From: Patescibacteria group bacterium
GTDB lineage: Bacteria; Patescibacteriota; Patescibacteriia; UBA2591; JAQUPP01
Reading direction: 5' to 3'
NCBI GenBank assembly: GCA_028716665.1
Contig: JAQUPP010000001.1
Coordinates: forward strand, 349,046-413,045
Length of the DNA stretch: 64,000 nucleotides
Positions 1 to 64,000 of the stretch are shown here, piece by piece; position 1 is the first letter of the stretch, and every line of letters starts with the position of its first letter. The notes under the pieces were generated by a model. It had not been told where the DNA came from. It ran no database searches and saw only the letters and a program-made list of their open reading frames with translations. The position numbers were made by a program, and so were the translations under genes.

Positions 1-3000
1 GTTGGTCATTCACAGGGCACATTTTACACCAATGAGTTATATAATTATCTGATAAACAATGGCATTCCTAAAGAATCAATCGCCGTGTACAATGTAGCCA
101 CACCGGCTGATTTCGTTGCGGGTAATGGTCTGTATCTTACCTCTCAAAACGATAAGGTTGTTAATAATGTTCGTAATGTCGCCAAAAACGTTAAGGCAAA
201 ACAACCACTTCCCCAAAACATTAACATTCCTTTAAACGAACAAAATGATCCCAAGGGTCATTCATTTAGCAGTGTTTATCTTAACAGTGCTCCTAAAAGA
301 ATAATATCAGAAATCAATAATGTTCTAAAAAATTTGGATAATACACAACAAGTAACCAACACTTCTGACTCCGGTTGTTTTAATTTACCGGATCAAAATT
401 TTTCTTATAAAACACAGAAATTAATTTATTTAGTTGCCGATCCTGTAAGCAATGGCATTGTAAAAGCAGGTGTTGTTACATACAATGGTGTTGCTTTTGC
501 CGGCAATGTTTTATCTACCGGCGTGGCGGTTGTTTTAGATCCGATTTTTAATCTTTTTCAGAAAAAAACCGTCGCCAATATTCATAATTTTCAAGCGTTG
601 ATTGGCGGAATTGGCCAATTATTTAATAGACAAGATGGAGATTCTCCATCATCGCTTCAAGAATTATCAGAACAACAATCTCAACAGCTCGAAGATGCTT
701 TAAATGAATTGCAAAATTCAAAAAATTTAATTACTGAACCGATTAATTCAGAAGAACAATCAGAATCATTAAACCAAGAAGATATTGAACAAAATCAAGA
801 ATTGGAAAAACCTCAAGAAGAAATAGAAAAAGATAAAGAACTGGAAGAAGAAAAAATACCCGAGTCACAATACTTTGCCAGCGACGTGGTGATTAATGAA
901 TTAATACCTAATCCAGCAGATGATCAGAACGAATTAATTGAATTATATAATCGTACTGATAAATCCATAGATTTAACTAACTGGACAATTGAAGATAATA
1001 CTGCTCATCCTAAAAATTTAAAAGGAAAAATTATTTCCAGCCATAGTTGGTTGGCGCTTAATGGAGGCAATGATTTTTCTTTTCAATTAAATAATTCAGG
1101 GGATACAACTATTTTAAAATATAACGGAAATTTAATTGATCAGATTGGTTATGGTGATTTTAATGATGGCAATATCCATGATAACCCTGATACACCCTCA
1201 AAAGGAGAATCTTTAATTCGTTATCCTGACGGTCAAGATAAAAATCAAGACGATCAGGATTTTTTAATCACCGCGACTCCAACTCCCGGTTTGGCTAATC
1301 TTTTTACTGAACAGGTGGTTCTAATTTCTAAAACACTAAACCCTGATAAGACGATTAATAATATTTCTTATCAGTCTTTCCAATCTCAAGACGTGGTAAT
1401 TAATGAAATTGCTTGGGCGGGCACTAAAGCCGACTCCACTGATGAATGGATCGAATTTTATAATAATTTGGACAAACCGATTAGTTTGGCCGGTTGGCGA
1501 TTAAAAGCGGCTGATGGCTCTCCGAATATATTATTAACAGGTGAAATTTCGGCTCACGGTTATTGGTTGTTGGAGAGAACAGATGATGAGGTAATTAAAA
1601 ATATTTCCGCCGATCAAATTTACAGCGGAGTATTAGAAGATTCCGGTGAAACCTTGGAATTAATTGATGGAAATGGTAATCGTATTGATTTTATCAATCA
1701 AGAAAATGGTTGGTTGGGCGGCGGCAACGAGACAAAAGCTTCAATGGAAAGAATTAATTCTACCCTAACAGGTGTTGATACTAATAATTGGCAAACCAAT
1801 AATGGACAAAATTTTTTATGGTTTGACGCCAAATATAATCAAATTTTAGGTACGCCTAAATATAAAAATAGCCAACAAGTTGTTAAAGCACAAGACCAAC
1901 ATGACAAATCTTATTTATCATATAAGGCGCTAGACGTGGTGATTAATGAGATTGATTGGACGGGAACCAAGGCGGACACCAATGACGAATGGATCGAACT
2001 TTATAATAATTTGGATCAAGAAATTGATTTATCCGGTTGGACATTAAAAGCCGAAGATGGTTCGCCTGATATTGTTCTCTCGGGTAAAATAGCGGGGAGG
2101 GATTTTTTTATTTTAGAAAGAACAGATGATGAAGCAATTAAAAATGTCACTGCTGATCAAATTTACAGCGGAGTTCTGGGAAATTCAGGGGAAGATTTGG
2201 AATTGAGAGATAAAAATAATAATTTAATTGACGAAGTTGATTGTACTGATGGTTGGTTTTTTGGCGATAATACCACTAAAGCGACAATGGAAAGGATAGA
2301 TTCTTTAGTTTCTGGTAGCTTAAAAGATAATTGGCAAACCGCTTATTTTCAGGATCAAACCGCTCAAGATACAAAAAATAATTTAATTTTTGGCAGTCCT
2401 AAAAATAAAAACACGGGAAAGCCAGAAGGGAATACTAAAGATACAATTCCGCCGGAAATTAAGTTAACTCAAAAACCGGCAACATCAACTAATTTGACTA
2501 TAGCTAATTTTGAGTTTTCTATTAACGAAGAGGGAAATTTTCTTTGTAAAATTGACGATCAAAATTTAGAATCTTGTTCGTCACCGAAAATTTATTCAAA
2601 TCTCGCCGAAGGAAATCACATTTTTTATATTAAAGCGGTTGATCAGGCAGATAATTTTTCAGAAATAACTTATTCTTGGACTATTGATTTAACCGGATTA
2701 ATTTCTTCTCCAACTACTTCTGGTATTTTTAATTTTTCAACTTGGCCTAATCAAATCAATGGAATCGCCTCGTCAAATGTCAGCTCTACTGATTTGTTGT
2801 TGGTAGAAGTTAAAATTCAAAATAAATCAGAAAATAAATATTTAGGTTATACTACTTCTACTATAGGTTGGATTGATGAACCGACCTGGCTGGAAACAGT
2901 TTTAAATGAAAATAACTGGCATTTTGATTTGCCGGTTTCTTTATTGACCGAATTACCAGATGGTTTATATTCTATTTCTTCTCAAGCTACTGATTTGGTT

Positions 3001-5688
3001 GGTAATATTCAAAATACAACTTCCACGACTGAATTTATTTTTGATTCTATTTCACCGGAAAAAATTAATAATTTAAAAACAGAGAATTTAGGCGGACTAA
3101 ATTTAAAACTTTCTTGGGATAAGGCTATTGATAATTTATCGGGAATAGATCATTATGAAGTCAATTGGGGGCACAATATTATATCTACGATTGCTAATCA
3201 TCTTGAATTAAATGTTGAGGACGGGGAAGAATGTAATTTCCAAGTTAGAGTAATAGATAGAGCAGGTAATTCAGGAGATTGGTCAGAACCGATTTCATAT
3301 TTTATTAAATTGCCTTCAGTGGTAATTAGTGAAGTTCAAATTACCGGTCAGACAGTTAACGATGAATTTATTGAACTTTATAATCCAACAGAAGCCCCAA
3401 TTGATTTAACTGGTTATATTTTAAAAAAGAAAACTAGTGGTGGTAGCGAAAGTAACTTGATAGTTAATAGTCGATTCGTAGATAAAATTATTCAGCCTAA
3501 AGGTTTCCTATTGTTGGTGCCAGAAGAAAATTATTTAGGATCAGTAACACCAGATATTCGTTGGCCTAAAAGTTATTCTTTAGCCCCAGCTAATACTTTA
3601 ATTCTTTATAATCCAGAAGAAAAAATTATTGATAAGGTTGGTTGGGGGCAAGCAATAGATTTTGAAACCGTTGCAGCGTCAGAGCCAATAGTAGCTAGTC
3701 AATCAATTGAAAGAAATAATTTTCAAGATACAGATAATAATTTTAATGATTTTATTGTTCAGGCGATTCCAAGTCCAATAAGCTCAAAAGGACTATGGTT
3801 AAACGGTTGGCAAAAAAGAAAATTATTAGTGATTGACAATACTCAAAATAATAATGATTTAATTGATTTCGAGATTAATATAGGGATTGACTATGAGTCC
3901 GAAATGAATCATGACTTTTCTGATATCCGTTTTACCGATTCTGATAAGACAACTCTTTTGAATTACGGTTGGGATATTAATGACGACGGCACTGACCAAA
4001 AACAAAATGAATATTCCGCTACGGCAGTAGTTAAAATTCCTTTTATCCCAAAACGCGCTCAAAAAATTATTTATCTTTATTATGATAATCCTTCAGCCTT
4101 ACCAGTCGCCAATTTAGAAACGACTCTTACTTGGTTTGATCATTTTACAACCGATAGAAGCAGTGAATATGAAAATTTTAATATTGAATGGGATACAACC
4201 GATTCAGCAATTTATGCTCATTATGGCTGGGCGGCAAAAATATATCCGAAAGATTTAAATATCAAAAATGCTTTAATTAAAACAAAATTTTATCAAAATG
4301 ACGGTGGTTATTTTGAGGATAGATATATGGGGCTTGAATATAGATATATAGATGATAATAATTTATTTAGGATAAGTGGTAGGTCAGAAATTAATTATGA
4401 TGATCCGCTGAGCAAGGGAATTAGGTGGGAGAAAATAATAAATGGAACTAAAACTTTAAAAAAATTAGATGACAACGCCGACGTTATTAGGAAAGAATGG
4501 CAAAACATTACAATATCTTCTTATGAAGGTGAACATAATATTCAATGGAAAAGTGCTAATTGGGATTTAAGTTGGTCTGATATTGAAAATCAACAAAATG
4601 TAGCCGGTAATATTGGTATTTGGTTTTGGAAATATAATCCTGGTGGTTGTCCAACTCCAAAAGCCGATTATTTTTATATTCGCCAAAATACAAAATCTTG
4701 GCCAACTGTTTTTGAGGTCGCAGAAAATTATCAGCCGATTATTTTAGGGAATACTCCATATTTAGAAATTCCGGGTTGGGAAAAAAGAAAAGAAATAATT
4801 ATTACTAATAATAATACTAAAGATTTAGTTAATTTTGAAGTCAACGTAAATATTTCTCATGATTCTGTAATGAATCCTGATTTTTCTGACATCCGTTTTA
4901 CCGATTCTGATAAGACAACTCTTTTGAATTACGGTTGGGATATTAATGACGACGGCACTGACCAAAAACAAAATGAATATTCCGCTACGGCAGTAGTTAA
5001 AATTCCTTTAATACCTGCTTCTTCTGAAACAAAAATTTATATGTATTATGGAAATAAATCTGCGTCGACTGTCGCCAATTTAGAAACCACTCTTACTTGG
5101 TTTGATCATTTTAAGACTGATAGAAGTAGTGAATATGAGGTTTTTAATATGCTTTGGAATACTTCTAATTCACAAATTGTTTCTCATTATGGTTGGGCTA
5201 ATTCAATATATCCTAAAAATTTAAACATTAAAGACGCAATTATTAAAACGTATTATCAATTAGGTGGCGGGGGTCAATTTGAAGATAGACAAATAGGGCT
5301 TCAATATCGTTATACAGATGATAATAATTTTTGGAGAATTTATGGTGAAGGTCCGAGAAATTATAATCCACCAGAAAAAGGAATATATTGGAAAAGGGTA
5401 ATAAGTGGGAGCTATACTATAAAAAATTCAGATATTAGTCAGTGGTTCTCACAATCACAATGGCATAATTTAAAAATAACTCTTTTAGATATTAATCATC
5501 ACATAGAATGGTTAGGGGAAACTATAAATGAAAATTGGTCAGATATTGATACTTATCAGAATGTGGCGGGCAGGGTAATGATTTGGTTTGGAAAATTAAT
5601 TCCAGGAGGATGCCCGGATGCTTATGCGGATTATTTTTATATCCGCCAAAATGCGTCAGTAATGCCAACAGTAAGTTTTGAAGAATAA
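1..5688 (+). CDS. Giant secreted/surface protein, 5'-truncated by the window edge. Frame 1 is open from nt 1, so the listed ORF start at 85 is not the true start. Architecture: N-terminal lipase-type GHSQG nucleophile elbow; a Q/E-rich linker; four lamin-tail domains (repeated VVINEI.W.GTKAD..DEWIE.YN); Ig-like and FN3-like modules; two tandem DUF2341 + concanavalin-A-like lectin modules at the C-terminus.
   Basis: There is no stop codon in frame 1 from nt 1 to 5688, and translation of nt 1-84 gives VGHSQGTFY (a GxSxG serine-hydrolase motif). The lamin-tail signature recurs at about aa 258, 424, 607 and 1085. The DUF2341 signature DFSDIRFTDSDKTTLLNYGWDI...IYLYYDN/IYMYYGN occurs twice. Composition is Asn/Thr/Ser-rich. 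Confidence 0.8.
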   Translation, partial: VGHSQGTFYTNELYNYLINNGIPKESIAVYNVATPADFVAGNGLYLTSQNDKVVNNVRNVAKNVKAKQPLPQNINIPLNEQNDPKGHSFSSVYLNSAPKRIISEINNVLKNLDNTQQVTNTSDSGCFNLPDQNFSYKTQKLIYLVADPVSNGIVKAGVVTYNGVAFAGNVLSTGVAVVLDPIFNLFQKKTVANIHNFQALIGGIGQLFNRQDGDSPSSLQELSEQQSQQLEDALNELQNSKNLITEPINSEEQSESLNQEDIEQNQELEKPQEEIEKDKELEEEKIPESQYFASDVVINELIPNPADDQNELIELYNRTDKSIDLTNWTIEDNTAHPKNLKGKIISSHSWLALNGGNDFSFQLNNSGDTTILKYNGNLIDQIGYGDFNDGNIHDNPDTPSKGESLIRYPDGQDKNQDDQDFLITATPTPGLANLFTEQVVLISKTLNPDKTINNISYQSFQSQDVVINEIAWAGTKADSTDEWIEFYNNLDKPISLAGWRLKAADGSPNILLTGEISAHGYWLLERTDDEVIKNISADQIYSGVLEDSGETLELIDGNGNRIDFINQENGWLGGGNETKASMERINSTLTGVDTNNWQTNNGQNFLWFDAKYNQILGTPKYKNSQQVVKAQDQHDKSYLSYKALDVVINEIDWTGTKADTNDEWIELYNNLDQEIDLSGWTLKAEDGSPDIVLSGKIAGRDFFILERTDDEAIKNVTADQIYSGVLGNSGEDLELRDKNNNLIDEVDCTDGWFFGDNTTKATMERIDSLVSGSLKDNWQTAYFQDQTAQDTKNNLIFGSPKNKNTGKPEGNTKDTIPPEIKLTQKPATSTNLTIANFEFSINEEGNFLCKIDDQNLESCSSPKIYSNLAEGNHIFYIKAVDQADNFSEITYSWTIDLTGLISSPTTSGIFNFSTWPNQINGIASSNVSSTDLLLVEVKIQNKSENKYLGYTTSTIGWIDEPTWLETVLNENNWHFDLPVSLLTELPDGLYSISSQATDLVGNIQNTTSTTEFIFDSISPEKINNLKTENLGGLNLKLSWDKAIDNLSGIDHYEVNWGHNIISTIANHLELNVEDGEECNFQVRVIDRAGNSGDWSEPISYFIKLPSVVISEVQITGQTVNDEFIELYNPTEAPIDLTGYILKKKTSGGSESNLIVNSRFVDKIIQPKGFLLLVPEENYLGSVTPDIRWPKSYSLAPANTLILYNPEEKIIDKVGWGQAIDFETVAASEPIVASQSIERNNFQDTDNNFNDFIVQAIPSPISSKGLWLNGWQKRKLLVIDNTQNNNDLIDFEINIGIDYESEMNHDFSDIRFTDSDKTTLLNYGWDINDDGTDQKQNEYSATAVVKIPFIPKRAQKIIYLYYDNPSALPVANLETTLTWFDHFTTDRSSEYENFNIEWDTTDSAIYAHYGWAAKIYPKDLNIKNALIKTKFYQNDGGYFEDRYMGLEYRYIDDNNLFRISGRSEINYDDPLSKGIRWEKIINGTKTLKKLDDNADVIRKEWQNITISSYEGEHNIQWKSANWDLSWSDIENQQNVAGNIGIWFWKYNPGGCPTPKADYFYIRQNTKSWPTVFEVAENYQPIILGNTPYLEIPGWEKRKEIIITNNNTKDLVNFEVNVNISHDSVMNPDFSDIRFTDSDKTTLLNYGWDINDDGTDQKQNEYSATAVVKIPLIPASSETKIYMYYGNKSASTVANLETTLTWFDHFKTDRSSEYEVFNMLWNTSNSQIVSHYGWANSIYPKNLNIKDAIIKTYYQLGGGGQFEDRQIGLQYRYTDDNNFWRIYGEGPRNYNPPEKGIYWKRVISGSYTIKNSDISQWFSQSQWHNLKITLLDINHHIEWLGETINENWSDIDTYQNVAGRVMIWFGKLIPGGCPDAYADYFYIRQNASVMPTVSFEE

Positions 5689-5701
5689 ATTTTACCACAT
5701 C

Positions 5702-5730
5702 TTGTTCAAAAAGGCGGAATGCTGTAAAAT
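5702..5730 (+). promoter_or_regulatory. Candidate sigma70-type promoter TTGTTC-N17-TAAAAT upstream of the GT39 gene.
   Basis: -35 TTGTTC at 5702-5707 and -10 TAAAAT at 5725-5730, separated by a 17-nt spacer. This is sequence inspection only. Confidence 0.3.
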
Positions 5731-5745
5731 TGAGATAGAGTAAAT

Positions 5746-5781
5746 ATCATTCATTCTAGACGGCTGTCTAGAATGAATTAG
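5746..5781 (+). terminator. Perfect 12-bp hairpin (TTCATTCTAGAC / GTCTAGAATGAA, loop GGCT) with an AT/T-rich tail, downstream of the giant-protein gene. It is either the terminator of that gene or a 5'-UTR structure of the GT39 gene.
   Basis: Inverted repeat 5750-5761 / 5766-5777 read directly from the sequence. The stem can extend to about 14/16 bp. Confidence 0.45.
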
Positions 5782-5823
5782 TGATTATTTTAGATTATTC
5801 TCTGTTTATTATTAAATGAAAAC

Positions 5824-7470
5824 ATGTTAAGGAATAGAGCGGGGAGAGAGTTAGGTCTCTCCCACTATATAATCTTACTCGCTCGGAAATTCAAAAATTT
5901 CATTTTTGATTTCCTTACTCGCTTCGATTATAAAAAAATATTTTTAGCCGGCATTATTTTGATTTTTGCCATTTTTCTGTTTTTAAGATTTTATAATTTA
6001 TTGGCTCTGCCCATTTTTAATGACGAGGCGATTTATTTAAATTGGGCCAAAGACATTCATTCTAATTGGTCGGAAAATAAATTTACTTCTCTTGTGAGTA
6101 TTGGCGGAAAGCCACCACTGCACTATTGGATTTTAGCCATGGGTTATCATTGGTTTAGGGATCCGCTTTATTCCGGTCGATTTATCTCCATTCTTGCGGC
6201 TATTTTGAGTTTTTGGGGCGTATTTTTGCTGACACAGAAGATTTTTCATTCAAAATTAACCACCCTAATCGCTCTCAGTCTTTACACTTTTTGTCCGTTT
6301 GTTTTGCTTTATGAAAGGATGGCTCTGGCGGATGTTTTTATTTCCATGATTGTGATTTATATTTTTTATTTCAGTTGGCTGATTCTTTTAGAAATAGAAA
6401 AAAATAAAAGACCCCAAAATTTGCAATGGATTTGGCTGGTAATAATTTTGGGGCTTCTTTTTACTCTAGGCCGTTTGTTTAAACAAACGATTTTTATTTT
6501 TATTTTAGTCATGGGATTAATCTTGCTTTGGAGTATTTTAAAAAATAAATTTCAATTTAAAAAAACTTTTTTTCTTGCTTTAGAATTTATTTTGGCTTAT
6601 GCGTTAAGTGAACTGATTTGCCGTTTAATTATTCCGACTAAACTTTTAGCCGGAAGTAATTTTCTTACCAGTTTTTTTATTTTTAATTTTAAAGAATTCT
6701 CAGGATCATTTTTAGACGGTTGGTTTAAAAACTTGAGAATAATAGGAGAAGTTTTTATCAAATATTTTACATGGCCGATTTTAGCAGTTTTTATAATCGG
6801 CTGTTTTAGAAATAAATTTTGGCGAGAATTGAAAATTCAATGGCTGATATTTTTAATTTTTTTGCCTTTGATAATTTTTATTTTAATATCCAATATTTTT
6901 TATCCGCGTTATTTTCTTTTTATTGCGCCATTTTTAATTATTTTAATCGCTTTTTTCATCGCCAACCTCGGACAAGATTTGGCAAGATTTAGATATTTCA
7001 AGACAACTGTTTGTTTATTGCTTTTTCTATTAATTCTTTTGCCGTCTTTTTATCAAGATTATCAACTTTTAAAAAATCCGTTAAAATTTAATTGGGCTAA
7101 AATTGATGATGACTTTGTTAATCAGTGGAGCTCGGGCTATGCCATAACCAATGTGGGCGATTATTTGGTCAAAAATAGTACAAACGATCAACTTATTTTT
7201 TTGGACACATCTTTGGGTTATCCATTTGCTTATTTATATTTATACGAAGAAAAATTGCCCCATTTAAAGTTGGCTCAAATAAATTTTAATTTGGCCGAAT
7301 ATGTAGAAATTGCCCGAAAAACAGAATCTGTTAAACCGATTTTTATTTTATTAAATCCTGATCGGCGGCCAGAAGATAGAGAATTTGAAAAAAGCGATAT
7401 CTGTCAAAATCAAAAAAAATTTTACCAACCGAATAATATTAGTCACTACACACTTTGTTTCATTGATTGA
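5824..7470 (+). CDS. Glycosyltransferase family 39 / ArnT-PMT-like polytopic membrane protein (GT-C fold).
   Basis: More than 10 predicted TM helices. A DE motif sits in the first extracytoplasmic loop (PIFNDEAIYLNW), followed by YHWFRDPLYSGRF and a large C-terminal soluble domain, which is typical of PMT_2/ArnT-like transferases. Confidence 0.65.
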   Translation: MLRNRAGRELGLSHYIILLARKFKNFIFDFLTRFDYKKIFLAGIILIFAIFLFLRFYNLLALPIFNDEAIYLNWAKDIHSNWSENKFTSLVSIGGKPPLHYWILAMGYHWFRDPLYSGRFISILAAILSFWGVFLLTQKIFHSKLTTLIALSLYTFCPFVLLYERMALADVFISMIVIYIFYFSWLILLEIEKNKRPQNLQWIWLVIILGLLFTLGRLFKQTIFIFILVMGLILLWSILKNKFQFKKTFFLALEFILAYALSELICRLIIPTKLLAGSNFLTSFFIFNFKEFSGSFLDGWFKNLRIIGEVFIKYFTWPILAVFIIGCFRNKFWRELKIQWLIFLIFLPLIIFILISNIFYPRYFLFIAPFLIILIAFFIANLGQDLARFRYFKTTVCLLLFLLILLPSFYQDYQLLKNPLKFNWAKIDDDFVNQWSSGYAITNVGDYLVKNSTNDQLIFLDTSLGYPFAYLYLYEEKLPHLKLAQINFNLAEYVEIARKTESVKPIFILLNPDRRPEDREFEKSDICQNQKKFYQPNNISHYTLCFID

Positions 7471-7509
7471 AAAATAATTTATGGTTTTTGAAAGTGTAGG
7501 ATAAACAAC

Positions 7510-7538
7510 TGGCAATTTAATAGCTTTTGTGGTATAAT
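7510..7538 (+). promoter_or_regulatory. Candidate extended -10 promoter (TGgTATAAT) immediately upstream of ftsK. The mRNA would be leaderless or nearly so.
   Basis: TATAAT at 7533-7538 with TG at 7530-7531. The -35 is weak (TGGCAA at 7510-7515). In-frame ATGs at 7540 and 7549 lie 2 to 11 nt after the -10 hexamer. Confidence 0.4.
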
Positions 7539-7539
7539 A

Positions 7540-9651
7540 ATGAGTAATATGAAGAAAAAAGAACTGAAGAAATCAAAAGAAAAACTTAATTTTTCATCTT
7601 TATCGCCGACGCGTCGGCTGGTTTTGGCCATAGTTTTGTTTACTTTGGCCATTATTTTATTATTGGGATTATGCGGTTTAGCCGGAGTGGCGGGCGAACT
7701 CTTGTCTGTCGGCCTTAAAATTATCTTGGGCTGGGCGAGTTGGACAATTCCAATTGCTTTGGCGATTGTCGGAATAATGTGCCTTAATCATGAAAAAATT
7801 CAGGAGATTTATCCTAAAAGACCTTTTGGGATAAGATTGGCCGGATTATTTTTCTCAGTTATTATGTTGGCGGCCATTTTTCATATTCATTTTGTGGATA
7901 ATAAATTAGCCCTTGCGGCCTACAAAGGAGGCGGATATATCGGTTATGGAATAGGTTATGTGATTGTTAACACATTTGGAATTTGGGCGAGCTGGGTGAT
8001 TTTCGTCTGCGCTTTCGCAATTGGCGGAATTATCGCTTTTTCAAATTTAAAGAAAAAATTATCAAAAGAAGAATTGGAAGCGGAAGCGGAAAAAAAGAAA
8101 GAAAATCTTGCTCAGGCGGGTTTTCAAAGTTTGAAGGCGATTCTGGCCAAAAAAGATAAATTGGTTTTAAAACCTGATAATGAAAAAAATAAAATTTTAG
8201 AAAAAACTGAAGACAATTTAAAATTGTCCAAAGGAATTGCCGGTTTTGGTTCAACAAAAATTCGTCCCAAGATTGAACTGCCTTTGGATTTATTGGATTC
8301 CAGTTCTGAGAAACCCAATTCAGGGGATATAAAAAATAATAAATTGATTATTCAAAAAACTTTGGAAAGTTTTGGCATTCCGGTGGAAATGGGAGAAGTG
8401 AAAACCGGTCCGACGGTCACTCAATATACTTTAAAACCGGCTGATGGCGTAAAAATTTCGCAAATTACGGGCTTGCAGAATGATTTGGCTTTGGCCCTAG
8501 CCGCTCATCCGATTAGAATTGAAGCGCCGATTCCGGGTCAATCTTTGGTTGGAATTGAAATACCGAACAAGCAAAAAGCAGTTGTCAGATTAAGAGAAGT
8601 TTTTGAGAGCGCTGAGTTTAGAAAAAATAAAACGAATTTATCGTTAGCCATAGGCAAAGATGTGGCGGGCGATATATGGTTTGGAGACTTGGGAAAAATG
8701 CCGCACTTGTTGGTGGCCGGTTCAACCGGAAGCGGAAAAACCGTAATGCTTAATTCGGTTATCGTAAATTTGATTTATCAAAATACTCCCGAAGATTTGA
8801 AATTTATTTTCATTGATCCAAAAAGAGTGGAACTTACTTTATATAATGACTTGCCTCATTTGTTGACGCCGGTTATCACCGATGTTAATAAAACCATTAA
8901 CGCTTTAAAATGGTCAATCAAAGAAATGGAGCGACGTTTTGAAGTGATGAGTCAGGCTCAAAAAAGAGATATCTTTGCTTACAATAAAGATGCCAAAACA
9001 AAAATGCCGTTTATCGTGGTGGTGATTGACGAATTGGCTGATTTAATGATCACTTCGCCACAGGAAGTCGAAGCTTGCATTATCAGGCTGTCTCAGATGG
9101 CCAGGGCGACCGGAATTCACTTAATAATGGCCACCCAGCGTCCGTCAGTGGATATTATCACCGGTTTGATCAAGGCCAATATTACTTCCAGAATAGCTTT
9201 CTCAGTGGCCTCAATGACTGATTCAAGAACAATTTTGGATTTCTCAGGCGCGGAAAAATTATTGGGCCGCGGCGACATGTTGTTTATTTCATCGGAATTA
9301 TCCAAACCAAAAAGATTGCAAGGTGCTTATGTCTCAGATGAAGAAATCAAAAGAATTGTTGAATATTTAAGAAATGTCGCCAAACCGGAATATCAAGATG
9401 AAATTGTTGCGCCTCCGCAAAACGAATCGGGAAATAATTTAAGCGATTTAGTGGAAGATGAAATGCTGTCAGACGCCAGAGAAGTGGTTATTCAAGCCGG
9501 CAAGGCCTCTGCTTCGCTTTTACAAAGAAGATTGAGAATCGGTTATGCCAGAGCGGCGAGATTATTGGATTTATTGGAAGAAGAAGAAACAATCGGACCC
9601 GGTGAAGGAGCCAAGCCGAGAGATGTTTACAAGAAAATGCCTAATGACTAA
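7540..9651 (+). CDS. ftsK: DNA translocase FtsK/SpoIIIE. It has N-terminal TM helices, a motor domain with a Walker A motif, and a C-terminal winged-helix gamma domain. The start could equally be the in-frame ATG at 7549.
   Basis: LLVAGSTGSGKTVMLNS (Walker A), IDELADL, and LLQRRLRIGYARAARLLDLLEEE (gamma domain). Confidence 0.93.
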   Translation: MSNMKKKELKKSKEKLNFSSLSPTRRLVLAIVLFTLAIILLLGLCGLAGVAGELLSVGLKIILGWASWTIPIALAIVGIMCLNHEKIQEIYPKRPFGIRLAGLFFSVIMLAAIFHIHFVDNKLALAAYKGGGYIGYGIGYVIVNTFGIWASWVIFVCAFAIGGIIAFSNLKKKLSKEELEAEAEKKKENLAQAGFQSLKAILAKKDKLVLKPDNEKNKILEKTEDNLKLSKGIAGFGSTKIRPKIELPLDLLDSSSEKPNSGDIKNNKLIIQKTLESFGIPVEMGEVKTGPTVTQYTLKPADGVKISQITGLQNDLALALAAHPIRIEAPIPGQSLVGIEIPNKQKAVVRLREVFESAEFRKNKTNLSLAIGKDVAGDIWFGDLGKMPHLLVAGSTGSGKTVMLNSVIVNLIYQNTPEDLKFIFIDPKRVELTLYNDLPHLLTPVITDVNKTINALKWSIKEMERRFEVMSQAQKRDIFAYNKDAKTKMPFIVVVIDELADLMITSPQEVEACIIRLSQMARATGIHLIMATQRPSVDIITGLIKANITSRIAFSVASMTDSRTILDFSGAEKLLGRGDMLFISSELSKPKRLQGAYVSDEEIKRIVEYLRNVAKPEYQDEIVAPPQNESGNNLSDLVEDEMLSDAREVVIQAGKASASLLQRRLRIGYARAARLLDLLEEEETIGPGEGAKPRDVYKKMPND

Positions 9652-9667
9652 TTTCTAATTTCTAATC
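9648..9667. repeat. Left inverted repeat CTAATTTCTAATTTCTAATC (two TTTCTAAT units) flanking the four-helix-bundle gene. It overlaps the ftsK stop codon.
   Basis: Read directly from the sequence. Its reverse complement matches 10066-10094 on the other side of the ORF. Confidence 0.75.
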
Positions 9668-9690
9668 AAATCCCAATAACTAATGTTCAA

Positions 9691-10047
9691 ATGGCTAAAA
9701 ACAAATACGATTTAGAAGAAAGAACAGCAAAATTTGGCGAAGAAATCATTAAGTTTGCTAAGAAAATTCCAGAAAATGCGGTTAATAAACCTTTAATACC
9801 GCAATTAGTTAGAGCAGGAACTAGCGTAGGAGCAAATTATTGTGAAGCTGATAATGCTGAATCTAAAAAGGATTTTAAACACAAAATTGGAATTTGCAAA
9901 AAAGAATCAAGAGAAACCAAACATTGGTTGAGAATAATAGTTATTGCTGCGCCCGAACTAAAGGAAGAGGCAAGAATTTTATGGCAAGAAGCAAAAGAAT
10001 TAAATTTGATTTTTAATGCCATTGTTCATTCAATAAACAATAAATGA
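9691..10047 (+). CDS. Four-helix-bundle protein of the 23S rRNA intervening-sequence protein family (PF05635 / TIGR02436-like).
   Basis: 118 aa. Shows the characteristic N-terminal YDLEERTAKFGEEIIKF, then RAGTSVGANYCEA and KKDFKHKIGICKKESRETKHWLRI. Confidence 0.8.
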   Translation: MAKNKYDLEERTAKFGEEIIKFAKKIPENAVNKPLIPQLVRAGTSVGANYCEADNAESKKDFKHKIGICKKESRETKHWLRIIVIAAPELKEEARILWQEAKELNLIFNAIVHSINNK

Positions 10048-10065
10048 TTTGGTTATTAGACATTG

Positions 10066-10094
10066 ATTAGAAATTAGGTCAATTAGAAATTAGA
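10066..10094. repeat. Right inverted repeat GATTAGAAATTAGGTCAATTAGAAATTAGAT (two ATTAGAAATTAG units), the reverse complement of the left repeat.
   Basis: The 12-mer ATTAGAAATTAG occurs at 10067-10078 and 10082-10093. Its reverse complement is CTAATTTCTAAT, which is present at 9648-9659. Confidence 0.75.
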
Positions 10095-10104
10095 TATTTT
10101 TTTT

Positions 10105-10776
10105 ATGGCTTTTAGAACTCAATCCATTAAATTTGAAAGTTTGGGCACCATTTTGCGCGATAAAAGAATATCAGAAAGTTGGAGCTTGGAAGATGTTGAA
10201 AAAAAAATAGGCGTGCCGGCTAAATATTTACAATGCATAGAAGAAGACGAATTTTATAAATTGCCCAGTCCGACTTACACCAGAGGATTTTTATTGCAAT
10301 ATGCCGAATTATTGAGATTTAATCCGGAGGAAGTTGTTAATTTGTGGAAAAAAGAATATTCTTATTCGGCTATAAAAGAAACAAAAAACAAGAGAGTCAG
10401 AAAGTTGCCCTTGGTTGAATTCGGCAAAGAAAAATTTTTTGATATTTTCAATTCAAGATATTTTTTTATAGGTTTGGTTTCGTTGGGAGTTCTTCTTTAT
10501 CTTTTTTTCGGTATAAAAAAATTAATGTTTCCGCCGGAGATTCAGCTTTTTTCGCCCAGAACAAATTTGGTTACTCAAGAAACTGCCTTGGTGATTGAAG
10601 GGAAGGTGGGCGAAGGAGTGGATGTATTTATTAACAAGCAAAAGATTGAAGATATGACAGATAATTATTTTAAGGTGAAATTGGAACTTGAGAGAGGCAT
10701 AAATAATATTGAAATTTCGGCCAAAAAGAAATATTCAAGAGAACGAATCATTAAGCGCCAAATTATTGTAGAATAA
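10105..10776 (+). CDS. RodZ-like cytoskeleton/morphogenesis protein with an XRE-type HTH, one TM helix and a DUF4115-like C-terminal domain.
   Basis: N-terminal [46 protein letters not shown] (RodZ signature), TM segment [18 protein letters not shown], and a beta-rich C-terminus. Confidence 0.6.
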
Positions 10777-10781
10777 AATAT

Positions 10782-11780
10782 ATGAAAAATAAAAAAATAG
10801 CTTTTATTACCGGTATAACGGGCCAAGACGGCTCTTATTTGGCGGAATTGCTTTTAGACAAAGGATATGAAGTGCATGGATTGGTTCGTCGAAGCAGTAA
10901 TTCCAATTTGGAAAGAATTCAATATTTATTGGATAATCCTATTTATCAAAAAAGAATTTTTCTTCATTGGGGTGATTTATCTGATGCCAGCCGTCTTTTT
11001 CATTTAATTCAAGATATCAGACCGACTGAAATTTATAATTTGGCCGCTCAAAGCGATGTTAGAATCAGTTTTGACATGCCGGCTTATACAGCCGACGTAA
11101 CAGCGGTCGGAGTTTTAAGAATTTTGGAAGCTATCAGAAAAATAGATAAAAAAATTAAATTTTATCAAGCCAGTTCAAGCGAAATATTCGGTAAAATTAA
11201 AGAATTTCCTCAAAGCGAAAAAACCGAATTTCATCCGCGCAGCCCTTACGGCGTGGCGAAACTTTACGGTTATTGGATAACAAAAAATTATCGCGAAAGT
11301 TATGGTATTTTTGCTTGCAATGGCATTTTATTCAATCATGAATCTGAGCGCAGGGGAGATAATTTTGTTACGCGGAAAATAACTAAGGCCGTGGCCAGAA
11401 TCAAATTGGGATTGCAAAAAGATTTAATAATGGGAAATTTGGATGCTCAACGCGATTGGGGTTATGCGCCGGAATATGTCAAAGCGATGTATTTAATGCT
11501 GCAACAGAAAAAAGCGGATGATTTTGTGATCGCGACAGGCGAGACACATTCGGTTAAGGAATTTATTGAAGCAGCATTCAAATCCGCGGGGTTAGATTGG
11601 AAAAAATATGTTAAGCAAGATAAAAAATATTTGCGTCCGGCTGAAGTTGATATTTTGTGCGGCAATATTGCCAAAGCAAAAAAAGTTTTAAATTGGCAGC
11701 CCAAAATTAAATTTAAAGAATTGGTGAAAATAATGGTTGAGTCAGACATTGAATTAGCAAAAAAAGAACTTAAAAAATAA
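10782..11780 (+). CDS. gmd: GDP-mannose 4,6-dehydratase.
   Basis: [61 protein letters not shown]. These are canonical Gmd motifs. Confidence 0.9.
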
Positions 11781-11802
11781 AATTAATAATTTAAAATAAT
11801 AT

Positions 11803-12828
11803 ATGGTTAAAAAAGAAGAAGAAAAAAAAGAAGACAAAACAACTGATCGTCAAAAAGCCGCTCAATCGGCGATTGAACAAATACAATCCAGATTCGGCGA
11901 AGGATCAATTATGAAATTGGGTGAGGCCAGAAAAATGGACGTAGAAGTTATTCCTACCGGATGTTTATCTTTGGACTTGGCTTTGGGCGCGGGCGGAGTG
12001 CCAAAAGGAAGAATAATTGAAATTTTTGGTCCGGAAATGTCAGGTAAAAGCACTCTAGCACTTTATGTGGTGGCTGAAGCTCAAAAAATGGGCGGAGTTG
12101 CCGCTTATGTTGATGCTGAGCACGCTTTAGACCCGGAATATGCCAAAAAAATAGGAGTTAAAATTGATGATCTTTTAATTTCTCAACCAGACACCGGAGA
12201 ACAGGCCTTAGAGATTGTTGAGACCTTAGTTCGCTCTAATGGCGTAGATGTGATTGTGATTGATTCTGTGGCTGCTCTGACGCCGCAAAAGGAGATTGAG
12301 GGGGAAATGGGCGATTCGCAAATGGGCTTGCAAGCGCGGTTAATGAGTCAGGCTTTAAGAAAATTGACAGCCATTGTCAGTAAAACTCACACTTGCGTTA
12401 TTTTTATCAATCAAATCAGAATGAAAATTGGCGTATTTTTCGGCAATCCGGAAACCACTACCGGTGGAATGGCTCTTAAATTTTATTCTTCAGTGCGAAT
12501 TGAATTGCGTCGTTTAGCCCAACTTAAAAGAGGCGAAGATGTGATAGGAAATAAGGTCAGGGTTAAAATAGTTAAAAATAAAGTTGCTCCGCCGTTTACG
12601 ACCTGTGAATTTGAAATTATGTACAATGAAGGAATTTCGCGAACAGGAGATTTGATAAATCTCGGTTTGAAATATAATTTGGTTAAAAAGACAGGTAATA
12701 CTTTGAGTTATGGCGATATCAAACTTGGCGTTGGCCAAGAAGCTCCTAAATTATTTTTGAAAGAAAATCCAAAAATCGCTCAAGAGCTGAAAAAGAATAT
12801 TATTCAGGCGGCTAAAGAAAAGAAGTAA
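11803..12828 (+). CDS. recA: Recombinase RecA.
   Basis: [17 protein letters not shown] (Walker A), [32 protein letters not shown]. Confidence 0.95.
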
Positions 12829-12863
12829 GCAAATAAGCTTACCAAGAAATAAGTTAAATAAAT

Positions 12864-12900
12864 AAAAATATCCGGGATTAACCGGATATTTTTATTTATT
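12864..12900. terminator. Bidirectional rho-independent terminator between convergent recA and the Wzz-like gene. Perfect 12-bp stem AAAAATATCCGG/CCGGATATTTTT, loop GATTAA, and a T-tract.
   Basis: Inverted repeat 12864-12875 / 12882-12893 followed by TTTATTTATTTT. T/A runs are present on both strands. Confidence 0.75.
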
Positions 12901-12915
12901 TTGTCTATTTTTTAT

Positions 12916-13848
12916 TTATGCTTGTTTGCTTTTACTGAAATATTCAGCGCCAAATGCCCAGAGAAGGCTAATAAATAATCCAAGAATTCCGGCAATCGCC
13001 ACGTTTTGCGTTCTTTTGGGTGCGATTCTTATATCGGGCGGGGTGGCAGGCACTTCAATGGTTGTTGACTTTACTTGATAAGTTTTTTCGTATTCTTTTT
13101 GTTGAAGATTTTGATTAAGACTGATTAATTGCTGTTCAAGATCAGAAATTTGCTGTTCTTTTTGATCTTTTTGGTTTTTAGTATTTGCTAAAAGTTGAAT
13201 ATAGGCCTCAGTTATTCGGCCTTGACCCTCAGATTGCGCTTCGGCTCGCTCGCTGATTTCTTTGGTATAAAATTTTACATCATTATTAAGGCGGATTATT
13301 TCTGTTTTTGTTTGTTCAATATCTTTTTTAATTTTTTCTTGATTAGCGGCAATAGTTTTTATTTCCAGATTAAAAGTTTTTTCGGCTTCTAAAAATAAGT
13401 TTTGATGTCGTTGAATCAATAATTCCGCGATTAGATTGGACACCTCCGCCGCTTTTTGCGGTGTTTGTCCAAATCCTTTTATTTTTAAAAAAGATGATCC
13501 GTCTCCCTGTTCTATGGAAAACATTTTAGCCACTTTTGCTTGCGAAATCGTAGATGGAAAATTTAATTTTGTGGCAATTGTTTCTAAAATAGTTTTGCGA
13601 GAAAAAATATCTTTAATATCAGCTACATTTTCTAAATTAACCAATGCATCTTGATTTTTTATCTGTCCCAATTTAACCAAGGTCACCGCCTCAAAAGTTT
13701 GGGGGAGCCGCAGGTTGATTATTACCGAAACAATGGCTATAACGAGGAAAATAGTAATAATTGCCCATTTTCTTTTTAGGACAACATTAATATAATCTCT
13801 TAAATCAATTTTTTCTTCATTATTGTAATTTTTTTCTTGATTTTCCAT
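12916..13848 (-). CDS. Polysaccharide chain-length determinant (Wzz/GumC-type polysaccharide co-polymerase). N- and C-terminal TM helices flank a coiled-coil periplasmic region.
   Basis: KIDLRDYINVVLKRKWAIITIFLVIAIV (Wzz N-terminus with TM1), a long coiled-coil, and a C-terminal TM VAIAGILGLFISLLWAFGA. Confidence 0.7.
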   Translation of the reverse strand: MENQEKNYNNEEKIDLRDYINVVLKRKWAIITIFLVIAIVSVIINLRLPQTFEAVTLVKLGQIKNQDALVNLENVADIKDIFSRKTILETIATKLNFPSTISQAKVAKMFSIEQGDGSSFLKIKGFGQTPQKAAEVSNLIAELLIQRHQNLFLEAEKTFNLEIKTIAANQEKIKKDIEQTKTEIIRLNNDVKFYTKEISERAEAQSEGQGRITEAYIQLLANTKNQKDQKEQQISDLEQQLISLNQNLQQKEYEKTYQVKSTTIEVPATPPDIRIAPKRTQNVAIAGILGLFISLLWAFGAEYFSKSKQA

Positions 13849-13862
13849 ATTTTTAATTTTTG

Positions 13863-15722
13863 TTATTTATACGTCGGAATAATTTCTTTTAATATTTTAA
13901 TTATACTATTTTTATCCATTTTATCAAGGGCTTGTTTAAATTTTTCTAATCCCCGGATTATTTTTTGTTCATCAAAATTAGAAAGTTTGGCCATGAATAT
14001 TTTTTCATGTTTGGTCGGTATTTCGGAATTTGTTAAAATTTCTTCAAATAATTTTTCACCCGGACGCATTTGAGTAAAAACAATAGGAATATCAACATCA
14101 GATTCATAACCTGCTAAACGGATCATTTCTTTTGCCAGATCCACTATTTTAATCGGTTGACCCATGTCTAAGACAAAAACTTCACCACCTTGACCCAGCG
14201 CGCCGGCTTGCATTACCAATAAACAAGCCTCGGAAGTGACCATAAAATATCTTTTCATCTCCGGATGTGTGACTTCAACTGGACCGCCTTTTTTAATTTG
14301 TTCTTCAAAAATTCCAACCACATTGCCTTGACTATCCAGAACATTACCAAAGCGAACAGCGCAGAATTTAGTCAGATTTTTTTTATTTAACCAAAGACAA
14401 ATCATTTCTCCGACTTGTTTAGTTGCGCCCATAACAGAGGTAGGATTAACAGCTTTATCGGTAGAAATGAGAACAAATTTATCTACTCCATGTTTTGTCG
14501 CTGCTTGAGCCAATGTTAACGTGCCAAAAACGTTATTTTTAATAGCTTCTAATGGATGTGATTCCATTACCGGTACATGTTTATAAGCCGCAGCGTGAAA
14601 AATAACATTTGGTTTTTCTGTTTCAAATAGCCAATTTATTTTTTTTTCATCGCAAATATCGCCAATTTCAAAACTTTTTGCAATATTCGGAAATTCTTTA
14701 TTAAGGTTTCTTCCAAGATGAAAAAGTCCGGTTTCATTTTGATCAAAGGCGATAAGGCGGGCAGGATTAAATTTTAAAATTTCTTGACAAAGATGCGAGC
14801 CGATAGAACCGGCAGCGCCGGTAACCAATATTGTTTTTCCACTAATAAAATTTTGAATAGCTTGGGTGTCAATTTTAATCGCTTCTCTGCCCAGTAAATC
14901 TTCAATTGAGACATCGCGCAACTGATTTAAGCTTACTTTTTCAGCTAAAATTTCTCTTGTACCGGGTAAAATTTTAATTTTTTGAATACCGGCTTCGCGG
15001 GCTAATTTTACGGTTTCTCTGATAATTTCTTGCGGAGCTGATGGCGAAGCAATAATTAATTCTTTAATTTCGTGTTTTTTAACGATTTTCGGAATATCAA
15101 TTCTTTTGCCTAAAACTTTTTTCCCATGAATCAACACTCCTTGCTTCATAAGATTATCATCAATTAAGCCGACAATAGCATAAGGGCTGTCTTTGGAGGT
15201 AATAATATGTCGCACTAATTGTTCAGCAGCGTCATCGGATCCAACAATTAAAACAGGCCTGAGACGCGGAGCGCTGCGTTGAAATTCTTGAAGATAAATT
15301 CTCTTAGAAAAACGTAATCCGCCGGTTAAGAAAAATGTTAAAAAGGCGGTAATAAAAATAATAGAACGGGGGAATCCTTCAAAAAGAGGAAAAATTTTTA
15401 AAATATAAATAGTTGTTCCAATTAAAAGGAAGCTGATTATTACGGCTCGTCCAAGTTTAAAAAGTTCTGAAATACTAACAAAAGACCAACTAATGGCATA
15501 AAGTTTTTCCAGCCAAAAAAAGAAAATAATTAACGGAATAGTCAGTTCAATAAATCCTTTTATCATTGGAATATATTGAACCGGAATCTTGCCGTCAAAA
15601 CGCAGTAAAAAACTTAGCCAACAGGCTAGTATTATAAAAGCAACATCGCCAAGCAAAAAGAAAAACGTTCTTTTGGCTGTTGTACGCGCAAAAATTTTTT
15701 GTTTAAGTTTTTCTAGAACCAT
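13863..15722 (-). CDS. Membrane-anchored UDP-GlcNAc 4,6-dehydratase/epimerase of the WbpM/PglF/CapD family.
   Basis: Four N-terminal TM helices, followed by a Rossmann motif ILVTGAAGSIGSHLCQEI and SDR-type YK catalytic residues (AAYKHV). Confidence 0.85.
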   Translation of the reverse strand: MVLEKLKQKIFARTTAKRTFFFLLGDVAFIILACWLSFLLRFDGKIPVQYIPMIKGFIELTIPLIIFFFWLEKLYAISWSFVSISELFKLGRAVIISFLLIGTTIYILKIFPLFEGFPRSIIFITAFLTFFLTGGLRFSKRIYLQEFQRSAPRLRPVLIVGSDDAAEQLVRHIITSKDSPYAIVGLIDDNLMKQGVLIHGKKVLGKRIDIPKIVKKHEIKELIIASPSAPQEIIRETVKLAREAGIQKIKILPGTREILAEKVSLNQLRDVSIEDLLGREAIKIDTQAIQNFISGKTILVTGAAGSIGSHLCQEILKFNPARLIAFDQNETGLFHLGRNLNKEFPNIAKSFEIGDICDEKKINWLFETEKPNVIFHAAAYKHVPVMESHPLEAIKNNVFGTLTLAQAATKHGVDKFVLISTDKAVNPTSVMGATKQVGEMICLWLNKKNLTKFCAVRFGNVLDSQGNVVGIFEEQIKKGGPVEVTHPEMKRYFMVTSEACLLVMQAGALGQGGEVFVLDMGQPIKIVDLAKEMIRLAGYESDVDIPIVFTQMRPGEKLFEEILTNSEIPTKHEKIFMAKLSNFDEQKIIRGLEKFKQALDKMDKNSIIKILKEIIPTYK

Positions 15723-15736
15723 TTTAAATTGTTTTA

Positions 15737-16906
15737 TTATTTCTGATAAAATTTTTTAATATTTTCAACCACCCAATCTATTTGAGTATTGGTTAACTCA
15801 GGATACATTGGCAAAGAGATAACTTCATGGCAGATTTTTTTCGTTTCCGGAAGTTCTACGGCAATACCTTTGGTTGATACTAATTTAGGCATTCCGAATT
15901 CTTGATTAAATTTAGAACTAGCAAATACAGGTTCTTTATAAGTTGGCGAGGGCCAAGAAATAAGCGTTTCAATGCTTTGTTTTTCTAAATATTTTTTAAG
16001 TTCATCGCGGCGTTCGGCTCGAATTACATAATTGGTATAAATGTCGGAAAAACGATTATCGTCAAAATGAGGGAGTTTGATTTGCGGAATATTAGCCAAT
16101 CCTTGTTGATATTTTTTAGCGATTTCCTTGCGCCGTTTAAGCCATGTCGGAAAATATTTGAATTTTACATTTAAAAGTGCAGCGTGCAAGTTATCCATTA
16201 AAAGATTGTGGCTGTGATAATAAAAATGGCGTTTTCTCCGATCTTCGCCATTATAGCGCATTAATTTTACTGCTTCGGCGATTTTGGAATCATTGGTAAC
16301 CAACATACCGTTATTGCCCCAGCCACCCAAGGTTTTGGCCCAATAAAGACTAAAACAACCGGCTGTACCGAAAGAACCGGCTTTTTTATTAGTACCATCC
16401 GACATTTTTAAAGTGGCACCCAGAGCTTGTGCGGCATCTTCAATAACCATAAGTCCTTTTCGTTTGGCAATATCCATGATTACTTCCATATCGCATAAAC
16501 GGCCGTTCAAATGGACGGGCTCAATAGCTTTTGTTTTTGGCGTTAAAGCTTTTTCAATTAATTTTGGGTTCATATTAAAGTCGTTGCCGACATCAATAAG
16601 AACCGGTTTGGCTCCGGTCAAATAGACACAAGAAAGGCTGGCAATGAAAGTGTGGGCGACGGTTATTACTTCGTCATTTTTTTTAATACCAGCTGCTTTT
16701 AGCCCAAGATAAACGGCTGAAGTTCCAGAATTAACGCCAATCGCATATTTAGTGCCGACAAATTCAGCAAAATCTTTTTCAAATTTTTCCAAATCTTTGC
16801 GCATTACAATATCACCACGCGAAAGAACATCGTCAAAAGTTTGAATAAATTCTTTGCGATGGTCTTGATATTGTTTTTGTGGATTGGCGAAACGAACTTT
16901 ATACAT
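15737..16906 (-). CDS. DegT/DnrJ/EryC1/StrS-family PLP-dependent sugar aminotransferase.
   Basis: NSGTSAVYLGLKAAGIKKNDEVITVAHTFIAS and the overall DegT architecture. Confidence 0.85.
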   Translation of the reverse strand: MYKVRFANPQKQYQDHRKEFIQTFDDVLSRGDIVMRKDLEKFEKDFAEFVGTKYAIGVNSGTSAVYLGLKAAGIKKNDEVITVAHTFIASLSCVYLTGAKPVLIDVGNDFNMNPKLIEKALTPKTKAIEPVHLNGRLCDMEVIMDIAKRKGLMVIEDAAQALGATLKMSDGTNKKAGSFGTAGCFSLYWAKTLGGWGNNGMLVTNDSKIAEAVKLMRYNGEDRRKRHFYYHSHNLLMDNLHAALLNVKFKYFPTWLKRRKEIAKKYQQGLANIPQIKLPHFDDNRFSDIYTNYVIRAERRDELKKYLEKQSIETLISWPSPTYKEPVFASSKFNQEFGMPKLVSTKGIAVELPETKKICHEVISLPMYPELTNTQIDWVVENIKKFYQK

Positions 16907-17909
16907 AGTTTAAAATATTTTTTACCTTTTTAATTACATCTTTAGATGTTAAATAATAAGCTTGTTCTAATATTTTACTGACCGGTGCAGGACAATCAGG
17001 CAGGCAAAGTCTTTCAATTGGTGCTTTAAGATATTTAAAAGATTGCCTTGCTATCTGACTATTAATTTCACTACTAATACTACCGCTAGACCAAGCAGCT
17101 TCGGTGATAAGCAAACGGCCCGTTTTTTTAACCGATTTAATAATTAGAGGAATATCTATGGGCCAAGCGCTTCTTAAATCAATTATTTCAGCATCGATTT
17201 TTTGTTTTCTTAATTCTGCTGCCGCTATTAGCGCTTCTTTGACCATATAAGAAATGGCTACAATAGTGATATCTTTCCCGATTTTTCTGATTGCGCCCTT
17301 ACCGATGGGTACTGAGTATATTTTTTGCGGTACATGATCTTTGACATCATAAAGCCAGCGATCGTCAATATAAATGACAGGATTAGGGTCACGAATAGCA
17401 GAAATCATTAATCCTTTGGCGTCATAGGCAGTTGCCGGCATTACTACTTTTAATCCGGGAATATGAGTGAATAGAGATTGAAGGGCCTGAGAATGTTGAG
17501 CACCTTGTTCACCGCCACGATTAATAATAGCACGAATAACTACATCTGCATTAGCTTTTCCTCCAAACATATAGTGCCAATTTGCTGCTTCATTTATAAT
17601 CGGATCAAGAGCATACATCATAAAATCCATTCGAGGAAAAATAACAATAGGTTTCATGTTAACCATTCCAGCTCCTATTCCTACACCCGTTGTTACATTT
17701 TCAGAGATTGGTGTGTCCATAACCATTTTGGGACCGAATTTTTTTAATAGATCACGGCAAGTATTACCGACATACCAAGGACTTTTTACCCCCTGACCAA
17801 TAACAAAAACAGATTTATTTTTTGACATCATTTGATAAACTGCTTCATTAATAGCCAAGCTATATGAGAGAAATCTTTTATTTATTTGTTTTTTATTTTT
17901 TAAAAACAT
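16899..17909 (-). CDS. TPP-dependent 2-oxoacid dehydrogenase E1 beta-like subunit (transketolase pyrimidine-binding domain plus C-terminal domain).
   Basis: Length and motifs of E1-beta (VIGQGV..., FGGEQGAQHSQ, C-terminal transketolase-C domain). It overlaps and is translationally coupled with the E1 alpha-like gene. Confidence 0.75.
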   Translation of the reverse strand: MFLKNKKQINKRFLSYSLAINEAVYQMMSKNKSVFVIGQGVKSPWYVGNTCRDLLKKFGPKMVMDTPISENVTTGVGIGAGMVNMKPIVIFPRMDFMMYALDPIINEAANWHYMFGGKANADVVIRAIINRGGEQGAQHSQALQSLFTHIPGLKVVMPATAYDAKGLMISAIRDPNPVIYIDDRWLYDVKDHVPQKIYSVPIGKGAIRKIGKDITIVAISYMVKEALIAAAELRKQKIDAEIIDLRSAWPIDIPLIIKSVKKTGRLLITEAAWSSGSISSEINSQIARQSFKYLKAPIERLCLPDCPAPVSKILEQAYYLTSKDVIKKVKNILNYV

Positions 17910-18882
17910 ATTTTAATAGTTCATTTTTTTTAGGATAAGGACTGTGACGAGAAAAGGTTTTAGCTTGCTCAATTTTTTTATTTATTTTTTGATAATTTTT
18001 TTTAATTTTAGATTGATCTAAAAATTTATTTTTGATCAAAAATTTTTCCATTTTTTTTATAGGATCCCTTTTTTTCCATACTTCAATTTCTCTTGATTTC
18101 CTTATATCAGTGTGCGTTCCTTGAATATTGTCGTCTGGTCCAACATGACCACGCATACGGTAGGTTAAAAATTCGATAAAAGCCGGCCCCTTATGTTTTT
18201 TAATTTGAGTAATCATTTTTTTGGCGGTTTCAAAAACTTTAATTACATCATTTCCATCAGCACGTACTGATTTAATGCCATAAGTTTTTGGCTGAAGATA
18301 AATTTTTGGATTAGCCAATGATTCTGTAATCGGCATATGGGTAGCATATAAATTATTTTCGCAAATAAATAAAATTGGTAATTTATGTAAAGCGGAAAAA
18401 TTAAATGCTTCCGAAATTACTCCTTCGGCCGTTGCCCCATCACCAAAAAAAGTAACAGTTAAACGATTCTTTTTTTTAATTTTTAAAGCCAAGGCCGTAC
18501 CAACAGCAAGGGGAACAGTACCTGCAATAATTGGGGTGGCTCCTAAAAAACCAGCCTTTTTGTCAATAATATGCATTGATCCTCCTCTGCCTCGCGAGCA
18601 GCCAGTTGATTTACCAAAAATTTCGGACATTAAAGCTTTTAGGTCTCCACCTTTAGCTAAATAATGACCGTGTGAACGATGATTGCCAAAAGCATAGTCT
18701 TTTTTATTTAAAGCCGCACAAACCCCGACTGCAACGGCTTCTTCTCCGGTATAAAGATGGCAGGGTGTTTTAATTTCACCACTTAAAATTGGCTCAATTA
18801 AACTCTCTTCAAATAAACGAATTTCCAACATTTGCTGATAAAGTTTAAGTAAAAATGATTTTGAATATTTTGATTTTGTCAT
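17893..18882 (-). CDS. TPP-dependent 2-oxoacid dehydrogenase E1 alpha-like subunit.
   Basis: HLYTGEEAVAVG, RSHGHYLAKG, GRGGSMH, and the TPP-binding GDGATAEG...ENNLYA motif. Confidence 0.8.
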   Translation of the reverse strand: MTKSKYSKSFLLKLYQQMLEIRLFEESLIEPILSGEIKTPCHLYTGEEAVAVGVCAALNKKDYAFGNHRSHGHYLAKGGDLKALMSEIFGKSTGCSRGRGGSMHIIDKKAGFLGATPIIAGTVPLAVGTALALKIKKKNRLTVTFFGDGATAEGVISEAFNFSALHKLPILFICENNLYATHMPITESLANPKIYLQPKTYGIKSVRADGNDVIKVFETAKKMITQIKKHKGPAFIEFLTYRMRGHVGPDDNIQGTHTDIRKSREIEVWKKRDPIKKMEKFLIKNKFLDQSKIKKNYQKINKKIEQAKTFSRHSPYPKKNELLKYVFKK

Positions 18883-18995
18883 TTTGTTTTAGTTAAATAA
18901 AAATTATTTTCCCTTAATGTATTCAGTTTATTCTTTAATAATATTAGAGAATTATAGCGATTTGTCAAGTTTGTTTGGTTATATGAATTTATTCA

Positions 18996-20258
18996 TTATA
19001 ATTTAAAATTATTTTTTTTCCAATAATTTAGCCATTTATTAAGTCGTTTAAATCCTGTTTTAATATTTTTAGGATTACCAGCAAAAGAAAATCTAAGATA
19101 TCCTTCGCCTTGTGGACCAAAAGCAGCACCGGGTATAACAATAACCTTGGCTTCATTTAAAATTTTTAAAGCCATATCAAATGAATTAATTTTAGCTCCT
19201 TTGACCTTAGCCATAATATAATAAGCTCCTGCCGGTTTTTGATATTCAAAAAATTCTTTTAATTTATCTAATTCTTGACACATTAAATTGCGATTTTTAT
19301 CCATCTGTTTGACTAATTCAACTGTTGATTTTTTTGATTCTTTTTGATTTTTCAGGGCATAAATTACCGCCTTTTGAGAAATAGCCGGCGAACAAATCGC
19401 CAAAGCATCGTGAACTTTGAGCATATGATCAATAATTCCTTCGTCCGCGAAAGCATAACCGACGCGATAACCGGTCATACGATATTTTTTAGAAAAACTT
19501 CCGCAGAGAATGACGCGGTCGCGAATATTTTTAACGGATGCCGGCGAAAATAATTTTGCGTCATCATAGAGAAGAAAATCGTAAGTTTCATCAGCAATTA
19601 AAATCAAATCATATTTTTTGACAAAATTAGCCAATTCTTGTATTTCTTGTCGGTTAAAAACCGCGCCAGTCGGGTTAGAAGGATTGCATAAAATTACAAC
19701 TTTGGTTTTGGAGGTGCGGGCTTTTTCAAAATTTTTAATATTCAGATGCCAGCCGTTTTTTTCAATTAATGGAACAAATTTTGGAACGCCGCCAAATTGT
19801 AAAATTTGTTCTATTTCAGAGGCATAGGTTGGTGAAGGCAACAAAATTTCGTCACCTTCGTCAATAGTTGAAGCCAAGGCGCAAGCCATGGCTTCTTGGC
19901 AACCGACAGTCACCATAATTTCTTTCTTTGGTTTTATATTTTTTATTTTTTTTGAGGACTCTAAATTTTTAGCGATTAATTTTCTTAATTCCGTAATGCC
20001 GGGCTCAAGGGTGTATTTTGAAGTATCTACTTTTTTAATTGATTGAATAATTCCTTTTTTAATATATTGAGGCGTGTCTAAATAGGGGATTCCTTGCCCA
20101 AAAGAAATGATTTTATTAAGACCAATTTTTTCTTCCAATTGGTCGGCCAGAATTGACATTTCCTTAATTGGGGAAATGACAATTTTTTTGACTCTTTGAG
20201 AAATATTTTTTGTCCGAAATTTTTTTCCGGCGGCAGCGATAACTGAACGATATTTCAT
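18996..20258 (-). CDS. Class I/II (aspartate-aminotransferase-fold) PLP-dependent aminotransferase.
   Basis: ISPIKEM near the N-terminus, SFSKKYRMTGYRVGY (PLP-lysine region), and AAFGPQGEGYLRFSFA. Confidence 0.75.
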   Translation of the reverse strand: MKYRSVIAAAGKKFRTKNISQRVKKIVISPIKEMSILADQLEEKIGLNKIISFGQGIPYLDTPQYIKKGIIQSIKKVDTSKYTLEPGITELRKLIAKNLESSKKIKNIKPKKEIMVTVGCQEAMACALASTIDEGDEILLPSPTYASEIEQILQFGGVPKFVPLIEKNGWHLNIKNFEKARTSKTKVVILCNPSNPTGAVFNRQEIQELANFVKKYDLILIADETYDFLLYDDAKLFSPASVKNIRDRVILCGSFSKKYRMTGYRVGYAFADEGIIDHMLKVHDALAICSPAISQKAVIYALKNQKESKKSTVELVKQMDKNRNLMCQELDKLKEFFEYQKPAGAYYIMAKVKGAKINSFDMALKILNEAKVIVIPGAAFGPQGEGYLRFSFAGNPKNIKTGFKRLNKWLNYWKKNNFKL

Positions 20259-20268
20259 AGAATTAAAA

Positions 20269-21402
20269 TTAATTACCCTTTTTTAATAATATCATCTCTA
20301 AATTTTTAACAATATATTTTATTTCTTTTTCAGTTAAATTATTGTAAAATGGCAAGGCGATTGTTTTGCCAGATACTGATTCGGCGATTGGAAAATCACC
20401 GCTTTTATGATTAAATAAGCGACGATAAAATGGCTGTAGGTGGATACATTGGAAATAATTATTACATTGAATACCAGTTTTTTGTAATTTTTTCATAATT
20501 TGGTCTCGGTCTCTTCGAGTGAAATTTTTTGTAAGTTGAATTACATAAACAAACCAAGAAATTTTGGCCCAAGTGGCAACATAAGGTAGTTTAATTAGTC
20601 CTTTTTTTTCTAAATTAGAAAGTTTTTTATTATACATTTTGGCCACTTTTTCTCTCTTTTTTATAATTTCTTTAATTCTTTCGAGTTGAGTTATACCAAT
20701 TGCTGCTTGTATATCACTCATTCGATAATTAAAACCCAGTCTGATATGTTCAAGCCATTTTCCATCTTTAACTTTGCGACCCTGATTATGCATACTTTGG
20801 CACATCTCGGAGATTTTTTTATTATCAGTCACAATTATGCCTCCTTCACCAGTAGTTATTTGTTTATTAGGGTAAAAGGCAAAAACAGCCGCATCCCCAA
20901 AATTTCCACATTTTCTTCCTTTATATTCCGCCCCCAAAGCTTCGCAAGAATCTTCAATAATTTTTAGTTTATATTTTTTAGCAATTTTTAAAATTGAATC
21001 CCAATCTGCCGGATGGCCAAAAATATCTACGGTTATTATAGCTTTTGTCCGTTTAGTAATGGCTTTTTCTATTTTTTGCGGATCAATATTTAAGGTTAGA
21101 GGATCAATATCAACAAAAATCGGTTTAGCGCCTTCATACAAAATGCAATTTGCCGAAGCAATAAAACTAAAAGGGGTGGTAATTACTTCATCACCCTTTT
21201 TAATTCCTAGGGCGCGAACAAGTAAGTGTAGGCCGCTGGTGCCGGAATTAACCGCTATGGCATATTTACTGCCAATATAAGCGGCAAGTTTTTTTTCAAA
21301 CTCTTTGAGTTTTGGCCCTAAAGCTAAATAAGGAGTTTTTAAAACCTTTAAAACACTATTTATTTCTTTTTTTGTAATATCTGGTTTGGATAAATTGATC
21401 AT
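20269..21402 (-). CDS. DegT/DnrJ/EryC1/StrS-family sugar aminotransferase (second copy).
   Basis: NSGTSGLHLLVRALGIKKGDEVITTPFSFIASANC. Confidence 0.85.
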   Translation of the reverse strand: MINLSKPDITKKEINSVLKVLKTPYLALGPKLKEFEKKLAAYIGSKYAIAVNSGTSGLHLLVRALGIKKGDEVITTPFSFIASANCILYEGAKPIFVDIDPLTLNIDPQKIEKAITKRTKAIITVDIFGHPADWDSILKIAKKYKLKIIEDSCEALGAEYKGRKCGNFGDAAVFAFYPNKQITTGEGGIIVTDNKKISEMCQSMHNQGRKVKDGKWLEHIRLGFNYRMSDIQAAIGITQLERIKEIIKKREKVAKMYNKKLSNLEKKGLIKLPYVATWAKISWFVYVIQLTKNFTRRDRDQIMKKLQKTGIQCNNYFQCIHLQPFYRRLFNHKSGDFPIAESVSGKTIALPFYNNLTEKEIKYIVKNLEMILLKKGN

Positions 21403-22328
21403 AAATTATATATTAAGATACCTATACTTACTATTATAAACTGAATTATAGAATAAATAAAGACGGTTTTGGGTATAGAAATACCTTTTTGATGAATGAG
21501 ATCATATAAATGACTGCGGTCGCCCAGAAAGAGCGGTTTTCTTTTAATCAATCGACGAATAATAACTAGGGTTGTGTCAATAATTGGTAGGCCAATAATC
21601 AAGATAGGTCCTATAAATTGTTTTAAATTATGACCGGTGAACATTATAGCTAAAATAGCTAAAATAAAACCCAAGAAGTGGCTGCCATTATCGCCCATAA
21701 AAATAGAGGCCGGATGCCAATTGTAAATTAAAAAACCTAAAATTCCACTTAATGTTCCTAAAGAAATAATTAAGGTGAATAAATTATTTTCTTTTACGGC
21801 CAAATAAATAAACCCCATTAAAGAAATAATGGTAATACTGCCAGCCAGGCCGTTGAGGCCGTCTTCCATATTTATCGCATTCATGGCGCCGACAATGTAA
21901 ATTCCGGCAATTAAACTGGCAATTATAGAATTAATGGAAAAGTGAAGATTAACGCCGATTTTGATTAAAATAAAAACAATTAAAAATCCAGCGATGAATT
22001 GACAAAGAAATTTAATCATCGGTCGGCCGACTTTTTTCCACTTTAAATCATCCCAAAAACCAAGGAAAATTATAATTATACTGCCAATAATTATTCCCAA
22101 TGATTGTAATTTAGAAATTTGATGGAATAATTGGGAAAAAATCAGACTGGCAATTAAACCGAGAAATATCCCTATTCCACCTAAATGGGGGATAGGTTTT
22201 TGGTGAATTTTTAAATCACCTACCGACGGTTCATCATAAAGATGATATCTAAAAGCAAGTTTTTTAAGAAAAAAAATAGCAATTAAAGAAATAAAGAATG
22301 ATATAATAATGAGCAAAAAGTAAATCAT
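21399..22328 (-). CDS. Polyprenyl-phosphate N-acetylhexosamine-1-phosphate transferase (MraY/WecA family, Glycos_transf_4). Likely the initiating phosphoglycosyltransferase of the locus.
   Basis: Polytopic membrane protein with NAINMEDGLNGLAG and FMGDNGSHFLGF motifs. Confidence 0.8.
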   Translation of the reverse strand: MIYFLLIIISFFISLIAIFFLKKLAFRYHLYDEPSVGDLKIHQKPIPHLGGIGIFLGLIASLIFSQLFHQISKLQSLGIIIGSIIIIFLGFWDDLKWKKVGRPMIKFLCQFIAGFLIVFILIKIGVNLHFSINSIIASLIAGIYIVGAMNAINMEDGLNGLAGSITIISLMGFIYLAVKENNLFTLIISLGTLSGILGFLIYNWHPASIFMGDNGSHFLGFILAILAIMFTGHNLKQFIGPILIIGLPIIDTTLVIIRRLIKRKPLFLGDRSHLYDLIHQKGISIPKTVFIYSIIQFIIVSIGILIYNL

Positions 22329-22340
22329 ATTATTGTTTTT

Positions 22341-22931
22341 TTATTTGATGTTATATAAATAAATTTTTGAAGATTTGCCTTGATGGACAGAAGTTAAAGA
22401 ATGAAATTTAAACCCCATTTTTTCGTAAAATCTAATTGCTCGCGAAAGATTTTCGCCGACCAGCACTTTAAACTCTTTTATTTTTCGTTTTTTCATTTCT
22501 TGGAGGAAATGTTCAAATATTTTCGGAGCAATATCCTGACCGTGGAATTCTTTCAGGACGGCAATAGTTAAGAGTTCCGCTTCGGGTATTTTTTCTTCTT
22601 TTTGTTTGGAATATTTTAGAGTTTCAAAAATTTTTTTAAGATTAGAGAAATTAAATATTTTTGGCAACAAAATAAAGAAAGCACTGATTGCATATTTTTT
22701 ATAAAAATTTTTATAAAATTTGCCCACATCAGTGCAACCGCCGACAAAACCAATAATTTGATCATTTTTATCGGCCACAGTAACAAAAGCAGAGTCAGAA
22801 TTTATCATGGATTCATATAATTTTAAAAGGAATTTTGGTCCCAATTGACCCAAGAATCCCTGGTTTATCTCTTGTTGATGGATCTTGGCTATTTGCGCCG
22901 CATCTTTTAAATTAGCTAGACGAATATTCAT
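22341..22931 (-). CDS. GNAT-family N-acetyltransferase.
   Basis: Acetyl-CoA binding region QIIGFVGG...LKEFHGQDIAPKIF. About 196 aa, with the typical GNAT fold pattern. Confidence 0.65.
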   Translation of the reverse strand: MNIRLANLKDAAQIAKIHQQEINQGFLGQLGPKFLLKLYESMINSDSAFVTVADKNDQIIGFVGGCTDVGKFYKNFYKKYAISAFFILLPKIFNFSNLKKIFETLKYSKQKEEKIPEAELLTIAVLKEFHGQDIAPKIFEHFLQEMKKRKIKEFKVLVGENLSRAIRFYEKMGFKFHSLTSVHQGKSSKIYLYNIK

Positions 22932-24157
22932 ATTATTTCTTGAATAATTTTTTCTAATTTATTCACTAGAACGGGAATACTATGGTATTTTTCCACATAT
23001 TCTTTACCATTTTGGCCCATTTTTTCTCTCTCTTCAAGTGACGTTTGGCAGAGATGGACAATAGCATCAGCCATTATTTGAGGGTTTTCCGGTGAAATTG
23101 AAATACCGCAATCAGCTTCTTTAACTGGATTATTGGCGGCATTAACTGAGAAAATTATCGGTTTAACAGCTGCCATATAATCAAATAGTTTATTAGAACT
23201 AATGCCATATTTAAAAACTTCAGTTTTTTTGAGATTAAAGATTAATGTATCAGCTTCGTTAAGAGAAGTATAAACTTCGTCTTTGCTTAGGGAATCGCGA
23301 AATTCAGTATTTTTAAGCTGAAGTTCATTTTTATATTTTATAAGATTTTTTTTCTCCGATCCATCGCCGATAAATATAAATTTTATTTTTTCGTATCCCG
23401 TGTCCTGAATGATTCTGGCTGCGTCCAAAACATAATTTAAGGCATTTGCCAAACCGTGAGCGCCAAAATACATGACTTTAAATTTTTCATCAGTTGTTTC
23501 TTTTTTGGAAATATTTTTGAATTTTGTTAAATCAACCCCGTTAGGAATCCAAACAATTTTTTTTTCATCTATGCCCAAGGCGGTTATGTATTTTTTGGCC
23601 AAAGGCAATAAGGTAATTATTTTTTTGGCCTTTTTATATAAAAATTTTTCTAAAATTCTAAGGGTTTTAACAATTAAATTATTTTCTTTTAAATTTCCCA
23701 TATCAACCAGTGTTTGGGGCCAAAGATCCCTTACCTCCATTAAGAATTTTGCTTTGTAATATTTTGTCAGCCAATATGCCGAGAGGACGGCCAGTAAATG
23801 AACCGAAGAGCCGATAATAATATTCGGTTGTTCAATATTTTTGTTTATTTTGGTTATTTTTTTTCCGAGGCAATATGTTCGACACATGTACGAAAACATA
23901 TTTATCACTCTTTGCCAATCATTTTTTTGATAGGGAAAAGTTTTTATCCAAACAAAATTTATTCCATCAATGTTCTCTATAAGATATTTTTCATTTTTAG
24001 TTAATTTAATTTCCCGGCGTAAACTAAAATGAAAGCTAGAGGCGAATATGGTCACCTCGTGTCCTCTTTTTACTAATTCTTTGGCAAAATCATAATGCCT
24101 GGTGCCGCTGGGCATATCAGGAGTAACAGCATAATGATTTAATATCCAAATTTTCAT
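22928..24157 (-). CDS. Family 4 (GT-B) glycosyltransferase, WbuB-like.
   Basis: N-terminal KIWILNHYAVTPDMPSGTRHYDFAKELVKRGHEVTIFAS and a C-terminal GT-B sugar-donor domain. Confidence 0.7.
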   Translation of the reverse strand: MKIWILNHYAVTPDMPSGTRHYDFAKELVKRGHEVTIFASSFHFSLRREIKLTKNEKYLIENIDGINFVWIKTFPYQKNDWQRVINMFSYMCRTYCLGKKITKINKNIEQPNIIIGSSVHLLAVLSAYWLTKYYKAKFLMEVRDLWPQTLVDMGNLKENNLIVKTLRILEKFLYKKAKKIITLLPLAKKYITALGIDEKKIVWIPNGVDLTKFKNISKKETTDEKFKVMYFGAHGLANALNYVLDAARIIQDTGYEKIKFIFIGDGSEKKNLIKYKNELQLKNTEFRDSLSKDEVYTSLNEADTLIFNLKKTEVFKYGISSNKLFDYMAAVKPIIFSVNAANNPVKEADCGISISPENPQIMADAIVHLCQTSLEEREKMGQNGKEYVEKYHSIPVLVNKLEKIIQEII

Positions 24158-26016
24158 TTTTGATAATTATAGATAAACTTTCTTCCCCACAATTCTAAAA
24201 TATAAAAACGCAAAAATATAGTTTTGTTGTAAAAAAATCGCTGGCCCATTTTGTATTTTTGGAACGAATCAAGTAATTTTTCCGTGTTGACATAATCGGC
24301 AATAAACAGAGGATTCTTAAATTTTAATTCAATATCTTCGGTTAAATATTTTTTATACCACATTTCTTCGGGAGTAACAAAGCCGAGTTTGCTTTTTCTG
24401 AGCCTTATTTTCTCCGGCAGGATATTTTTCATAGCTTCTCTTAATATGAATTTCGTCCAACCAAGCCGCATTTTTTGATCAAGAGGCATTTTGGCGGCTT
24501 GTTCTACCAATCTATAATCTAAAAACGGCAATCTCGCCTCAAGGCCGAATGTTCCGCTATTTTTATCTTCATATCGGAGAAGAACCGGCAAGCTCCATTT
24601 GGTTAAATCTTCTTTAAGACGCTTGCCGAGATTATTTTGATAACCGAATTTTAATTTTCTATCAGTGAAATTTTTTGAAAAGACAGGATTTAAAAGATTA
24701 TCAATGCTGTCGTTTTTTGATATTTTAAACAGATATTTTAATCCGCTTTTTATGTACAATGTTTTTAATATTTCAATGGAGGTAAAGAAAGGCAGAGCTG
24801 TTTCAAGGCACTTAATAAATTTTTTATTTCTAAAAAGCTTTAATAAATAAAAGAAATAAAATTTTCTATAGCCAGCCAATAATTCGTCCCCCCCTTGGCC
24901 ATCCAGCAATATTTTTACTTTTTCTCTGGCTTTTTTGAACACCATTCGTTGGGCAAACATACTCGTTCCAGAAAATGGTTCTTCTTGGTGCCAAATTAAA
25001 TTATCTAATTCTTTAAGGAATTCTTCGGGCTTCGGGAATATATAGTTTTTTTCAGCTCCGGTATGTTTAATGACTTCCTCAATATATTCTCTTTCGTCAA
25101 ATTTTTTATTTTCAAAACAAGAAGAAAAAGTTTTTTGTATTTCTCCAATACTCGGGACATTTTTTTCTTTAAGGAGTTTATTAACCGTGCAAACAATGGA
25201 AGAGGAATCTAAACCTCCGGAAAGACAGGAACCGATTGGAACGTCGCTTCTCAGGCGCAGTTTTATGGTATCAATGAATAATTCACGAAATTGTTCGGTA
25301 TATTTTTGGTCAGGAACTTTATCTTCTATTTTATCAGAAACTTCGAAATCCCAATATTTTTCAATTATTATTTTACCATCTGACGTAAGTTTGAGCCAGG
25401 AGGACGCCGGAAGTTTATAAATATTTTTAAAAAATGTTTCATTCGTATGGTCAAGCATTCCAAATTTTAAAAAATCATAAATTAATGCGTCGGTCGGTTT
25501 TTGAGGGATACCTAATTCTAACAGGGCTTTTATTTCCGAAGCAAAAGTAAAAATTTTACCATCAAAAAAATAATAAAACGGTTTTATGCCAAATCTATCC
25601 CGGCTGCAAAATAATTCTTTTTTATTTTTATCCCAAATAGCGAAAGCCCACATTCCGTTGAATTTTTCAAGACATTTTTCACTCCATTCTTTATAAGCGT
25701 GCAAAATAACCTCCGTGTCGGTATTTGATACGAAAATATGACCGCATTTCTCCAATTCTTTTCGCAATTCAAGGTAGTTATAAATCTCTCCGTTAAAGAC
25801 AATCCACAAAGTTTCATTTTCGTTTGTCATTGGTTGATGTCCGGCCATGGAAAGATCAATTATAGATAAACGACAATGTCCCAGGCCAACATTTTTATCA
25901 ATAAAATACCCCTCATCATCCGGGCCGCGATGTTTTATAATTTTGACCATTTTTTCTATATCTTTTTTGTCCACCAATTTTTGGTCCAAATTGACGGTTC
26001 CGACTATTCCACACAT
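24154..26016 (-). CDS. Glutamine-hydrolysing asparagine synthetase AsnB-family amidotransferase. In this context it is likely a uronic-acid amidotransferase of the WbpS/WbpG type.
   Basis: N-terminal MCGIVG (Ntn cysteine) and the PP-loop SGGLDSS. Confidence 0.85.
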   Translation of the reverse strand: MCGIVGTVNLDQKLVDKKDIEKMVKIIKHRGPDDEGYFIDKNVGLGHCRLSIIDLSMAGHQPMTNENETLWIVFNGEIYNYLELRKELEKCGHIFVSNTDTEVILHAYKEWSEKCLEKFNGMWAFAIWDKNKKELFCSRDRFGIKPFYYFFDGKIFTFASEIKALLELGIPQKPTDALIYDFLKFGMLDHTNETFFKNIYKLPASSWLKLTSDGKIIIEKYWDFEVSDKIEDKVPDQKYTEQFRELFIDTIKLRLRSDVPIGSCLSGGLDSSSIVCTVNKLLKEKNVPSIGEIQKTFSSCFENKKFDEREYIEEVIKHTGAEKNYIFPKPEEFLKELDNLIWHQEEPFSGTSMFAQRMVFKKAREKVKILLDGQGGDELLAGYRKFYFFYLLKLFRNKKFIKCLETALPFFTSIEILKTLYIKSGLKYLFKISKNDSIDNLLNPVFSKNFTDRKLKFGYQNNLGKRLKEDLTKWSLPVLLRYEDKNSGTFGLEARLPFLDYRLVEQAAKMPLDQKMRLGWTKFILREAMKNILPEKIRLRKSKLGFVTPEEMWYKKYLTEDIELKFKNPLFIADYVNTEKLLDSFQKYKMGQRFFYNKTIFLRFYILELWGRKFIYNYQK

Positions 26017-26031
26017 AAGTTTATAATTTTT

Positions 26032-27570
26032 TTAATGACTTTTAAGTAATATTTTTGTAAGCGCTATTATATTTCTTTGATCCATCTCATATTTATCGAC
26101 AAGGCACTTATTTCTTTCCCACTGACTAAAATAATAATTTTTGGCAATATCATTAATTTCAGGATTAAAACGAGATAGTTCTGTTAAGTGCCATATTGTT
26201 AAAATACGATTATAAATTTCTTCTTCTCCATTTACTAATTTATGAAATAATGGATTTTCCATGTCTCCATTCCATAAATTTTTAATAAAAATATTTGCCA
26301 AATTCATCACATCATCTTTCGTAAATATAATATTATTTTCATAAGCCCTTATTATAAAATCTATATCTAAATTGCCATGCGAAATATCTTCAATGTTGTC
26401 TTTCTCGACTATTATCGCAGAACTGTTTTCAAAATAACCAGAATATGGCCAGATTATATTATTATCTTTAATTGTTATCGTATTTTTAAATCCCGCAGCT
26501 ATGTCAACGGCGATTTGTTCATAATTCGGATTATTGAAAATTTGTGAAGCATAAATATTAGCCGTTCCCAATGTTGCCGCAACATTCAATATGGTTCGTT
26601 TTTTTTCTTCATTAGGCCCTTCTTTACTAAACACATAAAATTTTAAATCGGGGTCGTAAAGTTTATTCATTTCGTCCAGCCAATTTTGAGTTATATTTTT
26701 ATCTATTTTTGCCCCAAGAGTAATACCTCTTAATAAAGTTTTTAATATCATTCCATAATGGGCTGAGTGTTCTGAATAACTTTGTACGCTGACCAAGTCA
26801 ATCAACATATCTTTCGATCCTTCAATTATAATTGTATGCTGATTTTGATAAGATTGATTAATTTCGAAATCAGAAGTAAAAATAGTCCATTCATTATTGG
26901 TCGTTTGGAACTCAGATAGGGGAGTATTATCCAATGACACTTTAATTTTAGAGCCCGATGGTGCTTTAAACCAAAACTTCATGAGATATAAAGGATGACT
27001 TTCGGAATCAGTGAATGAAATTGATAATCCTTTTTTATTTAAAAATTCTAAAGCCCTTGATCCGAAATCGATAAGGATATTGTCATTGCAATCCGTAAAA
27101 ATTGGGGGAGCAACTTGTTGAACAGTTTTAAAATTTTTATCTATCACATCTTCAGTATTTTCAAAACTGCCATTTTTTATTAAATTTTCAGAATATCTTG
27201 ATGAAAGTAATTTTTCTTTTGTATATTTTTTAGTTGCTTCTAATATCCCGTTTGTACGATTTTCAAATTTTTCTAAATATATTTTTTTATTGGTAATTTG
27301 ATATAGATCCAAATAGGCATCAAGGATATAACTTTCTTTCCAGGATAGAATCGCCGAATCATAAGACGGGTAGAAATCTGATTCAAAAAATTCTTTATGC
27401 AACGAATAGGGCGATATTTTTTGTTCAATATAATTTATCTGATTGAAAATTTTTTTATTATCTTCCGAAAAATTTATTTTTTCTCTTACTTTTTGAAAAA
27501 TAAATCCGCAAAAGCCGATAACAAAAAGTAAAATTATTATAAATATAACAATTATTTTTTTATTTTTCAT
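26032..27570 (-). CDS. Membrane-anchored protein of unknown function (N-terminal TM helix, then about 480 aa extracytoplasmic).
   Basis: Single N-terminal TM IIVIFIIILLFVIGFCGFIF. I recognise no motif. It is co-directional with its neighbours and overlaps them by a few nt. Confidence 0.4.
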   Translation of the reverse strand: MKNKKIIVIFIIILLFVIGFCGFIFQKVREKINFSEDNKKIFNQINYIEQKISPYSLHKEFFESDFYPSYDSAILSWKESYILDAYLDLYQITNKKIYLEKFENRTNGILEATKKYTKEKLLSSRYSENLIKNGSFENTEDVIDKNFKTVQQVAPPIFTDCNDNILIDFGSRALEFLNKKGLSISFTDSESHPLYLMKFWFKAPSGSKIKVSLDNTPLSEFQTTNNEWTIFTSDFEINQSYQNQHTIIIEGSKDMLIDLVSVQSYSEHSAHYGMILKTLLRGITLGAKIDKNITQNWLDEMNKLYDPDLKFYVFSKEGPNEEKKRTILNVAATLGTANIYASQIFNNPNYEQIAVDIAAGFKNTITIKDNNIIWPYSGYFENSSAIIVEKDNIEDISHGNLDIDFIIRAYENNIIFTKDDVMNLANIFIKNLWNGDMENPLFHKLVNGEEEIYNRILTIWHLTELSRFNPEINDIAKNYYFSQWERNKCLVDKYEMDQRNIIALTKILLKSH

Positions 27571-28690
27571 TGGCGAAAATTATTTCGTAAATTTTTAATA
27601 ATTTTTTGGCTTCCAAATCCCAGTTGTATTTTTCTAAAATTGCTTTTTTGCCGTTTTCTCCCATTTTTTTTGCTTCTTCGGGATGTTTTATTAAATATTC
27701 AATCGCTTCGCCAATCTCTTTCGGATCCAAAGGATTAACACAAATTCCACAATTATTTTTCTCAATGATTTCTTTCCATAAAGGAAAATTTGAAGCAATG
27801 ACGGGCAAACCGGCCGTCATATATTCAAACATTTTAACCGGCAAACTGCTTAAAAAGCATCTATTAGGGTGAAGACAAACAATGCCAATATCCGCTTTGG
27901 CAATTTCTTCAAAAACCTTATTTAAAGAAAGTTCTCCCAAAAAATTTACTTTTGTATATTCTTCAGAACATGCGATTTTCTGTTTTAAAATTTCATTTGA
28001 AAATCTCCCCATCAAATTTAATGAAATTTTGTAATGGCTATTTATTAATTCCATGGCTTTTATGATTTCTTCAATGCCTCTGTTTTTTCCGATTGTTCCG
28101 GTATAGATTAAAACGCATTCATTATTCGCGAAAAAATTATTTTTCGATGTTTTGGAATTAAATTTTAAGAGCGGGTAATTTTTTATCTCAATAACGTTAT
28201 TATTGTATGGTTTAAATTGATCTTTGATATATTCAGTGGCGACGATTATACAATCAAAAAATTTAGATATATTTTTTTCTATAAAATTAACAGTGGAAGA
28301 TAGGGGATGCTTAAAAATCACCGGAATCCATTCTTTGTACAAAATGTCCTTTGGTACATCTTCGTGCACATCATAAATAATCTTGGCTTTTGTAAAAATT
28401 TTTAATAAAACGCCGACTAATATTAGTTCCGGATCATGAAAGTGATAAACGTCCGCTCTTTGTTCCAGCGCTTTTTTGAAAATTAAAAAATCTGTCTTTA
28501 AAAATCTTTCAAGGCGATTTTTTAATTTTGGCAGAGCGATAATTTTAATTCCGTCCACTGTTTCGTTTTTGTCATGTCGGGCGATTAAAGTAACATCATA
28601 ACCAGCCCCAGCTAGAGTTTTGGCTTCTTTGTGAAAAATACGAACATCAAATACGGAGTGGACGGCGGTTATTTGGCAGCATTTTTTCAT
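27560..28690 (-). CDS. Family 4 glycosyltransferase.
   Basis: E-X7-E-like region MFEYMTAGLPVIASNFPLWKEIIEKNNCGI. Confidence 0.75.
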   Translation of the reverse strand: MKKCCQITAVHSVFDVRIFHKEAKTLAGAGYDVTLIARHDKNETVDGIKIIALPKLKNRLERFLKTDFLIFKKALEQRADVYHFHDPELILVGVLLKIFTKAKIIYDVHEDVPKDILYKEWIPVIFKHPLSSTVNFIEKNISKFFDCIIVATEYIKDQFKPYNNNVIEIKNYPLLKFNSKTSKNNFFANNECVLIYTGTIGKNRGIEEIIKAMELINSHYKISLNLMGRFSNEILKQKIACSEEYTKVNFLGELSLNKVFEEIAKADIGIVCLHPNRCFLSSLPVKMFEYMTAGLPVIASNFPLWKEIIEKNNCGICVNPLDPKEIGEAIEYLIKHPEEAKKMGENGKKAILEKYNWDLEAKKLLKIYEIIFANEK

Positions 28691-31600
28691 ATTTTTATTA
28701 AAAATAACAATAATTCCAGAAATATAAATACCAGACCGATATTAAGACAGAGCACCACCATGTCATGCCAGTGCGGTTTGTTTTTAATAAATTCGCGAAC
28801 AAAAAATTTAGATTTATATTTAGCCCATTTTTCGCATGCCTCCAAGAAAATTTTTTCACCGGTGATATCATATAACTCTTTCATAAGTTCCGAATGCAGG
28901 AGATGATATGATTTGGTGGCCATTACGCCCAGTTTATCGTAATAAGTCCACCAGCCAGTATCAAAATCCCAAACATGCTGTTTAAGGTTTATTACTCCTT
29001 TCTCAAGAAGTTCTTTTGCTTTTATATCTTTTGTATTTTTGTAGTATTCATTAACACCGATTAAAGCGTAAATCATACCATTCAAAACCAAACTTTTTTT
29101 GGCGCCTTCACCAACATATTCTTCGTACCACCATCCGCCATCTTCGTCTTTATAGGTTACTCCTCCATCTTTTACTTCCACAAAAAGAGCGTTTAAGGCT
29201 AGTTTTGCGGCTTCCAAATATTTTTCTTCGCCCGTAATTTTATAAACCCTACTGAGAAATTGCAGTCCCACTCCTTGGGCTAGCGCCGAGATCCACGGAG
29301 GAGTTAGATTATATGTCCACGGATAATAATATTCCCAAACCCCAAAAATCAATCCTTTAAAATTTCTCATTTTTAAATTATCCACCAACCAATCAGCGCA
29401 ATTTTTAAAATATTTAAAATATTTTTCTTCTTTCTTTTTTTGCCACTTATCATAATAATCAAATCCGGCCATAGTTACGGTCACGGGGTTATAATATTTT
29501 CCACCTGATCTGCGGATAATAGCTATCGGAATGCCCCTGTCATCGCTTTCCACGTCTCCTTTAAAACCAAAGCCCAAGACGAGATTCATAAGCATCTCGG
29601 CCGGTTTATAAAATAAATCCGCTGTAAAATTTGAAAGAATTATTCCTCCCAGAATGGCCAAAATAAGTAAAATTAATTGGAAGCAGAGAAAATCTTTTTT
29701 TAAAAACCATGGTTTTTTTTCAATTTCAAATTTTACTGAATCAGGAATTGATATTTGGTCTCCGGGTCCTGCCACAACCATAGTATATGTCTGATAACCT
29801 TTTTCATCGGTCGGAAAATCAGAAAGTTCTAATTTTTTAGAATCTGCCCGTTCAAGGGTAAACCAGCCCTTGTCTATGGTTTTTAGCCATCCTTGTGCTT
29901 CAAAACGGCTGTTAAGAACAGTTGTACCGGGTTGAGCAAAATAGGAAGGCATTTGAGAAATTATTTTATTATCAGAAGGTACAACTTCTTCTACTAAACC
30001 CCTGGCTATTTTTAAATCTTCATTGCCAATGGAGAGGTGAGCACTATCAATAATTTTTTCAACGGCTAAGCTGTCTCCGCGTCCATTGGATTCTAAAATT
30101 AAAACTTGTCCTTTTTGCAAAGATTGATTAAGAATCGGATCAGCTAATTCTATAATTCCTTTTTCGTAATCCACTGATGCAATTTTTGTTTTTTGAATGC
30201 CATTACCTTCTAATGAAAAATTGCCGAAAGAAAGACCCTTCCCGTTTAAAAGTGTGGCTTTTTGGATTTGGCCTTTGGAGTTTAAAATTAAAGAAGCTGT
30301 TTGTCCTTTTGCCTTAATTTTCCCGTCAATAATATATTCTTTATCCGGATTAAGAGAGTGAAAAAGATAATGGGTTTCTCCGATATTTAATTCAACTTTT
30401 ACGGCTATTGCCTCGTCGTCAACAGGGTTTACAGAAACAGCCGAAACATTCTTTACCCATGTTTTTTTATTATAAGACTCAAATAAAGAAACAAAAATAC
30501 TGTTTAAATTTTTTCCTTGTTCGCGTCTTATCAAAAATTTTACTGTTTCCGGCAAATCTTTTCTCGTCTGAGGTTTTCCGTCGCAGGCAATAATTTCTTC
30601 ATTATTATTGGTTAAGAAATGAGCCCTTAAACCAATATTTTTATCAGATCCGGTAAGCTGCCAGCCGCAAACCATATTATCTTTAGGTTTGGTTTTTTGA
30701 ACATTAAATAAAAATTGATAACCGCTTCCTTTATATGAAGTATAGTTTGCTTCTCCCCAAGGTTTATTTTTAAGTTCAGGATCGTCATAAAATTTACCAT
30801 ATGGTATGTCGGCTCCGGCCAGAGTTCCTTCTTTTTGAACAGGACCAAATGGAGTTTCACAAGAAAAATTAGCTTGAGTTCCGTGAATTATGTAATCGTG
30901 CTGTTCTCCTCCTTTTACATAAAAAATATCAAGAAGATAACTTTGACCGGGACTTGTTTCAACCAACATATTCACTCGGCGGTAAAGACTGACTTTTTCA
31001 GGGTATGCGTCTTCGCAAGAAACATCCGCTATTTTAATAAAGCTGCTGCTGTCAAAATTATGTAATTTGCAATTCGTGTTATATTCTTGCTTGGATGCAT
31101 TAACTACGACGGTATTGTGAGCCACGGAATTTGCAAAAAAACCAGGCCAACGTGGATCAGAGGCATCTAAGGTTTCGGGATAGCCAAAATCCGTTAAGAG
31201 ACCGTTTCCCTGAGAAAATAAAACCATGTTTAATTTGTCATAGTGATGATGGCCGTAATATGCTCCGTAAAATATGGAACTGGCCGTAGGATTTTTTTTA
31301 TCATTTATTTGAAGAGTAGCCAATCCATAACCGGGAAGATTTACTGATTGGGTGCATAAAGATTGAACGGGTTTTGCCTTTATGGATTTTAACACTTCTT
31401 CAATTGGTTTTTCAAAGAGGTCGCGAGGAATATTTTTTACAGAACCAAGAGCTTGGGCTAAGCGGGGATCTGGAAAATGTCTCAGAGCTGTGGCCAATAT
31501 TTCAGGTTGAGAATTCCATAAAGTATTAACAGCGAACATGTCTCCGGAATCTCCCATTGAAGGCATAAATTTTTCGGCCAAACAAACATTAAAATGCCAT

Positions 31601-32871
31601 GTTAAGAGTTTTTGAAATCTCGGATTTTCAAAAAGATTAATCCCTCTGTCCAAAAGAGCTTCTGCCACTTCAACTAAAGAAGCGGTCCATTCAGAATAAT
31701 TGTAAATGGGTGATTCAAACGGCACGCCATCGCGAGATACTATATTAATTAAGGCGTCTTCTACTCCCATATCAAGGAAAATTTTTACATTCTCTCTTTT
31801 CAACACCCAATCTATCATTTCTTGACTTGTCGGATGTTTTTCTTTTTCATCCAAAACCACGGCTAAACGAATTAATGCTTTCTGGTGGCTGCCGTAATTT
31901 CCATAAATACGATAAGAACCGTCGGTTATGGAACGAGCTATTTCTAAAAGTAATTTTTCTCTAATTTGACTATCTATTTTTGTTGGATTTTGTCCGGTTA
32001 ATTTTTCAAGCTCATTGTCTTTTTGAATAAAAGGATAAATAGCATCATAAGCCAGGGCGTATGTCTCGGCTGGCGGGGGAAACTTTTCGTCCGGTGAAAT
32101 TGATGAGACCTCCCAGGTATGATAAAAAAGTTTTCCTAAAAGTTCTTTATCTACTTCTTTTCCTTCTCGGGACTGTTCTTCATATCGATAATCGGGATAA
32201 TATTGAGATAATTGCCATAATAATAAGGCCGCCTTGTGAGCATATGTATTATTTTCCGTAATTAAAGCAGCCTGACTTAAATTCCAAATGGCCGGTAATA
32301 AAAATTTACGGGCGCTCCAATGGTTATAATAACCGACAAACCAATATTTCTTTCCTGTTTCCGGGTTTGTCCAGCCCCAGCCATCATCCGGATAATTGCC
32401 TGTTAATAAAGAACGGTCATTCATTCCTGATTTTAAAAACTCTGAGAAATTATTTGATGGATACTCTTCGCCGCCCACCGGGCATTTTATTTTTCCGGGA
32501 TTGTTGAAATCAATAATCCATTTATATGAACCCTCTTTATTAATTTCCAGACCGTGAACAGGGCAACCAAAATCACTGATTGTTATAGCTCGCGGTTCTG
32601 AGGGAAGGGGAACTAATGTTTTTAATTTTTCATCCGAAAATTGAGCCCAATAATCCGCTTCATTGACAATTTTATCTCGCATTTCTTTGGCCCACTCATA
32701 TGTTTTTATATTTTCTTTCAAAATAACCAATTTTTCTTCAGTGTAATACGTGCGCCCATCTTTTGCGAAAGTTATGGAAGGTATAAATAAAAAAATACAA
32801 AATAAAACAAAAATGGTTATAGGGGATAATTTTTCACAAATTTTTTTTATTTTAAAATCAAAATCGTTCAT
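28687..32871 (-). CDS. Large bimodular membrane protein. N-terminal signal/TM; an alginate-lyase/heparinase II/III-like domain (about aa 40-1050); an internal TM helix; a C-terminal D-glucuronyl C5-epimerase-like domain (about aa 1100-1394).
   Basis: Heparinase II/III-type block GHHHYDKLNMVLFSQGNGLLTDFGYPETL...ANSVAHNTVVV. TM helix FLCFQLILLILAILGGIILSNF. C-terminus PPWISALAQGVGLQFLSRVY...GGWWYEEY...LVLNGMIYALIGV, matching the GLCE motifs WYSAMAQG / WYEEY / VLNGFMYSLIGL as I recall them. Confidence 0.7.
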   Translation of the reverse strand: MNDFDFKIKKICEKLSPITIFVLFCIFLFIPSITFAKDGRTYYTEEKLVILKENIKTYEWAKEMRDKIVNEADYWAQFSDEKLKTLVPLPSEPRAITISDFGCPVHGLEINKEGSYKWIIDFNNPGKIKCPVGGEEYPSNNFSEFLKSGMNDRSLLTGNYPDDGWGWTNPETGKKYWFVGYYNHWSARKFLLPAIWNLSQAALITENNTYAHKAALLLWQLSQYYPDYRYEEQSREGKEVDKELLGKLFYHTWEVSSISPDEKFPPPAETYALAYDAIYPFIQKDNELEKLTGQNPTKIDSQIREKLLLEIARSITDGSYRIYGNYGSHQKALIRLAVVLDEKEKHPTSQEMIDWVLKRENVKIFLDMGVEDALINIVSRDGVPFESPIYNYSEWTASLVEVAEALLDRGINLFENPRFQKLLTWHFNVCLAEKFMPSMGDSGDMFAVNTLWNSQPEILATALRHFPDPRLAQALGSVKNIPRDLFEKPIEEVLKSIKAKPVQSLCTQSVNLPGYGLATLQINDKKNPTASSIFYGAYYGHHHYDKLNMVLFSQGNGLLTDFGYPETLDASDPRWPGFFANSVAHNTVVVNASKQEYNTNCKLHNFDSSSFIKIADVSCEDAYPEKVSLYRRVNMLVETSPGQSYLLDIFYVKGGEQHDYIIHGTQANFSCETPFGPVQKEGTLAGADIPYGKFYDDPELKNKPWGEANYTSYKGSGYQFLFNVQKTKPKDNMVCGWQLTGSDKNIGLRAHFLTNNNEEIIACDGKPQTRKDLPETVKFLIRREQGKNLNSIFVSLFESYNKKTWVKNVSAVSVNPVDDEAIAVKVELNIGETHYLFHSLNPDKEYIIDGKIKAKGQTASLILNSKGQIQKATLLNGKGLSFGNFSLEGNGIQKTKIASVDYEKGIIELADPILNQSLQKGQVLILESNGRGDSLAVEKIIDSAHLSIGNEDLKIARGLVEEVVPSDNKIISQMPSYFAQPGTTVLNSRFEAQGWLKTIDKGWFTLERADSKKLELSDFPTDEKGYQTYTMVVAGPGDQISIPDSVKFEIEKKPWFLKKDFLCFQLILLILAILGGIILSNFTADLFYKPAEMLMNLVLGFGFKGDVESDDRGIPIAIIRRSGGKYYNPVTVTMAGFDYYDKWQKKKEEKYFKYFKNCADWLVDNLKMRNFKGLIFGVWEYYYPWTYNLTPPWISALAQGVGLQFLSRVYKITGEEKYLEAAKLALNALFVEVKDGGVTYKDEDGGWWYEEYVGEGAKKSLVLNGMIYALIGVNEYYKNTKDIKAKELLEKGVINLKQHVWDFDTGWWTYYDKLGVMATKSYHLLHSELMKELYDITGEKIFLEACEKWAKYKSKFFVREFIKNKPHWHDMVVLCLNIGLVFIFLELLLFLIKI

Positions 32872-34229
32872 ATAATTTTTTCTTCTTGAGGCTCGCTTAA
32901 TTTTATAAGCAAACCGGAGGGCATAATCATTAGATAAAAGAGAGCGATATCTATCGGATCAGTAATAAATAGCCACACGAAACTCAGAAAAAGAGCAAAC
33001 AAAAGAATTCCTTTTCCAACGGCTCTTTTTGTAAATAAAATTTTGCGAGCAGTAAGTAAAAAATTCATCAATAAGAGCAAGAGTCCGGTCAGTCCGGTTC
33101 CGACATAAATTGCGGGAAATCCTATTTCGGACAAATAATTTGAAACCGATTTCGCTATATCCGGTCTGCCATATTCAATCCATAAATTAACGAAATAGGG
33201 ATGGGTTATGATGGCGGACTTTCTAAAACCATAGCCAAAAAAGAAATTTCCCCAATTTGAATTTTTCATAGCCTCAAAAGCTGCTTGAATATGAAATGTA
33301 CGGCTTACATCGCCCATATCAAAGGCCTCGGCGGGCGGTTTCCAGATAACATAAAAAGTTTTCCATAAAAGTTCGCCTAAACCTTTAAAAGTGTAGCTTG
33401 ATGGTGAAAGTATTGTGATAAATATAATTAAAACAAGCAGAAAAATAATGGAATACAGAAAGAATTTGCGAAAACCGATTATTGGCAAGGCCATAATTAA
33501 AAAACCGATAATACAAAGTTGAGTAAGTCGAGAATTATAATAAAAAGCGGAAAATAATATTACTATCAAAGTTATCCAGCCGATTCTTCGATAAAGAGAA
33601 CTCTTGTCTTTAATCAGAAAAAATATGGCAGGCAGGGCAATGAGCAGGGGAAATGCCGCATATGTAGTGCCTCCCCAAAAAAGATTTTGAATGGCCCATC
33701 TTCCTGTTTGCAACCAAAATAGTCCTTTTCCGGCAATACTATCATAGAATACACCAACTAAAATATATGCTGCAAAATATACCAAAGAACTGTTGGCGAT
33801 TATTAATGATAATTTTCTTTTTGAAAGCAAAAAGGGCGTTCTTGGAAGGCAAAACGCAAAAATACCCAACATACCGAAATAAACCATCCACCGGAATTTT
33901 CTTAAGCTCTCCATTTCCACCATTCCATAGAAACTTTGGAAAACCATATAAATAATCATTGAGAAGAAAAACAATTCATGAAGCTGATCCCAAATATCTT
34001 TTTTGTCTTTATGGAGATGAAATTTTTGGATTGAAATGGCCAGAAAAATTCCGATTAAAATACAACCCAGAAGATATTCGTCCGGCAGGCCGATTTTTTG
34101 AATAACTATACCGCTGGCTCCTATGGAAGCCATAATTAACAGAGGCCAAAAATAATTTGGTTTTAAAGCCGCGATTATTAAAAATACAAATCCGATTATT
34201 CCAATTAAACTTGTTAAAAACAAAACCAT
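32868..34229 (-). CDS. Wzy-type polymerase / O-antigen-ligase-like polytopic membrane protein.
   Basis: About 12 TM helices with a larger loop. It sits between the epimerase fusion and the glycosyltransferases, and has the general Wzy_C-like organisation. Confidence 0.55.
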   Translation of the reverse strand: MVLFLTSLIGIIGFVFLIIAALKPNYFWPLLIMASIGASGIVIQKIGLPDEYLLGCILIGIFLAISIQKFHLHKDKKDIWDQLHELFFFSMIIYMVFQSFYGMVEMESLRKFRWMVYFGMLGIFAFCLPRTPFLLSKRKLSLIIANSSLVYFAAYILVGVFYDSIAGKGLFWLQTGRWAIQNLFWGGTTYAAFPLLIALPAIFFLIKDKSSLYRRIGWITLIVILFSAFYYNSRLTQLCIIGFLIMALPIIGFRKFFLYSIIFLLVLIIFITILSPSSYTFKGLGELLWKTFYVIWKPPAEAFDMGDVSRTFHIQAAFEAMKNSNWGNFFFGYGFRKSAIITHPYFVNLWIEYGRPDIAKSVSNYLSEIGFPAIYVGTGLTGLLLLLMNFLLTARKILFTKRAVGKGILLFALFLSFVWLFITDPIDIALFYLMIMPSGLLIKLSEPQEEKII

Positions 34230-34269
34230 ATTAGATTAGAAATGACTTATGTTAAAATTAATTTTTTCG

Positions 34270-35445
34270 CTATTTAATCCAGATAATATTTTTTATTTTA
34301 GGTATTCCCCAAAACCAAACACCGGGAATTGGATGATTGAGAAGATATTTTTTAATTATATTTTTTGAACCGAAATTCACAGTAGGTTCCGGGGAAGTGT
34401 ATTGAGAAATCCGATAATCATCAATATAAAAATTTATCGTGCCCGAAGAAGTCGCGCTTATTGGTCCGAACGATCTCAGATTATCAGAGGTTGCAATTGG
34501 CGTTTGATCGTTATATTCAAGAGGAATATCTCCCAGATCATCTCCGTCCACATAAGTTTTTTGAACAGAGTTTTTAAAATCTAAAATCACTTCAGCTTCA
34601 TACCAAGTATTATAGGAATATTTTTTGTCATTGGGAAAGGCGATCGGACCGGCTGGTTGGCAGCGATGCCTGAATGAACCAAGCCCATCACCATTCGGTC
34701 CGCCAAAAAATAAATTGCATGAATAGTTTATGGTATTATCATGAGAATCATGGCTGGTAAAAACTATAAATCCCGCTGAGCACGATTCCACCGATCCATT
34801 ATCGGTTCTGGCCCAAGTTTGAATGCGAATATTTTGTTTTTGTCCGGTATAACCTGTGAGCATATACCCGCCCGGCTGATCCGCTTCAGTGGTAGTGCAT
34901 TTGCCTGAATGCAGTCCTTTTTTAACAATGGAATTTTCAATACTCCATTCATCGTCCGGCACGCCCCATCTACTGAAATTTTTTGATTCAAAATCGTCAA
35001 AAAAGATAAACGTTTTAGGTCCGCTACTCCTGCTTTTTGCTTTTAAATTTCCATAATACATATAGATTATTTTTTTTGAATATGCGGAAATATCAGGTAT
35101 TTCTACCCAAAAAGTCGCCAAAGTTGAATCAATCTTTGATTCTAACCAATAATCTATTAGTGAGGTTCCATCAGAATCAGTGAATCTGATGCCATCAAAA
35201 TCAGATTGCATGCCCAAATCATAAGCAACAGGAATTTTGATTTGGTAATTTATTAAATCAGAAGAATTATTAGTATTGTCAATTGTTATTGATTCTCTAT
35301 AGCGCCAATGACAAAAAATTTCAATTTGTATTATTATAATAATACAAATTAATACAAAGGCCAAAAGAAAAATTTTTAGAAGTATTTTTTTCAGCTTAAT
35401 TTTTGGTTTATCTTGTTGGGGCGAATATTTTTTACCGAATATCAT
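34270..35445 (-). CDS. Membrane-anchored DUF2341 + concanavalin-A-like lectin/glucanase-fold protein.
   Basis: N-terminal TM, then DFDGIRFTDSDGTSLIDYWLES...IIYMYYGN (DUF2341 signature). This is the same module as the two copies in the giant protein at 1-5688. Confidence 0.6.
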   Translation of the reverse strand: MIFGKKYSPQQDKPKIKLKKILLKIFLLAFVLICIIIIIQIEIFCHWRYRESITIDNTNNSSDLINYQIKIPVAYDLGMQSDFDGIRFTDSDGTSLIDYWLESKIDSTLATFWVEIPDISAYSKKIIYMYYGNLKAKSRSSGPKTFIFFDDFESKNFSRWGVPDDEWSIENSIVKKGLHSGKCTTTEADQPGGYMLTGYTGQKQNIRIQTWARTDNGSVESCSAGFIVFTSHDSHDNTINYSCNLFFGGPNGDGLGSFRHRCQPAGPIAFPNDKKYSYNTWYEAEVILDFKNSVQKTYVDGDDLGDIPLEYNDQTPIATSDNLRSFGPISATSSGTINFYIDDYRISQYTSPEPTVNFGSKNIIKKYLLNHPIPGVWFWGIPKIKNIIWIK

Positions 35446-35453
35446 AACATTTT

Positions 35454-36743
35454 TTATTTTTGAGGAGTTGCAATTATTGAATTTAAAATTTCAGCAAATT
35501 TTTTTGCCATTTCCTTATAATTATATTTATTGATTTTCTCTATATTTCCCTTAAAGTCAACTCTTCCTTTTTCTTCATATTCTGAATAAAATTGAAGAAG
35601 AACTTTTTTAATATCTTCAACCTCCGGACAATAAAATCCAGCATTTGTTTCAGAAAGCATTTCTTTTATTACCAGATCTTGCCCCGAGCCGCCAGTCGCG
35701 ATTATTGGTCTTCTGGCGGCCAAATAATCAAAAAATTTTCCCGAAAAAGCTCCTTTTTCTTTTTTATTTTCCCAGTTTAATTGAAGCAATAATTGAGATT
35801 CTGTTTGTTTCTTGACGCATTCATCCCAGGGAATCACTCCTTTTTGTTCCACCACTTTTGATAAATTTTGTTCTTTTATTTCTGTCTCTATCCAATCTCG
35901 TTGAGGACCGTAAAACCTCACTTTTGTTTTAGCCGGATCAATCAGTCCTTCAGAAATCAGGCGGCTTAAAGCCATAAAAAATTTCAGAGGGTCCCGTTCT
36001 CTGCCGTGCCAAAGAGCGGTATAGGTAATAGTAAATTCTTTTGTCAGATTTTGCGGCGGCTCATTTATTTTATCTGGATCATAACCGAAAACAACTGTTT
36101 GGACCTCTTTTTCTTTATGCAGCCTCTCAAGAACTTCAGCTTGAGGCCAGCAAGAAGTTGTTACAAAATCCGCCAATTTAATTGTTTTTTTCTCCAATCT
36201 TCTGTCAAAGAATTTTCTTACAGAATCATAACTGTAAGCATAGGTCTCTGACCAAAGATCCGGAAAATCTGCAATCCATGGAATTTTATATTCTTTTTTT
36301 AATTTTTTCGCGATAAGATGAGCCGGTATCGGCCAAACACTGATCATCGCATCTACCTTTTCATTTTTTAAAAAGTTTTTAGCCGCTTTAATGGCAACCG
36401 GTATCCAGCCCCTCTCAACATCCGGGTAGGCAATAACACCTTCAAAAAGTTTTATTATTTTGGTAGTAAGACTTTTTCTATCTCTGATTTTAGTGGGAAT
36501 TCCTATTTGTTCTTGAAGTCCTATGGTAGGATTCAAATGAAATTTTCTTTTCAAAGAAATTATAATATTAGAAGTTGGAGCTTCTATAACTCTAAATTTG
36601 AAATCTGGATTTTTCTGGAGGGGAGTGGTAAGGCAAATCGGTTCCCATCCAAATTCAGAGAGATATTTTGCAAGACCCAATATTCTTTTACTGCCTCCCG
36701 GCGCGTAAGGCCAAAAATGACCGACGATTAAAACTTTTTTCAT
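35454..36743 (-). CDS. GT-B fold glycosyltransferase (GT4-like).
   Basis: N-terminal KVLIVGHFWPYAPGGSKRILGLAKYL and a C-terminal donor-binding domain. The motifs are weaker than in the other GT4 genes. Confidence 0.5.
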   Translation of the reverse strand: MKKVLIVGHFWPYAPGGSKRILGLAKYLSEFGWEPICLTTPLQKNPDFKFRVIEAPTSNIIISLKRKFHLNPTIGLQEQIGIPTKIRDRKSLTTKIIKLFEGVIAYPDVERGWIPVAIKAAKNFLKNEKVDAMISVWPIPAHLIAKKLKKEYKIPWIADFPDLWSETYAYSYDSVRKFFDRRLEKKTIKLADFVTTSCWPQAEVLERLHKEKEVQTVVFGYDPDKINEPPQNLTKEFTITYTALWHGRERDPLKFFMALSRLISEGLIDPAKTKVRFYGPQRDWIETEIKEQNLSKVVEQKGVIPWDECVKKQTESQLLLQLNWENKKEKGAFSGKFFDYLAARRPIIATGGSGQDLVIKEMLSETNAGFYCPEVEDIKKVLLQFYSEYEEKGRVDFKGNIEKINKYNYKEMAKKFAEILNSIIATPQK

Positions 36744-36745
36744 AA

Positions 36746-37834
36746 TTATTTTATTATTAATTTTTTATAAATATTATTCATTTTTGACATTTCTTCGTAA
36801 TAATCATTTTCCTCTATAATTTTTTGTCTGGCGAGGATTCCAAATTCTTTTCTTTTATTTTCATCTTTTAATAAATTGATAATTTTTTCCGCTAAAATTT
36901 CAGGGTTTCTTATTGAAATCAAAAACCCATTTTTTCCTTCTTCTATCCATTTTTCATTTTCGCCGGTATTCGTAATGACTACCGGAAGCTGACAAGACAT
37001 TGCTTCAGCGGTAGAAGCTGAGATTCCGGCGTCAGACAAAGCCGTTGAGATATAAATATCGGATGTTTTTAAATACTTCGGCAATTCATTGTTTTGAATC
37101 GAGCCGACGAATCTAATGTTATTCAAAATTTTTAAATCTTTGGCCAAATTTTTTATTTTATTTTCTTCCGATCCTTCTCCGGCAATAATAAATTTAGTTT
37201 CGGAAAATTCTTTTAAAACCAGGGGTATTGCTTTAATTAAAGTTTCAATATCATAGATAGGCTTAAAGTTTCTTAAACTTATTATGATCGGGCAATTTTG
37301 AATTTTTAATTCACTGATTAAATTCTCATCCTTTGGTCCCGGACTGAATTTTTTAGTATCTATTCCAAAACATATCTTTATAATTTTAGAAGAATTTGCT
37401 CCTAATTTTATCATTGCTTCTCTAATATGCCAGGCGTCGCAAGTAATGAGGTCAGCCCGTTTTAAAGCTAATTTTATCAAAGGTTTTTTTAATTTTGATT
37501 TAGGCGCCAATAAAATATCAGATCCCCATGCCGTCAAAACAAGGGGATGAAAATTTATTAAAGCTCCTATTGCTCCGGCCATCCAAACTTGATGAATATG
37601 GAAAATATCCGGTTTTATTTTGTTTAAAATATTTTTAATTTCAAGGGTATAAATGAGCGGTCTTAATAGTTTTAGGGGACTTTTTCTAATTAGATAAAAT
37701 TTAATACCTTCAGGTATATCGTTGCTGCCGATTCCCAAGGATAACCAATAGACTTCATGACCTTGTTTGGCGAAGTATTCAATCCATTTTTTTGAATGAA
37801 TGGAGTCTGCTGTTGCCAAAAAACATATTTTCAT
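36746..37834 (-). CDS. Family 4 glycosyltransferase.
   Basis: STAEAMSCQLPVVITNTGENEKWIEEGKNGFL (E-X7-E region). Confidence 0.75.
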   Translation of the reverse strand: MKICFLATADSIHSKKWIEYFAKQGHEVYWLSLGIGSNDIPEGIKFYLIRKSPLKLLRPLIYTLEIKNILNKIKPDIFHIHQVWMAGAIGALINFHPLVLTAWGSDILLAPKSKLKKPLIKLALKRADLITCDAWHIREAMIKLGANSSKIIKICFGIDTKKFSPGPKDENLISELKIQNCPIIISLRNFKPIYDIETLIKAIPLVLKEFSETKFIIAGEGSEENKIKNLAKDLKILNNIRFVGSIQNNELPKYLKTSDIYISTALSDAGISASTAEAMSCQLPVVITNTGENEKWIEEGKNGFLISIRNPEILAEKIINLLKDENKRKEFGILARQKIIEENDYYEEMSKMNNIYKKLIIK

Positions 37835-37841
37835 ATTTTTA

Positions 37842-38699
37842 TTATATTTTCGATTTTATTTTTGAAACCAAATTTATAAATTTTGTTTTAATTAAGTTTA
37901 TGGGGATTTCATAAATATATTCGGTTTTAATCTCCCCCATAAAACTTTTTTTAAAGCGGCTTGAGCCGTCTTTTTCATCAAAACTGATTCCACCTAAATC
38001 CAATAATTGGAATCCCTTTTCCTTTAAAGAAAGCATTGTTTCCCAAATATTAATATGGCCCGGCGCATAATCTCCAAATTTTTTATCAAATGCCCCCAGC
38101 CAATACATTGGATATTCATCTAATAAAAAGAATGTTCCTCCAATAATTTTATTATCCTTTATTGATAAAAAAAGTCGGGATATTTTTTTATCTTTAAAAA
38201 GTTTTTTCACAAGCAGTAATTTTTGTCTTCCAAATCCCTTTATTTGAGTTGCCCTAGAATATACCCCCCACCATTGATTGAATTCTTTCTCTGTTTCTGC
38301 CAATTTTATTTCCACACCCATTTTTTCGCCCTTACGAATCATATTTCTCGTTTTTTTGCCGATTTTTTCCCAAAGCAATTCTTTATTACCCGTAAGATCT
38401 ATCACAGAAGTGAACAGTTTTTCTTTAAAAAAATTATTTAAATCCTCCAAAGGATTGATGCTGTAAATCAAAATTTTAGCCACTCCTAAATTTTTAGCCA
38501 AAGATTTTAATTCATTTATCCATTTTTCCTTGGACGGAGCACAATATAAATATAAGGTGGTATTGCCAATTAGCGGCCGAAAGGAAACAAAAAGCTGGAA
38601 ATCATCAAGAAAGTATAATTTTAGGTTGTTAAACCTTGCGTATATTTTGCCAAAGTCCTTATTCTGCCATATTTTAAATGTTCCTTGCCAAATATTCAT
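37842..38699 (-). CDS. FemAB-like / GNAT-fold (Acetyltransf_6-type) acyl- or aminoacyl-transferase.
   Basis: About 285 aa with a tandem GNAT-like organisation. The C-terminal block YWLGAFDKKFGDYAPGHINIWETMLSLKEKGFQLLDLGG resembles FemX/FemAB-family proteins. Confidence 0.5.
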   Translation of the reverse strand: MNIWQGTFKIWQNKDFGKIYARFNNLKLYFLDDFQLFVSFRPLIGNTTLYLYCAPSKEKWINELKSLAKNLGVAKILIYSINPLEDLNNFFKEKLFTSVIDLTGNKELLWEKIGKKTRNMIRKGEKMGVEIKLAETEKEFNQWWGVYSRATQIKGFGRQKLLLVKKLFKDKKISRLFLSIKDNKIIGGTFFLLDEYPMYWLGAFDKKFGDYAPGHINIWETMLSLKEKGFQLLDLGGISFDEKDGSSRFKKSFMGEIKTEYIYEIPINLIKTKFINLVSKIKSKI

Positions 38700-38706
38700 T
38701 TTATAT

Positions 38707-39600
38707 TTAAGAAATTAATTTTTTATAAAAATCAGTCGCGTCACGATTAGATTTGCAAAGATACAGATGTTTGTTGTTTGCCGCAAAATCAAAAATTTTG
38801 AACCAAAAATCAAGCGTTCCTTTTGAAAAATTGCCGATATGAGTCATATAACTGTGAACGGGTAAATTTAAAAAAGATTTTTCAATCCTTAATCTAGTAA
38901 AAAAATTTTGTGGAATAATGTGGCATTCAACAAAATCAAGAAGTGATTTTTCGGGAAAAAATTTAATTTTGCGATTCATTGATAAATCCAAATTGTAATC
39001 ATTGCCCGAAAGACCAAGACTGGTTCGGGGCAAAAATTCCAAATATTTTGATCCGGACCAGTGGTATTTGTATTTATCAAATGTAATTTTTTTGCAAGAA
39101 ACCAGATATTTAATATTATATTCCGAAAGAATCTTATCAGTAACTCCTTCTTCCCAAGCATGATAAGGGGGGACAAACAATTCCGGAAAATTTAATCCCC
39201 AATAATTGAAAATTTTTTTACTTTTTTCAATATGTTCTCTTTGAGTTTTTTCTGACACGGGCTTATTTTCTTCAAAATGGTAAAACTCACCAATATGGCC
39301 GTCATCTTCGTGCGTTAAACCATGATAACCTATTTCAATATATTTGCTGTTTTGTTTTAAAAAATCAATCAATTCGTCAATATATTCCAAGGGTGTTCCG
39401 GCGCCGGAAACATTTTCTTTGTCTAAATATCTCATTGTAAAACAAACAGGGATTTTAATATCAAATTTTTTGGCAATTTTTAAGATATTAACATACGCCT
39501 CCATTGTTATTTTTCCTTCTTTTTTTTCTGGGAAAAGATAATCAAATCCGCCATCATCAACGATCAAGAAAAATGGATATTTTTTGAGATTATTTTTCAT
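38707..39600 (-). CDS. Polysaccharide deacetylase-like (CE4 / DUF2334-type) protein.
   Basis: LIVDDGG (Asp-Asp metal motif) and IGYHGLTHEDDGH (His-His motif), both characteristic of the NodB/CE4 fold. Confidence 0.45.
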   Translation of the reverse strand: MKNNLKKYPFFLIVDDGGFDYLFPEKKEGKITMEAYVNILKIAKKFDIKIPVCFTMRYLDKENVSGAGTPLEYIDELIDFLKQNSKYIEIGYHGLTHEDDGHIGEFYHFEENKPVSEKTQREHIEKSKKIFNYWGLNFPELFVPPYHAWEEGVTDKILSEYNIKYLVSCKKITFDKYKYHWSGSKYLEFLPRTSLGLSGNDYNLDLSMNRKIKFFPEKSLLDFVECHIIPQNFFTRLRIEKSFLNLPVHSYMTHIGNFSKGTLDFWFKIFDFAANNKHLYLCKSNRDATDFYKKLIS

Positions 39601-40929
39601 TTATTTTGAAAAATTAAAATATTTATTCTTAATTAAAATAATCAGATTTTGATATAATTTTATATCAGCTTTTTTAAGAAACAAAAGATCTTTAATATTG
39701 TTGCCGGAAATTTTAATATAAACTACGGAGGTTATAAAAAAACTAATTGTGTAAGAAATTGAAGTGGCAGTGGCGGCTCCGATAATACCGAATTTTGGAA
39801 TCAAGATAATATTTAAAACAGTGTTTATAACAAGGGCGCTTGCCGTAATGTAAGTATTTAACATTGGCTTGCCGCGTCCAAAAAAATCATGAGCCAATAT
39901 TATTCTGCCGCTAAGCATTACCATTCCTATCAGTAATATTTGAAACGGCAAAACTGAATTGATAAATTGTTTGGAATAGAGAAGTGTTATTAACCAATGA
40001 CCAATCAAGAAAAGAAAAGCGGCTAATAAAAACATAATAAAGAGGGTATTTCGACAGACCAGAGGAGTGAATTCTTTAATTTTTTTTTCGTCTGTTTCAG
40101 ATGACACTCGCGGAAAAAGAACCGTACTGATTGAATCGGGGATCAGCCAAAGCTGTTCCGATATGCCGGTAGCGATTGAATAAAGGCCAATTGCCATCGG
40201 GTTTAAAAAAATATTAATCAAAAAAGTATCTATTCTGGACTGCCAGACGGAAAAAAGATTGCTCGAATAATTTTTTATTCCGTATAAAAAAAAGTCTTTA
40301 AAAATATCTTTATTTAATGAAAAAATCGGCCTTCCTATTTCTTTTTTGATTTGAAAAAATAAAATAATGCAAGGAACAAACCAGGAAGCTATCAGGGCTA
40401 TCATTATTGTGCCGACAGTGATACAGTGTTGCCATAGAAAAATGACCATTAAGGTCAGAAATAAAATCGGTTCTATCAAATTAATTAAATTATATTTTTT
40501 GAAATTTTGAATTCCAGAAAAAATACAAATTATATATTTTAAAAAAAACCAAGAAGGAATCAAAAATAAAACAGACAAAAGATATTCACGGGGTACATGA
40601 GGGAAAATTTTATTTCCAAAAAAGAAAATAATAATCAGCCCGATTAAAATTGTAAAAATACTAATTAAAATTGAAAATAAAATGTTTGCGCCAAAAATTT
40701 TATTTAATGAATATTTCTTTTTCCCTATATAAAAAACCGAAGATGATCCAATTCCAAAATCAGTAAAATTTATCAAAATTACTTGAAATAGAATTATCAG
40801 AGAATAAATTCCTTTTTTTTCCGGACCAAGAGTTCGAGCAACAATAACAGAAATCACTATTCCCAAAATAACATTTAAAAATCTGGCGACAAAGGTGATT
40901 AAACTGTCTTTTGTAAATTTACCAATCAT
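39601..40929 (-). CDS. Wzx-type oligosaccharide flippase (polysaccharide biosynthesis protein, MOP superfamily).
   Basis: About 12 TM helices and the typical Wzx N-terminus (FTKDSLITFVARFLNVILGIVISVIVARTLGPEKKGIYS). Confidence 0.75.
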   Translation of the reverse strand: MIGKFTKDSLITFVARFLNVILGIVISVIVARTLGPEKKGIYSLIILFQVILINFTDFGIGSSSVFYIGKKKYSLNKIFGANILFSILISIFTILIGLIIIFFFGNKIFPHVPREYLLSVLFLIPSWFFLKYIICIFSGIQNFKKYNLINLIEPILFLTLMVIFLWQHCITVGTIMIALIASWFVPCIILFFQIKKEIGRPIFSLNKDIFKDFFLYGIKNYSSNLFSVWQSRIDTFLINIFLNPMAIGLYSIATGISEQLWLIPDSISTVLFPRVSSETDEKKIKEFTPLVCRNTLFIMFLLAAFLFLIGHWLITLLYSKQFINSVLPFQILLIGMVMLSGRIILAHDFFGRGKPMLNTYITASALVINTVLNIILIPKFGIIGAATATSISYTISFFITSVVYIKISGNNIKDLLFLKKADIKLYQNLIILIKNKYFNFSK

Positions 40930-41966
40930 TTTTTGTAAACAATATTTTCTTTTTTAAATACGAAAAGCAAATAATGAAATAAAAATTTAGGCAGAAAAAA
41001 ACTGAACAGATAATCTAAAAAGGCAATGATTTTGGCGAATCCATTGCCTAAAAGATTTGAAAGGTATGCCCCGAAATAAATTCCATGAAGCCTTACAGAG
41101 AAGTCGACATTTACTTCCTTTAATATTTTTTTCAGTTCTTTTAATTCATAGAGTTTGTAAAAGAAACCGTTTTTGTAATAAGACTTACCTTCTTGTCTGA
41201 TAATTTTACGATGCCTAATTTCTGAAGCATTCCAGGTATTCATTATTCCCATGCCATTATTATTAAGAATTCTTTTAAGATCCAAAAGCATAAGTTTGGG
41301 GGCGTTAATATGTTCAAATAATTCAAGGGCAAAAATAAGATCAACAGATGATTCTTGAAATGGCAGAAATCTTACATCAGCTTTAACCAAAAATACTCTT
41401 TTTTTGTCTTCGTCGCTTAATTTTTCATATCCGTATGACATTAATTCTGGAAGAAAATCAATTGCGATAACTTGTTCGAACCCCATTTTCAATAATGCTT
41501 TAGTTACTCTTAATGTTCCACAACCTATATCCAACGCGATATTTTTATTTTTAATTTTGGAAATATATCTCATGGCGCTGATAATGTGAAGATCATTTTT
41601 ACTTTGGTGGAAAATAAGGTTGTCATATCTCTCTCCTATGTTAATACCTTCTGAGATGAATTTTTTATTGTATTCATTAATTTCCTTCAAATGTGGATCA
41701 AATAACGCCTCAAAATATTCTACAGGGGACAGACAATTGAATACTTGAGTAAACCATTCAGAAGATTTATTATTCAGAATCAATTGCTCAAATTTTTCTT
41801 TATGATTTTTATCTTGGTCATCAACTTGTACTTGAAAATCATAAATATTTTTGTTTTTTGTGAATTTTTCCCCGCAAAAAGTGCAAGAAAAGACTTCCGA
41901 ATCAAAAGTTAAGCGGTTTTTGCAAATCGGGCAACATAATAAATTTTCAATTGATAAATTTGCCAT
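40926..41966 (-). CDS. Class I SAM-dependent methyltransferase with an N-terminal zinc-ribbon.
   Basis: CCPICKN...CTFCGEKF (4-Cys ribbon) and LDIGCGTLRVTKALLKMGFEQVIAIDF (SAM motif I). Confidence 0.7.
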   Translation of the reverse strand: MANLSIENLLCCPICKNRLTFDSEVFSCTFCGEKFTKNKNIYDFQVQVDDQDKNHKEKFEQLILNNKSSEWFTQVFNCLSPVEYFEALFDPHLKEINEYNKKFISEGINIGERYDNLIFHQSKNDLHIISAMRYISKIKNKNIALDIGCGTLRVTKALLKMGFEQVIAIDFLPELMSYGYEKLSDEDKKRVFLVKADVRFLPFQESSVDLIFALELFEHINAPKLMLLDLKRILNNNGMGIMNTWNASEIRHRKIIRQEGKSYYKNGFFYKLYELKELKKILKEVNVDFSVRLHGIYFGAYLSNLLGNGFAKIIAFLDYLFSFFLPKFLFHYLLFVFKKENIVYKK

Positions 41967-43055
41967 TTATTTTAATTTATTCAATATATTTTTAACAATT
42001 TTTTTTGCAGTTCTACCGTCGCCGAAACAATTAATTTGTTTTTCTTTAGGGTTAAAGAATTTAATTGCTTTGATAATTTTTTTCTTATTATTGCCGACTA
42101 AAATATTCCAACCATATTTGCGTGTTTCTATCCATTCAATAGTATCTCTCAGGGTGATACAGGGAGTTTTGGCAAAATAAGCTTCTTTTTGAACTCCCCC
42201 GGAGTCGGTTAAAATTTTTTTTGCATTTTTTTCGAGCCAAAGCATATCCAAATAGCCCACCGGAGTTATAATTTTCAATTTGCATTTTTCAATTTTCAAT
42301 TTGAGTTTTTTTAATTGTTTCTGCGTGCGGGGGTGGATTGGAAAAATAACTTTTTCATTGCTTTCTTGAATTGCCTCAAGAATTTTTTTTAAATTTTCGG
42401 GGTTATCCACGTTTGAAGCGCGATGAATGGTTAAGAGACAATAAGCTTTTGGTTTTAAATCTAAGATTTTTAAAATTTTAGATTTTTTTTGCGCGATTTT
42501 AATATTTTTTAAGAAGACGTCATACATCAAATCTCCCGTGTTATAAACATTTTTAATGATATTCTCTTTCTTTAAATTTTTTATCGCGGTTGGAGTCGGG
42601 CAAAAAAGAATATCAGAAATATGATCGGTTAAAATGCGATTGATTTCTTCCGGCATATTCATGTCTCCGGAGCGCAGTCCCGCTTCAATATGGGCGACTG
42701 GAATGTGTAATTTTGCCGCCACAAGAGCTCCGGCCAAGGTAGCATTAACATCGCCAACCACAATTACTAAATCAGGTTTTTCTTTCAAGCAAACTTTTTC
42801 AAATTCAATCATCGTTTTGCCGGTTTGCTCGCCATGAAGACCAGCCTTAATGCCCAAATTGTAATTTGGTTTAGGGATATTTAATTCTTTAAAAAATGCA
42901 CCGGACATTTTATAATCATAATGCTGTCCGGTGTGAACAAGAATTGGCTTGATTTTCTGATATTTTTTAAATTCTTTAAACAAGGGGGCAATCTTGATAA
43001 AATTAGGCCTCGCGCCGACAACGCACAATACTTTTATTTTTTTATTTTGAGGCAT
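41967..43055 (-). CDS. Non-hydrolysing UDP-N-acetylglucosamine 2-epimerase (WecB/WbpI family).
   Basis: KVLCVVGARPNFIKIAPL, HIEAGLRS, DSGGVQKEA. Confidence 0.88.
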   Translation of the reverse strand: MPQNKKIKVLCVVGARPNFIKIAPLFKEFKKYQKIKPILVHTGQHYDYKMSGAFFKELNIPKPNYNLGIKAGLHGEQTGKTMIEFEKVCLKEKPDLVIVVGDVNATLAGALVAAKLHIPVAHIEAGLRSGDMNMPEEINRILTDHISDILFCPTPTAIKNLKKENIIKNVYNTGDLMYDVFLKNIKIAQKKSKILKILDLKPKAYCLLTIHRASNVDNPENLKKILEAIQESNEKVIFPIHPRTQKQLKKLKLKIEKCKLKIITPVGYLDMLWLEKNAKKILTDSGGVQKEAYFAKTPCITLRDTIEWIETRKYGWNILVGNNKKKIIKAIKFFNPKEKQINCFGDGRTAKKIVKNILNKLK

Positions 43056-44145
43056 AAAATTCCTTGATTTTTTGGATGATATGACTTTGTTCTTTTTGAG
43101 AAAGTTCCGGATAAATAGGCAGTGACATTACTTCTGTTGTCGCTTTTTCAGTTTGAATGAAATCGTTTTCTTTATAACCTAAATTTTTAAAAACAGGCTG
43201 GAGATGAAGCGGTACCGGATAATATATCACAGAAGGAATATTATTTTTGGTTAAATACTGTTGGAGTTCATCGCGTTTTTGCGCCCGAATGGTGTATTGA
43301 TGATAAACATGTTCGTTATTTTTGGCGAGATAGGGGACGGATATTCCTTTTATTTTCGCCAAACTCTGATTATATTTTTTTGCTTTTTGTTGGCGTCCTT
43401 TTACCCATTTATTCAGATATTTTAATTTAACTCTCAGAATTGCCGCTTGAAGAGCATCTATGCGGCTGTTGACCCCGAGAGTTTCGTGATAATATTTTTT
43501 CCTTGAACCATGCTGGCGAAGCATTTTTATTTTTTCAGCCAATTTTTCGTTATTGGTCAAGACCATTCCGGCATCGCCGTAAGCGCCGAGATTTTTTGAA
43601 GGGAAAAATGAAAGACAACCGAATTCGCCGAAGGATCCGACATTTTTTCCTTTATATTTGGCGCCAATGGCTTGAGCGCAATCCTCAATAACATAAAGTT
43701 TATGTTTTTTTGAGATTTCCATTATTTTGTCCATTTCACATGGTTGGCCGTAAAGATGAACCGGAATTATGGCTTTGGTTTTCGCGGTAATTTTTTCTTC
43801 AATTTTATCAGTATCAATATTAAAAGTTTTAGGATCAATATCAACAAAAATCGGTTTGGCGCCGCGGACAGCGATTACTTCAGCTGTGGCAAAAAAAGTG
43901 AAAGGAGTGGTAATAACTTCATCTCCAGGACCAATATCAAGAGCCATTAATGCGAGAAGGAGAGCATCTGTTCCGGAATTAACGCCAATGGCATATTGCG
44001 TTTTGCAATACGCGGCAACTTCTTTTTCCAATTCAGTCACTTCTTCACCTAAAATAAAATGAGCATTGTTTAATACTTTGCTAACAGCCTTGTTAATTTC
44101 TTTTTTAATGGATTTATATTGAGCGGTAAGATCTAAAAATTGCAT
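43042..44145 (-). CDS. DegT-family aminotransferase (third copy), WbpE-like by context.
   Basis: NSGTDALLLALMALDIGPGDEVITTPFTFFATAEVI. It is flanked by WbpD-like and WbpI-like genes. Confidence 0.85.
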   Translation of the reverse strand: MQFLDLTAQYKSIKKEINKAVSKVLNNAHFILGEEVTELEKEVAAYCKTQYAIGVNSGTDALLLALMALDIGPGDEVITTPFTFFATAEVIAVRGAKPIFVDIDPKTFNIDTDKIEEKITAKTKAIIPVHLYGQPCEMDKIMEISKKHKLYVIEDCAQAIGAKYKGKNVGSFGEFGCLSFFPSKNLGAYGDAGMVLTNNEKLAEKIKMLRQHGSRKKYYHETLGVNSRIDALQAAILRVKLKYLNKWVKGRQQKAKKYNQSLAKIKGISVPYLAKNNEHVYHQYTIRAQKRDELQQYLTKNNIPSVIYYPVPLHLQPVFKNLGYKENDFIQTEKATTEVMSLPIYPELSQKEQSHIIQKIKEFYASK

Positions 44146-44173
44146 ATAAAAATTAAATTATTAAGTTGATAAA

Positions 44174-44761
44174 TTATATTTGCTTGACTGTCTTTTTTTC
44201 TTTTAAATATTTTTTGCCGCAAATTTTACAAACGGATTTATTGTTTTTAAATTGCAACTTGTTGCCGCAATCGCAAACCCAATCATGAACAGCAGCCGGT
44301 ACACCGTAAGCCAAAGCGTAATCAGGGATATCTTTAGTAACAACCGAACCGGCACCGATAAAAGCGCTTTTGCCGATGGTGGCGCCGCAAACAATTGTGG
44401 CATTGGCGCCGATTGATGCGCCTTCTTTAACCAAAGTGGATTTCCATTTGCCGTATTCCGGATATTTTTTCTTTGGAAATTTTGCGCGCGGATTAGGATC
44501 ATTGGTGAAAACCGCCGACGGTCCGACAAAAACATAATCTTCCAAAGTAACTAAATCCCAAGCGTCAACATTGGATTCCAATTTAACGCCATTGCCCATT
44601 TTTACTTGGCCGCCGACAAAACAATTATGTCCGACCATGCAATTTTCGCCGATTTGCGCGCCGGCTAAAACCTGGCTGTTTTGCCAAATTTTTGTCCCGG
44701 AACCGATTTTTGCTCCCGGTGAAACTTCTGCTGATGAATGTGTCCAAAATTTTTTTTCCAT
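44174..44761 (-). CDS. Left-handed beta-helix (hexapeptide-repeat) sugar N-acetyltransferase (WbpD/PglD-like) with an appended C-terminal zinc-ribbon.
   Basis: Hexapeptide repeats IGENCMVGHNCFVGGQVKMGNGVKLE. The C-terminal extension is WVCDCGNKLQFKNNKSVCKICGKKY. Confidence 0.8.
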   Translation of the reverse strand: MEKKFWTHSSAEVSPGAKIGSGTKIWQNSQVLAGAQIGENCMVGHNCFVGGQVKMGNGVKLESNVDAWDLVTLEDYVFVGPSAVFTNDPNPRAKFPKKKYPEYGKWKSTLVKEGASIGANATIVCGATIGKSAFIGAGSVVTKDIPDYALAYGVPAAVHDWVCDCGNKLQFKNNKSVCKICGKKYLKEKKTVKQI

Positions 44762-44768
44762 ATTTTTT

Positions 44769-45767
44769 TTATGATAATTTAATTATTTTACCTTTTTTAT
44801 CTAAAGATTCTTGGCAAGCATTTAAGATTTTTAAAACACTTAATGCTTCTTTTCCGTCGCTTTTAGGATTTTTGCGAGTATTGATGCAATCAAGGAAATG
44901 CTGGCATTCTTGACGCAGCGGCTCAGATGGCGGCAGAGAAATTATTTCTCCTTCCGCTTTTTTCGCTTCCGGAATTTTGCCGAGCCATTCAACTTTATGA
45001 GGATAAACAACCAATTTATTTTCTGTTTGATCGTCAAAAACAGCCATTTTTTTCTCGCCGATTACGGATAATTTTTGTTCTTTAAAAGGATTAAGCCAAG
45101 AAACAAAAATATGAGCGGCTTGATTTTTATCAAATTCAAAATAACTTAAAGTGCTGTCTGCCACGTCTTTATTCAGCCAATCCATGCCATGGCTGCAAAT
45201 TTTTTTAGGCAATTTTCCCATTAAATCAATAATGACCGCGATATCATGCGGAGCAAACGACCAAAGAATATTTTCTTCAGTGCGAAGTTTGCCGAAGTTA
45301 AGACGATTGGAATGAATATAGCGGATTTTTCCCAGTTCTCCCTGTTCAATCAATTCTTTTAATTTAATCACGGCCGGATGATAAAGAAGAAGATGCCCGA
45401 CCATTAAAATGCATTTTTGTTTTTCGGCTAATTTCACCAATTCCTCGCCATGCTTGATATTCAAAGCCAAAGGTTTTTCGACAAAAACATCCTTGCCGGC
45501 CAGAAGAAATTTTTTAACCACTTGATAATGGGTGGCGGCCGGCGTGGCAATGACCACGCCTTTGATATTTTTATCAAGCGCCACGTCTTCAAATTTTTGC
45601 GTAGTATTAATTTCCGGATAATTTTTTTTCAGAGCATCAAGCGCGTTTTGATTAAGATCACTAACGGTTTTTAAAACGCCTAACTCATAAAAATTTCTAA
45701 CTAAATTTTTACCCCAGTAACCACTGCCGATTACCGCGATATTTTTTTTTGATGATTCTATAACCAT
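44769..45767 (-). CDS. Gfo/Idh/MocA-family NAD-dependent oxidoreductase, WbpB-like (UDP-GlcNAcA 3-dehydrogenase) by context.
   Basis: N-terminal Rossmann IAVIGSGYWGKNLVRNF and the Gfo/Idh/MocA C-terminal domain. Confidence 0.75.
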   Translation of the reverse strand: MVIESSKKNIAVIGSGYWGKNLVRNFYELGVLKTVSDLNQNALDALKKNYPEINTTQKFEDVALDKNIKGVVIATPAATHYQVVKKFLLAGKDVFVEKPLALNIKHGEELVKLAEKQKCILMVGHLLLYHPAVIKLKELIEQGELGKIRYIHSNRLNFGKLRTEENILWSFAPHDIAVIIDLMGKLPKKICSHGMDWLNKDVADSTLSYFEFDKNQAAHIFVSWLNPFKEQKLSVIGEKKMAVFDDQTENKLVVYPHKVEWLGKIPEAKKAEGEIISLPPSEPLRQECQHFLDCINTRKNPKSDGKEALSVLKILNACQESLDKKGKIIKLS

Positions 45768-47056
45768 AATACATTTTTAAATTTTCTATTTTTAATAGCG
45801 TTGCGCGTGTCAACCACTAAAAGCGATTTTTTAGCCACTTCATCATAATTGAGATTAGAGTGATCGGCTAAAATTAAAACGCAATCATAATGTTTAAGAT
45901 TTTTTGGTTGATATTCAATGGATTTTAAATTTTTATTGTCAATTCTAAATTCCGGAATATATGGATCAAAATATTCCACATTGGCTCCTTTTTTCCAAAG
46001 ATCGCGAATGACATGATAAGAAGCTGACTCTCTTGGGTCGGCCACGTCTTTTTTATAAGCAACACCCCAAACTAAAACCTTGGCTCCGTTTAAAGATTTC
46101 TTATGCTGATTAAGTCCGGAAATAACTTTTGTTACGACAAAATGGGGCATTCCATCATTTATTTCACCGCCCAATTCTATAAATCTTGTATAAAACCCGT
46201 ATTCTTTGGCTTTCCAGGAAAGATAAAACGGATCAAGTGGAATGCAGTGTCCTCCGATTCCAGGTCCGGGATAAAATGGCATAAATCCGTAGGGTTTTGT
46301 TTTGGCCGCTTCAATCACTTCCCAAATATCAATACCCATTTTCCCGCATAAAAGAGCCAATTCGTTAATCATTGAAACATTGACTATTCGGAAAGTATTT
46401 TCAAGAATTTTTGTCATTTCCGCGGCTTCAGGCGAAGAAACTTTAAAAACTTTTTCCAAGAATGATCTATAAACTAAATTTGTAAGTTTGGTGCATTTAG
46501 GAGTAATACCGCCAACTACCTTGGGAACATTTCTGACGTTGAATTTTTGATTACCCGGATCAATTCGTTCCGGCGAAAAAGCCAAGAAAAAATCTTTTCC
46601 CACTTTTAAACCGGATTTTTGAAGAACAGGCAAAATAACTTCGCGTGTTGTTCCGGGATAAGTGGTGCTTTCTAAAATTATTAATTGCCCTTTTCTGATA
46701 AAACGGGCAATTTCTTTAACCGTGGATTGAATATAAGTAATGTCAGGCTGTTTGTATTTATCCAAAGGAGTGGGAACACAGATAATAATCACATCGGCAA
46801 GCTTTAGAATTTTTTTATCCGTGGTGGCTGAAAATTTTTTAGATTTAAGAACCCCTTGCAAATCAGCCGAAGAAATATCGGCGATATAAGAATGACCTTG
46901 ATTGACCAACTTAACTTTATTTTTTTGAACATCAAAACCAAAAACTCTGAATCCTTGCTCGGCTAATACCACGGCCAGCGGAAGTCCCACATAACCGAGT
47001 CCGATGATTGTAATTTTAGCTTTTTTGTTTTTAATTAATGTTTCTAAATTTTTCAT
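45758..47056 (-). CDS. UDP-N-acetyl-D-glucosamine/-mannosamine 6-dehydrogenase (WbpA/WecC family).
   Basis: ITIIGLGYVGLPLAVVLAEQGFRVFGFD (NAD binding) and the catalytic-cysteine block GGHCIPLDP. Confidence 0.85.
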   Translation of the reverse strand: MKNLETLIKNKKAKITIIGLGYVGLPLAVVLAEQGFRVFGFDVQKNKVKLVNQGHSYIADISSADLQGVLKSKKFSATTDKKILKLADVIIICVPTPLDKYKQPDITYIQSTVKEIARFIRKGQLIILESTTYPGTTREVILPVLQKSGLKVGKDFFLAFSPERIDPGNQKFNVRNVPKVVGGITPKCTKLTNLVYRSFLEKVFKVSSPEAAEMTKILENTFRIVNVSMINELALLCGKMGIDIWEVIEAAKTKPYGFMPFYPGPGIGGHCIPLDPFYLSWKAKEYGFYTRFIELGGEINDGMPHFVVTKVISGLNQHKKSLNGAKVLVWGVAYKKDVADPRESASYHVIRDLWKKGANVEYFDPYIPEFRIDNKNLKSIEYQPKNLKHYDCVLILADHSNLNYDEVAKKSLLVVDTRNAIKNRKFKNVLWL

Positions 47057-47109
47057 ATTTTTAATATTATAAATATTATGAAAGAAATTATACCATCTTT
47101 TTAGAATCA

Positions 47110-47123
47110 GACAAGGGCTTGTC
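47110..47123. promoter_or_regulatory. Dyad-symmetric element GACAAGGGCTTGTC in the divergent intergenic region between the minus-strand glycan array and the plus-strand flippase gene. It is a candidate operator.
   Basis: Perfect 6+2+6 palindrome, relatively GC-rich within an AT-rich 137-nt divergent promoter region. Confidence 0.3.
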
Positions 47124-47193
47124 CACTGTTATAAATGTGATATAGTGTTATCGTATCTATTGAATTTTTTCAGATAATTAAGAATATTTTTTT

Positions 47194-48648
47194 ATGTCTT
47201 CAACAGCCAAAAACACGTTATATCTTTTTTTTGCCAGAATTTATCAAAAATTAACCGCTTTATTTTATTATTTTTTATTAGCCAGATATTTAGGGGTGGC
47301 GGATTTTGGTAAAATTACTTTTACACTTTCCTTTGTTGCTATTTTTGCCGCTTTTATTGATTTTGGATTAAATGCTCTTTTAGCTCGCGAGACAGCCAGA
47401 GAAAAATCAAAAACCAAAATTTATTTGGGGAATATTTTGGGCATTAAATTTATTTTCAGTATTTTAATTTTTGCCGTTGTTTTTATCGTCATTAATTTGC
47501 TTCACTATCCGATAATTACCAAAAATTTAATATATTTGGGAACCATCTTTATAATTTTATGTTTATTCGCCGATACTTTATATTTCGCTTTTCGCGGTTA
47601 TTTTAATTTTAAATACGAAGCAGTCGGCATTATCATCAATCAAACAATTGTTGTTGCTGCCGGTTTGATTTTTATGAAATTAAAATTCGGATTGCTTTTG
47701 ATATTTATGCCTTATATTTTTGGCAGCTTGTTTTATTTGATTAATGCTCTTGTGCTTTTTAAAAGATGTACGGGTTTTAAATTGAAATTATTTTTTGATC
47801 AAAGTTTTATTAGAAATTTATTAAAAGTCAGTTTTCCATTTTTTATTGCCGGATTGATTGGTGTCCTATATATTAATATTGATACAGTCCTTCTCTCTCG
47901 CTTGGCTGACGATCGAGCTATGGGCTGGTATAATGCCGCCAAAAGGTTGATTTTAAGCCTTTTATTTTTAATACCCATTCCTTTGAGCGCGGCTATTTAT
48001 CCGACTCTCAGTCGTCATTTTATTTCTTCTCGTCAAGATTTTTCCCGAGTTTTTCAGGAAGCGATTTTTTATCTTTTTTTAATTCTTTGCCCGATTTTTT
48101 TAGGAACATTAATTTTAGCGCGGCCAATAATCAGTTTGCTTTACGGAAACGATTATTTGAATGCAGTCGCAGTTCTTCAAATTTTAATTTTGGCTATGCC
48201 CTTGATGTTTTTTGATAATTTGGTGATCAGCTTGCTTAATGCTTCCAATCGGCAAAAAAATAATATGATTAATCAGGGAATAGGACTTGTGTTATTAATT
48301 ATTTTTTCTTTTATTTTAATTCCTTTATTTTCTCAGCGTGGAGCAGCGATAGCTTATTTACTCAGTTATATTATTCTTTTCATTTTAGAAATTTATTGGG
48401 TTTTAAAATTGGTTAATTTCAAAGAAAAATATTTTTTCAAAAAAATGTCTAAAATTTTATTGTCCGGTCTGATAATGGCTGGCGGACTTTTAATTTTTAA
48501 GACAAGATTGAATGTGGTTTTCTCGACTTTATTGGGAATAATAATTTATGGCGCATTTATTTATTTTTTGGGAGTAATAAAAAGAGGGGACATTTTAGAA
48601 ATTAAAAATTTAATTTTTTCTAAAAATATTCCTCAAAATTTAGAATAA
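47194..48648 (+). CDS. Second Wzx-type flippase (polysaccharide biosynthesis protein family).
   Basis: About 12-14 TM helices and the N-terminal motif LYLFFARIYQKLTALFYYFLLARYLGVADFGKI. Confidence 0.7.
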   Translation: MSSTAKNTLYLFFARIYQKLTALFYYFLLARYLGVADFGKITFTLSFVAIFAAFIDFGLNALLARETAREKSKTKIYLGNILGIKFIFSILIFAVVFIVINLLHYPIITKNLIYLGTIFIILCLFADTLYFAFRGYFNFKYEAVGIIINQTIVVAAGLIFMKLKFGLLLIFMPYIFGSLFYLINALVLFKRCTGFKLKLFFDQSFIRNLLKVSFPFFIAGLIGVLYINIDTVLLSRLADDRAMGWYNAAKRLILSLLFLIPIPLSAAIYPTLSRHFISSRQDFSRVFQEAIFYLFLILCPIFLGTLILARPIISLLYGNDYLNAVAVLQILILAMPLMFFDNLVISLLNASNRQKNNMINQGIGLVLLIIFSFILIPLFSQRGAAIAYLLSYIILFILEIYWVLKLVNFKEKYFFKKMSKILLSGLIMAGGLLIFKTRLNVVFSTLLGIIIYGAFIYFLGVIKRGDILEIKNLIFSKNIPQNLE

Positions 48649-50916
48649 TTGATTAAAAATATGTCTAAAATATCAGAAAAAATTTGTCTGACCATTATCC
48701 ACTATGGATCTTATTTGATTTTATTTTTGCCGCTTTTAGTTTATCAATATACTTTATATCCTTATATTTTCGGCAAAATTATATTTTTCAGGATTTTAGT
48801 GGAAATTATTTTTGCCGCTTGGTTGTTTTTGGCTATTTATAATAAAAATTATCGACCTGATTGGAAAAATCCTTTGGTTTTCAGCTTAACCGCATTCATG
48901 GGTGTTTTGGTTCTAACAATGTTTACGGGTATTGATATCTCGCGTTCTTTTTGGTCAACCCAAGAAAGGATGACTGGTGTTTTAACCCTGCTTCATTTTT
49001 GGGCATGGTTTTTAACTTTAACCAGTTGTTTTAAAAAGTGGCAAGATTGGCGAAAATTAATTTGGGCAAGTTTGATTTGTTCTTTTTTGGTCGGACTCTA
49101 CGGATTGGGGCAAAAAATAGGGTTAAAATTTTTATTACAGAATGATGGTGCTTCGCGCATGGCCGCAACTTTGGGTAATTCTATTTTTTTGGCAGTTTAT
49201 GCCATGTTGCATATTTTTTTAGCCGGTTCTCTAATAATTTTAGAAAAAGTAAAATTGGGGAAAATTTTTTCTTTTTTGATTTTACTCCTTAATTTTGGGA
49301 TCATGCTTTGGGCTGCTAGTCGCGGAGTCTTAGGAGCTTTTGGTTTGTCATTTTTATTATTATTGAGTTATCTAATATTTACTCTGCGAACCAAAAGATT
49401 AAAATTAATTTTCATTCCAATTTTTATTTTATTGATTTTAATTTTAGTCGGCGGAGTATTTTTTTGCCAAACTCAAAAAGGAAAACTTTGGACTGTTAAA
49501 GCCCCGGTTTTTATCCATAGAATAGTTTATTTGACTGGCGGTGTCGAAGAACGAACTATTGCTTGGAATGCCGGTTGGCAAAGTTTTAAAGAAAAACCGA
49601 TTTTGGGTTGGGGTTGGGAAAATTATAATATAATTTTCAACAAGTACTATAATCCTTATTATTTAAGTTTAGGCCAGGGAAATACCTGGTTTGATCGTTC
49701 GCATAATCAAGTTGTGGATTTGTTGGCTTTAACCGGTGGTGTCGGTATAATGGCTTATTTAGCGGTGTTTGGAGTGATTTTTTGGTTATTATTACGGAAA
49801 CGCAATACAAATAAATATAAGATTTGTGGGGTGTTATTTGCTTGCATGTTTTTTGCGTATTTTATTCAGAATTTAACTGTTTTTGATACGCCGGCACCAC
49901 TTATTGTCTTTTATTTTAGTTTAGCTTTGGTCTATTTTATAACAACGAATAAGAATTTAGAAAAACCCGAAGCACGAAACTCAAAATTCGAAACAAATTT
50001 AAAACTCAAAAATCAAAATTCAAAATCAAATCAGCTTCCGCTCCCGATTTTTATTTTTCTAATTATTATTTTTTTGCCGTGGTCAATTTATAAATTTAAT
50101 CTTGAGCCTTTTATTCAGAGTAAGGCGGCGGTAGTCGGTATTTCCGCTTCCAGGGTTGATTTAAAAGCAGGTCTTGATTGGTATAAAAAATCTTTGGATA
50201 AATCGGTTTTTACCAATCCGGAAATCAGAACGCAGTTGGCCAAGACTATTGTTGAATTTCCGGGCCAATCAAATCTTGATCCGATGATTTTGCAAAATGG
50301 TACGGATTTTGTAATTAAAGAATTTGAAAAAAGTATTCAAGAACATCCTCGCGATGTGAGAAATTATTTATATTTAGGTCAGTTGTATAATTTAGGTTCA
50401 AAATATAATAAAACATATCTTGATAGAGCGGAAGAAATTTTAAAAAAAGCGACAGGGCTCTCACCAAAACGCCAGCAAGTTTATTTTGAATTAGGCAGAA
50501 CTCATCTTTATAAAAAAGAATACGAAAAATCAGCTAACACTATTCAAGAAGCGGTTAATTTTGACAATAAAATAGGGGAGTCATATTGGAATTTAGCCAC
50601 AACCTATTTAATTTGGGGGAAAAATCAGGAAGCTGCTGCGGCAATAAATAAAGCATACGGAGAATTACATTATTATAAAGAAGGCATGGATTTTAATATT
50701 GCTCGGGCTTATGCCGAAATTAAAGATTTTGAAAATGCTTTTATATTTTGTGGTAAGATTGTCGATCAACAATCGGATAATTTAACTTCTCAATTGGGTT
50801 GCGCTTTGATTTACGCCAAAGGCGGTAATCAAGGAATGGCTGAAAAAATTTTTGATGAAATAGAAAATAAAAATCCGCAAGCGGTTCAGCAGGTTAGGCA
50901 ATTATTGGAACAATAA
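48649..50916 (+). CDS. O-antigen ligase / Wzy_C-domain polytopic membrane protein fused to C-terminal TPR repeats.
   Basis: About 12 TM helices and a Wzy_C-like core (LLLNFGIMLWAASRGVLGAFGLSF). A low-complexity linker (KFETNLKLKNQNSKSNQ) is followed by TPR-like repeats (YLYLGQLYNLGSKYN..., YFELGRTHLYKKEYEKS...). Confidence 0.65.
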   Translation: MIKNMSKISEKICLTIIHYGSYLILFLPLLVYQYTLYPYIFGKIIFFRILVEIIFAAWLFLAIYNKNYRPDWKNPLVFSLTAFMGVLVLTMFTGIDISRSFWSTQERMTGVLTLLHFWAWFLTLTSCFKKWQDWRKLIWASLICSFLVGLYGLGQKIGLKFLLQNDGASRMAATLGNSIFLAVYAMLHIFLAGSLIILEKVKLGKIFSFLILLLNFGIMLWAASRGVLGAFGLSFLLLLSYLIFTLRTKRLKLIFIPIFILLILILVGGVFFCQTQKGKLWTVKAPVFIHRIVYLTGGVEERTIAWNAGWQSFKEKPILGWGWENYNIIFNKYYNPYYLSLGQGNTWFDRSHNQVVDLLALTGGVGIMAYLAVFGVIFWLLLRKRNTNKYKICGVLFACMFFAYFIQNLTVFDTPAPLIVFYFSLALVYFITTNKNLEKPEARNSKFETNLKLKNQNSKSNQLPLPIFIFLIIIFLPWSIYKFNLEPFIQSKAAVVGISASRVDLKAGLDWYKKSLDKSVFTNPEIRTQLAKTIVEFPGQSNLDPMILQNGTDFVIKEFEKSIQEHPRDVRNYLYLGQLYNLGSKYNKTYLDRAEEILKKATGLSPKRQQVYFELGRTHLYKKEYEKSANTIQEAVNFDNKIGESYWNLATTYLIWGKNQEAAAAINKAYGELHYYKEGMDFNIARAYAEIKDFENAFIFCGKIVDQQSDNLTSQLGCALIYAKGGNQGMAEKIFDEIENKNPQAVQQVRQLLEQ

Positions 50917-50959
50917 AGTATTGACAAAAAATAAGAGTAAAAAAAGAAGTAAAAAATGT

Positions 50960-51000
50960 AAAAAGGGGATGGAAATAATTTCACCTCCTTTTTATATTTC
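50960..51000 (+). terminator. Rho-independent terminator after the ligase/TPR gene. The stem is AAAAAGGGGA / CCTCCTTTTT with one G-U pair, followed by a T-tract.
   Basis: Inverted repeat 50960-50969 / 50984-50993 followed by TTTTTATATTT. Confidence 0.5.
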
Positions 51001-51004
51001 AAGC

Positions 51005-51033
51005 TTGTAGATGATTGGTTTTTATGTTATAAT
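51005..51033 (+). promoter_or_regulatory. Promoter TTGTAG-N17-TGtTATAAT for pgk. It would give a leader of only about 7 nt.
   Basis: -35 at 51005-51010, extended -10 TG at 51025-26, TATAAT at 51028-51033. The pgk ATG is at 51047. Confidence 0.5.
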
Positions 51034-51046
51034 AATATATAAAATT

Positions 51047-52234
51047 ATGAAGTTAAAAACAATTAAAGAAATCAAAAATTTAAAAGGAAAAAGGGTGCTG
51101 GTAAGGGTTGATTTTAATTGTCCGATAAAAAACGGCCGGGTTATTGATGATACTCGCATTCAGGCCAGTTTGGAAACCATTAAATATTTAATTCAGCAAA
51201 AAGCCATTATTATTTTAATAAGCCATTTAGGAGACCCCAAGGGTAAAAAGAATTTGAAATATAGCTTGAAGCCGGTTTATAAAAATTTATCCGCTCGGCT
51301 TTGCGAGCGGATCCGCTCATCCCAAAGGGGCTGTAGCGGAAAATCAAAGGCTAAAAATTTGAAATTTATTAATGATTGCGTTGGCGGAAAAGTCAAAAAA
51401 GAGATTGCGACAATGAGGCCAGGGGAAATTATTTTATTGGAGAATCTTCGTTTTTATGTGGGAGAAGAAAAAAATGATTTGAAATTTGCTAAGCAATTAT
51501 CCGAATTGGCTGATTTATATATTAATGACGCTTTTTCGGTTTGCCATCGGGCACACGCTTCAGTTTCAGCGATTTCCAGATATTTACCAGTTTGCGCCGG
51601 TTTTTCTTTAATTAAAGAAATTGAAAATTTAAATCAGGTTTTAACAAAACCGACCCATCCATTCGTAGTTTTAATGGGCGGAATCAAAATTTCTACCAAA
51701 ATAAAACCCATAAAAAATTTAGCAAAAAAAGCAGATCAGATTTTAATCGGAGGAGCTTTGGCTAATAATTTTTTAAAAATAAAAGGAATTAATATCGGGG
51801 TTTCATTTTATGAACCGGCGATGTTGGGCGTTACTCGAAAATTATTGAAAAATAAAAAAATTATTTTACCATTAGACACTAAGATTAAGGGTAATGGTGA
51901 TAATTTTAGAATTTTTGATATGGGCCCTAAAACCGTTGCATTATTTCAAAAATATCTTAAAACTGCCAAGACAATTGTTTGGAATGGTCCAATGGGTTTT
52001 TTTGAAGAAAAACCCTTTGATCAGGGAACAAGGGAAATGGTTAGAATAATTTTAAATAATCGCAAGGCCAAAATTATTATTGGCGGTGGAGAAACCATTG
52101 CCGCGTTCAAAAATCAATCCGCCAATTGGCGGATAAAAATCAAAAATAATATATTTATTTCAACCGGCGGAGGAGCAATGTTGGAATTTTTGGAAGGAAA
52201 AATATTGCCGGGAATTAAGCCATTGATTAATTAA
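51047..52234 (+). CDS. pgk: Phosphoglycerate kinase. The start is reassigned to the MKLKTIKE methionine; the listed ORF begins 12 codons earlier.
   Basis: MKLKTIKEIKNLKGKRVLVRVDFNCP, GEIILLENLRF, and the C-terminal GGGA motif. It carries a roughly 25-aa Cys-containing insertion (CERIRSSQRGCSGKSKAKNLKFINDC) in the N-domain. Confidence 0.9.
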   Translation: MKLKTIKEIKNLKGKRVLVRVDFNCPIKNGRVIDDTRIQASLETIKYLIQQKAIIILISHLGDPKGKKNLKYSLKPVYKNLSARLCERIRSSQRGCSGKSKAKNLKFINDCVGGKVKKEIATMRPGEIILLENLRFYVGEEKNDLKFAKQLSELADLYINDAFSVCHRAHASVSAISRYLPVCAGFSLIKEIENLNQVLTKPTHPFVVLMGGIKISTKIKPIKNLAKKADQILIGGALANNFLKIKGINIGVSFYEPAMLGVTRKLLKNKKIILPLDTKIKGNGDNFRIFDMGPKTVALFQKYLKTAKTIVWNGPMGFFEEKPFDQGTREMVRIILNNRKAKIIIGGGETIAAFKNQSANWRIKIKNNIFISTGGGAMLEFLEGKILPGIKPLIN

Positions 52235-52245
52235 TAAAAAAAATT

Positions 52246-53526
52246 ATGTCAAAAATTACATCAATCAGAGCTTGCGAAATTTTAGATTCAAGGGGTAATC
52301 CGACTCTTGAAGTTAGGGTTGTTTTGGAAAATGGTTTGGAATCCAAAGCAGCGGTTCCTTCCGGGGCTTCAACCGGCGTTCACGAAGCGCTTGAATTAAG
52401 AGATAATAATTCAAATCGTTATGGCGGTAAGGGCGTACTCAAGGCTTGTGAAAATGTGGAAAAAATAATCGCTCCGGCTTTAATCGGTTTAGAACTAAAT
52501 CCTCAAGAAATTGACAAATTAATGATAGATTTAGACGGAACGCCAAATAAAAGCAAGTTGGGCGCTAATGCCATTTTGGGAGTTTCTTTGGCTTGTACTC
52601 GGGCCGGCGCTAAATCGCAAAATATTCCTTTATACAAATATATTCGCGAAACTTATCAGCTTACCAACTTATTGACTTATCAACTTCCTATTCCAATGCT
52701 TAATGTAATCAATGGTGGAAGACATGCTGATAATAAATTAGATATTCAAGAATTTATGATCGTGCCCTTGGCTGATAGTCTTAAAAATCAACCCAATAAA
52801 TTATTTAAAGAAAGAATAAGATTGAGCGCGGAATTTTTTCAAATTCTTAAAAATATTATTAAAAGCACTTATGGTTTTTCAATAGCCGTGGGAGATGAGG
52901 GCGGTTTTGCTCCAAGTTTTAAAAACAACGAAGAAGTTCTAAAAGTTTTAATGTCCGCGGCTCAAGAAGCAAAATTAAAAATCGGTCAGGATATAGTTTT
53001 TGCTTTAGACGCGGCGGCTTCCGAATTTTATGATGTTAAAGAAAAAAAATATATTTTTGAAAATAAAAAATTGTCGTCTCAAGACATGATTGATTTATAT
53101 CAAACTTGGATTGAAAAATATCCGATTATTTCCATTGAAGACGGTTTATCAGAAGATGACTGGTCGGGCTGGAGAGATCTTCACGCGCGTTTGCAAAAAA
53201 TCATGATTATTGGTGATGATTTATTTACTACTAACATTGATCATTTGAAAAAGGGTATTGAAGAAAGAGCGGCAAACTCTATTTTAATCAAACCAAATCA
53301 AATTGGCACTTTAACCGAAACGATAAATTGCATTAAATTTGCCCAGGCGAATAATTATAAGGTTGTTATTTCTCATCGTTCAGGGGAAACAAGTGATGAT
53401 TTTATTTCCGATTTGGCCGTGGCCGTTAACGCCGATTTTATCAAAGCAGGCGCGCCAAACAGAGGAGAAAGAGTGGTAAAATATAATCGATTAATGGAAA
53501 TTGAAGAAGAATTATATCAAATTTAA
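52246..53526 (+). CDS. eno: Enolase.
   Basis: ILDSRGNPTLEV, SGASTGVHEALELRD, IKPNQIGTLTET, SHRSGETSD. Confidence 0.95.
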   Translation: MSKITSIRACEILDSRGNPTLEVRVVLENGLESKAAVPSGASTGVHEALELRDNNSNRYGGKGVLKACENVEKIIAPALIGLELNPQEIDKLMIDLDGTPNKSKLGANAILGVSLACTRAGAKSQNIPLYKYIRETYQLTNLLTYQLPIPMLNVINGGRHADNKLDIQEFMIVPLADSLKNQPNKLFKERIRLSAEFFQILKNIIKSTYGFSIAVGDEGGFAPSFKNNEEVLKVLMSAAQEAKLKIGQDIVFALDAAASEFYDVKEKKYIFENKKLSSQDMIDLYQTWIEKYPIISIEDGLSEDDWSGWRDLHARLQKIMIIGDDLFTTNIDHLKKGIEERAANSILIKPNQIGTLTETINCIKFAQANNYKVVISHRSGETSDDFISDLAVAVNADFIKAGAPNRGERVVKYNRLMEIEEELYQI

Positions 53527-53632
53527 AATTGAAAAATCAAAATGGAAAATGACAAATTAAAATGTAAAATTTTTAATTTTGATATTTAAATTTTGATTTA
53601 AACATAACGAAAAAATTAATGAATTATATTGT

Positions 53633-55210
53633 ATGAAAAAAAATATTGATAAAGTTAATCCAGCTATTTTTATAGTTCTCGATGGCTGGGGAGTAGCGCC
53701 GGAAAGCAAAGGCAATGCCGTTACTCTGGCTAATACGCCCAATTTTAATCATTACAAAGAAAAATATCCCTATACCGAAGTTTGCGCTTTTGGAGAATGT
53801 GTTGGTTTGCCCAAAAATCAACCCGGAAATTCAGAGGCCGGTCATTTGAATTTGGGCGCCGGACGAGCTGTCAAAGATGACGCGGTTTATATTTCCGAGA
53901 GCATTAAAGATGAAACATTCTTTAAAAATCCGGCTTTTTTGGAAGGAATTTCGCATCTCAAAAAATATAAATCAAAGATTCATTTGATAGGTTTGGTGAC
54001 AGAGGAAAATAGTGCTCATTCTTCACCGGAACATTGGTTGGCAATGTTAAAACTTTTAGAAGAACAAAAAGTTGAAGAAGTATTTTTGCATCTTTTTACT
54101 GATGGTCGTGATTCTTCACAGCATGCAGCTATTCGTCTGGTAGAAAGATTTGAACAAAAAATAAATCATGATAATCATCATTTAAAAGTTAATATCGCTA
54201 GTATCTCAGGAAGATTTTATGCCATGGACAGGACTAAACAATGGGACAGGGTTGAGAAGGTTTACAATCTTTTGGTTTTGGGTAAAGGATTTCAAGCCCC
54301 AAATCCCAAAGAAGCGATTGTTCAGGCTTACAATCGACAAGAAACAGATGAATTTATTTTGCCGACCATTATCAAAAAAGATCATCAACCAACAGCCACT
54401 ATTGACGACAATGATTTGGTTATTTTTATGAATCTGAGATCAGACCGAGCCCGTGAATTAAGTAAAGCTTTTGTTCAAAAAGAATTCAATCAAAAAAATC
54501 CAGGTTCATTTAAAAGACAAAAATGGCCGAAAAATTTGTTTTTTGTCGCTTTGGCCGATTTCGGTCCTGACTTGGATCATATTAGAACCGCTTATCCCAG
54601 TAGAATAGTAAAGAATAGTTTGCCGGTAATTATAGATGGTTCACCGCAGCTTTATATCACTGAAACTGAAAAATTCGCTCATGTCACTTTTTTCTTCAAT
54701 GGCGGTTATGATCATTCCGTATCAGGGGAAGAAAGAATAATTGTCCCGTCACCGGATGTTTCTCATTACGATTTGACACCAGAAATGAGCGCGCGAAGAA
54801 TAACAAAAATAGTTTTGGGAAAAATTAAAAATGAAACATTTTCTTTTATTATGATGAATCTTTGTAATCCCGATATGATTGGTCATACCGGTAATTTACA
54901 AGCAACAGTGAAAGGGATAGAATGTGTTGATGAAAGTTTGGGGAAAATAATCAAGGCGGGTAAAAAACACGGTTATTCGATTATTGTTACAGCCGATCAC
55001 GGCAATGCTGAAGAAATGATTAATCTAAAAACCGGAGAAGTGGATACAAAACATTCCATTAATCCTGTTCCGTTTATTTTAATTAACTCTGCTTACAAAG
55101 GTAAAAAATTAAGAAAAGACGGCGTTTTGGCCGATGTGGCGCCAACTATTTTAGAATTAATGGGTCTTAAAAAATCAGAAGAAATGACAGGTGTTAGCTT
55201 GCTAAAATAG
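53633..55210 (+). CDS. gpmI: 2,3-bisphosphoglycerate-independent phosphoglycerate mutase, copy 1.
   Basis: LDGWG, GNSEAGHLNLGAGR (phospho-Ser region), ADHGN. Confidence 0.9.
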   Translation: MKKNIDKVNPAIFIVLDGWGVAPESKGNAVTLANTPNFNHYKEKYPYTEVCAFGECVGLPKNQPGNSEAGHLNLGAGRAVKDDAVYISESIKDETFFKNPAFLEGISHLKKYKSKIHLIGLVTEENSAHSSPEHWLAMLKLLEEQKVEEVFLHLFTDGRDSSQHAAIRLVERFEQKINHDNHHLKVNIASISGRFYAMDRTKQWDRVEKVYNLLVLGKGFQAPNPKEAIVQAYNRQETDEFILPTIIKKDHQPTATIDDNDLVIFMNLRSDRARELSKAFVQKEFNQKNPGSFKRQKWPKNLFFVALADFGPDLDHIRTAYPSRIVKNSLPVIIDGSPQLYITETEKFAHVTFFFNGGYDHSVSGEERIIVPSPDVSHYDLTPEMSARRITKIVLGKIKNETFSFIMMNLCNPDMIGHTGNLQATVKGIECVDESLGKIIKAGKKHGYSIIVTADHGNAEEMINLKTGEVDTKHSINPVPFILINSAYKGKKLRKDGVLADVAPTILELMGLKKSEEMTGVSLLK

Positions 55211-55233
55211 TGAATAAAATTAAATTTTAAAAT

Positions 55234-56814
55234 ATGGCAGAATCTATAAAAAAAATCCAGCCAGTTATATTGATAATTTTGGACGGTTGGGGAATTGCTC
55301 CACCAAGTCAAGGTAATGCTGTCACTTTGGCCAATTTACCAATATTTAATAAATTGGTTTCTTCTTATCCTACTTCAACCTTGCAATCATCGGGTGAGGC
55401 AGTTGGTCTTTCTTGGGGAGAACCCGGTAATTCAGAAGTCGGACATTTGAGTTTGGGAGCGGGAAAAATTATTTGGGAGAATTTGCCAAAAATAAACAAA
55501 TCGATTATCGACGGAAGTTTTTTTAAAAATCAAGCATTCTTGAAAGCAATAGAACATGTTAAAAAAAATCAATCCAATTTGCATTTGGTTGGATTATTGT
55601 CAAATGGAGCTGTTCATTCGTCAAATGAACATTTATATGCGCTTCTGGAATTGGCCGCTAAAAATGATTTTAAACAAGTTTACATTCATCCTATTTTAGA
55701 CGGAAGGGATACGCCAAGAGACAGTGGAAAAAGTTTTTTAATTCAATTGTTGGAAAAAATTAAAATTATAGGAGTTGGACAAATTGCAACGCTTACCGGT
55801 CGTTTTTGGGCAATGGATCGCGATAATCATTGGGAAAGAATTGAACAATCTTATTTGGCCATGGCAAAGGGTTTGGCTGAACAAGAATTTACAGATCCGT
55901 TGGAAGCGATTGAATCTTCATATAAAAAACAAATTTATGATGAGGAATTTAAGCCGGTTATAATAACAAAAGATTCTCAACCCTTGAGTAGAATTCAAGA
56001 AAATGATGCAGTGATATTTTTTAATTTCAGATCTGATCGCGGACGTGAGTTGACCAGAGCTTTCATTTCAGATGATTCTAAGGGTTTTAAAAGAGAGAAA
56101 ATAAAAAATTTATTTTTTGTCACCATGACCGAATATGAAAAAGGTTTGCCGGTTGAAATAGCTTTTCCCCCGGAAGAAATTAAAAATTCATTAGCCAAAG
56201 TTATCAGCGATCAGGGCTTAAAACAACTCCATGTCGCCGAAACGGAAAAATACGCCCATGTCACTTTTTTCTTTAATGGCGGACGTGAAGAACCGTTTCC
56301 CGGAGAAGATCGCATTTTAATTCCTTCGCCGCGCATTTCTTCTTATGATCAAAAACCTGAAATGTCGGCTTCCGAGGTAACTCATCAAATTTTATGGGCG
56401 ATTGACAGCAATAAATATCAATTTATTGTGGTAAATTTCGCCAATGCTGATATGGTCGGTCATACCGGAAATTTATCGGCCACAATCAAGGCGTTGGAAT
56501 TTCTAGACGAAGCAATAGGTCAAATTATCAGCTTGGCTTTAAAAGAAAATTGGGTTAGTATTATTGTCGCTGATCATGGCAATAGCGAAGAATTAGCCAA
56601 TCTTCGTACCGGTGAAATAGATAAAGAGCATTCCACTAATCCGGTTCCGTTTATTGTGATAGATAAAAATTCAGAAAATAAATCTACTGTCCAGACAGCG
56701 AAAGAATTGAATTTATTGGCACCAAGCGGAGTTTTGGCCGATGTCGCTCCGACTATTTTAAAAATTATGAAATTAGAAAAACCGGCCGAGATGACAGGGA
56801 TATCATTAATATAA
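55234..56814 (+). CDS. gpmI: 2,3-bisphosphoglycerate-independent phosphoglycerate mutase, copy 2 (tandem paralog).
   Basis: LDGWG, GNSEVGHLSLGAGK, ADHGN. It is collinear with copy 1 but clearly diverged. Confidence 0.88.
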   Translation: MAESIKKIQPVILIILDGWGIAPPSQGNAVTLANLPIFNKLVSSYPTSTLQSSGEAVGLSWGEPGNSEVGHLSLGAGKIIWENLPKINKSIIDGSFFKNQAFLKAIEHVKKNQSNLHLVGLLSNGAVHSSNEHLYALLELAAKNDFKQVYIHPILDGRDTPRDSGKSFLIQLLEKIKIIGVGQIATLTGRFWAMDRDNHWERIEQSYLAMAKGLAEQEFTDPLEAIESSYKKQIYDEEFKPVIITKDSQPLSRIQENDAVIFFNFRSDRGRELTRAFISDDSKGFKREKIKNLFFVTMTEYEKGLPVEIAFPPEEIKNSLAKVISDQGLKQLHVAETEKYAHVTFFFNGGREEPFPGEDRILIPSPRISSYDQKPEMSASEVTHQILWAIDSNKYQFIVVNFANADMVGHTGNLSATIKALEFLDEAIGQIISLALKENWVSIIVADHGNSEELANLRTGEIDKEHSTNPVPFIVIDKNSENKSTVQTAKELNLLAPSGVLADVAPTILKIMKLEKPAEMTGISLI

Positions 56815-56839
56815 TTTAAATAATTTAATAATAACAATT

Positions 56840-57229
56840 ATGGAAATAAAGTATTTTTTTCAAAATATTACTCTCTCCGGAGAATTGAAAGATTATCTGG
56901 AAGAAAAAGTTAAAAAATTAAATCGTTTTTCCGACAAAATTTGGGAGGCGAAAATTGATTTAAGTTTTAATGACAGTCACGCTAAGTCGGAAGCTTTCAG
57001 ATTGGAATTGGCTTTGAAAATGCCGGATAGATTATTGGAAGCTTCAGTTCGCGCGGCTAATATTCAAGAAGCCATAGATAAAGTTGAAGAAAAAATCAGA
57101 AAACAATTAGAGCATTATCGGGGTATTCGCGAATCTAAAAAACGTTTGATTAATAAATTTGTCAGAGGCACGAAAGCGATTTCTTCCTTATTTTTTAAAA
57201 AGGGAGAAGAGAATGAAGACGAAGAATAG
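56840..57229 (+). CDS. hpf: Ribosome hibernation-promoting factor (RaiA/HPF, ribosomal S30AE family).
   Basis: MEIKYFFQNITLSGELKDYLEEKVKKLNRF...IDLSF, with the S30AE fold pattern and an acidic C-terminal tail. Confidence 0.8.
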   Translation: MEIKYFFQNITLSGELKDYLEEKVKKLNRFSDKIWEAKIDLSFNDSHAKSEAFRLELALKMPDRLLEASVRAANIQEAIDKVEEKIRKQLEHYRGIRESKKRLINKFVRGTKAISSLFFKKGEENEDEE

Positions 57230-57241
57230 AAGCAGTTTAAT

Positions 57242-57333
57242 ATAGTTTCTGGTTATTAGTTTTAGTTTATTGGTTTTTTGTTTTTAACTAATAACTGAAT
57301 AACCATAACTATCAACTAAAAACCATAAACTAT
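57242..57333 (+). promoter_or_regulatory. Long imperfect inverted repeat spanning the hpf-secA intergenic region (20-bp outer stem with 2 mismatches, and an inner inverted repeat). Its 3' arm ends 1 nt before the secA ATG.
   Basis: Left arm ATAGTTTCTGGTTATTAGTT (57242-57261) against right arm AACTAAAAACCATAAACTAT (57314-57333). The inner pair is GGTTATTAGTT / AACTAATAAC. There is no Shine-Dalgarno sequence upstream of secA. Confidence 0.45.
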
Positions 57334-57334
57334 T

Positions 57335-60055
57335 ATGTCACTTTTTAAAAAAATTTTTGGCGACCCCAATAAAAAAGAAGTTCAAAAACTTCTGCCAATC
57401 GTGGAAAAAATAAATTCTTTGGAATCGGAATTCGAAAAATTAACAGACAATGGTTTGATTGAAAAAACAAATGAATTAAAAGATGAATTGAAAAATGGAA
57501 AATCAAAGGATCAAATTTTGCCAAGAGCTTTTGCTTTGACAAGAGAAGCGGCCAAGAGGACATTGAAACAAAGGCATTTTGATGTTCAATTAATGGCCGG
57601 TATTATTCTTCATAAAGGACAAATCGCTGAATTAAAAACCGGTGAAGGAAAAACTTTAGCCGCCACCTTAGCGGCTTATTTGAATGCTCTGGACGGGAAG
57701 GGGGTGCACATTATTACGGTTAATGATTATTTGGCTCGCCGAGACACCGTTTGGATGGGTCAAATTTATTATGCCTTGGGATTGAGTGTCAGCTGCATTG
57801 TTCACGATGCGGCTTTTATTTATGATCCGAATTATCAGCCGCCAGTTGAGGAAAATTCCGAGCCGAATAAAAATGAAGAAAATAAAGAAGTGGAAGCTTT
57901 TAAAATTATTAAAAGCTATTTGAGACCGGTCAAAAGAAAAGAAGCGTATCAGGCGGATATTACTTATGGCACGAATAATGAATTCGGTTTTGATTATTTG
58001 AGAGATAATTTGGTTTACAGTTTGGATGACATGGCTCAGCGAGAATTTAATTACGCCATTGTTGATGAAGTGGATAGTATTTTAATTGATGAGGCTAGAA
58101 CACCTTTGATTATTTCTTCGCCGGCTGAAGAATCGGCGGACTTGTATTTTAAATTGGCGCGCTTGGCTAAAAATTTTAAAAAAGAAGAAGATTATATTGT
58201 TGACGAAAAAATGCAAACTGTCATTTTAACCGAAGGCGGACAAAATAAATTAATAGCTTGGCTGGGCGAAGATCCGTGGGCGAACAGTAATTTCACTTTA
58301 GTTCATCACATTGAATCCGCATTAAAAGCTGAAAGTCTTTTTACTTTGGATCGCAATTATGTTGTTAAAGACGGAGAAATAGTAATTGTTGATGAATTTA
58401 CCGGAAGATTGATGTTCGGCCGCCGTTATTCCGAAGGATTGCATCAAGCCATTGAAGCCAAAGAAAATGTGGCGGTTCAACAGGAATCAAACACTTTGGC
58501 CACGGTCAGTTTTCAAAATTATTTTCGTCTTTATAAAAAATTAGCCGGTATGACCGGTACGGCCCTGAGCGAAGCGGAAGAATTTGATAAAATTTATCAT
58601 TTGGAAGTAGTGGCTATTCCCACCAACAAACCCGTGACCAGAGAAGATTTCTCGGATAAAATTTATCGCACTGAACAGGGAAAATATAATGCTTTGGCTG
58701 AAGAAATTAAAAAATGTTATGAAAAAGGCCAACCGGTTTTGGTCGGTACGATTTCAGTGGATAAAAATGAATTAGTTTCCCAATTATTGGAACGCAAGGG
58801 AATTCCTCACGAAGTTTTAAACGCCAAGAATCATGAGAGAGAAGGGCAAATTATCGCTCAAGCCGGCAGAATGAAAGCAATAACCGTAGCCACCAATATG
58901 GCCGGTCGGGGAGTAGATATTATTTTAGGCGGCAATCCGCCGAATCCAGAAGAACAAAAAAAAGTTATTGAAGCCGGAGGTTTGCGCGTGATCGGCACAG
59001 AACGGCACGAATCTCGCCGCATTGACAATCAGTTAAGAGGAAGAAGCGGACGTCAAGGCGATCCGGGTTCAACGGAATTTTTTATTTCCCTGGAAGATGA
59101 TTTAATGAGAATTTTTGGCGGTAATCGCATTTCAGGTTTAATGCAAACTTTAAAAATTCCGGAAGATTTTCCAATTGAAAACAGAATGGTTTCTCGAGCC
59201 ATTGAATCAGCGCAAAGAAAAGTTGAAGAATTTAATTTTGACATGAGAAAACATTTACTTGATTATGATGATGTTTTAAACAAGCATCGCGAAACGATTT
59301 ATGGCCGAAGAAAAAAGATTTTGGCCATGGACAAAGAAGGTTTAAAAGCGAAAATTTTAAATGTTATTGAAGAAGAAATTAAAAAAATAGTCGCTTTTCA
59401 TACGGCCGGCGACGCAGAAAATCAATGGGATGTTAAGGGTATTGCCAATTTAATTAAAAATATTTTTCCGGTTCAGGAAAATTTGGAAGAAGCTTTAAAT
59501 GATATTTATAATCAAGCCGGTGATCGTTCACAAGATATTTACACTCGCGACAGATTGATAAAATATTTGGAAGAATTAGCTCGTGAAGCTTATAATAAAT
59601 TGGAAGCGACAGTTGAAGCGTCGGGCAAATCATTATCAATTCCGGAACCGAATTTATTTGAAAAAATTGAAAAATCAATCTTACTTCAAAGTATTGATCG
59701 TTATTGGATTTATCATTTGGAAATTATCAATAATCTTAAAGACGGCATCGGATTAAGGGCTTATGGCCAGCACGATCCTTTAGTGGAATACAAAAAAGAA
59801 TCTTTCCAAAAATTTAATCAGCTTCTTGATGCGATTGACAAACAAGTGGTTTATTCCATTTATAAAGTCGGCTTGGTGGAAAGAGCGCCAATACAGCAAT
59901 CCAAACAGATGAAATTAAGCGGGGCGGAAAAATCAACAAATAATGCAGAGCCGATAGATAGTAAGCAAAAAGTCGGGCGCAATGATCCGTGTCCTTGTGG
60001 AGCAAAAAAACCAGATGGAACTCCGATAAAATATAAACATTGTCACGGGAAATAA
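57335..60055 (+). CDS. secA: Preprotein translocase ATPase SecA, including the C-terminal zinc-binding tail.
   Basis: LKTGEGKTL (Walker A), TGRLMFGRRYSEGLHQAIEAKE, and the C-terminal CPCGAKKPDGTPIKYKHCHG. Confidence 0.95.
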   Translation: MSLFKKIFGDPNKKEVQKLLPIVEKINSLESEFEKLTDNGLIEKTNELKDELKNGKSKDQILPRAFALTREAAKRTLKQRHFDVQLMAGIILHKGQIAELKTGEGKTLAATLAAYLNALDGKGVHIITVNDYLARRDTVWMGQIYYALGLSVSCIVHDAAFIYDPNYQPPVEENSEPNKNEENKEVEAFKIIKSYLRPVKRKEAYQADITYGTNNEFGFDYLRDNLVYSLDDMAQREFNYAIVDEVDSILIDEARTPLIISSPAEESADLYFKLARLAKNFKKEEDYIVDEKMQTVILTEGGQNKLIAWLGEDPWANSNFTLVHHIESALKAESLFTLDRNYVVKDGEIVIVDEFTGRLMFGRRYSEGLHQAIEAKENVAVQQESNTLATVSFQNYFRLYKKLAGMTGTALSEAEEFDKIYHLEVVAIPTNKPVTREDFSDKIYRTEQGKYNALAEEIKKCYEKGQPVLVGTISVDKNELVSQLLERKGIPHEVLNAKNHEREGQIIAQAGRMKAITVATNMAGRGVDIILGGNPPNPEEQKKVIEAGGLRVIGTERHESRRIDNQLRGRSGRQGDPGSTEFFISLEDDLMRIFGGNRISGLMQTLKIPEDFPIENRMVSRAIESAQRKVEEFNFDMRKHLLDYDDVLNKHRETIYGRRKKILAMDKEGLKAKILNVIEEEIKKIVAFHTAGDAENQWDVKGIANLIKNIFPVQENLEEALNDIYNQAGDRSQDIYTRDRLIKYLEELAREAYNKLEATVEASGKSLSIPEPNLFEKIEKSILLQSIDRYWIYHLEIINNLKDGIGLRAYGQHDPLVEYKKESFQKFNQLLDAIDKQVVYSIYKVGLVERAPIQQSKQMKLSGAEKSTNNAEPIDSKQKVGRNDPCPCGAKKPDGTPIKYKHCHGK

Positions 60056-60073
60056 AAAACAAGCAAAGCGCAG

Positions 60074-60107
60074 CCCCGTACTGAACCAGCAGGTTCAAGT
60101 ACCGGGG
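60074..60107 (+). terminator. GC-rich 14-bp hairpin with two single-nucleotide bulges immediately after secA. Probably a terminator or RNA-stability structure; there is no clear U-tract.
   Basis: CCCCGTACTGAACC (60074-60087), loop AGCA, GGTTCAAGTACCGGGG (60092-60107). It is conspicuously GC-rich for this window. Confidence 0.4.
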
Positions 60108-60133
60108 TATAAGAAATGTTGTGGGAAATAAAT

Positions 60134-60436
60134 ATGAAATATAATAAATTAGTCAGAGATAAAATTCCGGAATATATAAAAAGCAAAAACGGTGTGCCGA
60201 TTATCCATATTGCTGGCAATAAAGAGTATTGGCAAAAATTGAAAGAAAAATTACAGGAGGAGATAAAAGAATTTTCTGAGAGCGAAACCATTGAAGAAAT
60301 GGCGGATATTTTGGAGGTAATCAACGCGATTTGCGATTTTAAGAAATTTGACAAGAAAAAACTTGAAGCAGTGAGAAAGAAAAAAGTAAAAGAAAGAGGG
60401 GCGTTTAAAAAGAAAATTATTTTAGAAGAATCATAG
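60134..60436 (+). CDS. MazG-like / PRA-PH-like all-alpha nucleoside-triphosphate pyrophosphohydrolase family protein. The start is reassigned to [12 protein letters not shown].
   Basis: [11 protein letters not shown] at the N-terminus and an EE..ADILEV acidic metal-binding helix. These are typical of the roughly 100-aa MazG-like house-cleaning NTPases. Confidence 0.6.
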
Positions 60437-60454
60437 TATATAATAATAAAATTT

Positions 60455-60901
60455 ATGGAACAACAAGTTAAGAAAAAAGTGGGAGTGGGATTTGGAGTAA
60501 TGTTAATAAAAGAAGGAAAAATTCTTTTGGGAAAAAGACACGTTGATCCTGAAAAGGCTGACTCAGAATTACACGGAGAGGGAACATGGACAATGCCCGG
60601 AGGCAAACTTGAATATGGTGAATCATTTGAAGATGGAGCAAGACGTGAGGTTTTGGAAGAAACAGGAATTCAATTGAATGAAATGAAGGTTATCTGTATT
60701 AATAACGACAAAAATGAACATGCCCATTTTATTACTATTGGATTATTTTCTGATAATTTCAGCGGAGAACCGAAAGTTATGGAACCGGATGAAATTGTTG
60801 AATGGAAATGGTTTGATGTCAATAATCTGCCTGCGCCGATGTATTTTCCAAGTAAGAAAGTTTTAGAAAACTACAAGAAAAATTTATTCTATATCCCATA
60901 A
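60455..60901 (+). CDS. NUDIX hydrolase with a canonical Nudix box.
   Basis: GGKLEYGESFEDGARREVLEETGI matches GX5EX7REUXEEXGU exactly. Confidence 0.85.
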   Translation: MEQQVKKKVGVGFGVMLIKEGKILLGKRHVDPEKADSELHGEGTWTMPGGKLEYGESFEDGARREVLEETGIQLNEMKVICINNDKNEHAHFITIGLFSDNFSGEPKVMEPDEIVEWKWFDVNNLPAPMYFPSKKVLENYKKNLFYIP

Positions 60902-60926
60902 AATTTTTATTGATTTTAAAAATAAA

Positions 60927-61433
60927 ATGAAAAAAATTAATAAAGTTTTGGAAATAATTTCGGAAAAATTAAAAAGCGTTGATTACGCTTTTATTGGTTC
61001 GGTGAATTTATATATCCAAGGTTTGAAAATTAAACCAAGAGATATTGATATTTTAACCACCCCGGAAATAATAAAAGAAATAGATGAAATTTTAAAAGAA
61101 TATCTGACGAAAGAAATTTATTTTGATGAAAGCGAAGGGAGAAATTCGTTCAGAAGTTTCTATGAAATTGATGGCATGGAAATTGAGGTTTTGGGAAATG
61201 TAAATAATATTTCCAGAAAACCGGATAGTTTGAAAGATAAAATTTATATAGAGTTTGATAAAATTAAACTTCCCTGCATGCCCTTAAATAATGAATTGGA
61301 TATGTATGAAAAAATCGACCGCAAAGAAAAAGTTGAAATGATTAAAAAATTTTATGAAAAAGAAAAAGTCGCAGATCTATTGACTCATCAAAAGGATAAA
61401 GAATTTTTTTTACAAATTAAAAACAAAATATGA
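60927..61433 (+). CDS. Pol-beta-superfamily (minimal) nucleotidyltransferase-fold protein.
   Basis: GSVNLYIQGLKIKPRDIDIL fits the GS-X9-13-DxD nucleotidyltransferase motif, and a downstream acidic residue (EIEVLG) is present. The C-terminal 80 aa are unassigned and contain no HEPN R-X4-6-H motif. Confidence 0.5.
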   Translation: MKKINKVLEIISEKLKSVDYAFIGSVNLYIQGLKIKPRDIDILTTPEIIKEIDEILKEYLTKEIYFDESEGRNSFRSFYEIDGMEIEVLGNVNNISRKPDSLKDKIYIEFDKIKLPCMPLNNELDMYEKIDRKEKVEMIKKFYEKEKVADLLTHQKDKEFFLQIKNKI

Positions 61434-61651
61434 AAAATAATATGCTTAAATTAGGAAAATATAGACATTACAAAGAGAAAGAATATGAAGTAATTGGTAT
61501 CGCCAAACACAGTGAAACACTTGAAGAATTAGTGGTGTATAAAAAACTTTATGGAGACCATGATTTATGGGTGCGACCATTAAAAATGTTTATTGAAAAT
61601 GTTGAAGTTAATGGAAAGAAAATGCCGAGGTTTAAATATATTGGAAAATGA
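61430..61651 (+). CDS. DUF1653-like small protein.
   Basis: GKYRHYKEKEYEVIGIAKHSETLEELVVYKKLY...WVRP resembles the DUF1653 consensus as I recall it. It overlaps the upstream gene's stop by 4 nt. Confidence 0.45.
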   Translation: MKNNMLKLGKYRHYKEKEYEVIGIAKHSETLEELVVYKKLYGDHDLWVRPLKMFIENVEVNGKKMPRFKYIGK

Positions 61652-61654
61652 GTT

Positions 61655-62128
61655 ATGAAATATAAAATAATAGAATTTAAACCAAAACCGGGCCAGATTG
61701 ACTATACAAAAGCGCGTTGGGCACCGGTGATTAATTGCGTGATTAAATATAAAGATAAGTTTCTCTTGGTTCAGCGAAGCGAGAAATTGAATTTTTATCC
61801 CGGATATTGGAATGGAATTTCCGGATTTCTGGATGACCACAAAACCTTGGCGGAAAAAGTAGAAGAAGAATTAAGGGAAGAATTAGGCATTAACAAAAAA
61901 GATATTTTACAAATTCGGCTCGGAGAAATTTTTGATCAAGACGAATTAAAATATAAAAAAACTTGGATTGTTCATCCGGTATTGGTAAAAGTTAAAACAA
62001 ATAAAATAAAACTTGATTGGGAGGCGAGAAATTATAGATGGGTTGACTTACAAGAAGCGAATAAGTTAAAATTATTGCCGGGTTTTGGCAAAGTTTTGGA
62101 AAAGCTGTTATCCTGGTTAGAAAAATAA
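61655..62128 (+). CDS. NUDIX-fold protein with a degenerate Nudix box.
   Basis: SGFLDDHKTLAEKVEEELREELGI. The EE..GI end of the box is present, but the REUXEE arginine is displaced and the first Glu is replaced by Lys. Confidence 0.55.
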   Translation: MKYKIIEFKPKPGQIDYTKARWAPVINCVIKYKDKFLLVQRSEKLNFYPGYWNGISGFLDDHKTLAEKVEEELREELGINKKDILQIRLGEIFDQDELKYKKTWIVHPVLVKVKTNKIKLDWEARNYRWVDLQEANKLKLLPGFGKVLEKLLSWLEK

Positions 62129-62151
62129 AAGTATTTTAACTGCGAATAATA

Positions 62152-62179
62152 AAATCAGCCCTTTTCAAGGGCTGATTTA
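62152..62179. terminator. Bidirectional rho-independent terminator between the convergent Nudix gene and the small Cys-rich ORF. Perfect 12-bp stem AAATCAGCCCTT/AAGGGCTGATTT, loop TTCA.
   Basis: Perfect inverted repeat 62152-62163 / 62168-62179, with T-runs on the minus strand (reverse complement of AATAATAAAA). Confidence 0.7.
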
Positions 62180-62200
62180 AGAAAAAACTTTTAGGACGAT

Positions 62201-62419
62201 TTATCCTTCAAAATGAGGGCAACGAGTTATGATTAGGGCAACATTTTCTTTTTTACAAATTTCATAAAGCATTTGTGCAATAGGGCAATTATTTTTTTCT
62301 CCTGGGTTAGATTTACAGCAATTGAAACAAAGACATTCTTTATTCCGCAAAGATTCGGTTGTCGGGTTAACCCAAACTTCTGTGTTATAGTGAACTTCTT
62401 TTTTGGGTTGTTCTTTCAT
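62201..62419 (-). CDS. Small Cys-rich protein (72 aa, 8 Cys) of unknown function.
   Basis: Strong Shine-Dalgarno AAGGAGGTGAAA 5 nt upstream of the ATG (reverse complement of 62420-62436). The cysteine pattern is CLCFNCC...C...C...C...RCPHFEG. It is followed by the bidirectional terminator. Confidence 0.55.
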   Translation of the reverse strand: MKEQPKKEVHYNTEVWVNPTTESLRNKECLCFNCCKSNPGEKNNCPIAQMLYEICKKENVALIITRCPHFEG

Positions 62420-62542
62420 TTTTCACCTCCTTTTTATTTAGAAAAGATCTGATTTTAGAATATCATAATTTTGTGAAAGCGTCAAGCTAATGAATAAAAT
62501 TTAGGAGGGTTTGATCAGTAGGTTAATCCTGGGTATAAATAG

Positions 62543-62570
62543 TTGACTATTTTTTTGTTAATGTTAGAAT
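62543..62570 (+). promoter_or_regulatory. Promoter TTGACT-N16-TAGAAT upstream of secD.
   Basis: -35 TTGACT at 62543-62548, -10 TAGAAT at 62565-62570, about 44 nt upstream of the secD ATG. Confidence 0.5.
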
Positions 62571-62613
62571 AATCATATATTTATTTAAATTAAATTGTTA
62601 GAAAAAAGACATT

Positions 62614-64000
62614 ATGACTCGTAATAAACTTTGGACAATTTTTTTAAGCATCGTTGTTTTAACCGTTTTGTCTCTTTTAGTTGATATTCCGCGTCTTCCA
62701 TCTTGGGTTCCGGGACATCAATGGTTCACCAAGCAAAAAGTTCACTTGGGACTTGATTTGCAAGGCGGCACGCAATTAATTTATCAAGCCAATACTTCGC
62801 AAATTCCCGATGATCAAAAAGTTTCAGCGGTTGAAGGAGCGCGCGACGTAATTGAGCGACGGGTAAATGTTTTTGGCGTTGCCGAACCTTTAATCCAAAC
62901 TGCTAAAGTGGGAGAAGATTGGCGCGTGATCGTAGAATTGCCGGGTATTAAAAATGTCAGTGATGCCATTAAAATGATTGGCGAAACGCCGACCTTGGAA
63001 TTTAAAGAACAAGCTCCGCAAACAGGTGCAAGTGATCCGGCGGCAATTGCGCAATATAATCAAATGGCCAAACAAAAAGCGGAATCAATTTTACAGCAAG
63101 CGCTTCAGCCTAATGCTGATTTTAGTAAATTAGCCAAACAATATTCTGAAGATCCGGGTTCAAAAGATAAAGGCGGAGATTTAGGTTGGTTTGCCAAGGG
63201 GATGATGGTTCCTGAATTTGAAACAGCGGTTTTTGATCAATTGAAAAAAGGAGAAACGACAAAAACATTGGTCCAGACATCTTTTGGTTATCATATTATT
63301 AAAAAAGTTGATGAACGAACAAATGATAAGGGCGAAATGGAAGTAACAGCCAGCCATATTTTAATTTTAACTCAAGCTCAGACGGCTCCGCAAAATACTG
63401 ATTGGCAATATACCGGTTTAACCGGCAAACAATTGAAAAGTGCAACAATGACTTTTGATCCCAATTCCAATGAACCGGAAGTTTCTTTGGAATTTAATGA
63501 AGAAGGAACAAAACTTTTCGGAGAAATTACCACCAGAAATGTTTCCAAACCTGTGGCGATATTTTTAGATGGCGTTCCTTTAAGTATCCCGACAGTTAAC
63601 GAACCGATTACCAGTGGCAAGGCTGTGATTACCGGAAAATTTGATATGAAAGAGGCCAAAGAGTTGGCGACAAGACTTTCTGCCGGTGCTTTACCAGTAC
63701 CAATAACATTAATCAGTCAGCAAAATATTGGACCGAGTTTAGGTAAACTTTCAGTGCAAAACAGTTTACTTGCCGGATTATTGGGTCTTTTGATGGTTAT
63801 GTTATTTATGACTATTTTTTATCGCGGACGGGGATTATTAGCTAGTATTATTTTAATTATTTACGCTTTAATCAACTTGGCTTTATTCAAATTAATCCCG
63901 GTTACTTTAACCTTAGCCGGTGTAGCTGGTTTTATTTTATCTATTGGCATGGCGGTTGACGCTCAAGTTTTAATTTTTGAACGCATTAAGGACGAGGAAA
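62614..64000 (+). CDS. secD: Protein translocase subunit SecD (3'-truncated by the window end) carrying an inserted parvulin (PpiC-type) peptidyl-prolyl isomerase domain in the first periplasmic domain.
   Basis: My own translation from the ATG at 62614 (frame 1) is open to nt 64000. It gives [20 protein letters not shown]...[15 protein letters not shown]...[29 protein letters not shown] (SecD), then [47 protein letters not shown]...FGYHIIKK (parvulin), then the SecD P1 region and a TM helix ([38 protein letters not shown]). This ORF is not in the supplied ORF track because it has no stop inside the window. Confidence 0.85.

Follow-up and report, generated by a model that had tools for sequence, protein, structure and literature searches.

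The classical location of intervening sequences (IVSs) is inside a 23S or 16S rRNA gene, at helix 25 or helix 45. In Leptospira, Coxiella burnetii and Haemophilus, IVSs carry an ORF for the S23p protein, a member of family PF05635, in the loop of a long stem. In the Coxiella IVS three tandem GACAGAT heptamers precede the S23p ATG, the RNase III site is located at the first of them, and the S23p protein is apparently not produced (PMC4990558). ORFs of the 23S_rRNA_IVP type are also known in insertions of 16S and 23S rRNA genes of CPR bacteria (PMC11270868).

Tandem heptamers have also been described between bacterial genes, for example the cyanobacterial STRR, GGGAATC in Xanthomonas, and TAACTGA, which occurs in Beggiatoaceae, Cyanobacteria and Bacteroidetes. 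In Xanthomonas an array of four GGGAATC units lies 6 nt past bccP and extends over the start codon of XCC0516, a PF05635 gene (PDB 2GSC), and the heptamer is present at 186 loci in the same genome; the link between XCC0516 and the array rests on a published supplementary table (PMC4692102). The published descriptions of heptamer repeats draw no link to PF05635 or to IVS elements, and in the literature no paper was found that ties PF05635 to flanking tandem repeats outside rRNA.

Here, a PF05635 gene bracketed by inverted arrays of short repeats is described from the window, the whole 64-kb stretch of DNA that was analyzed. Like the rRNA IVSs, this cassette has its ORF in the loop of a long predicted stem, heptamers right before the start codon (CTAATTT, compared with GACAGAT in Coxiella), a sporadic distribution among relatives and a presumed dependence on host transcription; its size is ~466 nt, compared with 428 nt in Coxiella. 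It differs in its position between two protein-coding genes, where cutting would split cistrons and not 23S rRNA, and in its ORF, which has stayed intact and conserved; that of Coxiella is in decay and apparently untranslated. The heptamer repeats share with the cassette that they are intergenic and tandem, often form convergent pairs and often end at start codons. The best explanation, to which a probability of roughly 0.65 is given, is a promoter-less selfish cassette, active now or until recently, that has the design of an ORF-bearing rRNA IVS and resides in the spacer of an mRNA operon.

The cassette and its arms at the ftsK-rodZ locus

The positions of the features are collected in Table 1. 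The genome has a G+C content of 34%, and the genes at the locus code for an LTD-domain surface protein, a PMT glycosyltransferase, FtsK, RodZ, GDP-mannose dehydratase, RecA and Wzz.

Table 1. Features at the ftsK-rodZ locus, in positions of the window.
Feature	Position	Strand	Remarks
ftsK	7540-9651	+	Pfam FtsK_SpoIIIE, alpha, gamma and 4TM domains
Inserted cassette, whole, ~466 bp	9634-10099 (ends ± 5 nt)	+	Terminal inverted repeat AAAATGCCTAAT ... ATTAGATATTTT
5' arm	9631-9689	+	CTAAT units with 7-nt period, plus inner box CAAATCCCAAT at 9667-9677
118-aa ORF, four-helix-bundle protein (S23p / 23S-rRNA-IVS protein / Avd-like family)	9691-10047	+	
3' arm	10045-10103	+	ATTAG units, then a run of eight T
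RodZ-like gene	10105-10776	+	HTH_25; matches the RodZ N-terminus; starts just past the cassette

A preliminary description had assigned the 118-aa ORF to the 23S IVS protein family and had placed it between ftsK and a rodZ-like gene. Both statements were borne out, the first by matches above the cutoffs to PF05635 (E 5.3e-15, 56 bits, cutoff 33.8) and TIGR02436 (75.6 bits, cutoff 24), the second by the Pfam domains of the two neighbors. The same description had reported flanking inverted repeats that overlap the ftsK stop codon. These are real, but the feature is larger than had been proposed: there are five units in each arm, the left arm reaches back to ~9634 instead of 9648, and the 3' arm sets in with the stop codon of the ORF itself. 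The CTAAT units of the 5' arm are located at 9641, 9648, 9655, 9662 and 9680, and the ATTAG units of the 3' arm at 10055, 10066, 10073, 10082 and 10089. CTAATTTCTAAT has two exact copies, at 9648 and 9655, and its reverse complement is found at 10066 and 10082, with no further occurrence in the 64 kb. The last four codons and the stop codon of ftsK (~9637-9651, ...MPND*) are supplied by the left arm, and one of the repeat units encloses the stop codon (9649-9651); the units of this arm give TAA stops in all three frames.

The two arms can form 49 bp with a predicted energy of -38.7 kcal/mol (z = -6.6; shuffled arms, -14.6 ± 3.6 kcal/mol). When the 481-nt stretch was folded as a whole, the arms again paired into a terminal stem (z = -3.5). 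The best ungapped inverted repeat at the cassette scored 15, compared with a mean of 7.2 and a maximum of 9 for 30 control positions with matching geometry in the window. The long stem with the ORF in its loop, which had been postulated earlier, is therefore supported as a prediction, and true IVSs of 23S rRNA have this geometry. The eight T that follow the stem might suggest a terminator belonging to the cassette, a reading that was rejected: this run is particular to the copy in the window and is not a family trait.

No match to a promoter on the + strand was found within the cassette. It contains no transposase or recombinase, the four-helix bundle being its only ORF. Neither a second copy of the cassette nor, in a search with Rfam, any RNA family or rRNA was found in the 64-kb window.

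Filled and empty sites in relatives

The ftsK-rodZ site is filled in the window and in the loci L001 and L002, is empty in L084 and L099, and in L083 is occupied by a small ORF-less hairpin of another repeat type. The flanks of the three loci without the cassette are 85-93% identical to those of the window. In L084 and L099 the rodZ ATG follows the ftsK stop codon at 7-8 nt, FtsK has 98-100% amino acid identity and the flanks have ~90% nucleotide identity. At ~55 more distant ftsK-rodZ-recA loci the cassette is also absent. The homology to the empty-site relatives ends at ~9636, and the FtsK tail reads ...DVYKKKEEIE* in these relatives and ...DVYKKMPND* in the window. The sequence before rodZ at the empty site is ...GGAGGAAATAGAGTAAAATATTATGG. 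The insertion replaced ~20 bp, namely the final codons of ftsK with its stop and the Shine-Dalgarno sequence of rodZ (GGAGG), which was thereby lost. The comparison of filled and empty sites shows an insertion of ~466 bp at the 3' end of ftsK.

The cassette of L002, a second strain, is the same as that of the window (0/458 differences), whereas ftsK differs at 28 of 451 positions (6%; Fisher p = 2e-9). The insertion is recent. The left terminus of the window cassette matches that of a 90%-identical element in L175. The end of the L002 contig falls exactly at the right arm of the cassette.

Other spacers of the operon are affected as well. L084 has a different PF05635 cassette between gmd and recA, where the spacer in the window is 22 nt; several different cassettes are found in different spacers of one operon. 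At the window site no target-site duplication is seen, ~20 nt having been replaced, and at cassette 2 of L084 a copy of the ~20-nt spacer is present on both sides; no consistent duplication was detected across the sites that were compared. With palindromic AATT termini, a direct repeat cannot be distinguished from an inverted one there. Two traits of transposable elements are present, a presence/absence polymorphism at one site and terminal inverted repeats that are common to ORF-less derivatives.

The protein and the family-wide design

The 118-aa protein matched PDB 2RLD (E 3e-13). Its AlphaFold2 model (pLDDT 93) has four helices at residues 8-24, 35-54, 59-86 and 88-117, and with this model Foldseek found 2RLD and 2GSC (TM-score 0.78-0.86), the diversity-generating retroelement (DGR) protein Avd (4DWL) and the DGR RNP (8UB7). 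The protein is 28% identical to the S23p structures and 15% to Avd. The family motif G/RxxRxxxSxxxNxxE (Zhang et al. 2013) is present as R41, S45, N49 and E52 (LVRAGTSVGANYCEA); in a set of 35 diverse members S45 never varies, and conservation of N49 and E52 is 90% or higher. Among homologs, pN was ~0.20 and pS ~0.84, and by this measure the ORF, which is intact, is under purifying selection. No defense family of the PADLOC models was matched, and a role as anti-phage defense gene was rejected on this ground.

Avd, which has the same fold, is a pentameric nucleic-acid-binding scaffold in an RNP, and 2RLD, 2GSC and 4DWL were each deposited with five chains. By analogy, the protein probably forms a pentameric ring that binds nucleic acid as Avd does; both ring and binding are inferred. 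No reverse transcriptase is found within ~9 kb on either side of the cassette, nor, short of a dedicated search, was a template or variable repeat noted. As a mechanistic analogy only, TRAP is a ring homo-oligomer that sits on tandem core motifs, (G/U)AG, with variable spacers of 2-3 nt in leader RNA. The TRAP fold is unrelated, ~4 units in the cassettes stand against five subunits, and there are no binding data for the cassette protein. Since four is the commonest number of units per arm, the idea that five units correspond to five subunits is unsupported as stated, and the match to a pentamer is loose. In addition, the repeat sequences are very different between subfamilies and the conserved polar residues are not, which argues against simple sequence-specific recognition.

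To compare the flanks of homologs, 76 loci with close homologs of the 118-aa protein, each from a different species, were used. The inverted-repeat score was 12 or higher in 79% of these, compared with 0.3% of 2280 control positions, and the arms have the same CTAAT/ATTAG units and box. The shared layout can be written as AAATT-(CTAAT+2/4 nt)x3-5-CAAATCCCA-ATG ... TTGGGATTTG-(ATTAG+2/4)x3-5-AAATTT, with usually ~4 units per arm and not exactly 5. This design is found across hundreds of species in unrelated operons. In Planctomycetota both arms switch together to CGAAT/ATTCG, and divergent copies have other repeat units. Near family elements ORF-less hairpin derivatives are found; 21 hairpins of 44-182 nt have kept the arms without the ORF, several of them also with the CAAATCCCAATG box. 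Distant homologs in six further phyla have other heptamers. At 12 loci of cultured Cyanobacteria, Chloroflexota, Spirochaetota, Bacillota and Bacteroidota the gene lies between heptamer arrays, clearly inverted in ~7 and complex or mostly direct in the rest; the PF05635 genes of Nostoc, Dolichospermum, Planktothrix and Gloeocapsa have such arrays on their flanks. Judged from these genomic comparisons, which show the association repeatedly, the gene and its repeat arms belong together as a unit in at least seven phyla, miniature derivatives included.

The pairing of the arms was also examined for signs of selection on RNA. Mismatches compatible with G:U pairing were no more frequent than A:C mismatches (183 vs 186; 26 vs 25 in a stringent set), and since the mismatches have no G:U preference, RNA-level selection for pairing specifically has not been shown. 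Between the two arms, spacers and unit lengths show only a loose mirror symmetry (0.78, compared with 0.68 for the null, a weak excess). The conserved feature is a motif array with approximate complementarity, and repeats acting at the DNA level fit equally well.

The upstream gene is co-directional in 77 of 80 loci, usually 0-15 nt from the element, and the downstream gene in 65 of 74. The 154 neighbor proteins fell into 131 clusters without a conserved partner, and no transposase, integrase or reverse transcriptase was associated with the cassette or recurred among the neighbors of homologous loci. In a search of viral contigs for relatives that might indicate a phage vector, none was found. 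An integron cassette, which would have a single 3' attC site and an IntI integrase close by, was rejected, by inspection only, as the ORF has an arm at either end and the neighbors include no integrase. In one locus, L078, the ORF lies upstream of a tRNA and a 23S rRNA gene, the sole rRNA-adjacent locus in the scans.

With these data the remaining proposals of the preliminary description can be judged. Conservation of the repeats around homologous ORFs and empty sites in relatives, both of which it had named as decisive, were found. Its view of a portable element is supported by the insertion polymorphism, but the alternative that this is a relic does not hold, because purifying selection acts on the ORF and has left it intact. 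It had also raised the question whether other PF05635 genes of the genome sit within 23S rDNA; in the homologous loci scanned none was inside an rRNA gene (Rfam on 15 homologous loci, motif scan of all loci).

Competing explanations and wider reading

As a selfish cassette, the element would be transcribed by read-through from the host operon, and the arms in the transcript would pair into a stem of ~50 bp with the start codon of the ORF on top. Host RNase III is presumed to cleave this stem, as in the IVSs of Coxiella, Leptospira and Salmonella; there are no cleavage data here. Such cutting would explain why insertion is tolerated both at the tips of rRNA helices and between cistrons. The protein may recognize the tandem units, an inference without binding data, and might act on its own cassette in cis and on copies without the ORF in trans, in maintenance, spread or RNA fate.

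The strongest competitor, which is considered rather unlikely, is a regulatory module of the host. Here the protein would be a TRAP-like post-transcriptional regulator and the arrays upstream of start codons would be cis-regulatory sites instead of the ends of a mobile element, the target being translation or mRNA stability of the protein's own gene and of downstream genes. Indeed, at most loci the arrays stop 5-20 nt short of the downstream start codon, and the stem carries the ORF's own ATG at its tip. The protein, on which purifying selection acts, belongs to a family with an RNA-binding scaffold (Avd in the DGR RNP), and a 5-nt core with variable spacers of 2-4 nt resembles a set of protein sites. 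For TAACTGA arrays upstream of start codons, translational regulation was proposed by those who described them (PMC4679880). However, the cassette is present in some and absent from other relatives with ~90% nucleotide identity at a housekeeping locus, and it is identical in strains with diverged flanks. The 131 unrelated neighbor clusters have no functional theme, different cassettes occupy separate spacers of one operon, and the insertion removed the rodZ Shine-Dalgarno sequence and altered the FtsK tail. These points are typical of a selfish insertion, and both readings are compatible if the element was co-opted.

A MITE-like transposon acting at the DNA level is a weaker candidate and is thought improbable. 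A transposase encoded elsewhere would then bind the arrays, or host enzymes acting on single-stranded DNA would use them as hairpin substrates in the manner of REPIN/RAYT; the PF05635 gene would merely be carried along as cargo, and neither RNA folding nor RNase III would matter. The lack of a G:U bias in the arms, the common ORF-less copies, the conserved termini AAATT...AATTT, and the hairpins of another repeat type, at the ftsK-rodZ site of L083 and in other spacers of the window, are all in line with this. It is opposed by the presence of the ORF inside the arms in at least seven phyla, each subfamily having its own repeat unit, which indicates that gene and arms travel and evolve together, unlike cargo. 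The orientation bias of 77:3 relative to the upstream gene points to selection for expression of the ORF from host transcripts, and no candidate transposase recurs in the neighborhoods.

Described elements of this kind are similar only in part. Correia/NEMIS of Neisseria, ERIC, BOX and RUP are also small, flanked by inverted repeats, located between co-transcribed genes and able to form hairpins in mRNA, and the hairpins of Correia elements are cut by RNase III. Correia elements and MITEs differ from the cassette in that they are non-coding and have a defined TA duplication, whereas the cassette has an ORF form and no consistent duplication. REPIN/RAYT shares a gene within inverted short repeats and the use of the same repeat in many ORF-less intergenic hairpins. 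In contrast, the cassette codes for a 118-aa four-helix bundle without HUH/Y1 motif, its arms are arrays of 7/9-nt units and not a single palindromic REP, and its ORF copies are many and polymorphic where RAYT is one domesticated copy per genome. The defining features of REPIN/RAYT being absent, this reading was rejected.

DGRs are common in CPR bacteria, and the fold of the protein resembles 4DWL and 8UB7, which would fit a DGR remnant or accessory gene, i.e. a stand-alone Avd. This is very improbable. It was rejected at the window locus on the absence of a reverse transcriptase within ~9 kb on either side, and the protein is far nearer to the S23p structures than to Avd; as no neighbor cluster recurs at the 80 homologous loci, there is no conserved partner gene, a reverse transcriptase included. 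Finally, a chance inverted repeat beside an ordinary small gene, conceivable because short AT-rich repeats are common at 34% G+C, can be regarded as refuted by the stem z-score, the arms recurring at 79% of loci and the empty sites.

A wider reading is possible but tentative, and it is put forward as a whole at that strength. PF05635 genes and inverted arrays of tandem heptamers (7-9 nt) could constitute one widespread, unrecognized class of selfish hairpins with autonomous and miniature forms. Much as with TRAP or Avd, a ring protein would read the tandem units on single strands of nucleic acid, and the elements would spread or persist without a canonical transposase, possibly via an RNA or hairpin DNA intermediate. 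If this were correct, ORF-bearing rRNA IVSs, the 'four helix bundle' genes scattered among CRISPR, restriction-modification and housekeeping operons, and a part of the heptamer repeats would be accounted for jointly; the repeats so explained, at least in part, might include STRR of Cyanobacteria, GGGAATC of Xanthomonas and TAACTGA of Beggiatoaceae. What the S23p/IVS protein family does and where rRNA IVSs came from have been standing questions since 1993, and the bacterial heptamer repeats since 1990.

The clean comparison of filled and empty sites at ftsK-rodZ shows that the cassette moves, and it raises the puzzle of how an element without transposase is inserted precisely after stop codons. 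'Four helix bundle' genes within cas, restriction-modification and other operons are probably hitch-hikers and not components of these systems. In the streamlined genomes of CPR bacteria such insertions rewrite the ends of genes, as is seen here in the changed C-terminus of FtsK and the lost ribosome-binding site of rodZ.

The cassette and its insertion site

The 118-aa ORF between ftsK and the RodZ-like HTH_25 gene matched PF05635 (E 5e-15), TIGR02436 and PDB 2RLD. An AlphaFold2 model of its product (pLDDT 93) shows a four-helix bundle, for which the pentameric S23p-family proteins 2RLD and 2GSC were the top structural matches, followed by 4DWL and 8UB7 (RNP) of Avd, the accessory protein of diversity-generating retroelements. 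The ORF is flanked by arms, which are inverted arrays of CTAAT and ATTAG units. Between the two arms 49 bp can be formed with -38.7 kcal/mol, compared with -14.6 ± 3.6 kcal/mol for shuffled arms (z = -6.6), and the terminal stem was also formed when the whole cassette region was folded. The CTAAT units supply TAA stops in all three frames, one of which is the ftsK stop codon, and it is inferred that such stops limit the damage where an insertion clips a gene end. In the rest of the 64-kb window the 12-mer CTAATTTCTAAT is absent, and neither a second PF05635 gene nor an Rfam RNA was found in the window. No + strand promoter match was found within the cassette. The preliminary description of an IVS-like ORF with inverted repeats between these two genes was confirmed, although the real feature is larger than described, and its interpretation as a portable IVS-like cassette outside rRNA holds.

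When metagenomes were scanned with the 324 C-terminal aa of FtsK as query, 80 loci were obtained. In the homologous loci L084 and L099, where FtsK is 98-100% identical to that of the window and the flanks are collinear with 85-93% nucleotide identity, rodZ starts 7-8 nt past the ftsK stop (...GGAGGAAATAGAGTAAAATATTATGG) without a cassette in between. FtsK ends with ...KKKEEIE* in these loci versus ...KKMPND* in the window, which indicates that cassette units supply both the stop and the last four codons of ftsK in the window. The GGAGG motif of rodZ is gone in the window, and ∼20 nt were replaced, not duplicated, at the insertion site. Since ftsK-rodZ-recA without the cassette was also found in ∼55 more distant loci, gain is the parsimonious direction. 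In L002, an ENA contig that stops exactly at the right arm, the cassette is located at the identical junction with 0/458 differences, compared with 28/451 in ftsK (p = 2e-9), the last of which is ∼10 nt away from the junction. The cassette therefore postdates the divergence of both strains, and the comparison with the empty sites establishes it as a DNA insertion with presence/absence polymorphism.

The ftsK-rodZ spacer of L083 (FtsK 99% identical) carries an unrelated, ORF-less palindromic hairpin of 82 nt, which belongs to another repeat type (TTGGTTAAT... / ...TAACTAATTAACCAA; -29 kcal/mol, z = -5.4). Close relatives thus have three allelic states at this spacer, which makes it a hotspot. 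In L084 the gmd-recA spacer is occupied by a different PF05635 cassette (43% amino acid identity, arms of AAATCCGAA/TTCGGATTT units), at a site that is a ∼22-nt spacer in the window, L083 and L099. A spacer-like copy (TTAACATTT(T)AATAT...) on both sides of it may represent a long target duplication.

Features of the window and of homologous loci, and arrays at loci on plasmids of cultured bacteria
Sequence	Position	Feature	Detail
Window	85-5688	1867-aa ORF	
Window	5824-7470	PMT-family glycosyltransferase	
Window	7540-9651	ftsK	Upstream neighbor of 118-aa ORF
Window	9631-9689	5' arm	Five CTAAT units at 9641, 9648, 9655, 9662, 9680; TAA at 9642, 9649, 9656
Window	9691-10047	118-aa PF05635 ORF	+ strand
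Window	10045-10103	3' arm	Five ATTAG units at 10055, 10066, 10073, 10082, 10089
Window	10105-10776	RodZ-like HTH_25 gene	Downstream neighbor of 118-aa ORF
Window	11781-11802	gmd-recA spacer	
Window	12844-12913	Inverted repeat	Between recA and Wzz-like genes
Window	49963-50025	L084-like arm stretch	Inside ORF 48649-50916
Window	53527-53632	AAATTGA array	Between ORFs 52246-53526 and 53633-55210
Window	57230-57334	Hairpin	Between ORFs 56840-57229 and 57335-60055
L083	4973-5054	Palindromic hairpin	
L084	6700-7320	gmd-recA cassette	
L078	520-882, 1176-1258, 1650-2736	Locus features	
Nostoc punctiforme		Array	GTCGGAG x4 / ORF / CTCCGAC x4-5
Dolichospermum		Array	GTAATTC x4 / ORF / GAATTAC x4; perfect 33-nt inverted repeat
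Planktothrix		Array	AATCCCC + AATCGTA / ORF / TACGATT
Gloeocapsa		Array	TTTTAGA / ORF / TCTAAAA
Chlorohelix		Array	GAAGGAT / ORF / CATAATT
Monoglobus		Array	Inverted AATTAGGAATGAGGA-type repeat around decayed copy
Treponema, Pseudanabaena, Chondrinema, Bernardetia, Anabaena, second Chlorohelix locus		Array	More complex or mostly direct

Design and siting of the family

More than 7999 homologs are present in public data, the closest being 74-99% identical. Species-representative genomes yielded 352 relatives, from which 80 loci were retained. In 76 of these the flanks were long enough to score the best inverted repeat formed between the 100 nt on either side of the ORF. A score of at least 12 was reached at 79% of these loci, compared with 0.3% of 2280 control positions, and the arms and the gene constitute one unit. 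Their layout is fixed: the upstream stop is followed by AAATT, three to five CTAAT units each with 2 or 4 further nt, CAAATCCCA and the ATG, and the ORF stop is followed, ahead of the downstream ATG, by TTGGGATTTG, three to five ATTAG units with the same 2 or 4 nt, and AAATTT. Unit spacing is bimodal (7 nt, n = 78; 9 nt, n = 111), and four units per arm is the commonest count. In Planctomycetota both arms change in concert to CGAAT/ATTCG or CCGAAAT units, while more divergent copies have TATCAAT, ATCCAAA or AAATCCGAA units. P0002, the closest of the relatives examined (90% identity), is found in a different context, and its left terminus, AAAATGACTAAT, is that of the window cassette. Among 400 homolog pairs synonymous sites were saturated (median pS 0.84) and pN was 0.20, from which it is concluded that the family is old and the protein, which is conserved and has the S23p/Avd fold, is functional. 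Single insertions can nevertheless be very recent, as the identical copy in L002 demonstrates.

The cassettes are sited co-directionally within operons. In 77/80 loci the ORF shares its strand with the upstream gene, the stop of the latter usually lying 0-15 nt from the first unit or within it, and the downstream gene, often 5-20 nt off, is on the same strand in 65/74. The 154 neighbor proteins fell into 131 clusters (LeuRS, MreB, 6PGD, DnaJ, M48 peptidase and ComM-like ATPase, for example), and no conserved partner gene, including a reverse transcriptase or recombinase, was found among them. In L078 a close homolog with CCAAT-type arms immediately precedes a tRNA gene and the beginning of a 23S rRNA gene, and the cassette of L028 is separated by 20 nt from the end of a preceding tRNA gene; the element thus also follows RNA genes.

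ORF-less derivatives exist as well. The retrieved loci (726 kb) contain 21 hairpins with cassette-type arms, which are 44-182 nt long. All have the order 5'-arm to 3'-arm and are sited after a stop codon and ahead of the following ATG, and several retain the CAAATCCCAATG box including a start-codon remnant. The co-occurrence of autonomous and miniature forms is a pattern typical of mobile element families. Six loci (L051, L055, L032, L036, L049 and L082) have the order 5'-arm / ORF / second 5'-arm / 3'-arm, just past the ORF stop, and look like an ORF-bearing unit to which an ORF-less hairpin has been fused or with which it is nested, either recombination or nested insertion being a possible origin; the second 5'-arm is near-identical in L051 and L055.

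Elsewhere in the window, a ∼95-nt hairpin (ATAGTTTCTGGTTATTAG...CTAAAAACCATAAACTAT, -24.7 kcal/mol) resembling the L083 type exactly fills the spacer of two co-directional ORFs. Another spacer contains an A-rich array of about seven AAATTGA heptamers and, next to it, the inverted complement of this array; together they form a weaker hairpin (-13 kcal/mol). The 5' arm of the L084 gmd-recA cassette has an 81% identical counterpart of 65 nt in the window (CCGAAGCACGAAA...CGAAACAAATT...), which is in frame with the 755-aa ORF that contains it and is possibly a solo arm taken up into coding sequence. Where recA and the Wzz-like gene converge, an inverted repeat of 32 nt (84% complementarity, loop of 6 nt) has the appearance of a bidirectional terminator. 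The 1867-aa giant ORF, with four Lamin-tail domains, DUF2341 and Big_13 domains, probably encodes a surface protein, and the glycosyltransferase gene is next after it.

Related loci in cultured bacteria and in published data

A tblastn search against plasmids of cultured bacteria gave 30 records, and 12 loci were examined. Heptamer arrays were present beside the gene in 12/12, clearly inverted in ∼7 and complex or mostly direct in the others. In most of these loci the gene and its operon neighbors have the same direction; the cas2/cas1 copy is antisense to both. The gene was found between helicase and methyltransferase genes in three loci (L164, L167, L168), between DUF1156 and Swt1 HEPN in two (L172, L173), between hsdS and hsdR (L171), and between cas2 and cas1 or ahead of cas1 (L165, L174). 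Further contexts were RND adaptor and RND permease, beta-ketoacyl-ACP synthase III and M20 hydrolase, and DMT transporter and DUF4832, and one Nostoc locus is beside Tn7-like transposition genes and xisH/xisI. Restriction-modification-like, defense or CRISPR adaptation operons host 9/12 plasmid loci, and these contexts recur across phyla, which could reflect co-transfer of islands, tolerance of insertions or a functional tie.

In the Coxiella 23S IVS, the S23p ATG is directly preceded by three tandem GACAGAT heptamers, with the RNase III site at the first of them (PMC4990558). In X. campestris a GGGAATC x4 array, located 6 nt past bccP, overlaps with the start codon of XCC0516 (PMC4692102 supplement), the PF05635 protein of PDB 2GSC; GGGAATC occurs at 186 loci of this genome, including 70 convergent pairs (PMC4692102). 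The protein family is mentioned neither in that paper nor in the one on TAACTGA (PMC4679880), and literature searches found no paper connecting PF05635 with flanking tandem repeats outside rRNA. 23S_rRNA_IVP ORFs have been described in insertions of CPR 16S and 23S rRNA genes (PMC11270868) and in cas loci (PMC3936711).

Mechanism and classification

The window cassette shares its design and its protein with rRNA IVSs, but its location fails the test, and it is therefore not a member of the strict rRNA IVS class. By inference, the cassette would be transcribed by read-through and its arms would pair as a stem in the RNA, which, by analogy with rRNA IVSs, might be cut by RNase III. Such a stem and its cleavage would explain why insertions are tolerated at rRNA helix tips and between cistrons alike. 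Two results speak against a purely RNA-based reading: G:U is not preferred among the mismatches of the arms (183:186 and 26:25), and mirroring of the unit patterns between the arms is only loose (0.78 vs 0.68). It is also inferred that the tandem units would be recognized by the presumably ring-shaped protein. Simple sequence-specific recognition is however disfavored, because the repeat units are highly diverse while the polar core (Q38, S45, N49, E52, E72, E75, W79) of the protein is near-invariant. Neither a transposase nor a consistent target duplication was found.

It is possible, although we put the probability at only about 0.3, that PF05635 cassettes and their miniature forms represent a general class of selfish hairpins that underlies both the rRNA IVSs and part of the heptamer repeats. 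This tentative reading is consistent with all data gathered and has a wider basis than the window locus alone.

Follow-up and report, generated by a model that had tools for sequence, protein, structure and literature searches.

A stand-alone E1-alpha/E1-beta pair in a Patescibacteria surface-glycan cluster: a putative thiamine-dependent carboligase for a C-4-branched nucleotide sugar

The window analysed here, a 64,000-nucleotide stretch of DNA from a Patescibacteria genome, carries a 34-kb surface-glycan cluster that houses an E1-alpha/E1-beta gene pair (Table 1). The initial annotation had reported this pair, and the open reading frames agree with it exactly: both products have Pfam E1 domains, the thiamine diphosphate (ThDP) motif is present, and direct reading of the sequence places the ATG of E1-beta 17 nt ahead of the E1-alpha stop codon, giving a 17-nt gene overlap. 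The gene that follows, for a DegT-family aminotransferase, overlaps E1-beta by 8 nt. The neighbours originally described are likewise in place, with a WbpM/PglF-type dehydratase and the DegT on one side, and an aminotransferase, a second DegT and a WecA-like transferase on the other. Both E1 genes are full-length and high-scoring and cannot be chance matches; a protein of 100% identity has been recorded in a Patescibacteria MAG (P0001, GCA_028713475.1).

Table 1. The E1 pair and its neighbours, in coordinates of the window
Feature	Length	Position	Strand	Supporting match or detail
PglF/WbpM-type membrane-anchored UDP-GlcNAc 4,6-dehydratase	619 aa	13863..15722	(-)	PF02719 3.7e-108, PF13727
Cassette DegT aminotransferase	389 aa	15737..16906	(-)	PF01041 3.4e-96; PLP lysine motif 'FSLYWAK'
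E1-beta	336 aa	16899..17909	(-)	PF02779 6.8e-28, PF02780 2.2e-35
E1-alpha	329 aa	17893..18882	(-)	PF00676 E1_dh 1.7e-66, residues 21-318
Promoter-like site TTGACA-16/17-TAATAT		18941..18968	(-)	10/12 consensus positions; 113-nt gap upstream of E1-alpha
Class I amino-acid:2-oxoacid aminotransferase	420 aa	18996..20258	(-)	PF00155 1.1e-61
Second DegT, PseC/PglE-like	377 aa	20269..21402	(-)	TIGR03588 (PseC) 368 bits
WecA/MraY-family initiating transferase	309 aa	21399..22328	(-)	PF00953 1.6e-33
GNAT acetyltransferase	196 aa	22341..22931	(-)	PF13508, PF00583

The ThDP motif GDG-x26-NN is intact in E1-alpha ('FFGDGATAEG...FICENNLYA'), in which GDG147-149, E175-N176-N177 and His246 are conserved; a match to PF02775 is weak (7.3e-06) and is confined to the thiamine-binding stretch. 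E1-beta retains the catalytic Glu70 and His139. Sixteen residues in alpha and 22 in beta (W45 Y46, N130 R131 and E134 Q135 of beta, for example) are specific to the family of related pairs described below, and many of them lie in loops around the conserved His246 of alpha and Glu70 and His139 of beta. The signature of E1-alpha in this family consists of V247, G248, P249, D251, Q254, D259 and I260, in the loop past His246, together with T181 and H182.

The top database matches of the pair are pyruvate dehydrogenase (PDH) E1 models and the human and Geobacillus PDH E1 structures. It shares with the E1 components of pyruvate, branched-chain 2-oxoacid and acetoin dehydrogenases a common fold, the thiamine motif and the catalytic Glu and His, at 34-45% identity, but differs from them in the lack of E2 and E3, in scores below the model cut-offs, in forming its own clade and in its family-specific residues. 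Against the NCBIfam PDH model TIGR03182, E1-alpha scores 331.2 bits (cut-off 393.85), while E1-beta scores 313.4 bits against NF006667 (cut-off 321) and 308.5 against a second NCBIfam PDH model (cut-off 454). The active-site His used for lipoyl reduction in the complexes is kept here; it is present in both kinds of E1 and is therefore non-discriminating.

Partners of a dehydrogenase complex were sought with phmmer (E<=1e-3) using three E2, two E3 and one lipoate-ligase reference proteins; in the window, all stop-to-stop reading frames of at least 60 aa were scanned. No match to E2, E3 or lipoate ligase was obtained in the 64-kb window and 91 related loci (1.2 Mb), which confirms the earlier statement that the pair has neither E2 nor E3 nearby. 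By Pfam, the lipoyl and 2-oxoacid_dh families are absent from the unassigned reading frames of the cassettes (28 of 29 scanned). In all four reference pairs (L092, L093, L094 and L096), E2 adjoins. Judged from its sequence, its gene context and its place in the trees below, the pair is not a central-metabolism dehydrogenase.

The pair belongs to a tight clade with 49-85% identity. Within this family, pairwise E1-alpha identity is at least 49% (median 62%), as against 45% or less between the family and E2-linked pairs. In trees built by neighbour-joining only, on a small reference set that holds plasmid-borne pairs picked by gene context and omits AviB1/B2, Pau11/12 and KbDH, the family forms one split apart from four E2-linked references in 50/50 bootstraps for alpha, 50/50 for beta and 200/200 for the concatenated proteins. 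Three further pairs that lack E2 group with it in 182/200 bootstraps (concatenated, neighbour-joining), and two of these three adjoin DegT genes in sugar clusters. With the references used, the clustering with bona fide PDH or acetoin dehydrogenase E1 that the initial annotation had named as evidence against its own reading was not seen. Carriers number at least 80 species, which represent a dozen or more phyla, the best 80 of about 590 genome hits having been inspected (83 loci, not phylogenetically independent), and the family probably spans about 590 species. The cassette is kept in Desulfobacterota, Bacteroidota, Patescibacteria, Omnitrophota, Elusimicrobiota, Nitrospirota and Planctomycetota, among others.

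The conserved order of this cassette is phosphoglycosyl transferase, E1-alpha, E1-beta, tailoring enzyme and PglF-like 4,6-dehydratase. The PglF-like gene of the window lies two genes downstream of the E1 pair, and a homologue is found within 6 kb of the pair in 18 of the 29 fully flanked loci. All 29 fully flanked relatives have a PglC-like Bac_transf gene; no PglC-like transferase is present in the 64-kb window, where the WecA/MraY-type transferase probably stands in for that of the other genomes. Pfam searches of unassigned cassette reading frames found neither a 3,4-ketoisomerase nor a second oxidoreductase, and a hexapeptide acetyltransferase is absent from the window cassette and from the unassigned cassette genes of its relatives.

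The second DegT is rare beside the E1 pair elsewhere (3/80 loci), and in a relative that is 85% identical (L010) two inserted genes part it from the E1 genes; it is probably the ring C-4 aminotransferase of a separate bacillosamine-type sugar, outside the conserved cassette. The GNAT gene is lineage-specific, with a homologue near the E1 pair in only one of 80 other loci, and its product might N-acetylate one of the newly formed amino groups. The window also codes for a uronic-acid module and an AsnB-like amidotransferase. Promoter-like sites occur in the region at chance level (39 found, 39.3 by shuffle), and the one upstream of E1-alpha is weak evidence of a separate transcription unit running from E1-alpha to Wzz.

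The tailoring slot is occupied by DegT in 60 loci or by an aldo-keto reductase in nine, and never by both; DegT comes directly after E1-beta in 37 of the 63 loci with enough sequence. Among solved structures, the closest relatives of the cassette DegT are the C-3-type sugar aminotransferases QdtB, DesV, WlaRG and WbpE (190-270 bits), compared with only about 95 bits for PglE and PseC. Against the PseC model it scores 190 bits, and the other DegT of the window 368. From its context, the DegT adjacent to the pair most likely acts on a new branch ketone rather than on ring C-4. In six reductase-type loci, no aminotransferase was found in flanks of roughly 10 kb on either side (6.8 kb downstream in L081), and the E1 substrate therefore cannot be an amino sugar. 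The E1-alpha proteins of reductase-type loci are scattered among those of DegT-type loci in the tree, which suggests that the E1 pair catalyses one and the same reaction in the two variants. The cassette reductase was considered as an orthologue of Pau7, but it is AKR11-like whereas Pau7 belongs to AKR5I, and the two are regarded as analogous.

The class I aminotransferase has the 'SFSK' lysine and the 'YLRFSF' arginine, and among solved structures it is closest to the Pyrococcus aromatic and aspartate aminotransferases. Such a gene is present in 28 of the 60 DegT-type cassettes and in none of the nine reductase-type ones. It was dropped as an orthologous core part, as at least three unrelated subfamilies with about 30% mutual identity are represented, and it is counted as an accessory member of the cassette, upstream of the pair.

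We consider it probable, on the combined analysis, that the E1 pair is a stand-alone, heteromeric ThDP carboligase of the E1 (alpha-keto acid dehydrogenase 2) type that adds a pyruvate-derived acetyl group at C-4 of UDP-4-keto-6-deoxy-HexNAc, with transamination to follow. Dehydration of UDP-GlcNAc at C-4 and C-6 is an established activity of the PglF family, and the PglF-like dehydratase would convert UDP-GlcNAc to UDP-2-acetamido-2,6-dideoxy-hexos-4-ulose. Since E1-alpha resembles PDH-type E1-alpha, pyruvate is the expected donor. By context and precedent, E1-alpha/beta would decarboxylate it to hydroxyethylidene-ThDP, which would be added to the C-4 ketone to give a tertiary alcohol at C-4 and a 4-C-acetyl branch. 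The adjacent DegT may then transaminate the branch carbonyl to yield a 4-C-(1-aminoethyl) sugar, and in the sister cassettes the aldo-keto reductase may produce the 1-hydroxyethyl form instead. As PglF makes the sole carbonyl, and ThDP carboligation uses it and yields one new ketone, a single tailoring enzyme suffices. Speculatively, the class I aminotransferase could use alanine and 2-oxoglutarate to form pyruvate and glutamate, which would feed the carboligation and the transamination; that it supplies pyruvate and regenerates glutamate is a guess. The initiating transferase would finally pass the sugar phosphate to undecaprenyl phosphate, starting a Wzx/Wzy-type surface glycan. The proposal made at the outset, that a stand-alone AviB1/AviB2-like pair transfers a C2 unit from pyruvate to a keto-sugar, is thus supported by the lack of E2/E3, the sub-cut-off scores, the separate clade and the conserved sugar cassette.

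E1-type pairs are known to put C2 branches from pyruvate on antibiotic sugars, the branch ketone then being reduced or transaminated (PMC12247030). The aldo-keto reductase Pau7, for example, reduces a C-4' acetyl branch that is itself the proposed product of Pau11/Pau12 (PMC4753412). The pair described here is likened to AviB1/B2, Pau11/12 and KbDH by gene context and description, not by sequence: each is a two-subunit E1 without E2 or E3, with a sugar 4,6-dehydratase nearby and a single predicted branch-ketone tailoring enzyme, reductase or transaminase, following it. The DegT-or-reductase logic of the cassette thus appears to match that of antibiotic sugars such as those of paulomycin and kibdelomycin. 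The antibiotic genes, however, belong to actinomycete antibiotic clusters and act on dTDP-deoxyhexoses, whereas the present pair shares a surface-glycan cassette with a phosphoglycosyl transferase of the initiating kind, would act on a 2-acetamido sugar bound to UDP, and occurs in anaerobes and members of candidate phyla, most of them uncultured.

The proposed chemistry is also like that of ErwE, MMAR_2332 and YerE/YerF, the last from the yersiniose A pathway of Yersinia pseudotuberculosis, in which an activated acyl unit is added in a ThDP-dependent step to a surface-polysaccharide 4-keto-6-deoxy nucleotide sugar and the branch ketone is then reduced (PMC9306805). YerE is, however, a single chain of the decarboxylase (acetolactate-synthase-like) superfamily that works on CDP-3,6-dideoxy sugars, whereas the E1 here is split into alpha and beta and does not have the single-chain TPP_enzyme_N, M, C architecture. 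With the PglF-PglE-PglD-PglC cassette for di-N-acetylbacillosamine in Campylobacter and Neisseria, the present one shares the same dehydratase, a DegT-family enzyme and a compact arrangement, and relatives of the window cassette also share the small PglC-type initiating transferase. It differs in having the E1 pair and no PglD acetyltransferase, and in a DegT that appears not to be of the PglE/PseC type.

Some of the same observations could be read in other ways. If acetyl branching at C-4 holds, the DegT might nevertheless aminate the ring, either in this intermediate or in a parallel one, in which case the 4-C-acetyl group would be kept or two sugars made. Ring ketones are the main known substrates of DegT-family enzymes, and the nearest relatives of the cassette DegT include the ring C-3 aminotransferases QdtB, DesV and WbpE. 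The cassettes, however, encode no 3,4-ketoisomerase or second oxidoreductase, so that no other ring ketone is on offer, DegT and reductase share one slot and are mutually exclusive, and kibdelomycin provides a precedent for transaminating a branch ketone (PMC12247030); this outcome is considered unlikely. It is rather less probable again that the E1 pair replaces PglD, with the DegT or reductase making a 4-amino or 4-hydroxy sugar on which acetyl-ThDP then acetylates N-4 or O-4. Although the layout is that of PglF-PglE-PglC without an acetyltransferase and the E1 pair sits in the place of PglD, the route from pyruvate to acetyl-ThDP requires an acceptor for two electrons, for which no gene is present; nor does the cassette DegT appear PglE/PseC-like, and reductase-type cassettes have no aminotransferase. 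We know of no E1-type enzyme that carries out N- or O-acylation, and the ring 4-ketoreductases of solved pathways are short-chain dehydrogenases rather than aldo-keto reductases.

The uronic-acid module and AsnB-like amidotransferase of the window, together with the fact that small molecules are the substrates of class I aminotransferases, would fit a pair that makes a free acyloin or aldehyde (acetoin, for instance), which is aminated and attached as a non-sugar substituent such as a uronic-acid amide. Across loci, however, these genes do not accompany the pair (none of the 29 that are fully flanked has AsnB within 6 kb), the conserved partners are instead the dehydratase and the initiating transferase, and the product of the reductase variant would be a diol that could not be attached, all of which makes this explanation improbable to a marked degree. 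Least credible, and by our estimate very improbable indeed, is that the pair is a conventional dehydrogenase E1 (of the pyruvate, branched-chain or acetoin complex) with its E2 and E3 encoded elsewhere, and lies in a glycan cluster by accident. The best matches to PDH E1 models and structures and the retained catalytic His speak for it; against it stand the same neighbourhood in at least 80 species of many phyla, the lack of linked E2 or E3 at any inspected locus, equivalog cut-offs that are not reached and a clade apart from the E2-linked pairs. To our knowledge, moreover, Patescibacteria generally lack 2-oxoacid dehydrogenase complexes.

Returning to C-4 branching followed by tailoring of the branch ketone, a wider reading can be put forward tentatively, and as a whole we are inclined to doubt it: that the cassette represents at once a new class of eight-carbon sugar, the first lipid-linked sugar of surface glycans and a closed E1/DegT/class I cycle. 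The sugar would be a C-4-branched 2-acetamido-2,6-dideoxyhexose bearing a 1-aminoethyl group, or a 1-hydroxyethyl group in the reductase variant, and it would be made across a dozen phyla by hundreds of species, mostly uncultured ones, minimal-genome Patescibacteria included. The net reaction of the cycle would be keto-sugar + L-alanine -> aminoethyl-branched sugar + CO2, and in at least one lineage (L016) the sugar would also feed PglB-type protein glycosylation. Literature searches found no bacterial glycan with a 4-C-(1-aminoethyl) or 4-C-(1-hydroxyethyl) HexNAc, and we know of none. Searches on aminoethyl- or acetyl-branched sugars turned up only amycolose, the sugar of kibdelomycin, and those tying E1 or thiamine to O-antigen, capsule, bacillosamine, DegT or undecaprenyl returned nothing relevant; the cluster survey of Krug et al. 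(Angew. Chem. 2024), reportedly the key one for branching-enzyme gene clusters, lay outside their scope.

The predicted UDP-sugars have masses of 634.129 Da and, for the reductase variant, 635.113 Da, which can be searched for in the glycans of cultured carriers such as the Thermodesulfovibrio strain of CP144374.1. Caution is needed in metabolic reconstructions of candidate phyla and anaerobes, in which these genes should not be counted as 'pyruvate dehydrogenase'. For biocatalysis, they offer a new and well-conserved family of putative ketone-accepting ThDP carboligases. Until now, YerE-type enzymes have been linked with the C-branched sugars of bacterial surface polysaccharides, and E1-type branching with actinomycete antibiotics (PMC12247030). 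If the proposal is true, E1-type branching would also be widespread, and of ancient origin, in the synthesis of cell-envelope glycans, and would occur in a cassette that normally makes initiating sugars of the bacillosamine type.

The E1-alpha and E1-beta genes lie on the minus strand of the window, where a cluster for glycan biosynthesis spans about 34 kb (12916-47056), and sit at exactly the coordinates given to them by the initial annotation. The start codon of E1-beta falls 17 nt within the E1-alpha gene. A DegT aminotransferase (the cassette DegT) and a PglF/WbpM-type 4,6-dehydratase are encoded downstream, followed by a Wzz protein and a terminator that separates the cluster from the convergent recA gene. 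Upstream of E1-alpha is a class I aminotransferase gene and, further away, genes for a PseC-like DegT, a WecA-type initiating transferase, a GNAT protein, glycosyltransferases and an AsnB-like amidotransferase. An identical E1-alpha is present in the database record of a Patescibacteria MAG (GCA_028713475.1).

Features of the window and of the related loci L010, L016 and L097
Feature	Position	Strand	Details
Terminator	12856-12901		perfect strong hairpin, 20-bp stem; T-runs flanking on both strands (bidirectional)
PglF/WbpM-type 4,6-dehydratase	13863-15722	-	
Cassette DegT	15737-16906	-	8-nt overlap with E1-beta
E1-beta	16899-17909	-	336 aa; PF02779 at 6.8e-28, PF02780 at 2.2e-35
E1-alpha	17893-18882	-	329 aa; PF00676 at 1.7e-66; GDG...ENN thiamine motif
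Class I aminotransferase	18996-20258	-	
AsnB-like gene	24154-26016		
Heparinase II/III-C5-epimerase fusion	28687-32871	-	1394 aa; heparinase II/III C-terminal and glucuronyl C5-epimerase C-terminal (1.6e-43) domains
FemAB-like transferase and polysaccharide-deacetylase-like gene	37842-39600	-	
WbpA/B/D/E/I-like module	41967-47056	-	UDP-GlcNAc 6-dehydrogenase, GFO/IDH/MocA oxidoreductase, hexapeptide acetyltransferase, DegT, UDP-GlcNAc 2-epimerase
Second Wzx flippase; Wzy_C/O-antigen-ligase protein	47194-50916	+	TPR repeats in the latter
PF05635 gene, window	9691-10047	+	
PF05635 gene, L010	15053-15406		
PIG-L-type deacetylase and DUF218 genes, L010	8070-9842		
STT3/PglB-type oligosaccharyltransferase, L016	5487-7742		PF21436 at 1e-13
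E2-less E1 pair with neighbouring genes, L097 (pSGRIFU1)	9016-14546		

The remainder of the cluster contains a full WbpA/B/D/E/I-like module, which predicts that this glycan also contains a sugar of the 2,3-diacetamido-mannuronic-acid type, a possible substrate for amidation by the AsnB-like enzyme. The heparinase II/III-C5-epimerase fusion is unusual for a Patescibacteria glycan cluster. The FemAB-like and deacetylase-like genes, together with the second Wzx and Wzy_C genes on the opposite strand, point to modification with peptides or by deacetylation, and perhaps to two glycan products.

The nearest homologues are about 60% identical, though they come from widely different phyla. When one genome per species was scanned with two family-specific peptide motifs, at least 600 stretches emerged, and tblastn confirmed 590 of them. 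Neighbourhoods were examined for the best 80 of these 590, ranked by match to this query; they belong to Desulfobacterota, Bacteroidota, Patescibacteria, Omnitrophota, Elusimicrobiota, Nitrospirota, Planctomycetota, Calditrichota and others. Carriers include a cultured Thermodesulfovibrio strain (genome CP144374.1). Once neighbours are labelled by phmmer, a recurring order emerges: a PglC-like phosphoglycosyl transferase, E1-alpha, E1-beta, DegT, in many loci a class I aminotransferase, a methyltransferase or both, and a PglF-like dehydratase. The window differs from its relatives in having a WecA-type rather than a PglC-type transferase. Among 29 fully flanked loci (3 kb or more upstream, 5 kb or more downstream), all have an initiating transferase near the E1 pair, 22 have DegT, 18 a dehydratase within 6 kb and 14 a class I aminotransferase. 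Unassigned ORFs of 120 aa or more number just 29 across all these cassettes; the 28 scanned against Pfam are for the most part selfish or unrelated genes, with no E2, E3, acetyltransferase or keto-isomerase among them.

Four of these 28 ORFs match PF05635 (‘23S rRNA-intervening sequence protein’), some also matching bAvd; such small genes recur beside or inside the glycan cassettes in the window, in L010 (the 85%-identical relative) and in four other loci, and NUMOD3 and toxin-antitoxin genes are likewise present. In L010, inserted genes for a PIG-L-type deacetylase and a DUF218 protein separate E1-alpha from the class I aminotransferase, and this insertion marks where two sub-units of the cluster meet. 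A locus from Desulfohalobiaceae (L016) encodes an oligosaccharyltransferase between DegT and the PglF-like gene; here the proposed branched sugar may serve at the reducing end of glycans in a protein glycosylation system.

From its sequence and surroundings, the pair very probably does not belong to a dehydrogenase complex. Both subunits score under the curated NCBIfam PDH thresholds (331 against 394 for E1-alpha, 313 against 321 for E1-beta). References for E2, E3 and lipoate ligase came from three plasmid-borne operons with E2 next to an E1 pair. Against all stop-to-stop ORFs in the window and in 91 related loci, together 1.2 Mb, they gave zero matches at E<=1e-3, in agreement with the earlier observation that E2 and E3 are missing nearby. 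The catalytic residues beta Glu70, alpha His246 and beta His139 are all conserved, and so the pair should be active as an enzyme. These residues were rejected as a discriminator, as they do not separate dehydrogenase E1 from stand-alone E1.

Within the family, E1-alpha identity is at least 49% (median 62%), whereas identity to E2-linked references, an Azospirillum pair and human PDHA1 is at most 45%. A single split unites the family in 50/50 neighbour-joining bootstraps for each subunit and in 200/200 for the concatenation. A phylogeny had been advised by the initial annotation; with a small reference set of four E2-linked pairs and three plasmid-borne E2-less pairs, the family grouped with the E2-less pairs in 182/200 bootstraps, apart from the E2-linked ones. 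Two of these E2-less pairs are from Azospirillum (L095) and Solidesulfovibrio magneticus (L098). The third, from Streptomyces griseofuscus (L097), adjoins genes for a condensation-domain protein, a phosphopantetheinyl transferase and an acyl carrier protein, a non-sugar context in the same superclade. At sixteen alpha and 22 beta positions, conservation within the family reaches at least 95% and the residue is unlike that of every E2-linked reference. These positions cluster in the loop after alpha His246, within residues 247-260 (‘GHVGPDDN’), at T181 H182 just past the NN motif, and at beta ~43-50 and 130-135 beside the catalytic His. By analogy with PDH E1 structures, these loops presumably form the wall of the acceptor entry channel.

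In antibiotic biosynthesis, E1-type (alpha-keto acid dehydrogenase 2) pairs transfer a C2 unit from pyruvate onto keto-sugars (PMC12247030). The resulting branch ketone is reduced in paulomycin, trioxacarcin and avilamycin, transaminated in kibdelomycin, or otherwise modified; for the kibdelomycin pair, coupling of pyruvate to ketones has been demonstrated in vitro (PMC12247030). The branch-reducing enzyme of paulomycin is an aldo-keto reductase (PMC4753412). By analogy, every step of this branching logic appears to be present in the cassette. The PglF-like dehydratase would make the sole carbonyl, carboligation by the E1 pair would turn it into a tertiary alcohol and one new ketone, and a single tailoring enzyme would handle the latter. 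Because this scheme mirrors the antibiotic one, it is proposed that the E1 pair catalyses 4-C-acetylation of UDP-4-keto-6-deoxy-HexNAc. In the window, the 4-C-acetyl branch would then be transaminated to give a 4-C-(1-aminoethyl) sugar. A search of solved structures with the cassette DegT is topped by QdtB, DesV and WbpE, with PglE and PseC far lower. The window's second DegT resembles PseC, and in L010 two inserted genes part it from the E1 unit. That the cassette DegT ranks apart from PglE and PseC, while the PseC-like enzyme is separable, is counted as support for branch transamination.

A variant of the cassette bears on the tailoring step. Seven fully flanked loci lack DegT, and in six of them an aldo-keto reductase (312-351 aa for the cassette enzymes; PF00248, E about 1e-60 to 1e-71) directly precedes E1-alpha. 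L091 (9039-11957) is an example of this reductase-type cassette. Across 83 loci, 60 have DegT only, nine the reductase only and none both; the 14 with neither are mostly truncated contigs, one having a class I aminotransferase only. The exclusivity is significant by Fisher's exact test (p = 2.5e-6), a value that is indicative only since the loci are related. Reductase-type loci contain no aminotransferase within roughly 10 kb on either side (6.8 kb downstream in L081), and therefore an amino sugar cannot be required by the E1 pair. In the tree, reductase-type E1-alpha sequences are interspersed with DegT-type ones, which argues that the E1 reaction is probably common to both variants and that the tailoring enzyme alone is exchanged.

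The class I aminotransferase accompanies 28/60 DegT-type and 0/9 reductase-type cassettes (p = 0.009). These enzymes are non-orthologous: the type in the window is common to only three other Patescibacteria loci, and two other clusters are YbdL/kynurenine-aminotransferase-like. In the window's enzyme, two motifs of amino-acid aminotransferases are present, those of the PLP lysine and of the arginine that binds the carboxylate. That generic amino-acid transaminases were recruited repeatedly, and solely alongside DegT, suggests a supply role. One guess is that alanine and 2-oxoglutarate are converted to pyruvate and glutamate, feeding the E1 pair and DegT respectively; speculatively, the net reaction would be keto-sugar plus alanine to aminoethyl sugar plus CO2.

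In its proposed function, the pair comes closest to the E1 branching pairs of antibiotic pathways and, by analogy, to YerE/YerF; in architecture the cassette is of the bacillosamine type with the acetyltransferase replaced by a predicted C-C bond-forming enzyme. No description of this cassette was found in the literature consulted, and the predicted branched sugar is not known there from any glycan. More distant E2-less pairs (about 40% identity) lie beside DegT, epimerase/dehydratase and nucleotidyltransferase genes. On an Azospirillum ramasamyi plasmid (L095) the order is oxidoreductase, E1-alpha, E1-beta and DegT; on pDMC1 of Solidesulfovibrio magneticus (L098) it is kinase, E1-alpha, E1-beta, a fucose-synthase-like gene, DegT, dehydratase and nucleotidyltransferase. 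Given these sugar-gene contexts, E1-type branching may recur among cultured bacteria in several surface-sugar pathways that are independent of one another.

Follow-up and report, generated by a model that had tools for sequence, protein, structure and literature searches.

Abstraction of the C5 proton is the first step of both epimerase and lyase chemistries. In alginate biosynthesis, one operon encodes both the C5-epimerase AlgG and the lyase AlgL, which act on the same uronic-acid polymer. The animal C5-epimerase GLCE (PDB 4PW2, 6HZZ) uses, in human numbering, the catalytic residues E499, Y500, N510, Y560 and Y578 (PMC13308652, citing Debarnot 2019), and among bacterial homologues only that of Bermanella marisrubri is cited as biochemically tested (PMC13308652, citing Raedts 2013). 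Prokaryotic Wzx/Wzy glycan clusters were recognized in 2011 as carrying genes of the same family (PF06662) (PMC3068255). The clusters in question make O-antigens, capsules or archaeal glycans, as for ‘Gae’ of E. coli O112ab, whose O-antigen contains L-IdoA (PMC3068255, PMC7685785).

We analyzed a 64,000-nucleotide stretch of a Patescibacteria genome (hereafter the window), in which a GLCE-like domain is joined to a heparinase II/III-like module. The gene is a genuine end-to-end fusion, specific to its lineage, and lies in a Patescibacteria surface-glycan locus of the Wzx/Wzy type. The genes of the locus are the following.

12916-13848: Wzz chain-length regulator
21399-22328: WecA/MraY-family transferase, the initiating phosphoglycosyltransferase of the locus
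27560-28690, minus strand: GT4 glycosyltransferase, 376 aa, downstream of the fusion gene; its start overlaps the fusion stop by 4 nt
28687-32871, minus strand: whole fusion ORF, 1,394 aa, ATG start, no interruption, stop codon at 28687-28689
32868-34229, minus strand: Wzy-like polymerase, multi-TM, 453 aa, upstream of the fusion gene; its stop overlaps the fusion start by 4 nt
39601-40929, minus strand: Wzx-type flippase (Polysacc_synt_3 / Polysacc_synt / MurJ)
41967-47056, minus strand: five WbpA/B/D/E/I-family genes, in the order A-B-D-E-I

Judged by its gene content, the locus is of the Wzx/Wzy-dependent glycan assembly type, as flippase, polymerase, initiating transferase and chain-length regulator are all present. 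The 453-aa upstream gene has no match in Pfam or NCBIfam. Its identity to the genes directly upstream of stand-alone C5 epimerases in two other loci is 40% (L003) and 38% (L004), and both of those genes carry Wzy_C; this homology and synteny are the sole basis for its Wzy identity. In the same two loci and in L005 and L007, an orthologue of the downstream GT4 (42-50% identity) follows the stand-alone C5 gene at a distance of 6-45 bp. The Wbp-like set consists of an NDP-sugar 6-dehydrogenase, a GFO/IDH/MocA oxidoreductase, a hexapeptide acetyltransferase, a DegT aminotransferase and a WecB-type 2-epimerase. Of the complete UDP-ManNAc(3NAc)A pathway that had been proposed, the five families and their right order hold, but the NCBIfam matches are at family or subfamily level only and reach no equivalog threshold. 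By similarity, these genes probably supply UDP-2,3-diacetamido-uronic acid. The specific manno-to-gulo conversion and the glycosaminoglycan-like nature of the polymer, as originally predicted, go further than such matches warrant.

Within the fusion gene, the following segments were delimited.

32764-32871, minus strand: signal peptide, aa 1-36 (n-region KIKKICEK, h-region, cleavage-like TFA|KD; hydrophobicity scan)
31357-32763, minus strand: (alpha/alpha) toroid of the N-module, aa 37-505, with candidate catalytic N325/H329 (31885-31899) and Y390 (31702-31704)
30427-31356, minus strand: beta-sandwich of the N-module, aa 506-815, including the Hepar_II_III_C match (31096-31269) and residues H541, H543, D561, Y564 and H585
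29722-30426, minus strand: additional all-beta domains at the C-terminal end of the N-module, aa 816-1050 (AF2 secondary structure)
29626-29691, minus strand: TM helix between the modules, aa 1061-1082 (hydrophobicity scan; long AF2 helix, pLDDT >90)
28777-29577, minus strand: GLCE-like C5-epimerase domain, aa ~1099-1365, with the Pfam match at 28822-29343 and residues E1251, Y1252, N1264, Y1311 and Y1322
28696-28761, minus strand: C-terminal TM helix, aa 1371-1392, followed only by ‘KI’

The predicted architecture, one 1,394-aa protein of two modules with a TM helix between them, was recovered in all its parts. The uninterrupted ORF matches both PF06662 and PF07940 above gathering score in a Pfam profile search, the motifs by which it had been recognized (GHHHYDKL, SVAHNTVVV, WISALAQG, WWYEEY and LVLNGMIYALIGV) are all found in the protein, and a hydrophobicity scan gives three hydrophobic segments (aa ~16-36, 1061-1082 and 1371-1392). 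As the two halves match gene families that are otherwise separate, a sequencing or assembly frameshift might have joined two genes. However, an identical protein is present in NCBI on three contigs from Patescibacteria MAGs (MDD3101649.1, MDD5164180.1, MDD5534486.1), and an orthologue from a different sample (P0001, 1,393 aa, 89% identity, in the syntenic locus L001) stays open in one frame throughout; its only indel, of 1 codon, is distant from the junction. Between the two proteins, dS is about 0.5. The dN/dS is 0.07-0.08 in toroid, sandwich and C5 domain (about 0.07-0.1 over both catalytic modules) and 0.20 in the extra beta domains. The junction region itself (linker and TM helix, aa 1051-1100) is 94% identical, with a dN/dS of 0.07; the least conserved segment is the signal peptide (69% identity). 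Purifying selection, a continuous frame in an independent assembly and an identical ORF in three MAGs thus lead us to reject an artefact, which we regard as virtually impossible.

For the C-terminal module, membership in the GLCE family is clear at all levels. The PF06662 match (C5-epim_C, aa 1177-1350, E 1.6e-43, 148.8 bits for a cut-off of 23.3) covers profile positions 5-187 of 188, and phmmer aligns the module to 4PW2 with an E-value of 1.9e-15. Its AF2 model is an alpha-helical barrel (pLDDT 92.4), for which the eight best Foldseek matches in the PDB are all zebrafish or human GLCE (E 3e-11 to 3e-10, probability 1.0). The five catalytic residues of GLCE align with E1251, Y1252, N1264, Y1311 and Y1322, and all are invariant in 16 close homologues. 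The similarity is limited to residues 373-576 of the 4PW2 chain, Foldseek covering 221 of ~516 columns: the N-terminal beta-hairpin and beta-sandwich (dimerisation) domains of animal GLCE are absent from the C5 module, where ~40 residues with three short strands lie between TM helix and barrel in the AF2 model. Unlike GLCE, the domain is flanked by TM helices, and its Wzx/Wzy locus contains a probable pathway to a diacetamido-uronic acid instead of one to heparosan. With the prokaryotic PF06662 proteins it shares both family and kind of genomic context, but these cluster proteins are single-domain, whereas here a ~1,050-aa module is added at the N-terminus.

The N-terminal module has the architecture of the heparinase II/III-like lyase clan, an (alpha/alpha) toroid followed by a beta-sandwich. 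The PF07940 match (Hepar_II_III_C) spans aa 535-592 (E 2.5e-9, 37.5 bits for a cut-off of 24), and the family profile matches PL40 and PL17 structures in the PDB at 4.4e-22 and 6e-20, respectively. Compared with the PL17 alginate lyases Alg17c and AlgL17 and the PL40 ulvan lyase Uly1040, identity is only 15-19%; the module also differs from these lyases by ~235 extra C-terminal beta residues, a membrane tether and its place in a biosynthetic operon. It is not an orthologue of the oligoalginate lyase equivalog NF042990 (NCBIfam; 23.4 bits for a cut-off of 1400), nor a member of DSE-like_N (PF16332), the dermatan-sulfate epimerase family. The active site is nevertheless recognizable. GHHHYDKL, TDFGY and AHNT align with GHGHFDKL, TDYG and AHNT of Alg17c; H541, H543, Y564 and H585 are invariant in 64 homologues, and D561 is at least 90% conserved in them. 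In the toroid, Y390, also invariant in these 64 homologues, aligns in profiles with Alg17c Y258, the equivalent of HepII Y257. For the toroid His/Asn pair that neutralises the carboxylate (Alg17c N201/H202, HepII H202), the candidates are N325 and H329 (GNYGSHQ). Both are conserved to at least 90%, in a stretch that sequence profiles leave unaligned to the known catalytic His; they lie 61 aa before Y390, versus 55-56 aa in known enzymes.

DS-epi1 (PDB 6HZN) is of the same fold class as the N-module, and H541/H543/D561/Y564 have the spacing of its H450/H452/E470/Y473 (PMC13308652, PMC8006597). DS-epi1 shows that such a fold can epimerise instead of cleaving; according to Hasan et al., minute active-site changes turn a lyase into an epimerase (PMC8006597). 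As the N-module shares its fold and active site with DS-epi1 and such small changes may switch the chemistry, sequence does not decide between lyase and epimerase here. The original prediction took the pairing of the two modules to suggest C5 epimerisation of the polymer. For the N-module, whose closest structures are lyases (PL17, PL40) and which comes from a secreted family, this found no support.

The two modules have different histories. An exhaustive search of 1.84 billion representative proteins returned only the cluster of P0001, i.e. this lineage, as spanning the junction; the literature search found neither the fusion architecture nor such enzymes in Patescibacteria described, in keeping with the rarity that had been supposed. 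In Nitrospirales and other genomes and phyla, the same position between Wzy and GT4 genes is held by stand-alone C5 epimerases of 340-380 aa with a TM helix on each side (identity up to 59%); the C-module is thus the ancestral resident of the locus. Among prokaryotes, the family is large (4,318 representative clusters), and the modification machinery, which had been thought unexpected in a CPR-like organism, is in its C-terminal part a normal resident of such cassettes; the host is indeed one of the Patescibacteria. The N-module is a copy that was captured recently from a widespread secreted family, whose members stand alone (~1,030 aa), begin with a classic signal peptide and then the same RTYYT motif, and share the extra beta domains and the family end ...AGPGDxxxIP. 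The one locus of such a homologue that was examined (L002) has a catabolic context. A wider functional link of the two families was considered and rejected, as no N-module homologue was found within 6 kb of C5-epim_C relatives in 79 GTDB-representative loci, and no other cluster spans the junction. Ten other long C5-epim_C proteins lack heparinase domains, and carry GT4, deacetylase, discoidin, dockerin or TIG domains, or a second C5 domain. In a motif search of GTDB representative genomes, the best match was a 48%-identical Nitrospirales gene, and the source species was not among the carriers. Both parts are known kinds of enzymes, and the novelty lies in the fusion alone.

Membrane topology bears directly on how the modules could cooperate. 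Only one TM helix lies between the exported N-module and the C5 domain, and the two are therefore predicted on opposite sides of the membrane; by default, the topology predicts the N-module outside and the C5 domain at the cytoplasmic face. This helix is homologous to the TM helix in front of the domain of stand-alone C5 epimerases. The positive-inside signal around it is weak or contrary. For typical stand-alone homologues (n=49), one N-terminal TM helix and positive N- and C-tails predict a C5 domain outside; relative to them, a cytoplasmic domain in the fusion would have its topology inverted. The five closest homologues, with two N-terminal TM helices and short C-tails, match the fusion in parity. 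Cytoplasmic C5-epim_C domains exist, given GT4-C5epi fusions without TM helix between the domains. The GT4 of these fusions was rejected as an orthologue of the window's downstream GT4; a cytoplasmic location is possible, and no specific partner is implied.

On balance, we lean towards a locus-resident membrane C5-epimerase on the cytoplasmic side fused to a captured lyase outside, both serving the cell's own uronic-acid glycan. From its similarities, the C-module (aa ~1050-1394) would most likely invert C5 of a hexuronic acid residue in the repeat unit, through the Glu/Tyr/Asn/Tyr/Tyr site of GLCE. The substrate is likely to be the 2,3-diacetamido-uronic acid from the Wbp-like genes, which would give an L-configured epimer; at the cytoplasmic face, the domain would work on the lipid-linked repeat unit beside GT4. 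The N-terminal 1,050 aa would be a complete secreted PL17/PL40-like enzyme, with signal peptide, toroid, beta-sandwich and extra beta domains, in which the His/Tyr/His/Tyr and metal site appears intact; most likely, it acts as a lyase on this polymer outside the cell, cutting or trimming it, possibly for chain-length control, release or clearance. By analogy, this pairing would equal that of AlgG and AlgL, an epimerase and a lyase for one uronic-acid polymer encoded in a biosynthetic operon, reached from different folds. The AlgG and AlgL folds (beta-helix, PL5) are unrelated to those of the fusion, and alginate is synthase-dependent, not Wzy-dependent. AlgG and AlgL are also separate proteins, and the bifunctional AlgE7 has a single active site, whereas the fusion has two separate modules.

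Joint action of both modules on the growing polymer, as originally predicted, is not the default reading given the single TM helix; it would need a hydrophobic stretch (aa 1061-1098) that does not send the C5 domain inside. The great majority of the stand-alone homologues (49 proteins), with their predicted outward-facing domain, speak for it, as do the many prokaryotic homologues with N-terminal signal peptides (Raedts et al., PMC3068255), the clearly extracellular dockerin- and discoidin-fused C5-epim_C proteins, the four lysines directly before the helix, which suit an N-in orientation, and the polymer-level action of GLCE and DS-epi1 (PMC8006597). However, the N-module has a canonical signal peptide and only a single TM-length helix of 22 aa separates it from the C5 domain, the AF2 model shows one continuous helix and no hairpin at residues 1055-1098, the 2-aa C-tail (‘KI’) lacks the positive charge typical of outward-facing forms, and the closest relatives have two N-terminal TM helices. 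We consider this arrangement unlikely, while granting it a real chance.

CPR bacteria are commonly surface-attached symbionts, and the N-module could instead target a foreign glycan, such as the capsule of the host of a presumably episymbiotic cell, fusion providing only anchoring and co-expression. The otherwise secreted and stand-alone state of its family, the catabolic context of the one locus examined and the absence of any other genome joining the two families by fusion or within 6 kb are all compatible with this. It is nevertheless highly improbable, as translational coupling ties the gene to Wzy and GT4 in a biosynthetic operon, the junction and both modules are under purifying selection across a dS of ~0.5, and anchoring would need only a lone C-terminal TM helix. 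Recruitment of the N-module as a DS-epi1-like C5-epimerase, so that two different uronic acids, or one at two stages, would be epimerised, is quite unlikely. The protein would then bear both known glycosaminoglycan-epimerase folds. Very unlikely, too, is a two-compartment editor, in which a GLCE-like domain acting on the lipid-linked unit at the cytoplasmic face would be TM-tethered to an extracellular DS-epi1/PL-like domain switched to epimerase, again uniting both folds; in this way, even a minimal CPR cell would add L-configured uronic acids to its surface polymer at two stages.

No established view is overturned by the fusion. It can be read as a natural ‘Rosetta stone’ linking a GLCE-type epimerase, a PL17/PL40-type module and the Wzy/GT4 steps of repeat-unit assembly, and suggests that a reduced CPR genome puts resources into elaborate surface-glycan editing. 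The contrasting topologies predicted in one family (one or two N-terminal TM helices, TM-less GT4 fusions) frame the question of whether such epimerases act before or after the lipid-linked unit flips. The modules are also two compact candidate enzymes for engineering glycans that contain L-uronic acids.

The closest homologue of the N-module, P0002, is truncated. An alternative genetic code was considered for it and rejected, as the in-frame stop is TAG, not TGA, and would not be read through under code 25; this TAG reflects either a nonsense mutation or a contig error.

The gene under study, a single uninterrupted reading frame, overlaps each of its neighbours by 4 nt (a 453-aa multi-TM gene upstream and a GT4 gene downstream), and thus belongs to a tightly packed operon. 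Two Pfam domains were detected above the gathering score, Hepar_II_III_C (PF07940) at aa 535-592 (E 2.5e-9) in the N-terminal part and C5-epim_C (PF06662) at aa 1177-1350 (E 1.6e-43) in the C-terminal part. This is the pair expected in the original prediction, which proposed a heparinase-like/C5-epimerase fusion, and every motif quoted there was found in the protein. A hydrophobicity scan returned three segments, and domain limits within the N-terminal module (N-module) were taken from an AF2 model:

28687..32871 (-), fusion ORF, ATG start, uninterrupted, 1,394 aa
aa ~16-36, signal-peptide-like N-terminal stretch, ...TFA/KD (hydrophobicity scan)
aa 37-505, N-module toroid (AF2 model)
aa 506-815, N-module beta-sandwich (AF2 model)
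aa 816-1050, N-module extra beta domains (AF2 model)
aa 1061-1082, TM helix separating the two modules (hydrophobicity scan)
aa 1371-1392, C-terminal TM (hydrophobicity scan)

The fusion is real, rather than two separate genes joined by a frameshift. The identical protein is present three times at NCBI (MDD3101649.1, MDD5164180.1 and MDD5534486.1, on contigs of up to 640 kb), each time under the name [quoted passage not shown], in agreement with the CPR organism initially proposed; the RecA and enolase encoded in the window are labelled with that organism too. Moreover, an independent orthologue, P0001 (1,393 aa, 89% identity), was found in a fully syntenic locus from another sample (SRR8542065). 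Comparison of the two genes by the Nei-Gojobori method gave a dS of ~0.5, and dN/dS values of 0.07 for the toroid, 0.08 for the sandwich, 0.20 for the extra beta domains, 0.07 for the linker and TM, and 0.08 for the C5 domain. Such low values throughout indicate that both modules, as well as their junction, are under purifying selection.

The architecture is rare. In an exhaustive phmmer search of 1.84 billion cluster representatives with aa 800-1394 as query, the P0001 cluster alone, among 4,318 matches, spanned the junction. Relatives of the C5 domain were detected at 387 loci in 185,579 species-representative genomes, the best being a 48%-identical Nitrospirales gene, and in none of the 79 loci retrieved was an N-module relative present within 6 kb of a C5 relative. 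C5-epim_C does occur in other multi-domain proteins (P0288, P0304, P0226, P0322, P0284 and P0330): GT4 followed by C5 without a TM between them, polysaccharide deacetylase with C5-epim_C and discoidin, dockerin with C5, and two C5-epim_C domains placed after an N-terminal region with 8 TMs.

The similarity of the C-terminal module to GLCE, the heparan-sulfate D-glucuronyl C5-epimerase, was upheld by Pfam, phmmer, Foldseek and all five catalytic residues. Phmmer matched GLCE structures from zebrafish (1.9e-15) and human (3.3e-14), and the best 8 PDB matches returned by Foldseek for the AF2 model (pLDDT 92.4, 51 sequences) were all GLCE. The GLCE catalytic residues E499, Y500, N510, Y560 and Y578 (PMC13308652, citing Debarnot 2019) align with E1251, Y1252, N1264, Y1311 and Y1322 of the fusion, 5/5 of which are invariant across 16 close homologues. 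Unlike animal GLCE, the module is devoid of the N-terminal beta-hairpin and beta-sandwich domains. Prokaryotic PF06662 genes have been known in O-antigen and capsule clusters since Raedts et al. 2011 (PMC3068255); one of this type, "Gae", is found in E. coli O112ab, whose O-antigen contains L-IdoA (PMC7685785), and the Bermanella enzyme alone has been tested (PMC13308652). The epimerase half, with a function predicted from sequence, is an ordinary representative of a prokaryotic enzyme type already known from glycan loci.

Stand-alone homologues of this module (340-380 aa, at most 59% identity) cover it end to end, both TM helices included, and their genes occupy the same locus position as the fusion gene. 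Gene order is methyltransferase, Wzx, DUF2334, FemAB-like, GT4, GT, Wzy, C5-epimerase, GT4 in locus L003, and Wzy-like, C5-epimerase, GT4 in L004 and L005. By tblastn, orthologues of the Wzy-like gene of the window, of GT(429) and of the downstream GT4 directly flank the C5 gene in L003, L004 and L007, the last being a Nitrospirales genome. Since stand-alone homologues hold the same flanked position, the locus carried the C5-epimerase ancestrally, the fusion being the derived state.

A full-length search with the N-module gave 165 relatives. All except P0001 are stand-alone proteins of ~1,000-1,100 aa with PF07940 as sole domain; the source names of a few are Planctomycetes, Armatimonadota, Lentisphaerae and Kiritimatiellia. 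Like the fusion, they start with a classic signal peptide and the RTYYT motif, and they share the C-terminal end ...AGPGDxxxIP, which precedes the junction in the window protein. From these shared ends, the fusion consists of a complete secreted enzyme and a complete TM-C5epi-TM protein, placed end to end. For one homologue, P0003, the neighbours (other Hepar_II_III/DSE-like_N proteins, a GDSL esterase and a cellulase) form a catabolic context. The closest stand-alone homologue, P0002 (L006 1874-5059, 60% identity), is interrupted at codon 999 by an in-frame TAG, past which homology runs to the normal C-terminus of the family, followed by a hydrophobic stretch; this TAG reflects a nonsense mutation or else an erroneous read in the contig.

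The heparinase II/III-like assignment was borne out by PF07940 and by lyase matches, heparinase II (HepII) included, to the N-module model (pLDDT 92.7, pTM 0.90, 64 sequences). The best Foldseek matches were PL40 ulvan lyase (3.5e-25) and PL17 alginate lyases (~1e-24), followed lower by PL39, HepIII, PL15, HepII and PL33, and by dermatan-sulfate epimerase 1 (DS-epi1, 1.6e-12). In the family-profile alignment, Y390 corresponds to the catalytic Y258 of the PL17 alginate lyase Alg17c, and the His and metal motifs of PL17 have aligned counterparts in GHHHYDKL, TDFGY and AHNT. Across 64 homologues, Y390, H541, H543, Y564 and H585 do not vary, and conservation is 90% or more at H329 and D561; for the toroid His, no known catalytic His was matched by sequence alignment. 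Judging from these conserved motifs and residues, the active site looks intact. H541/H543/D561/Y564 have the same spacing (+2, +18 from the second His, +23) as DS-epi1 H450/H452/E470/Y473 (numbering of PMC13308652, PMC8006597). Because DS-epi1 and heparinase II have all catalytic residues in common, and "minute changes" may switch activity (PMC8006597), lyase and epimerase are not separable by sequence. We favour a lyase, because the module lies close to lyases by sequence as well as by structure, and because of the kind of family from which it was donated.

On which side of the membrane each module lies was deduced from TM counts and tail charges. The fusion N-module, a member of a secreted family, starts with a canonical signal peptide; as a single 22-aa TM helix follows, simple parity puts the C5 domain in the cytoplasm and its 2-aa C-tail outside. 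The main rival, in line with the polymer-level epimerisation of the original prediction, places both modules outside. Typical stand-alone C5 homologues (n=49 in the set) speak for it: their single N-terminal TM, together with N-tails that are positive and C-tails that are strongly so, predicts a C5 domain outside, opposite to the parity of the fusion. However, the five closest homologues (P0121, P0123, P0126, P0127 and P0129) and the Nitrospirales gene have two N-terminal TMs, short and weakly charged C-tails, and the same parity as the fusion. Furthermore, in two GT4-C5 fusion proteins the C5 domain is joined to the GT-B domain without an intervening TM, so that cytoplasmic C5-epim_C members exist. 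With modest confidence, we retain as default a lyase-like module outside and an epimerase at the cytoplasmic face, beside GT4. Within the family, the predicted side varies, with 49 outside and a small clade with two N-terminal TMs inside.

Altogether, the initial observation and both family assignments were confirmed; what is new is that, specifically in this lineage, a complete PL17/PL40-like enzyme has been captured at the N-terminus of an epimerase. A captured secreted enzyme would have been joined to the resident TM-C5epi-TM epimerase of the locus. The best reading of the function would be that an epimerase is paired with a lyase for the same uronic-acid polymer, probably on opposite sides of the membrane. 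AlgG/AlgL form an analogous pair, the fusion using GLCE and heparinase-type folds instead.

The surrounding glycan locus contains, besides several GT4s, a PglF-like dehydratase and aminotransferases:

12916-13848, Wzz
21399-22328, WecA/MraY-type initiating transferase
24154-26016, AsnB-type amidotransferase
39601-40929, Wzx
41967-47056, five WbpA/B/D/E/I-family genes, in that order (NCBIfam support at family level only)

It is fair to infer that its product is a glycan rich in uronic acids and heavily N-acylated. The glycosaminoglycan-like character and the specific manno-to-gulo conversion put forward in the original prediction are hypothetical. The locus also includes a TPP-dependent E1 alpha/beta pair with a class I/II aminotransferase (16899-20258, -), which suggests an unusual acyl or keto-acid sugar substituent; the E1 pair is also present in L003. 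Immediately downstream of the GT4 lies a gene for a 512-aa N-terminally anchored protein (26032-27570, -). Sequence searches of Pfam, NCBIfam and PDB gave no match for this protein, and it is conserved in the sister locus L001 only (88%); its gene may have been acquired together with the N-module, or the protein may be a partner specific to this lineage. Inserted just ahead of the Wzy-like gene is the gene of a TM-anchored DUF2341 protein (391 aa, 34270-35445, -), which the syntenic L003 lacks. DUF2341 is found again in a 1,867-aa protein (85-5688, +, GTG start), together with four lamin-tail domains and a Big_13 domain. Divergent from the main locus are a second Wzx-like flippase (47194-48648, +) and a protein of 755 aa with a Wzy_C/O-antigen-ligase domain and TPR repeats at its C-terminus (48649-50916, +, TTG start), a pair that suggests a second glycan or ligation step. 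Between ftsK and an HTH gene lies a 23S rRNA intervening-sequence protein gene (four-helix-bundle family, 9691-10047, +); rRNA is absent from the window. Finally, two tandem paralogues of cofactor-independent phosphoglycerate mutase (53633-55210, + and 55234-56814, +) are found beside PGK and enolase.
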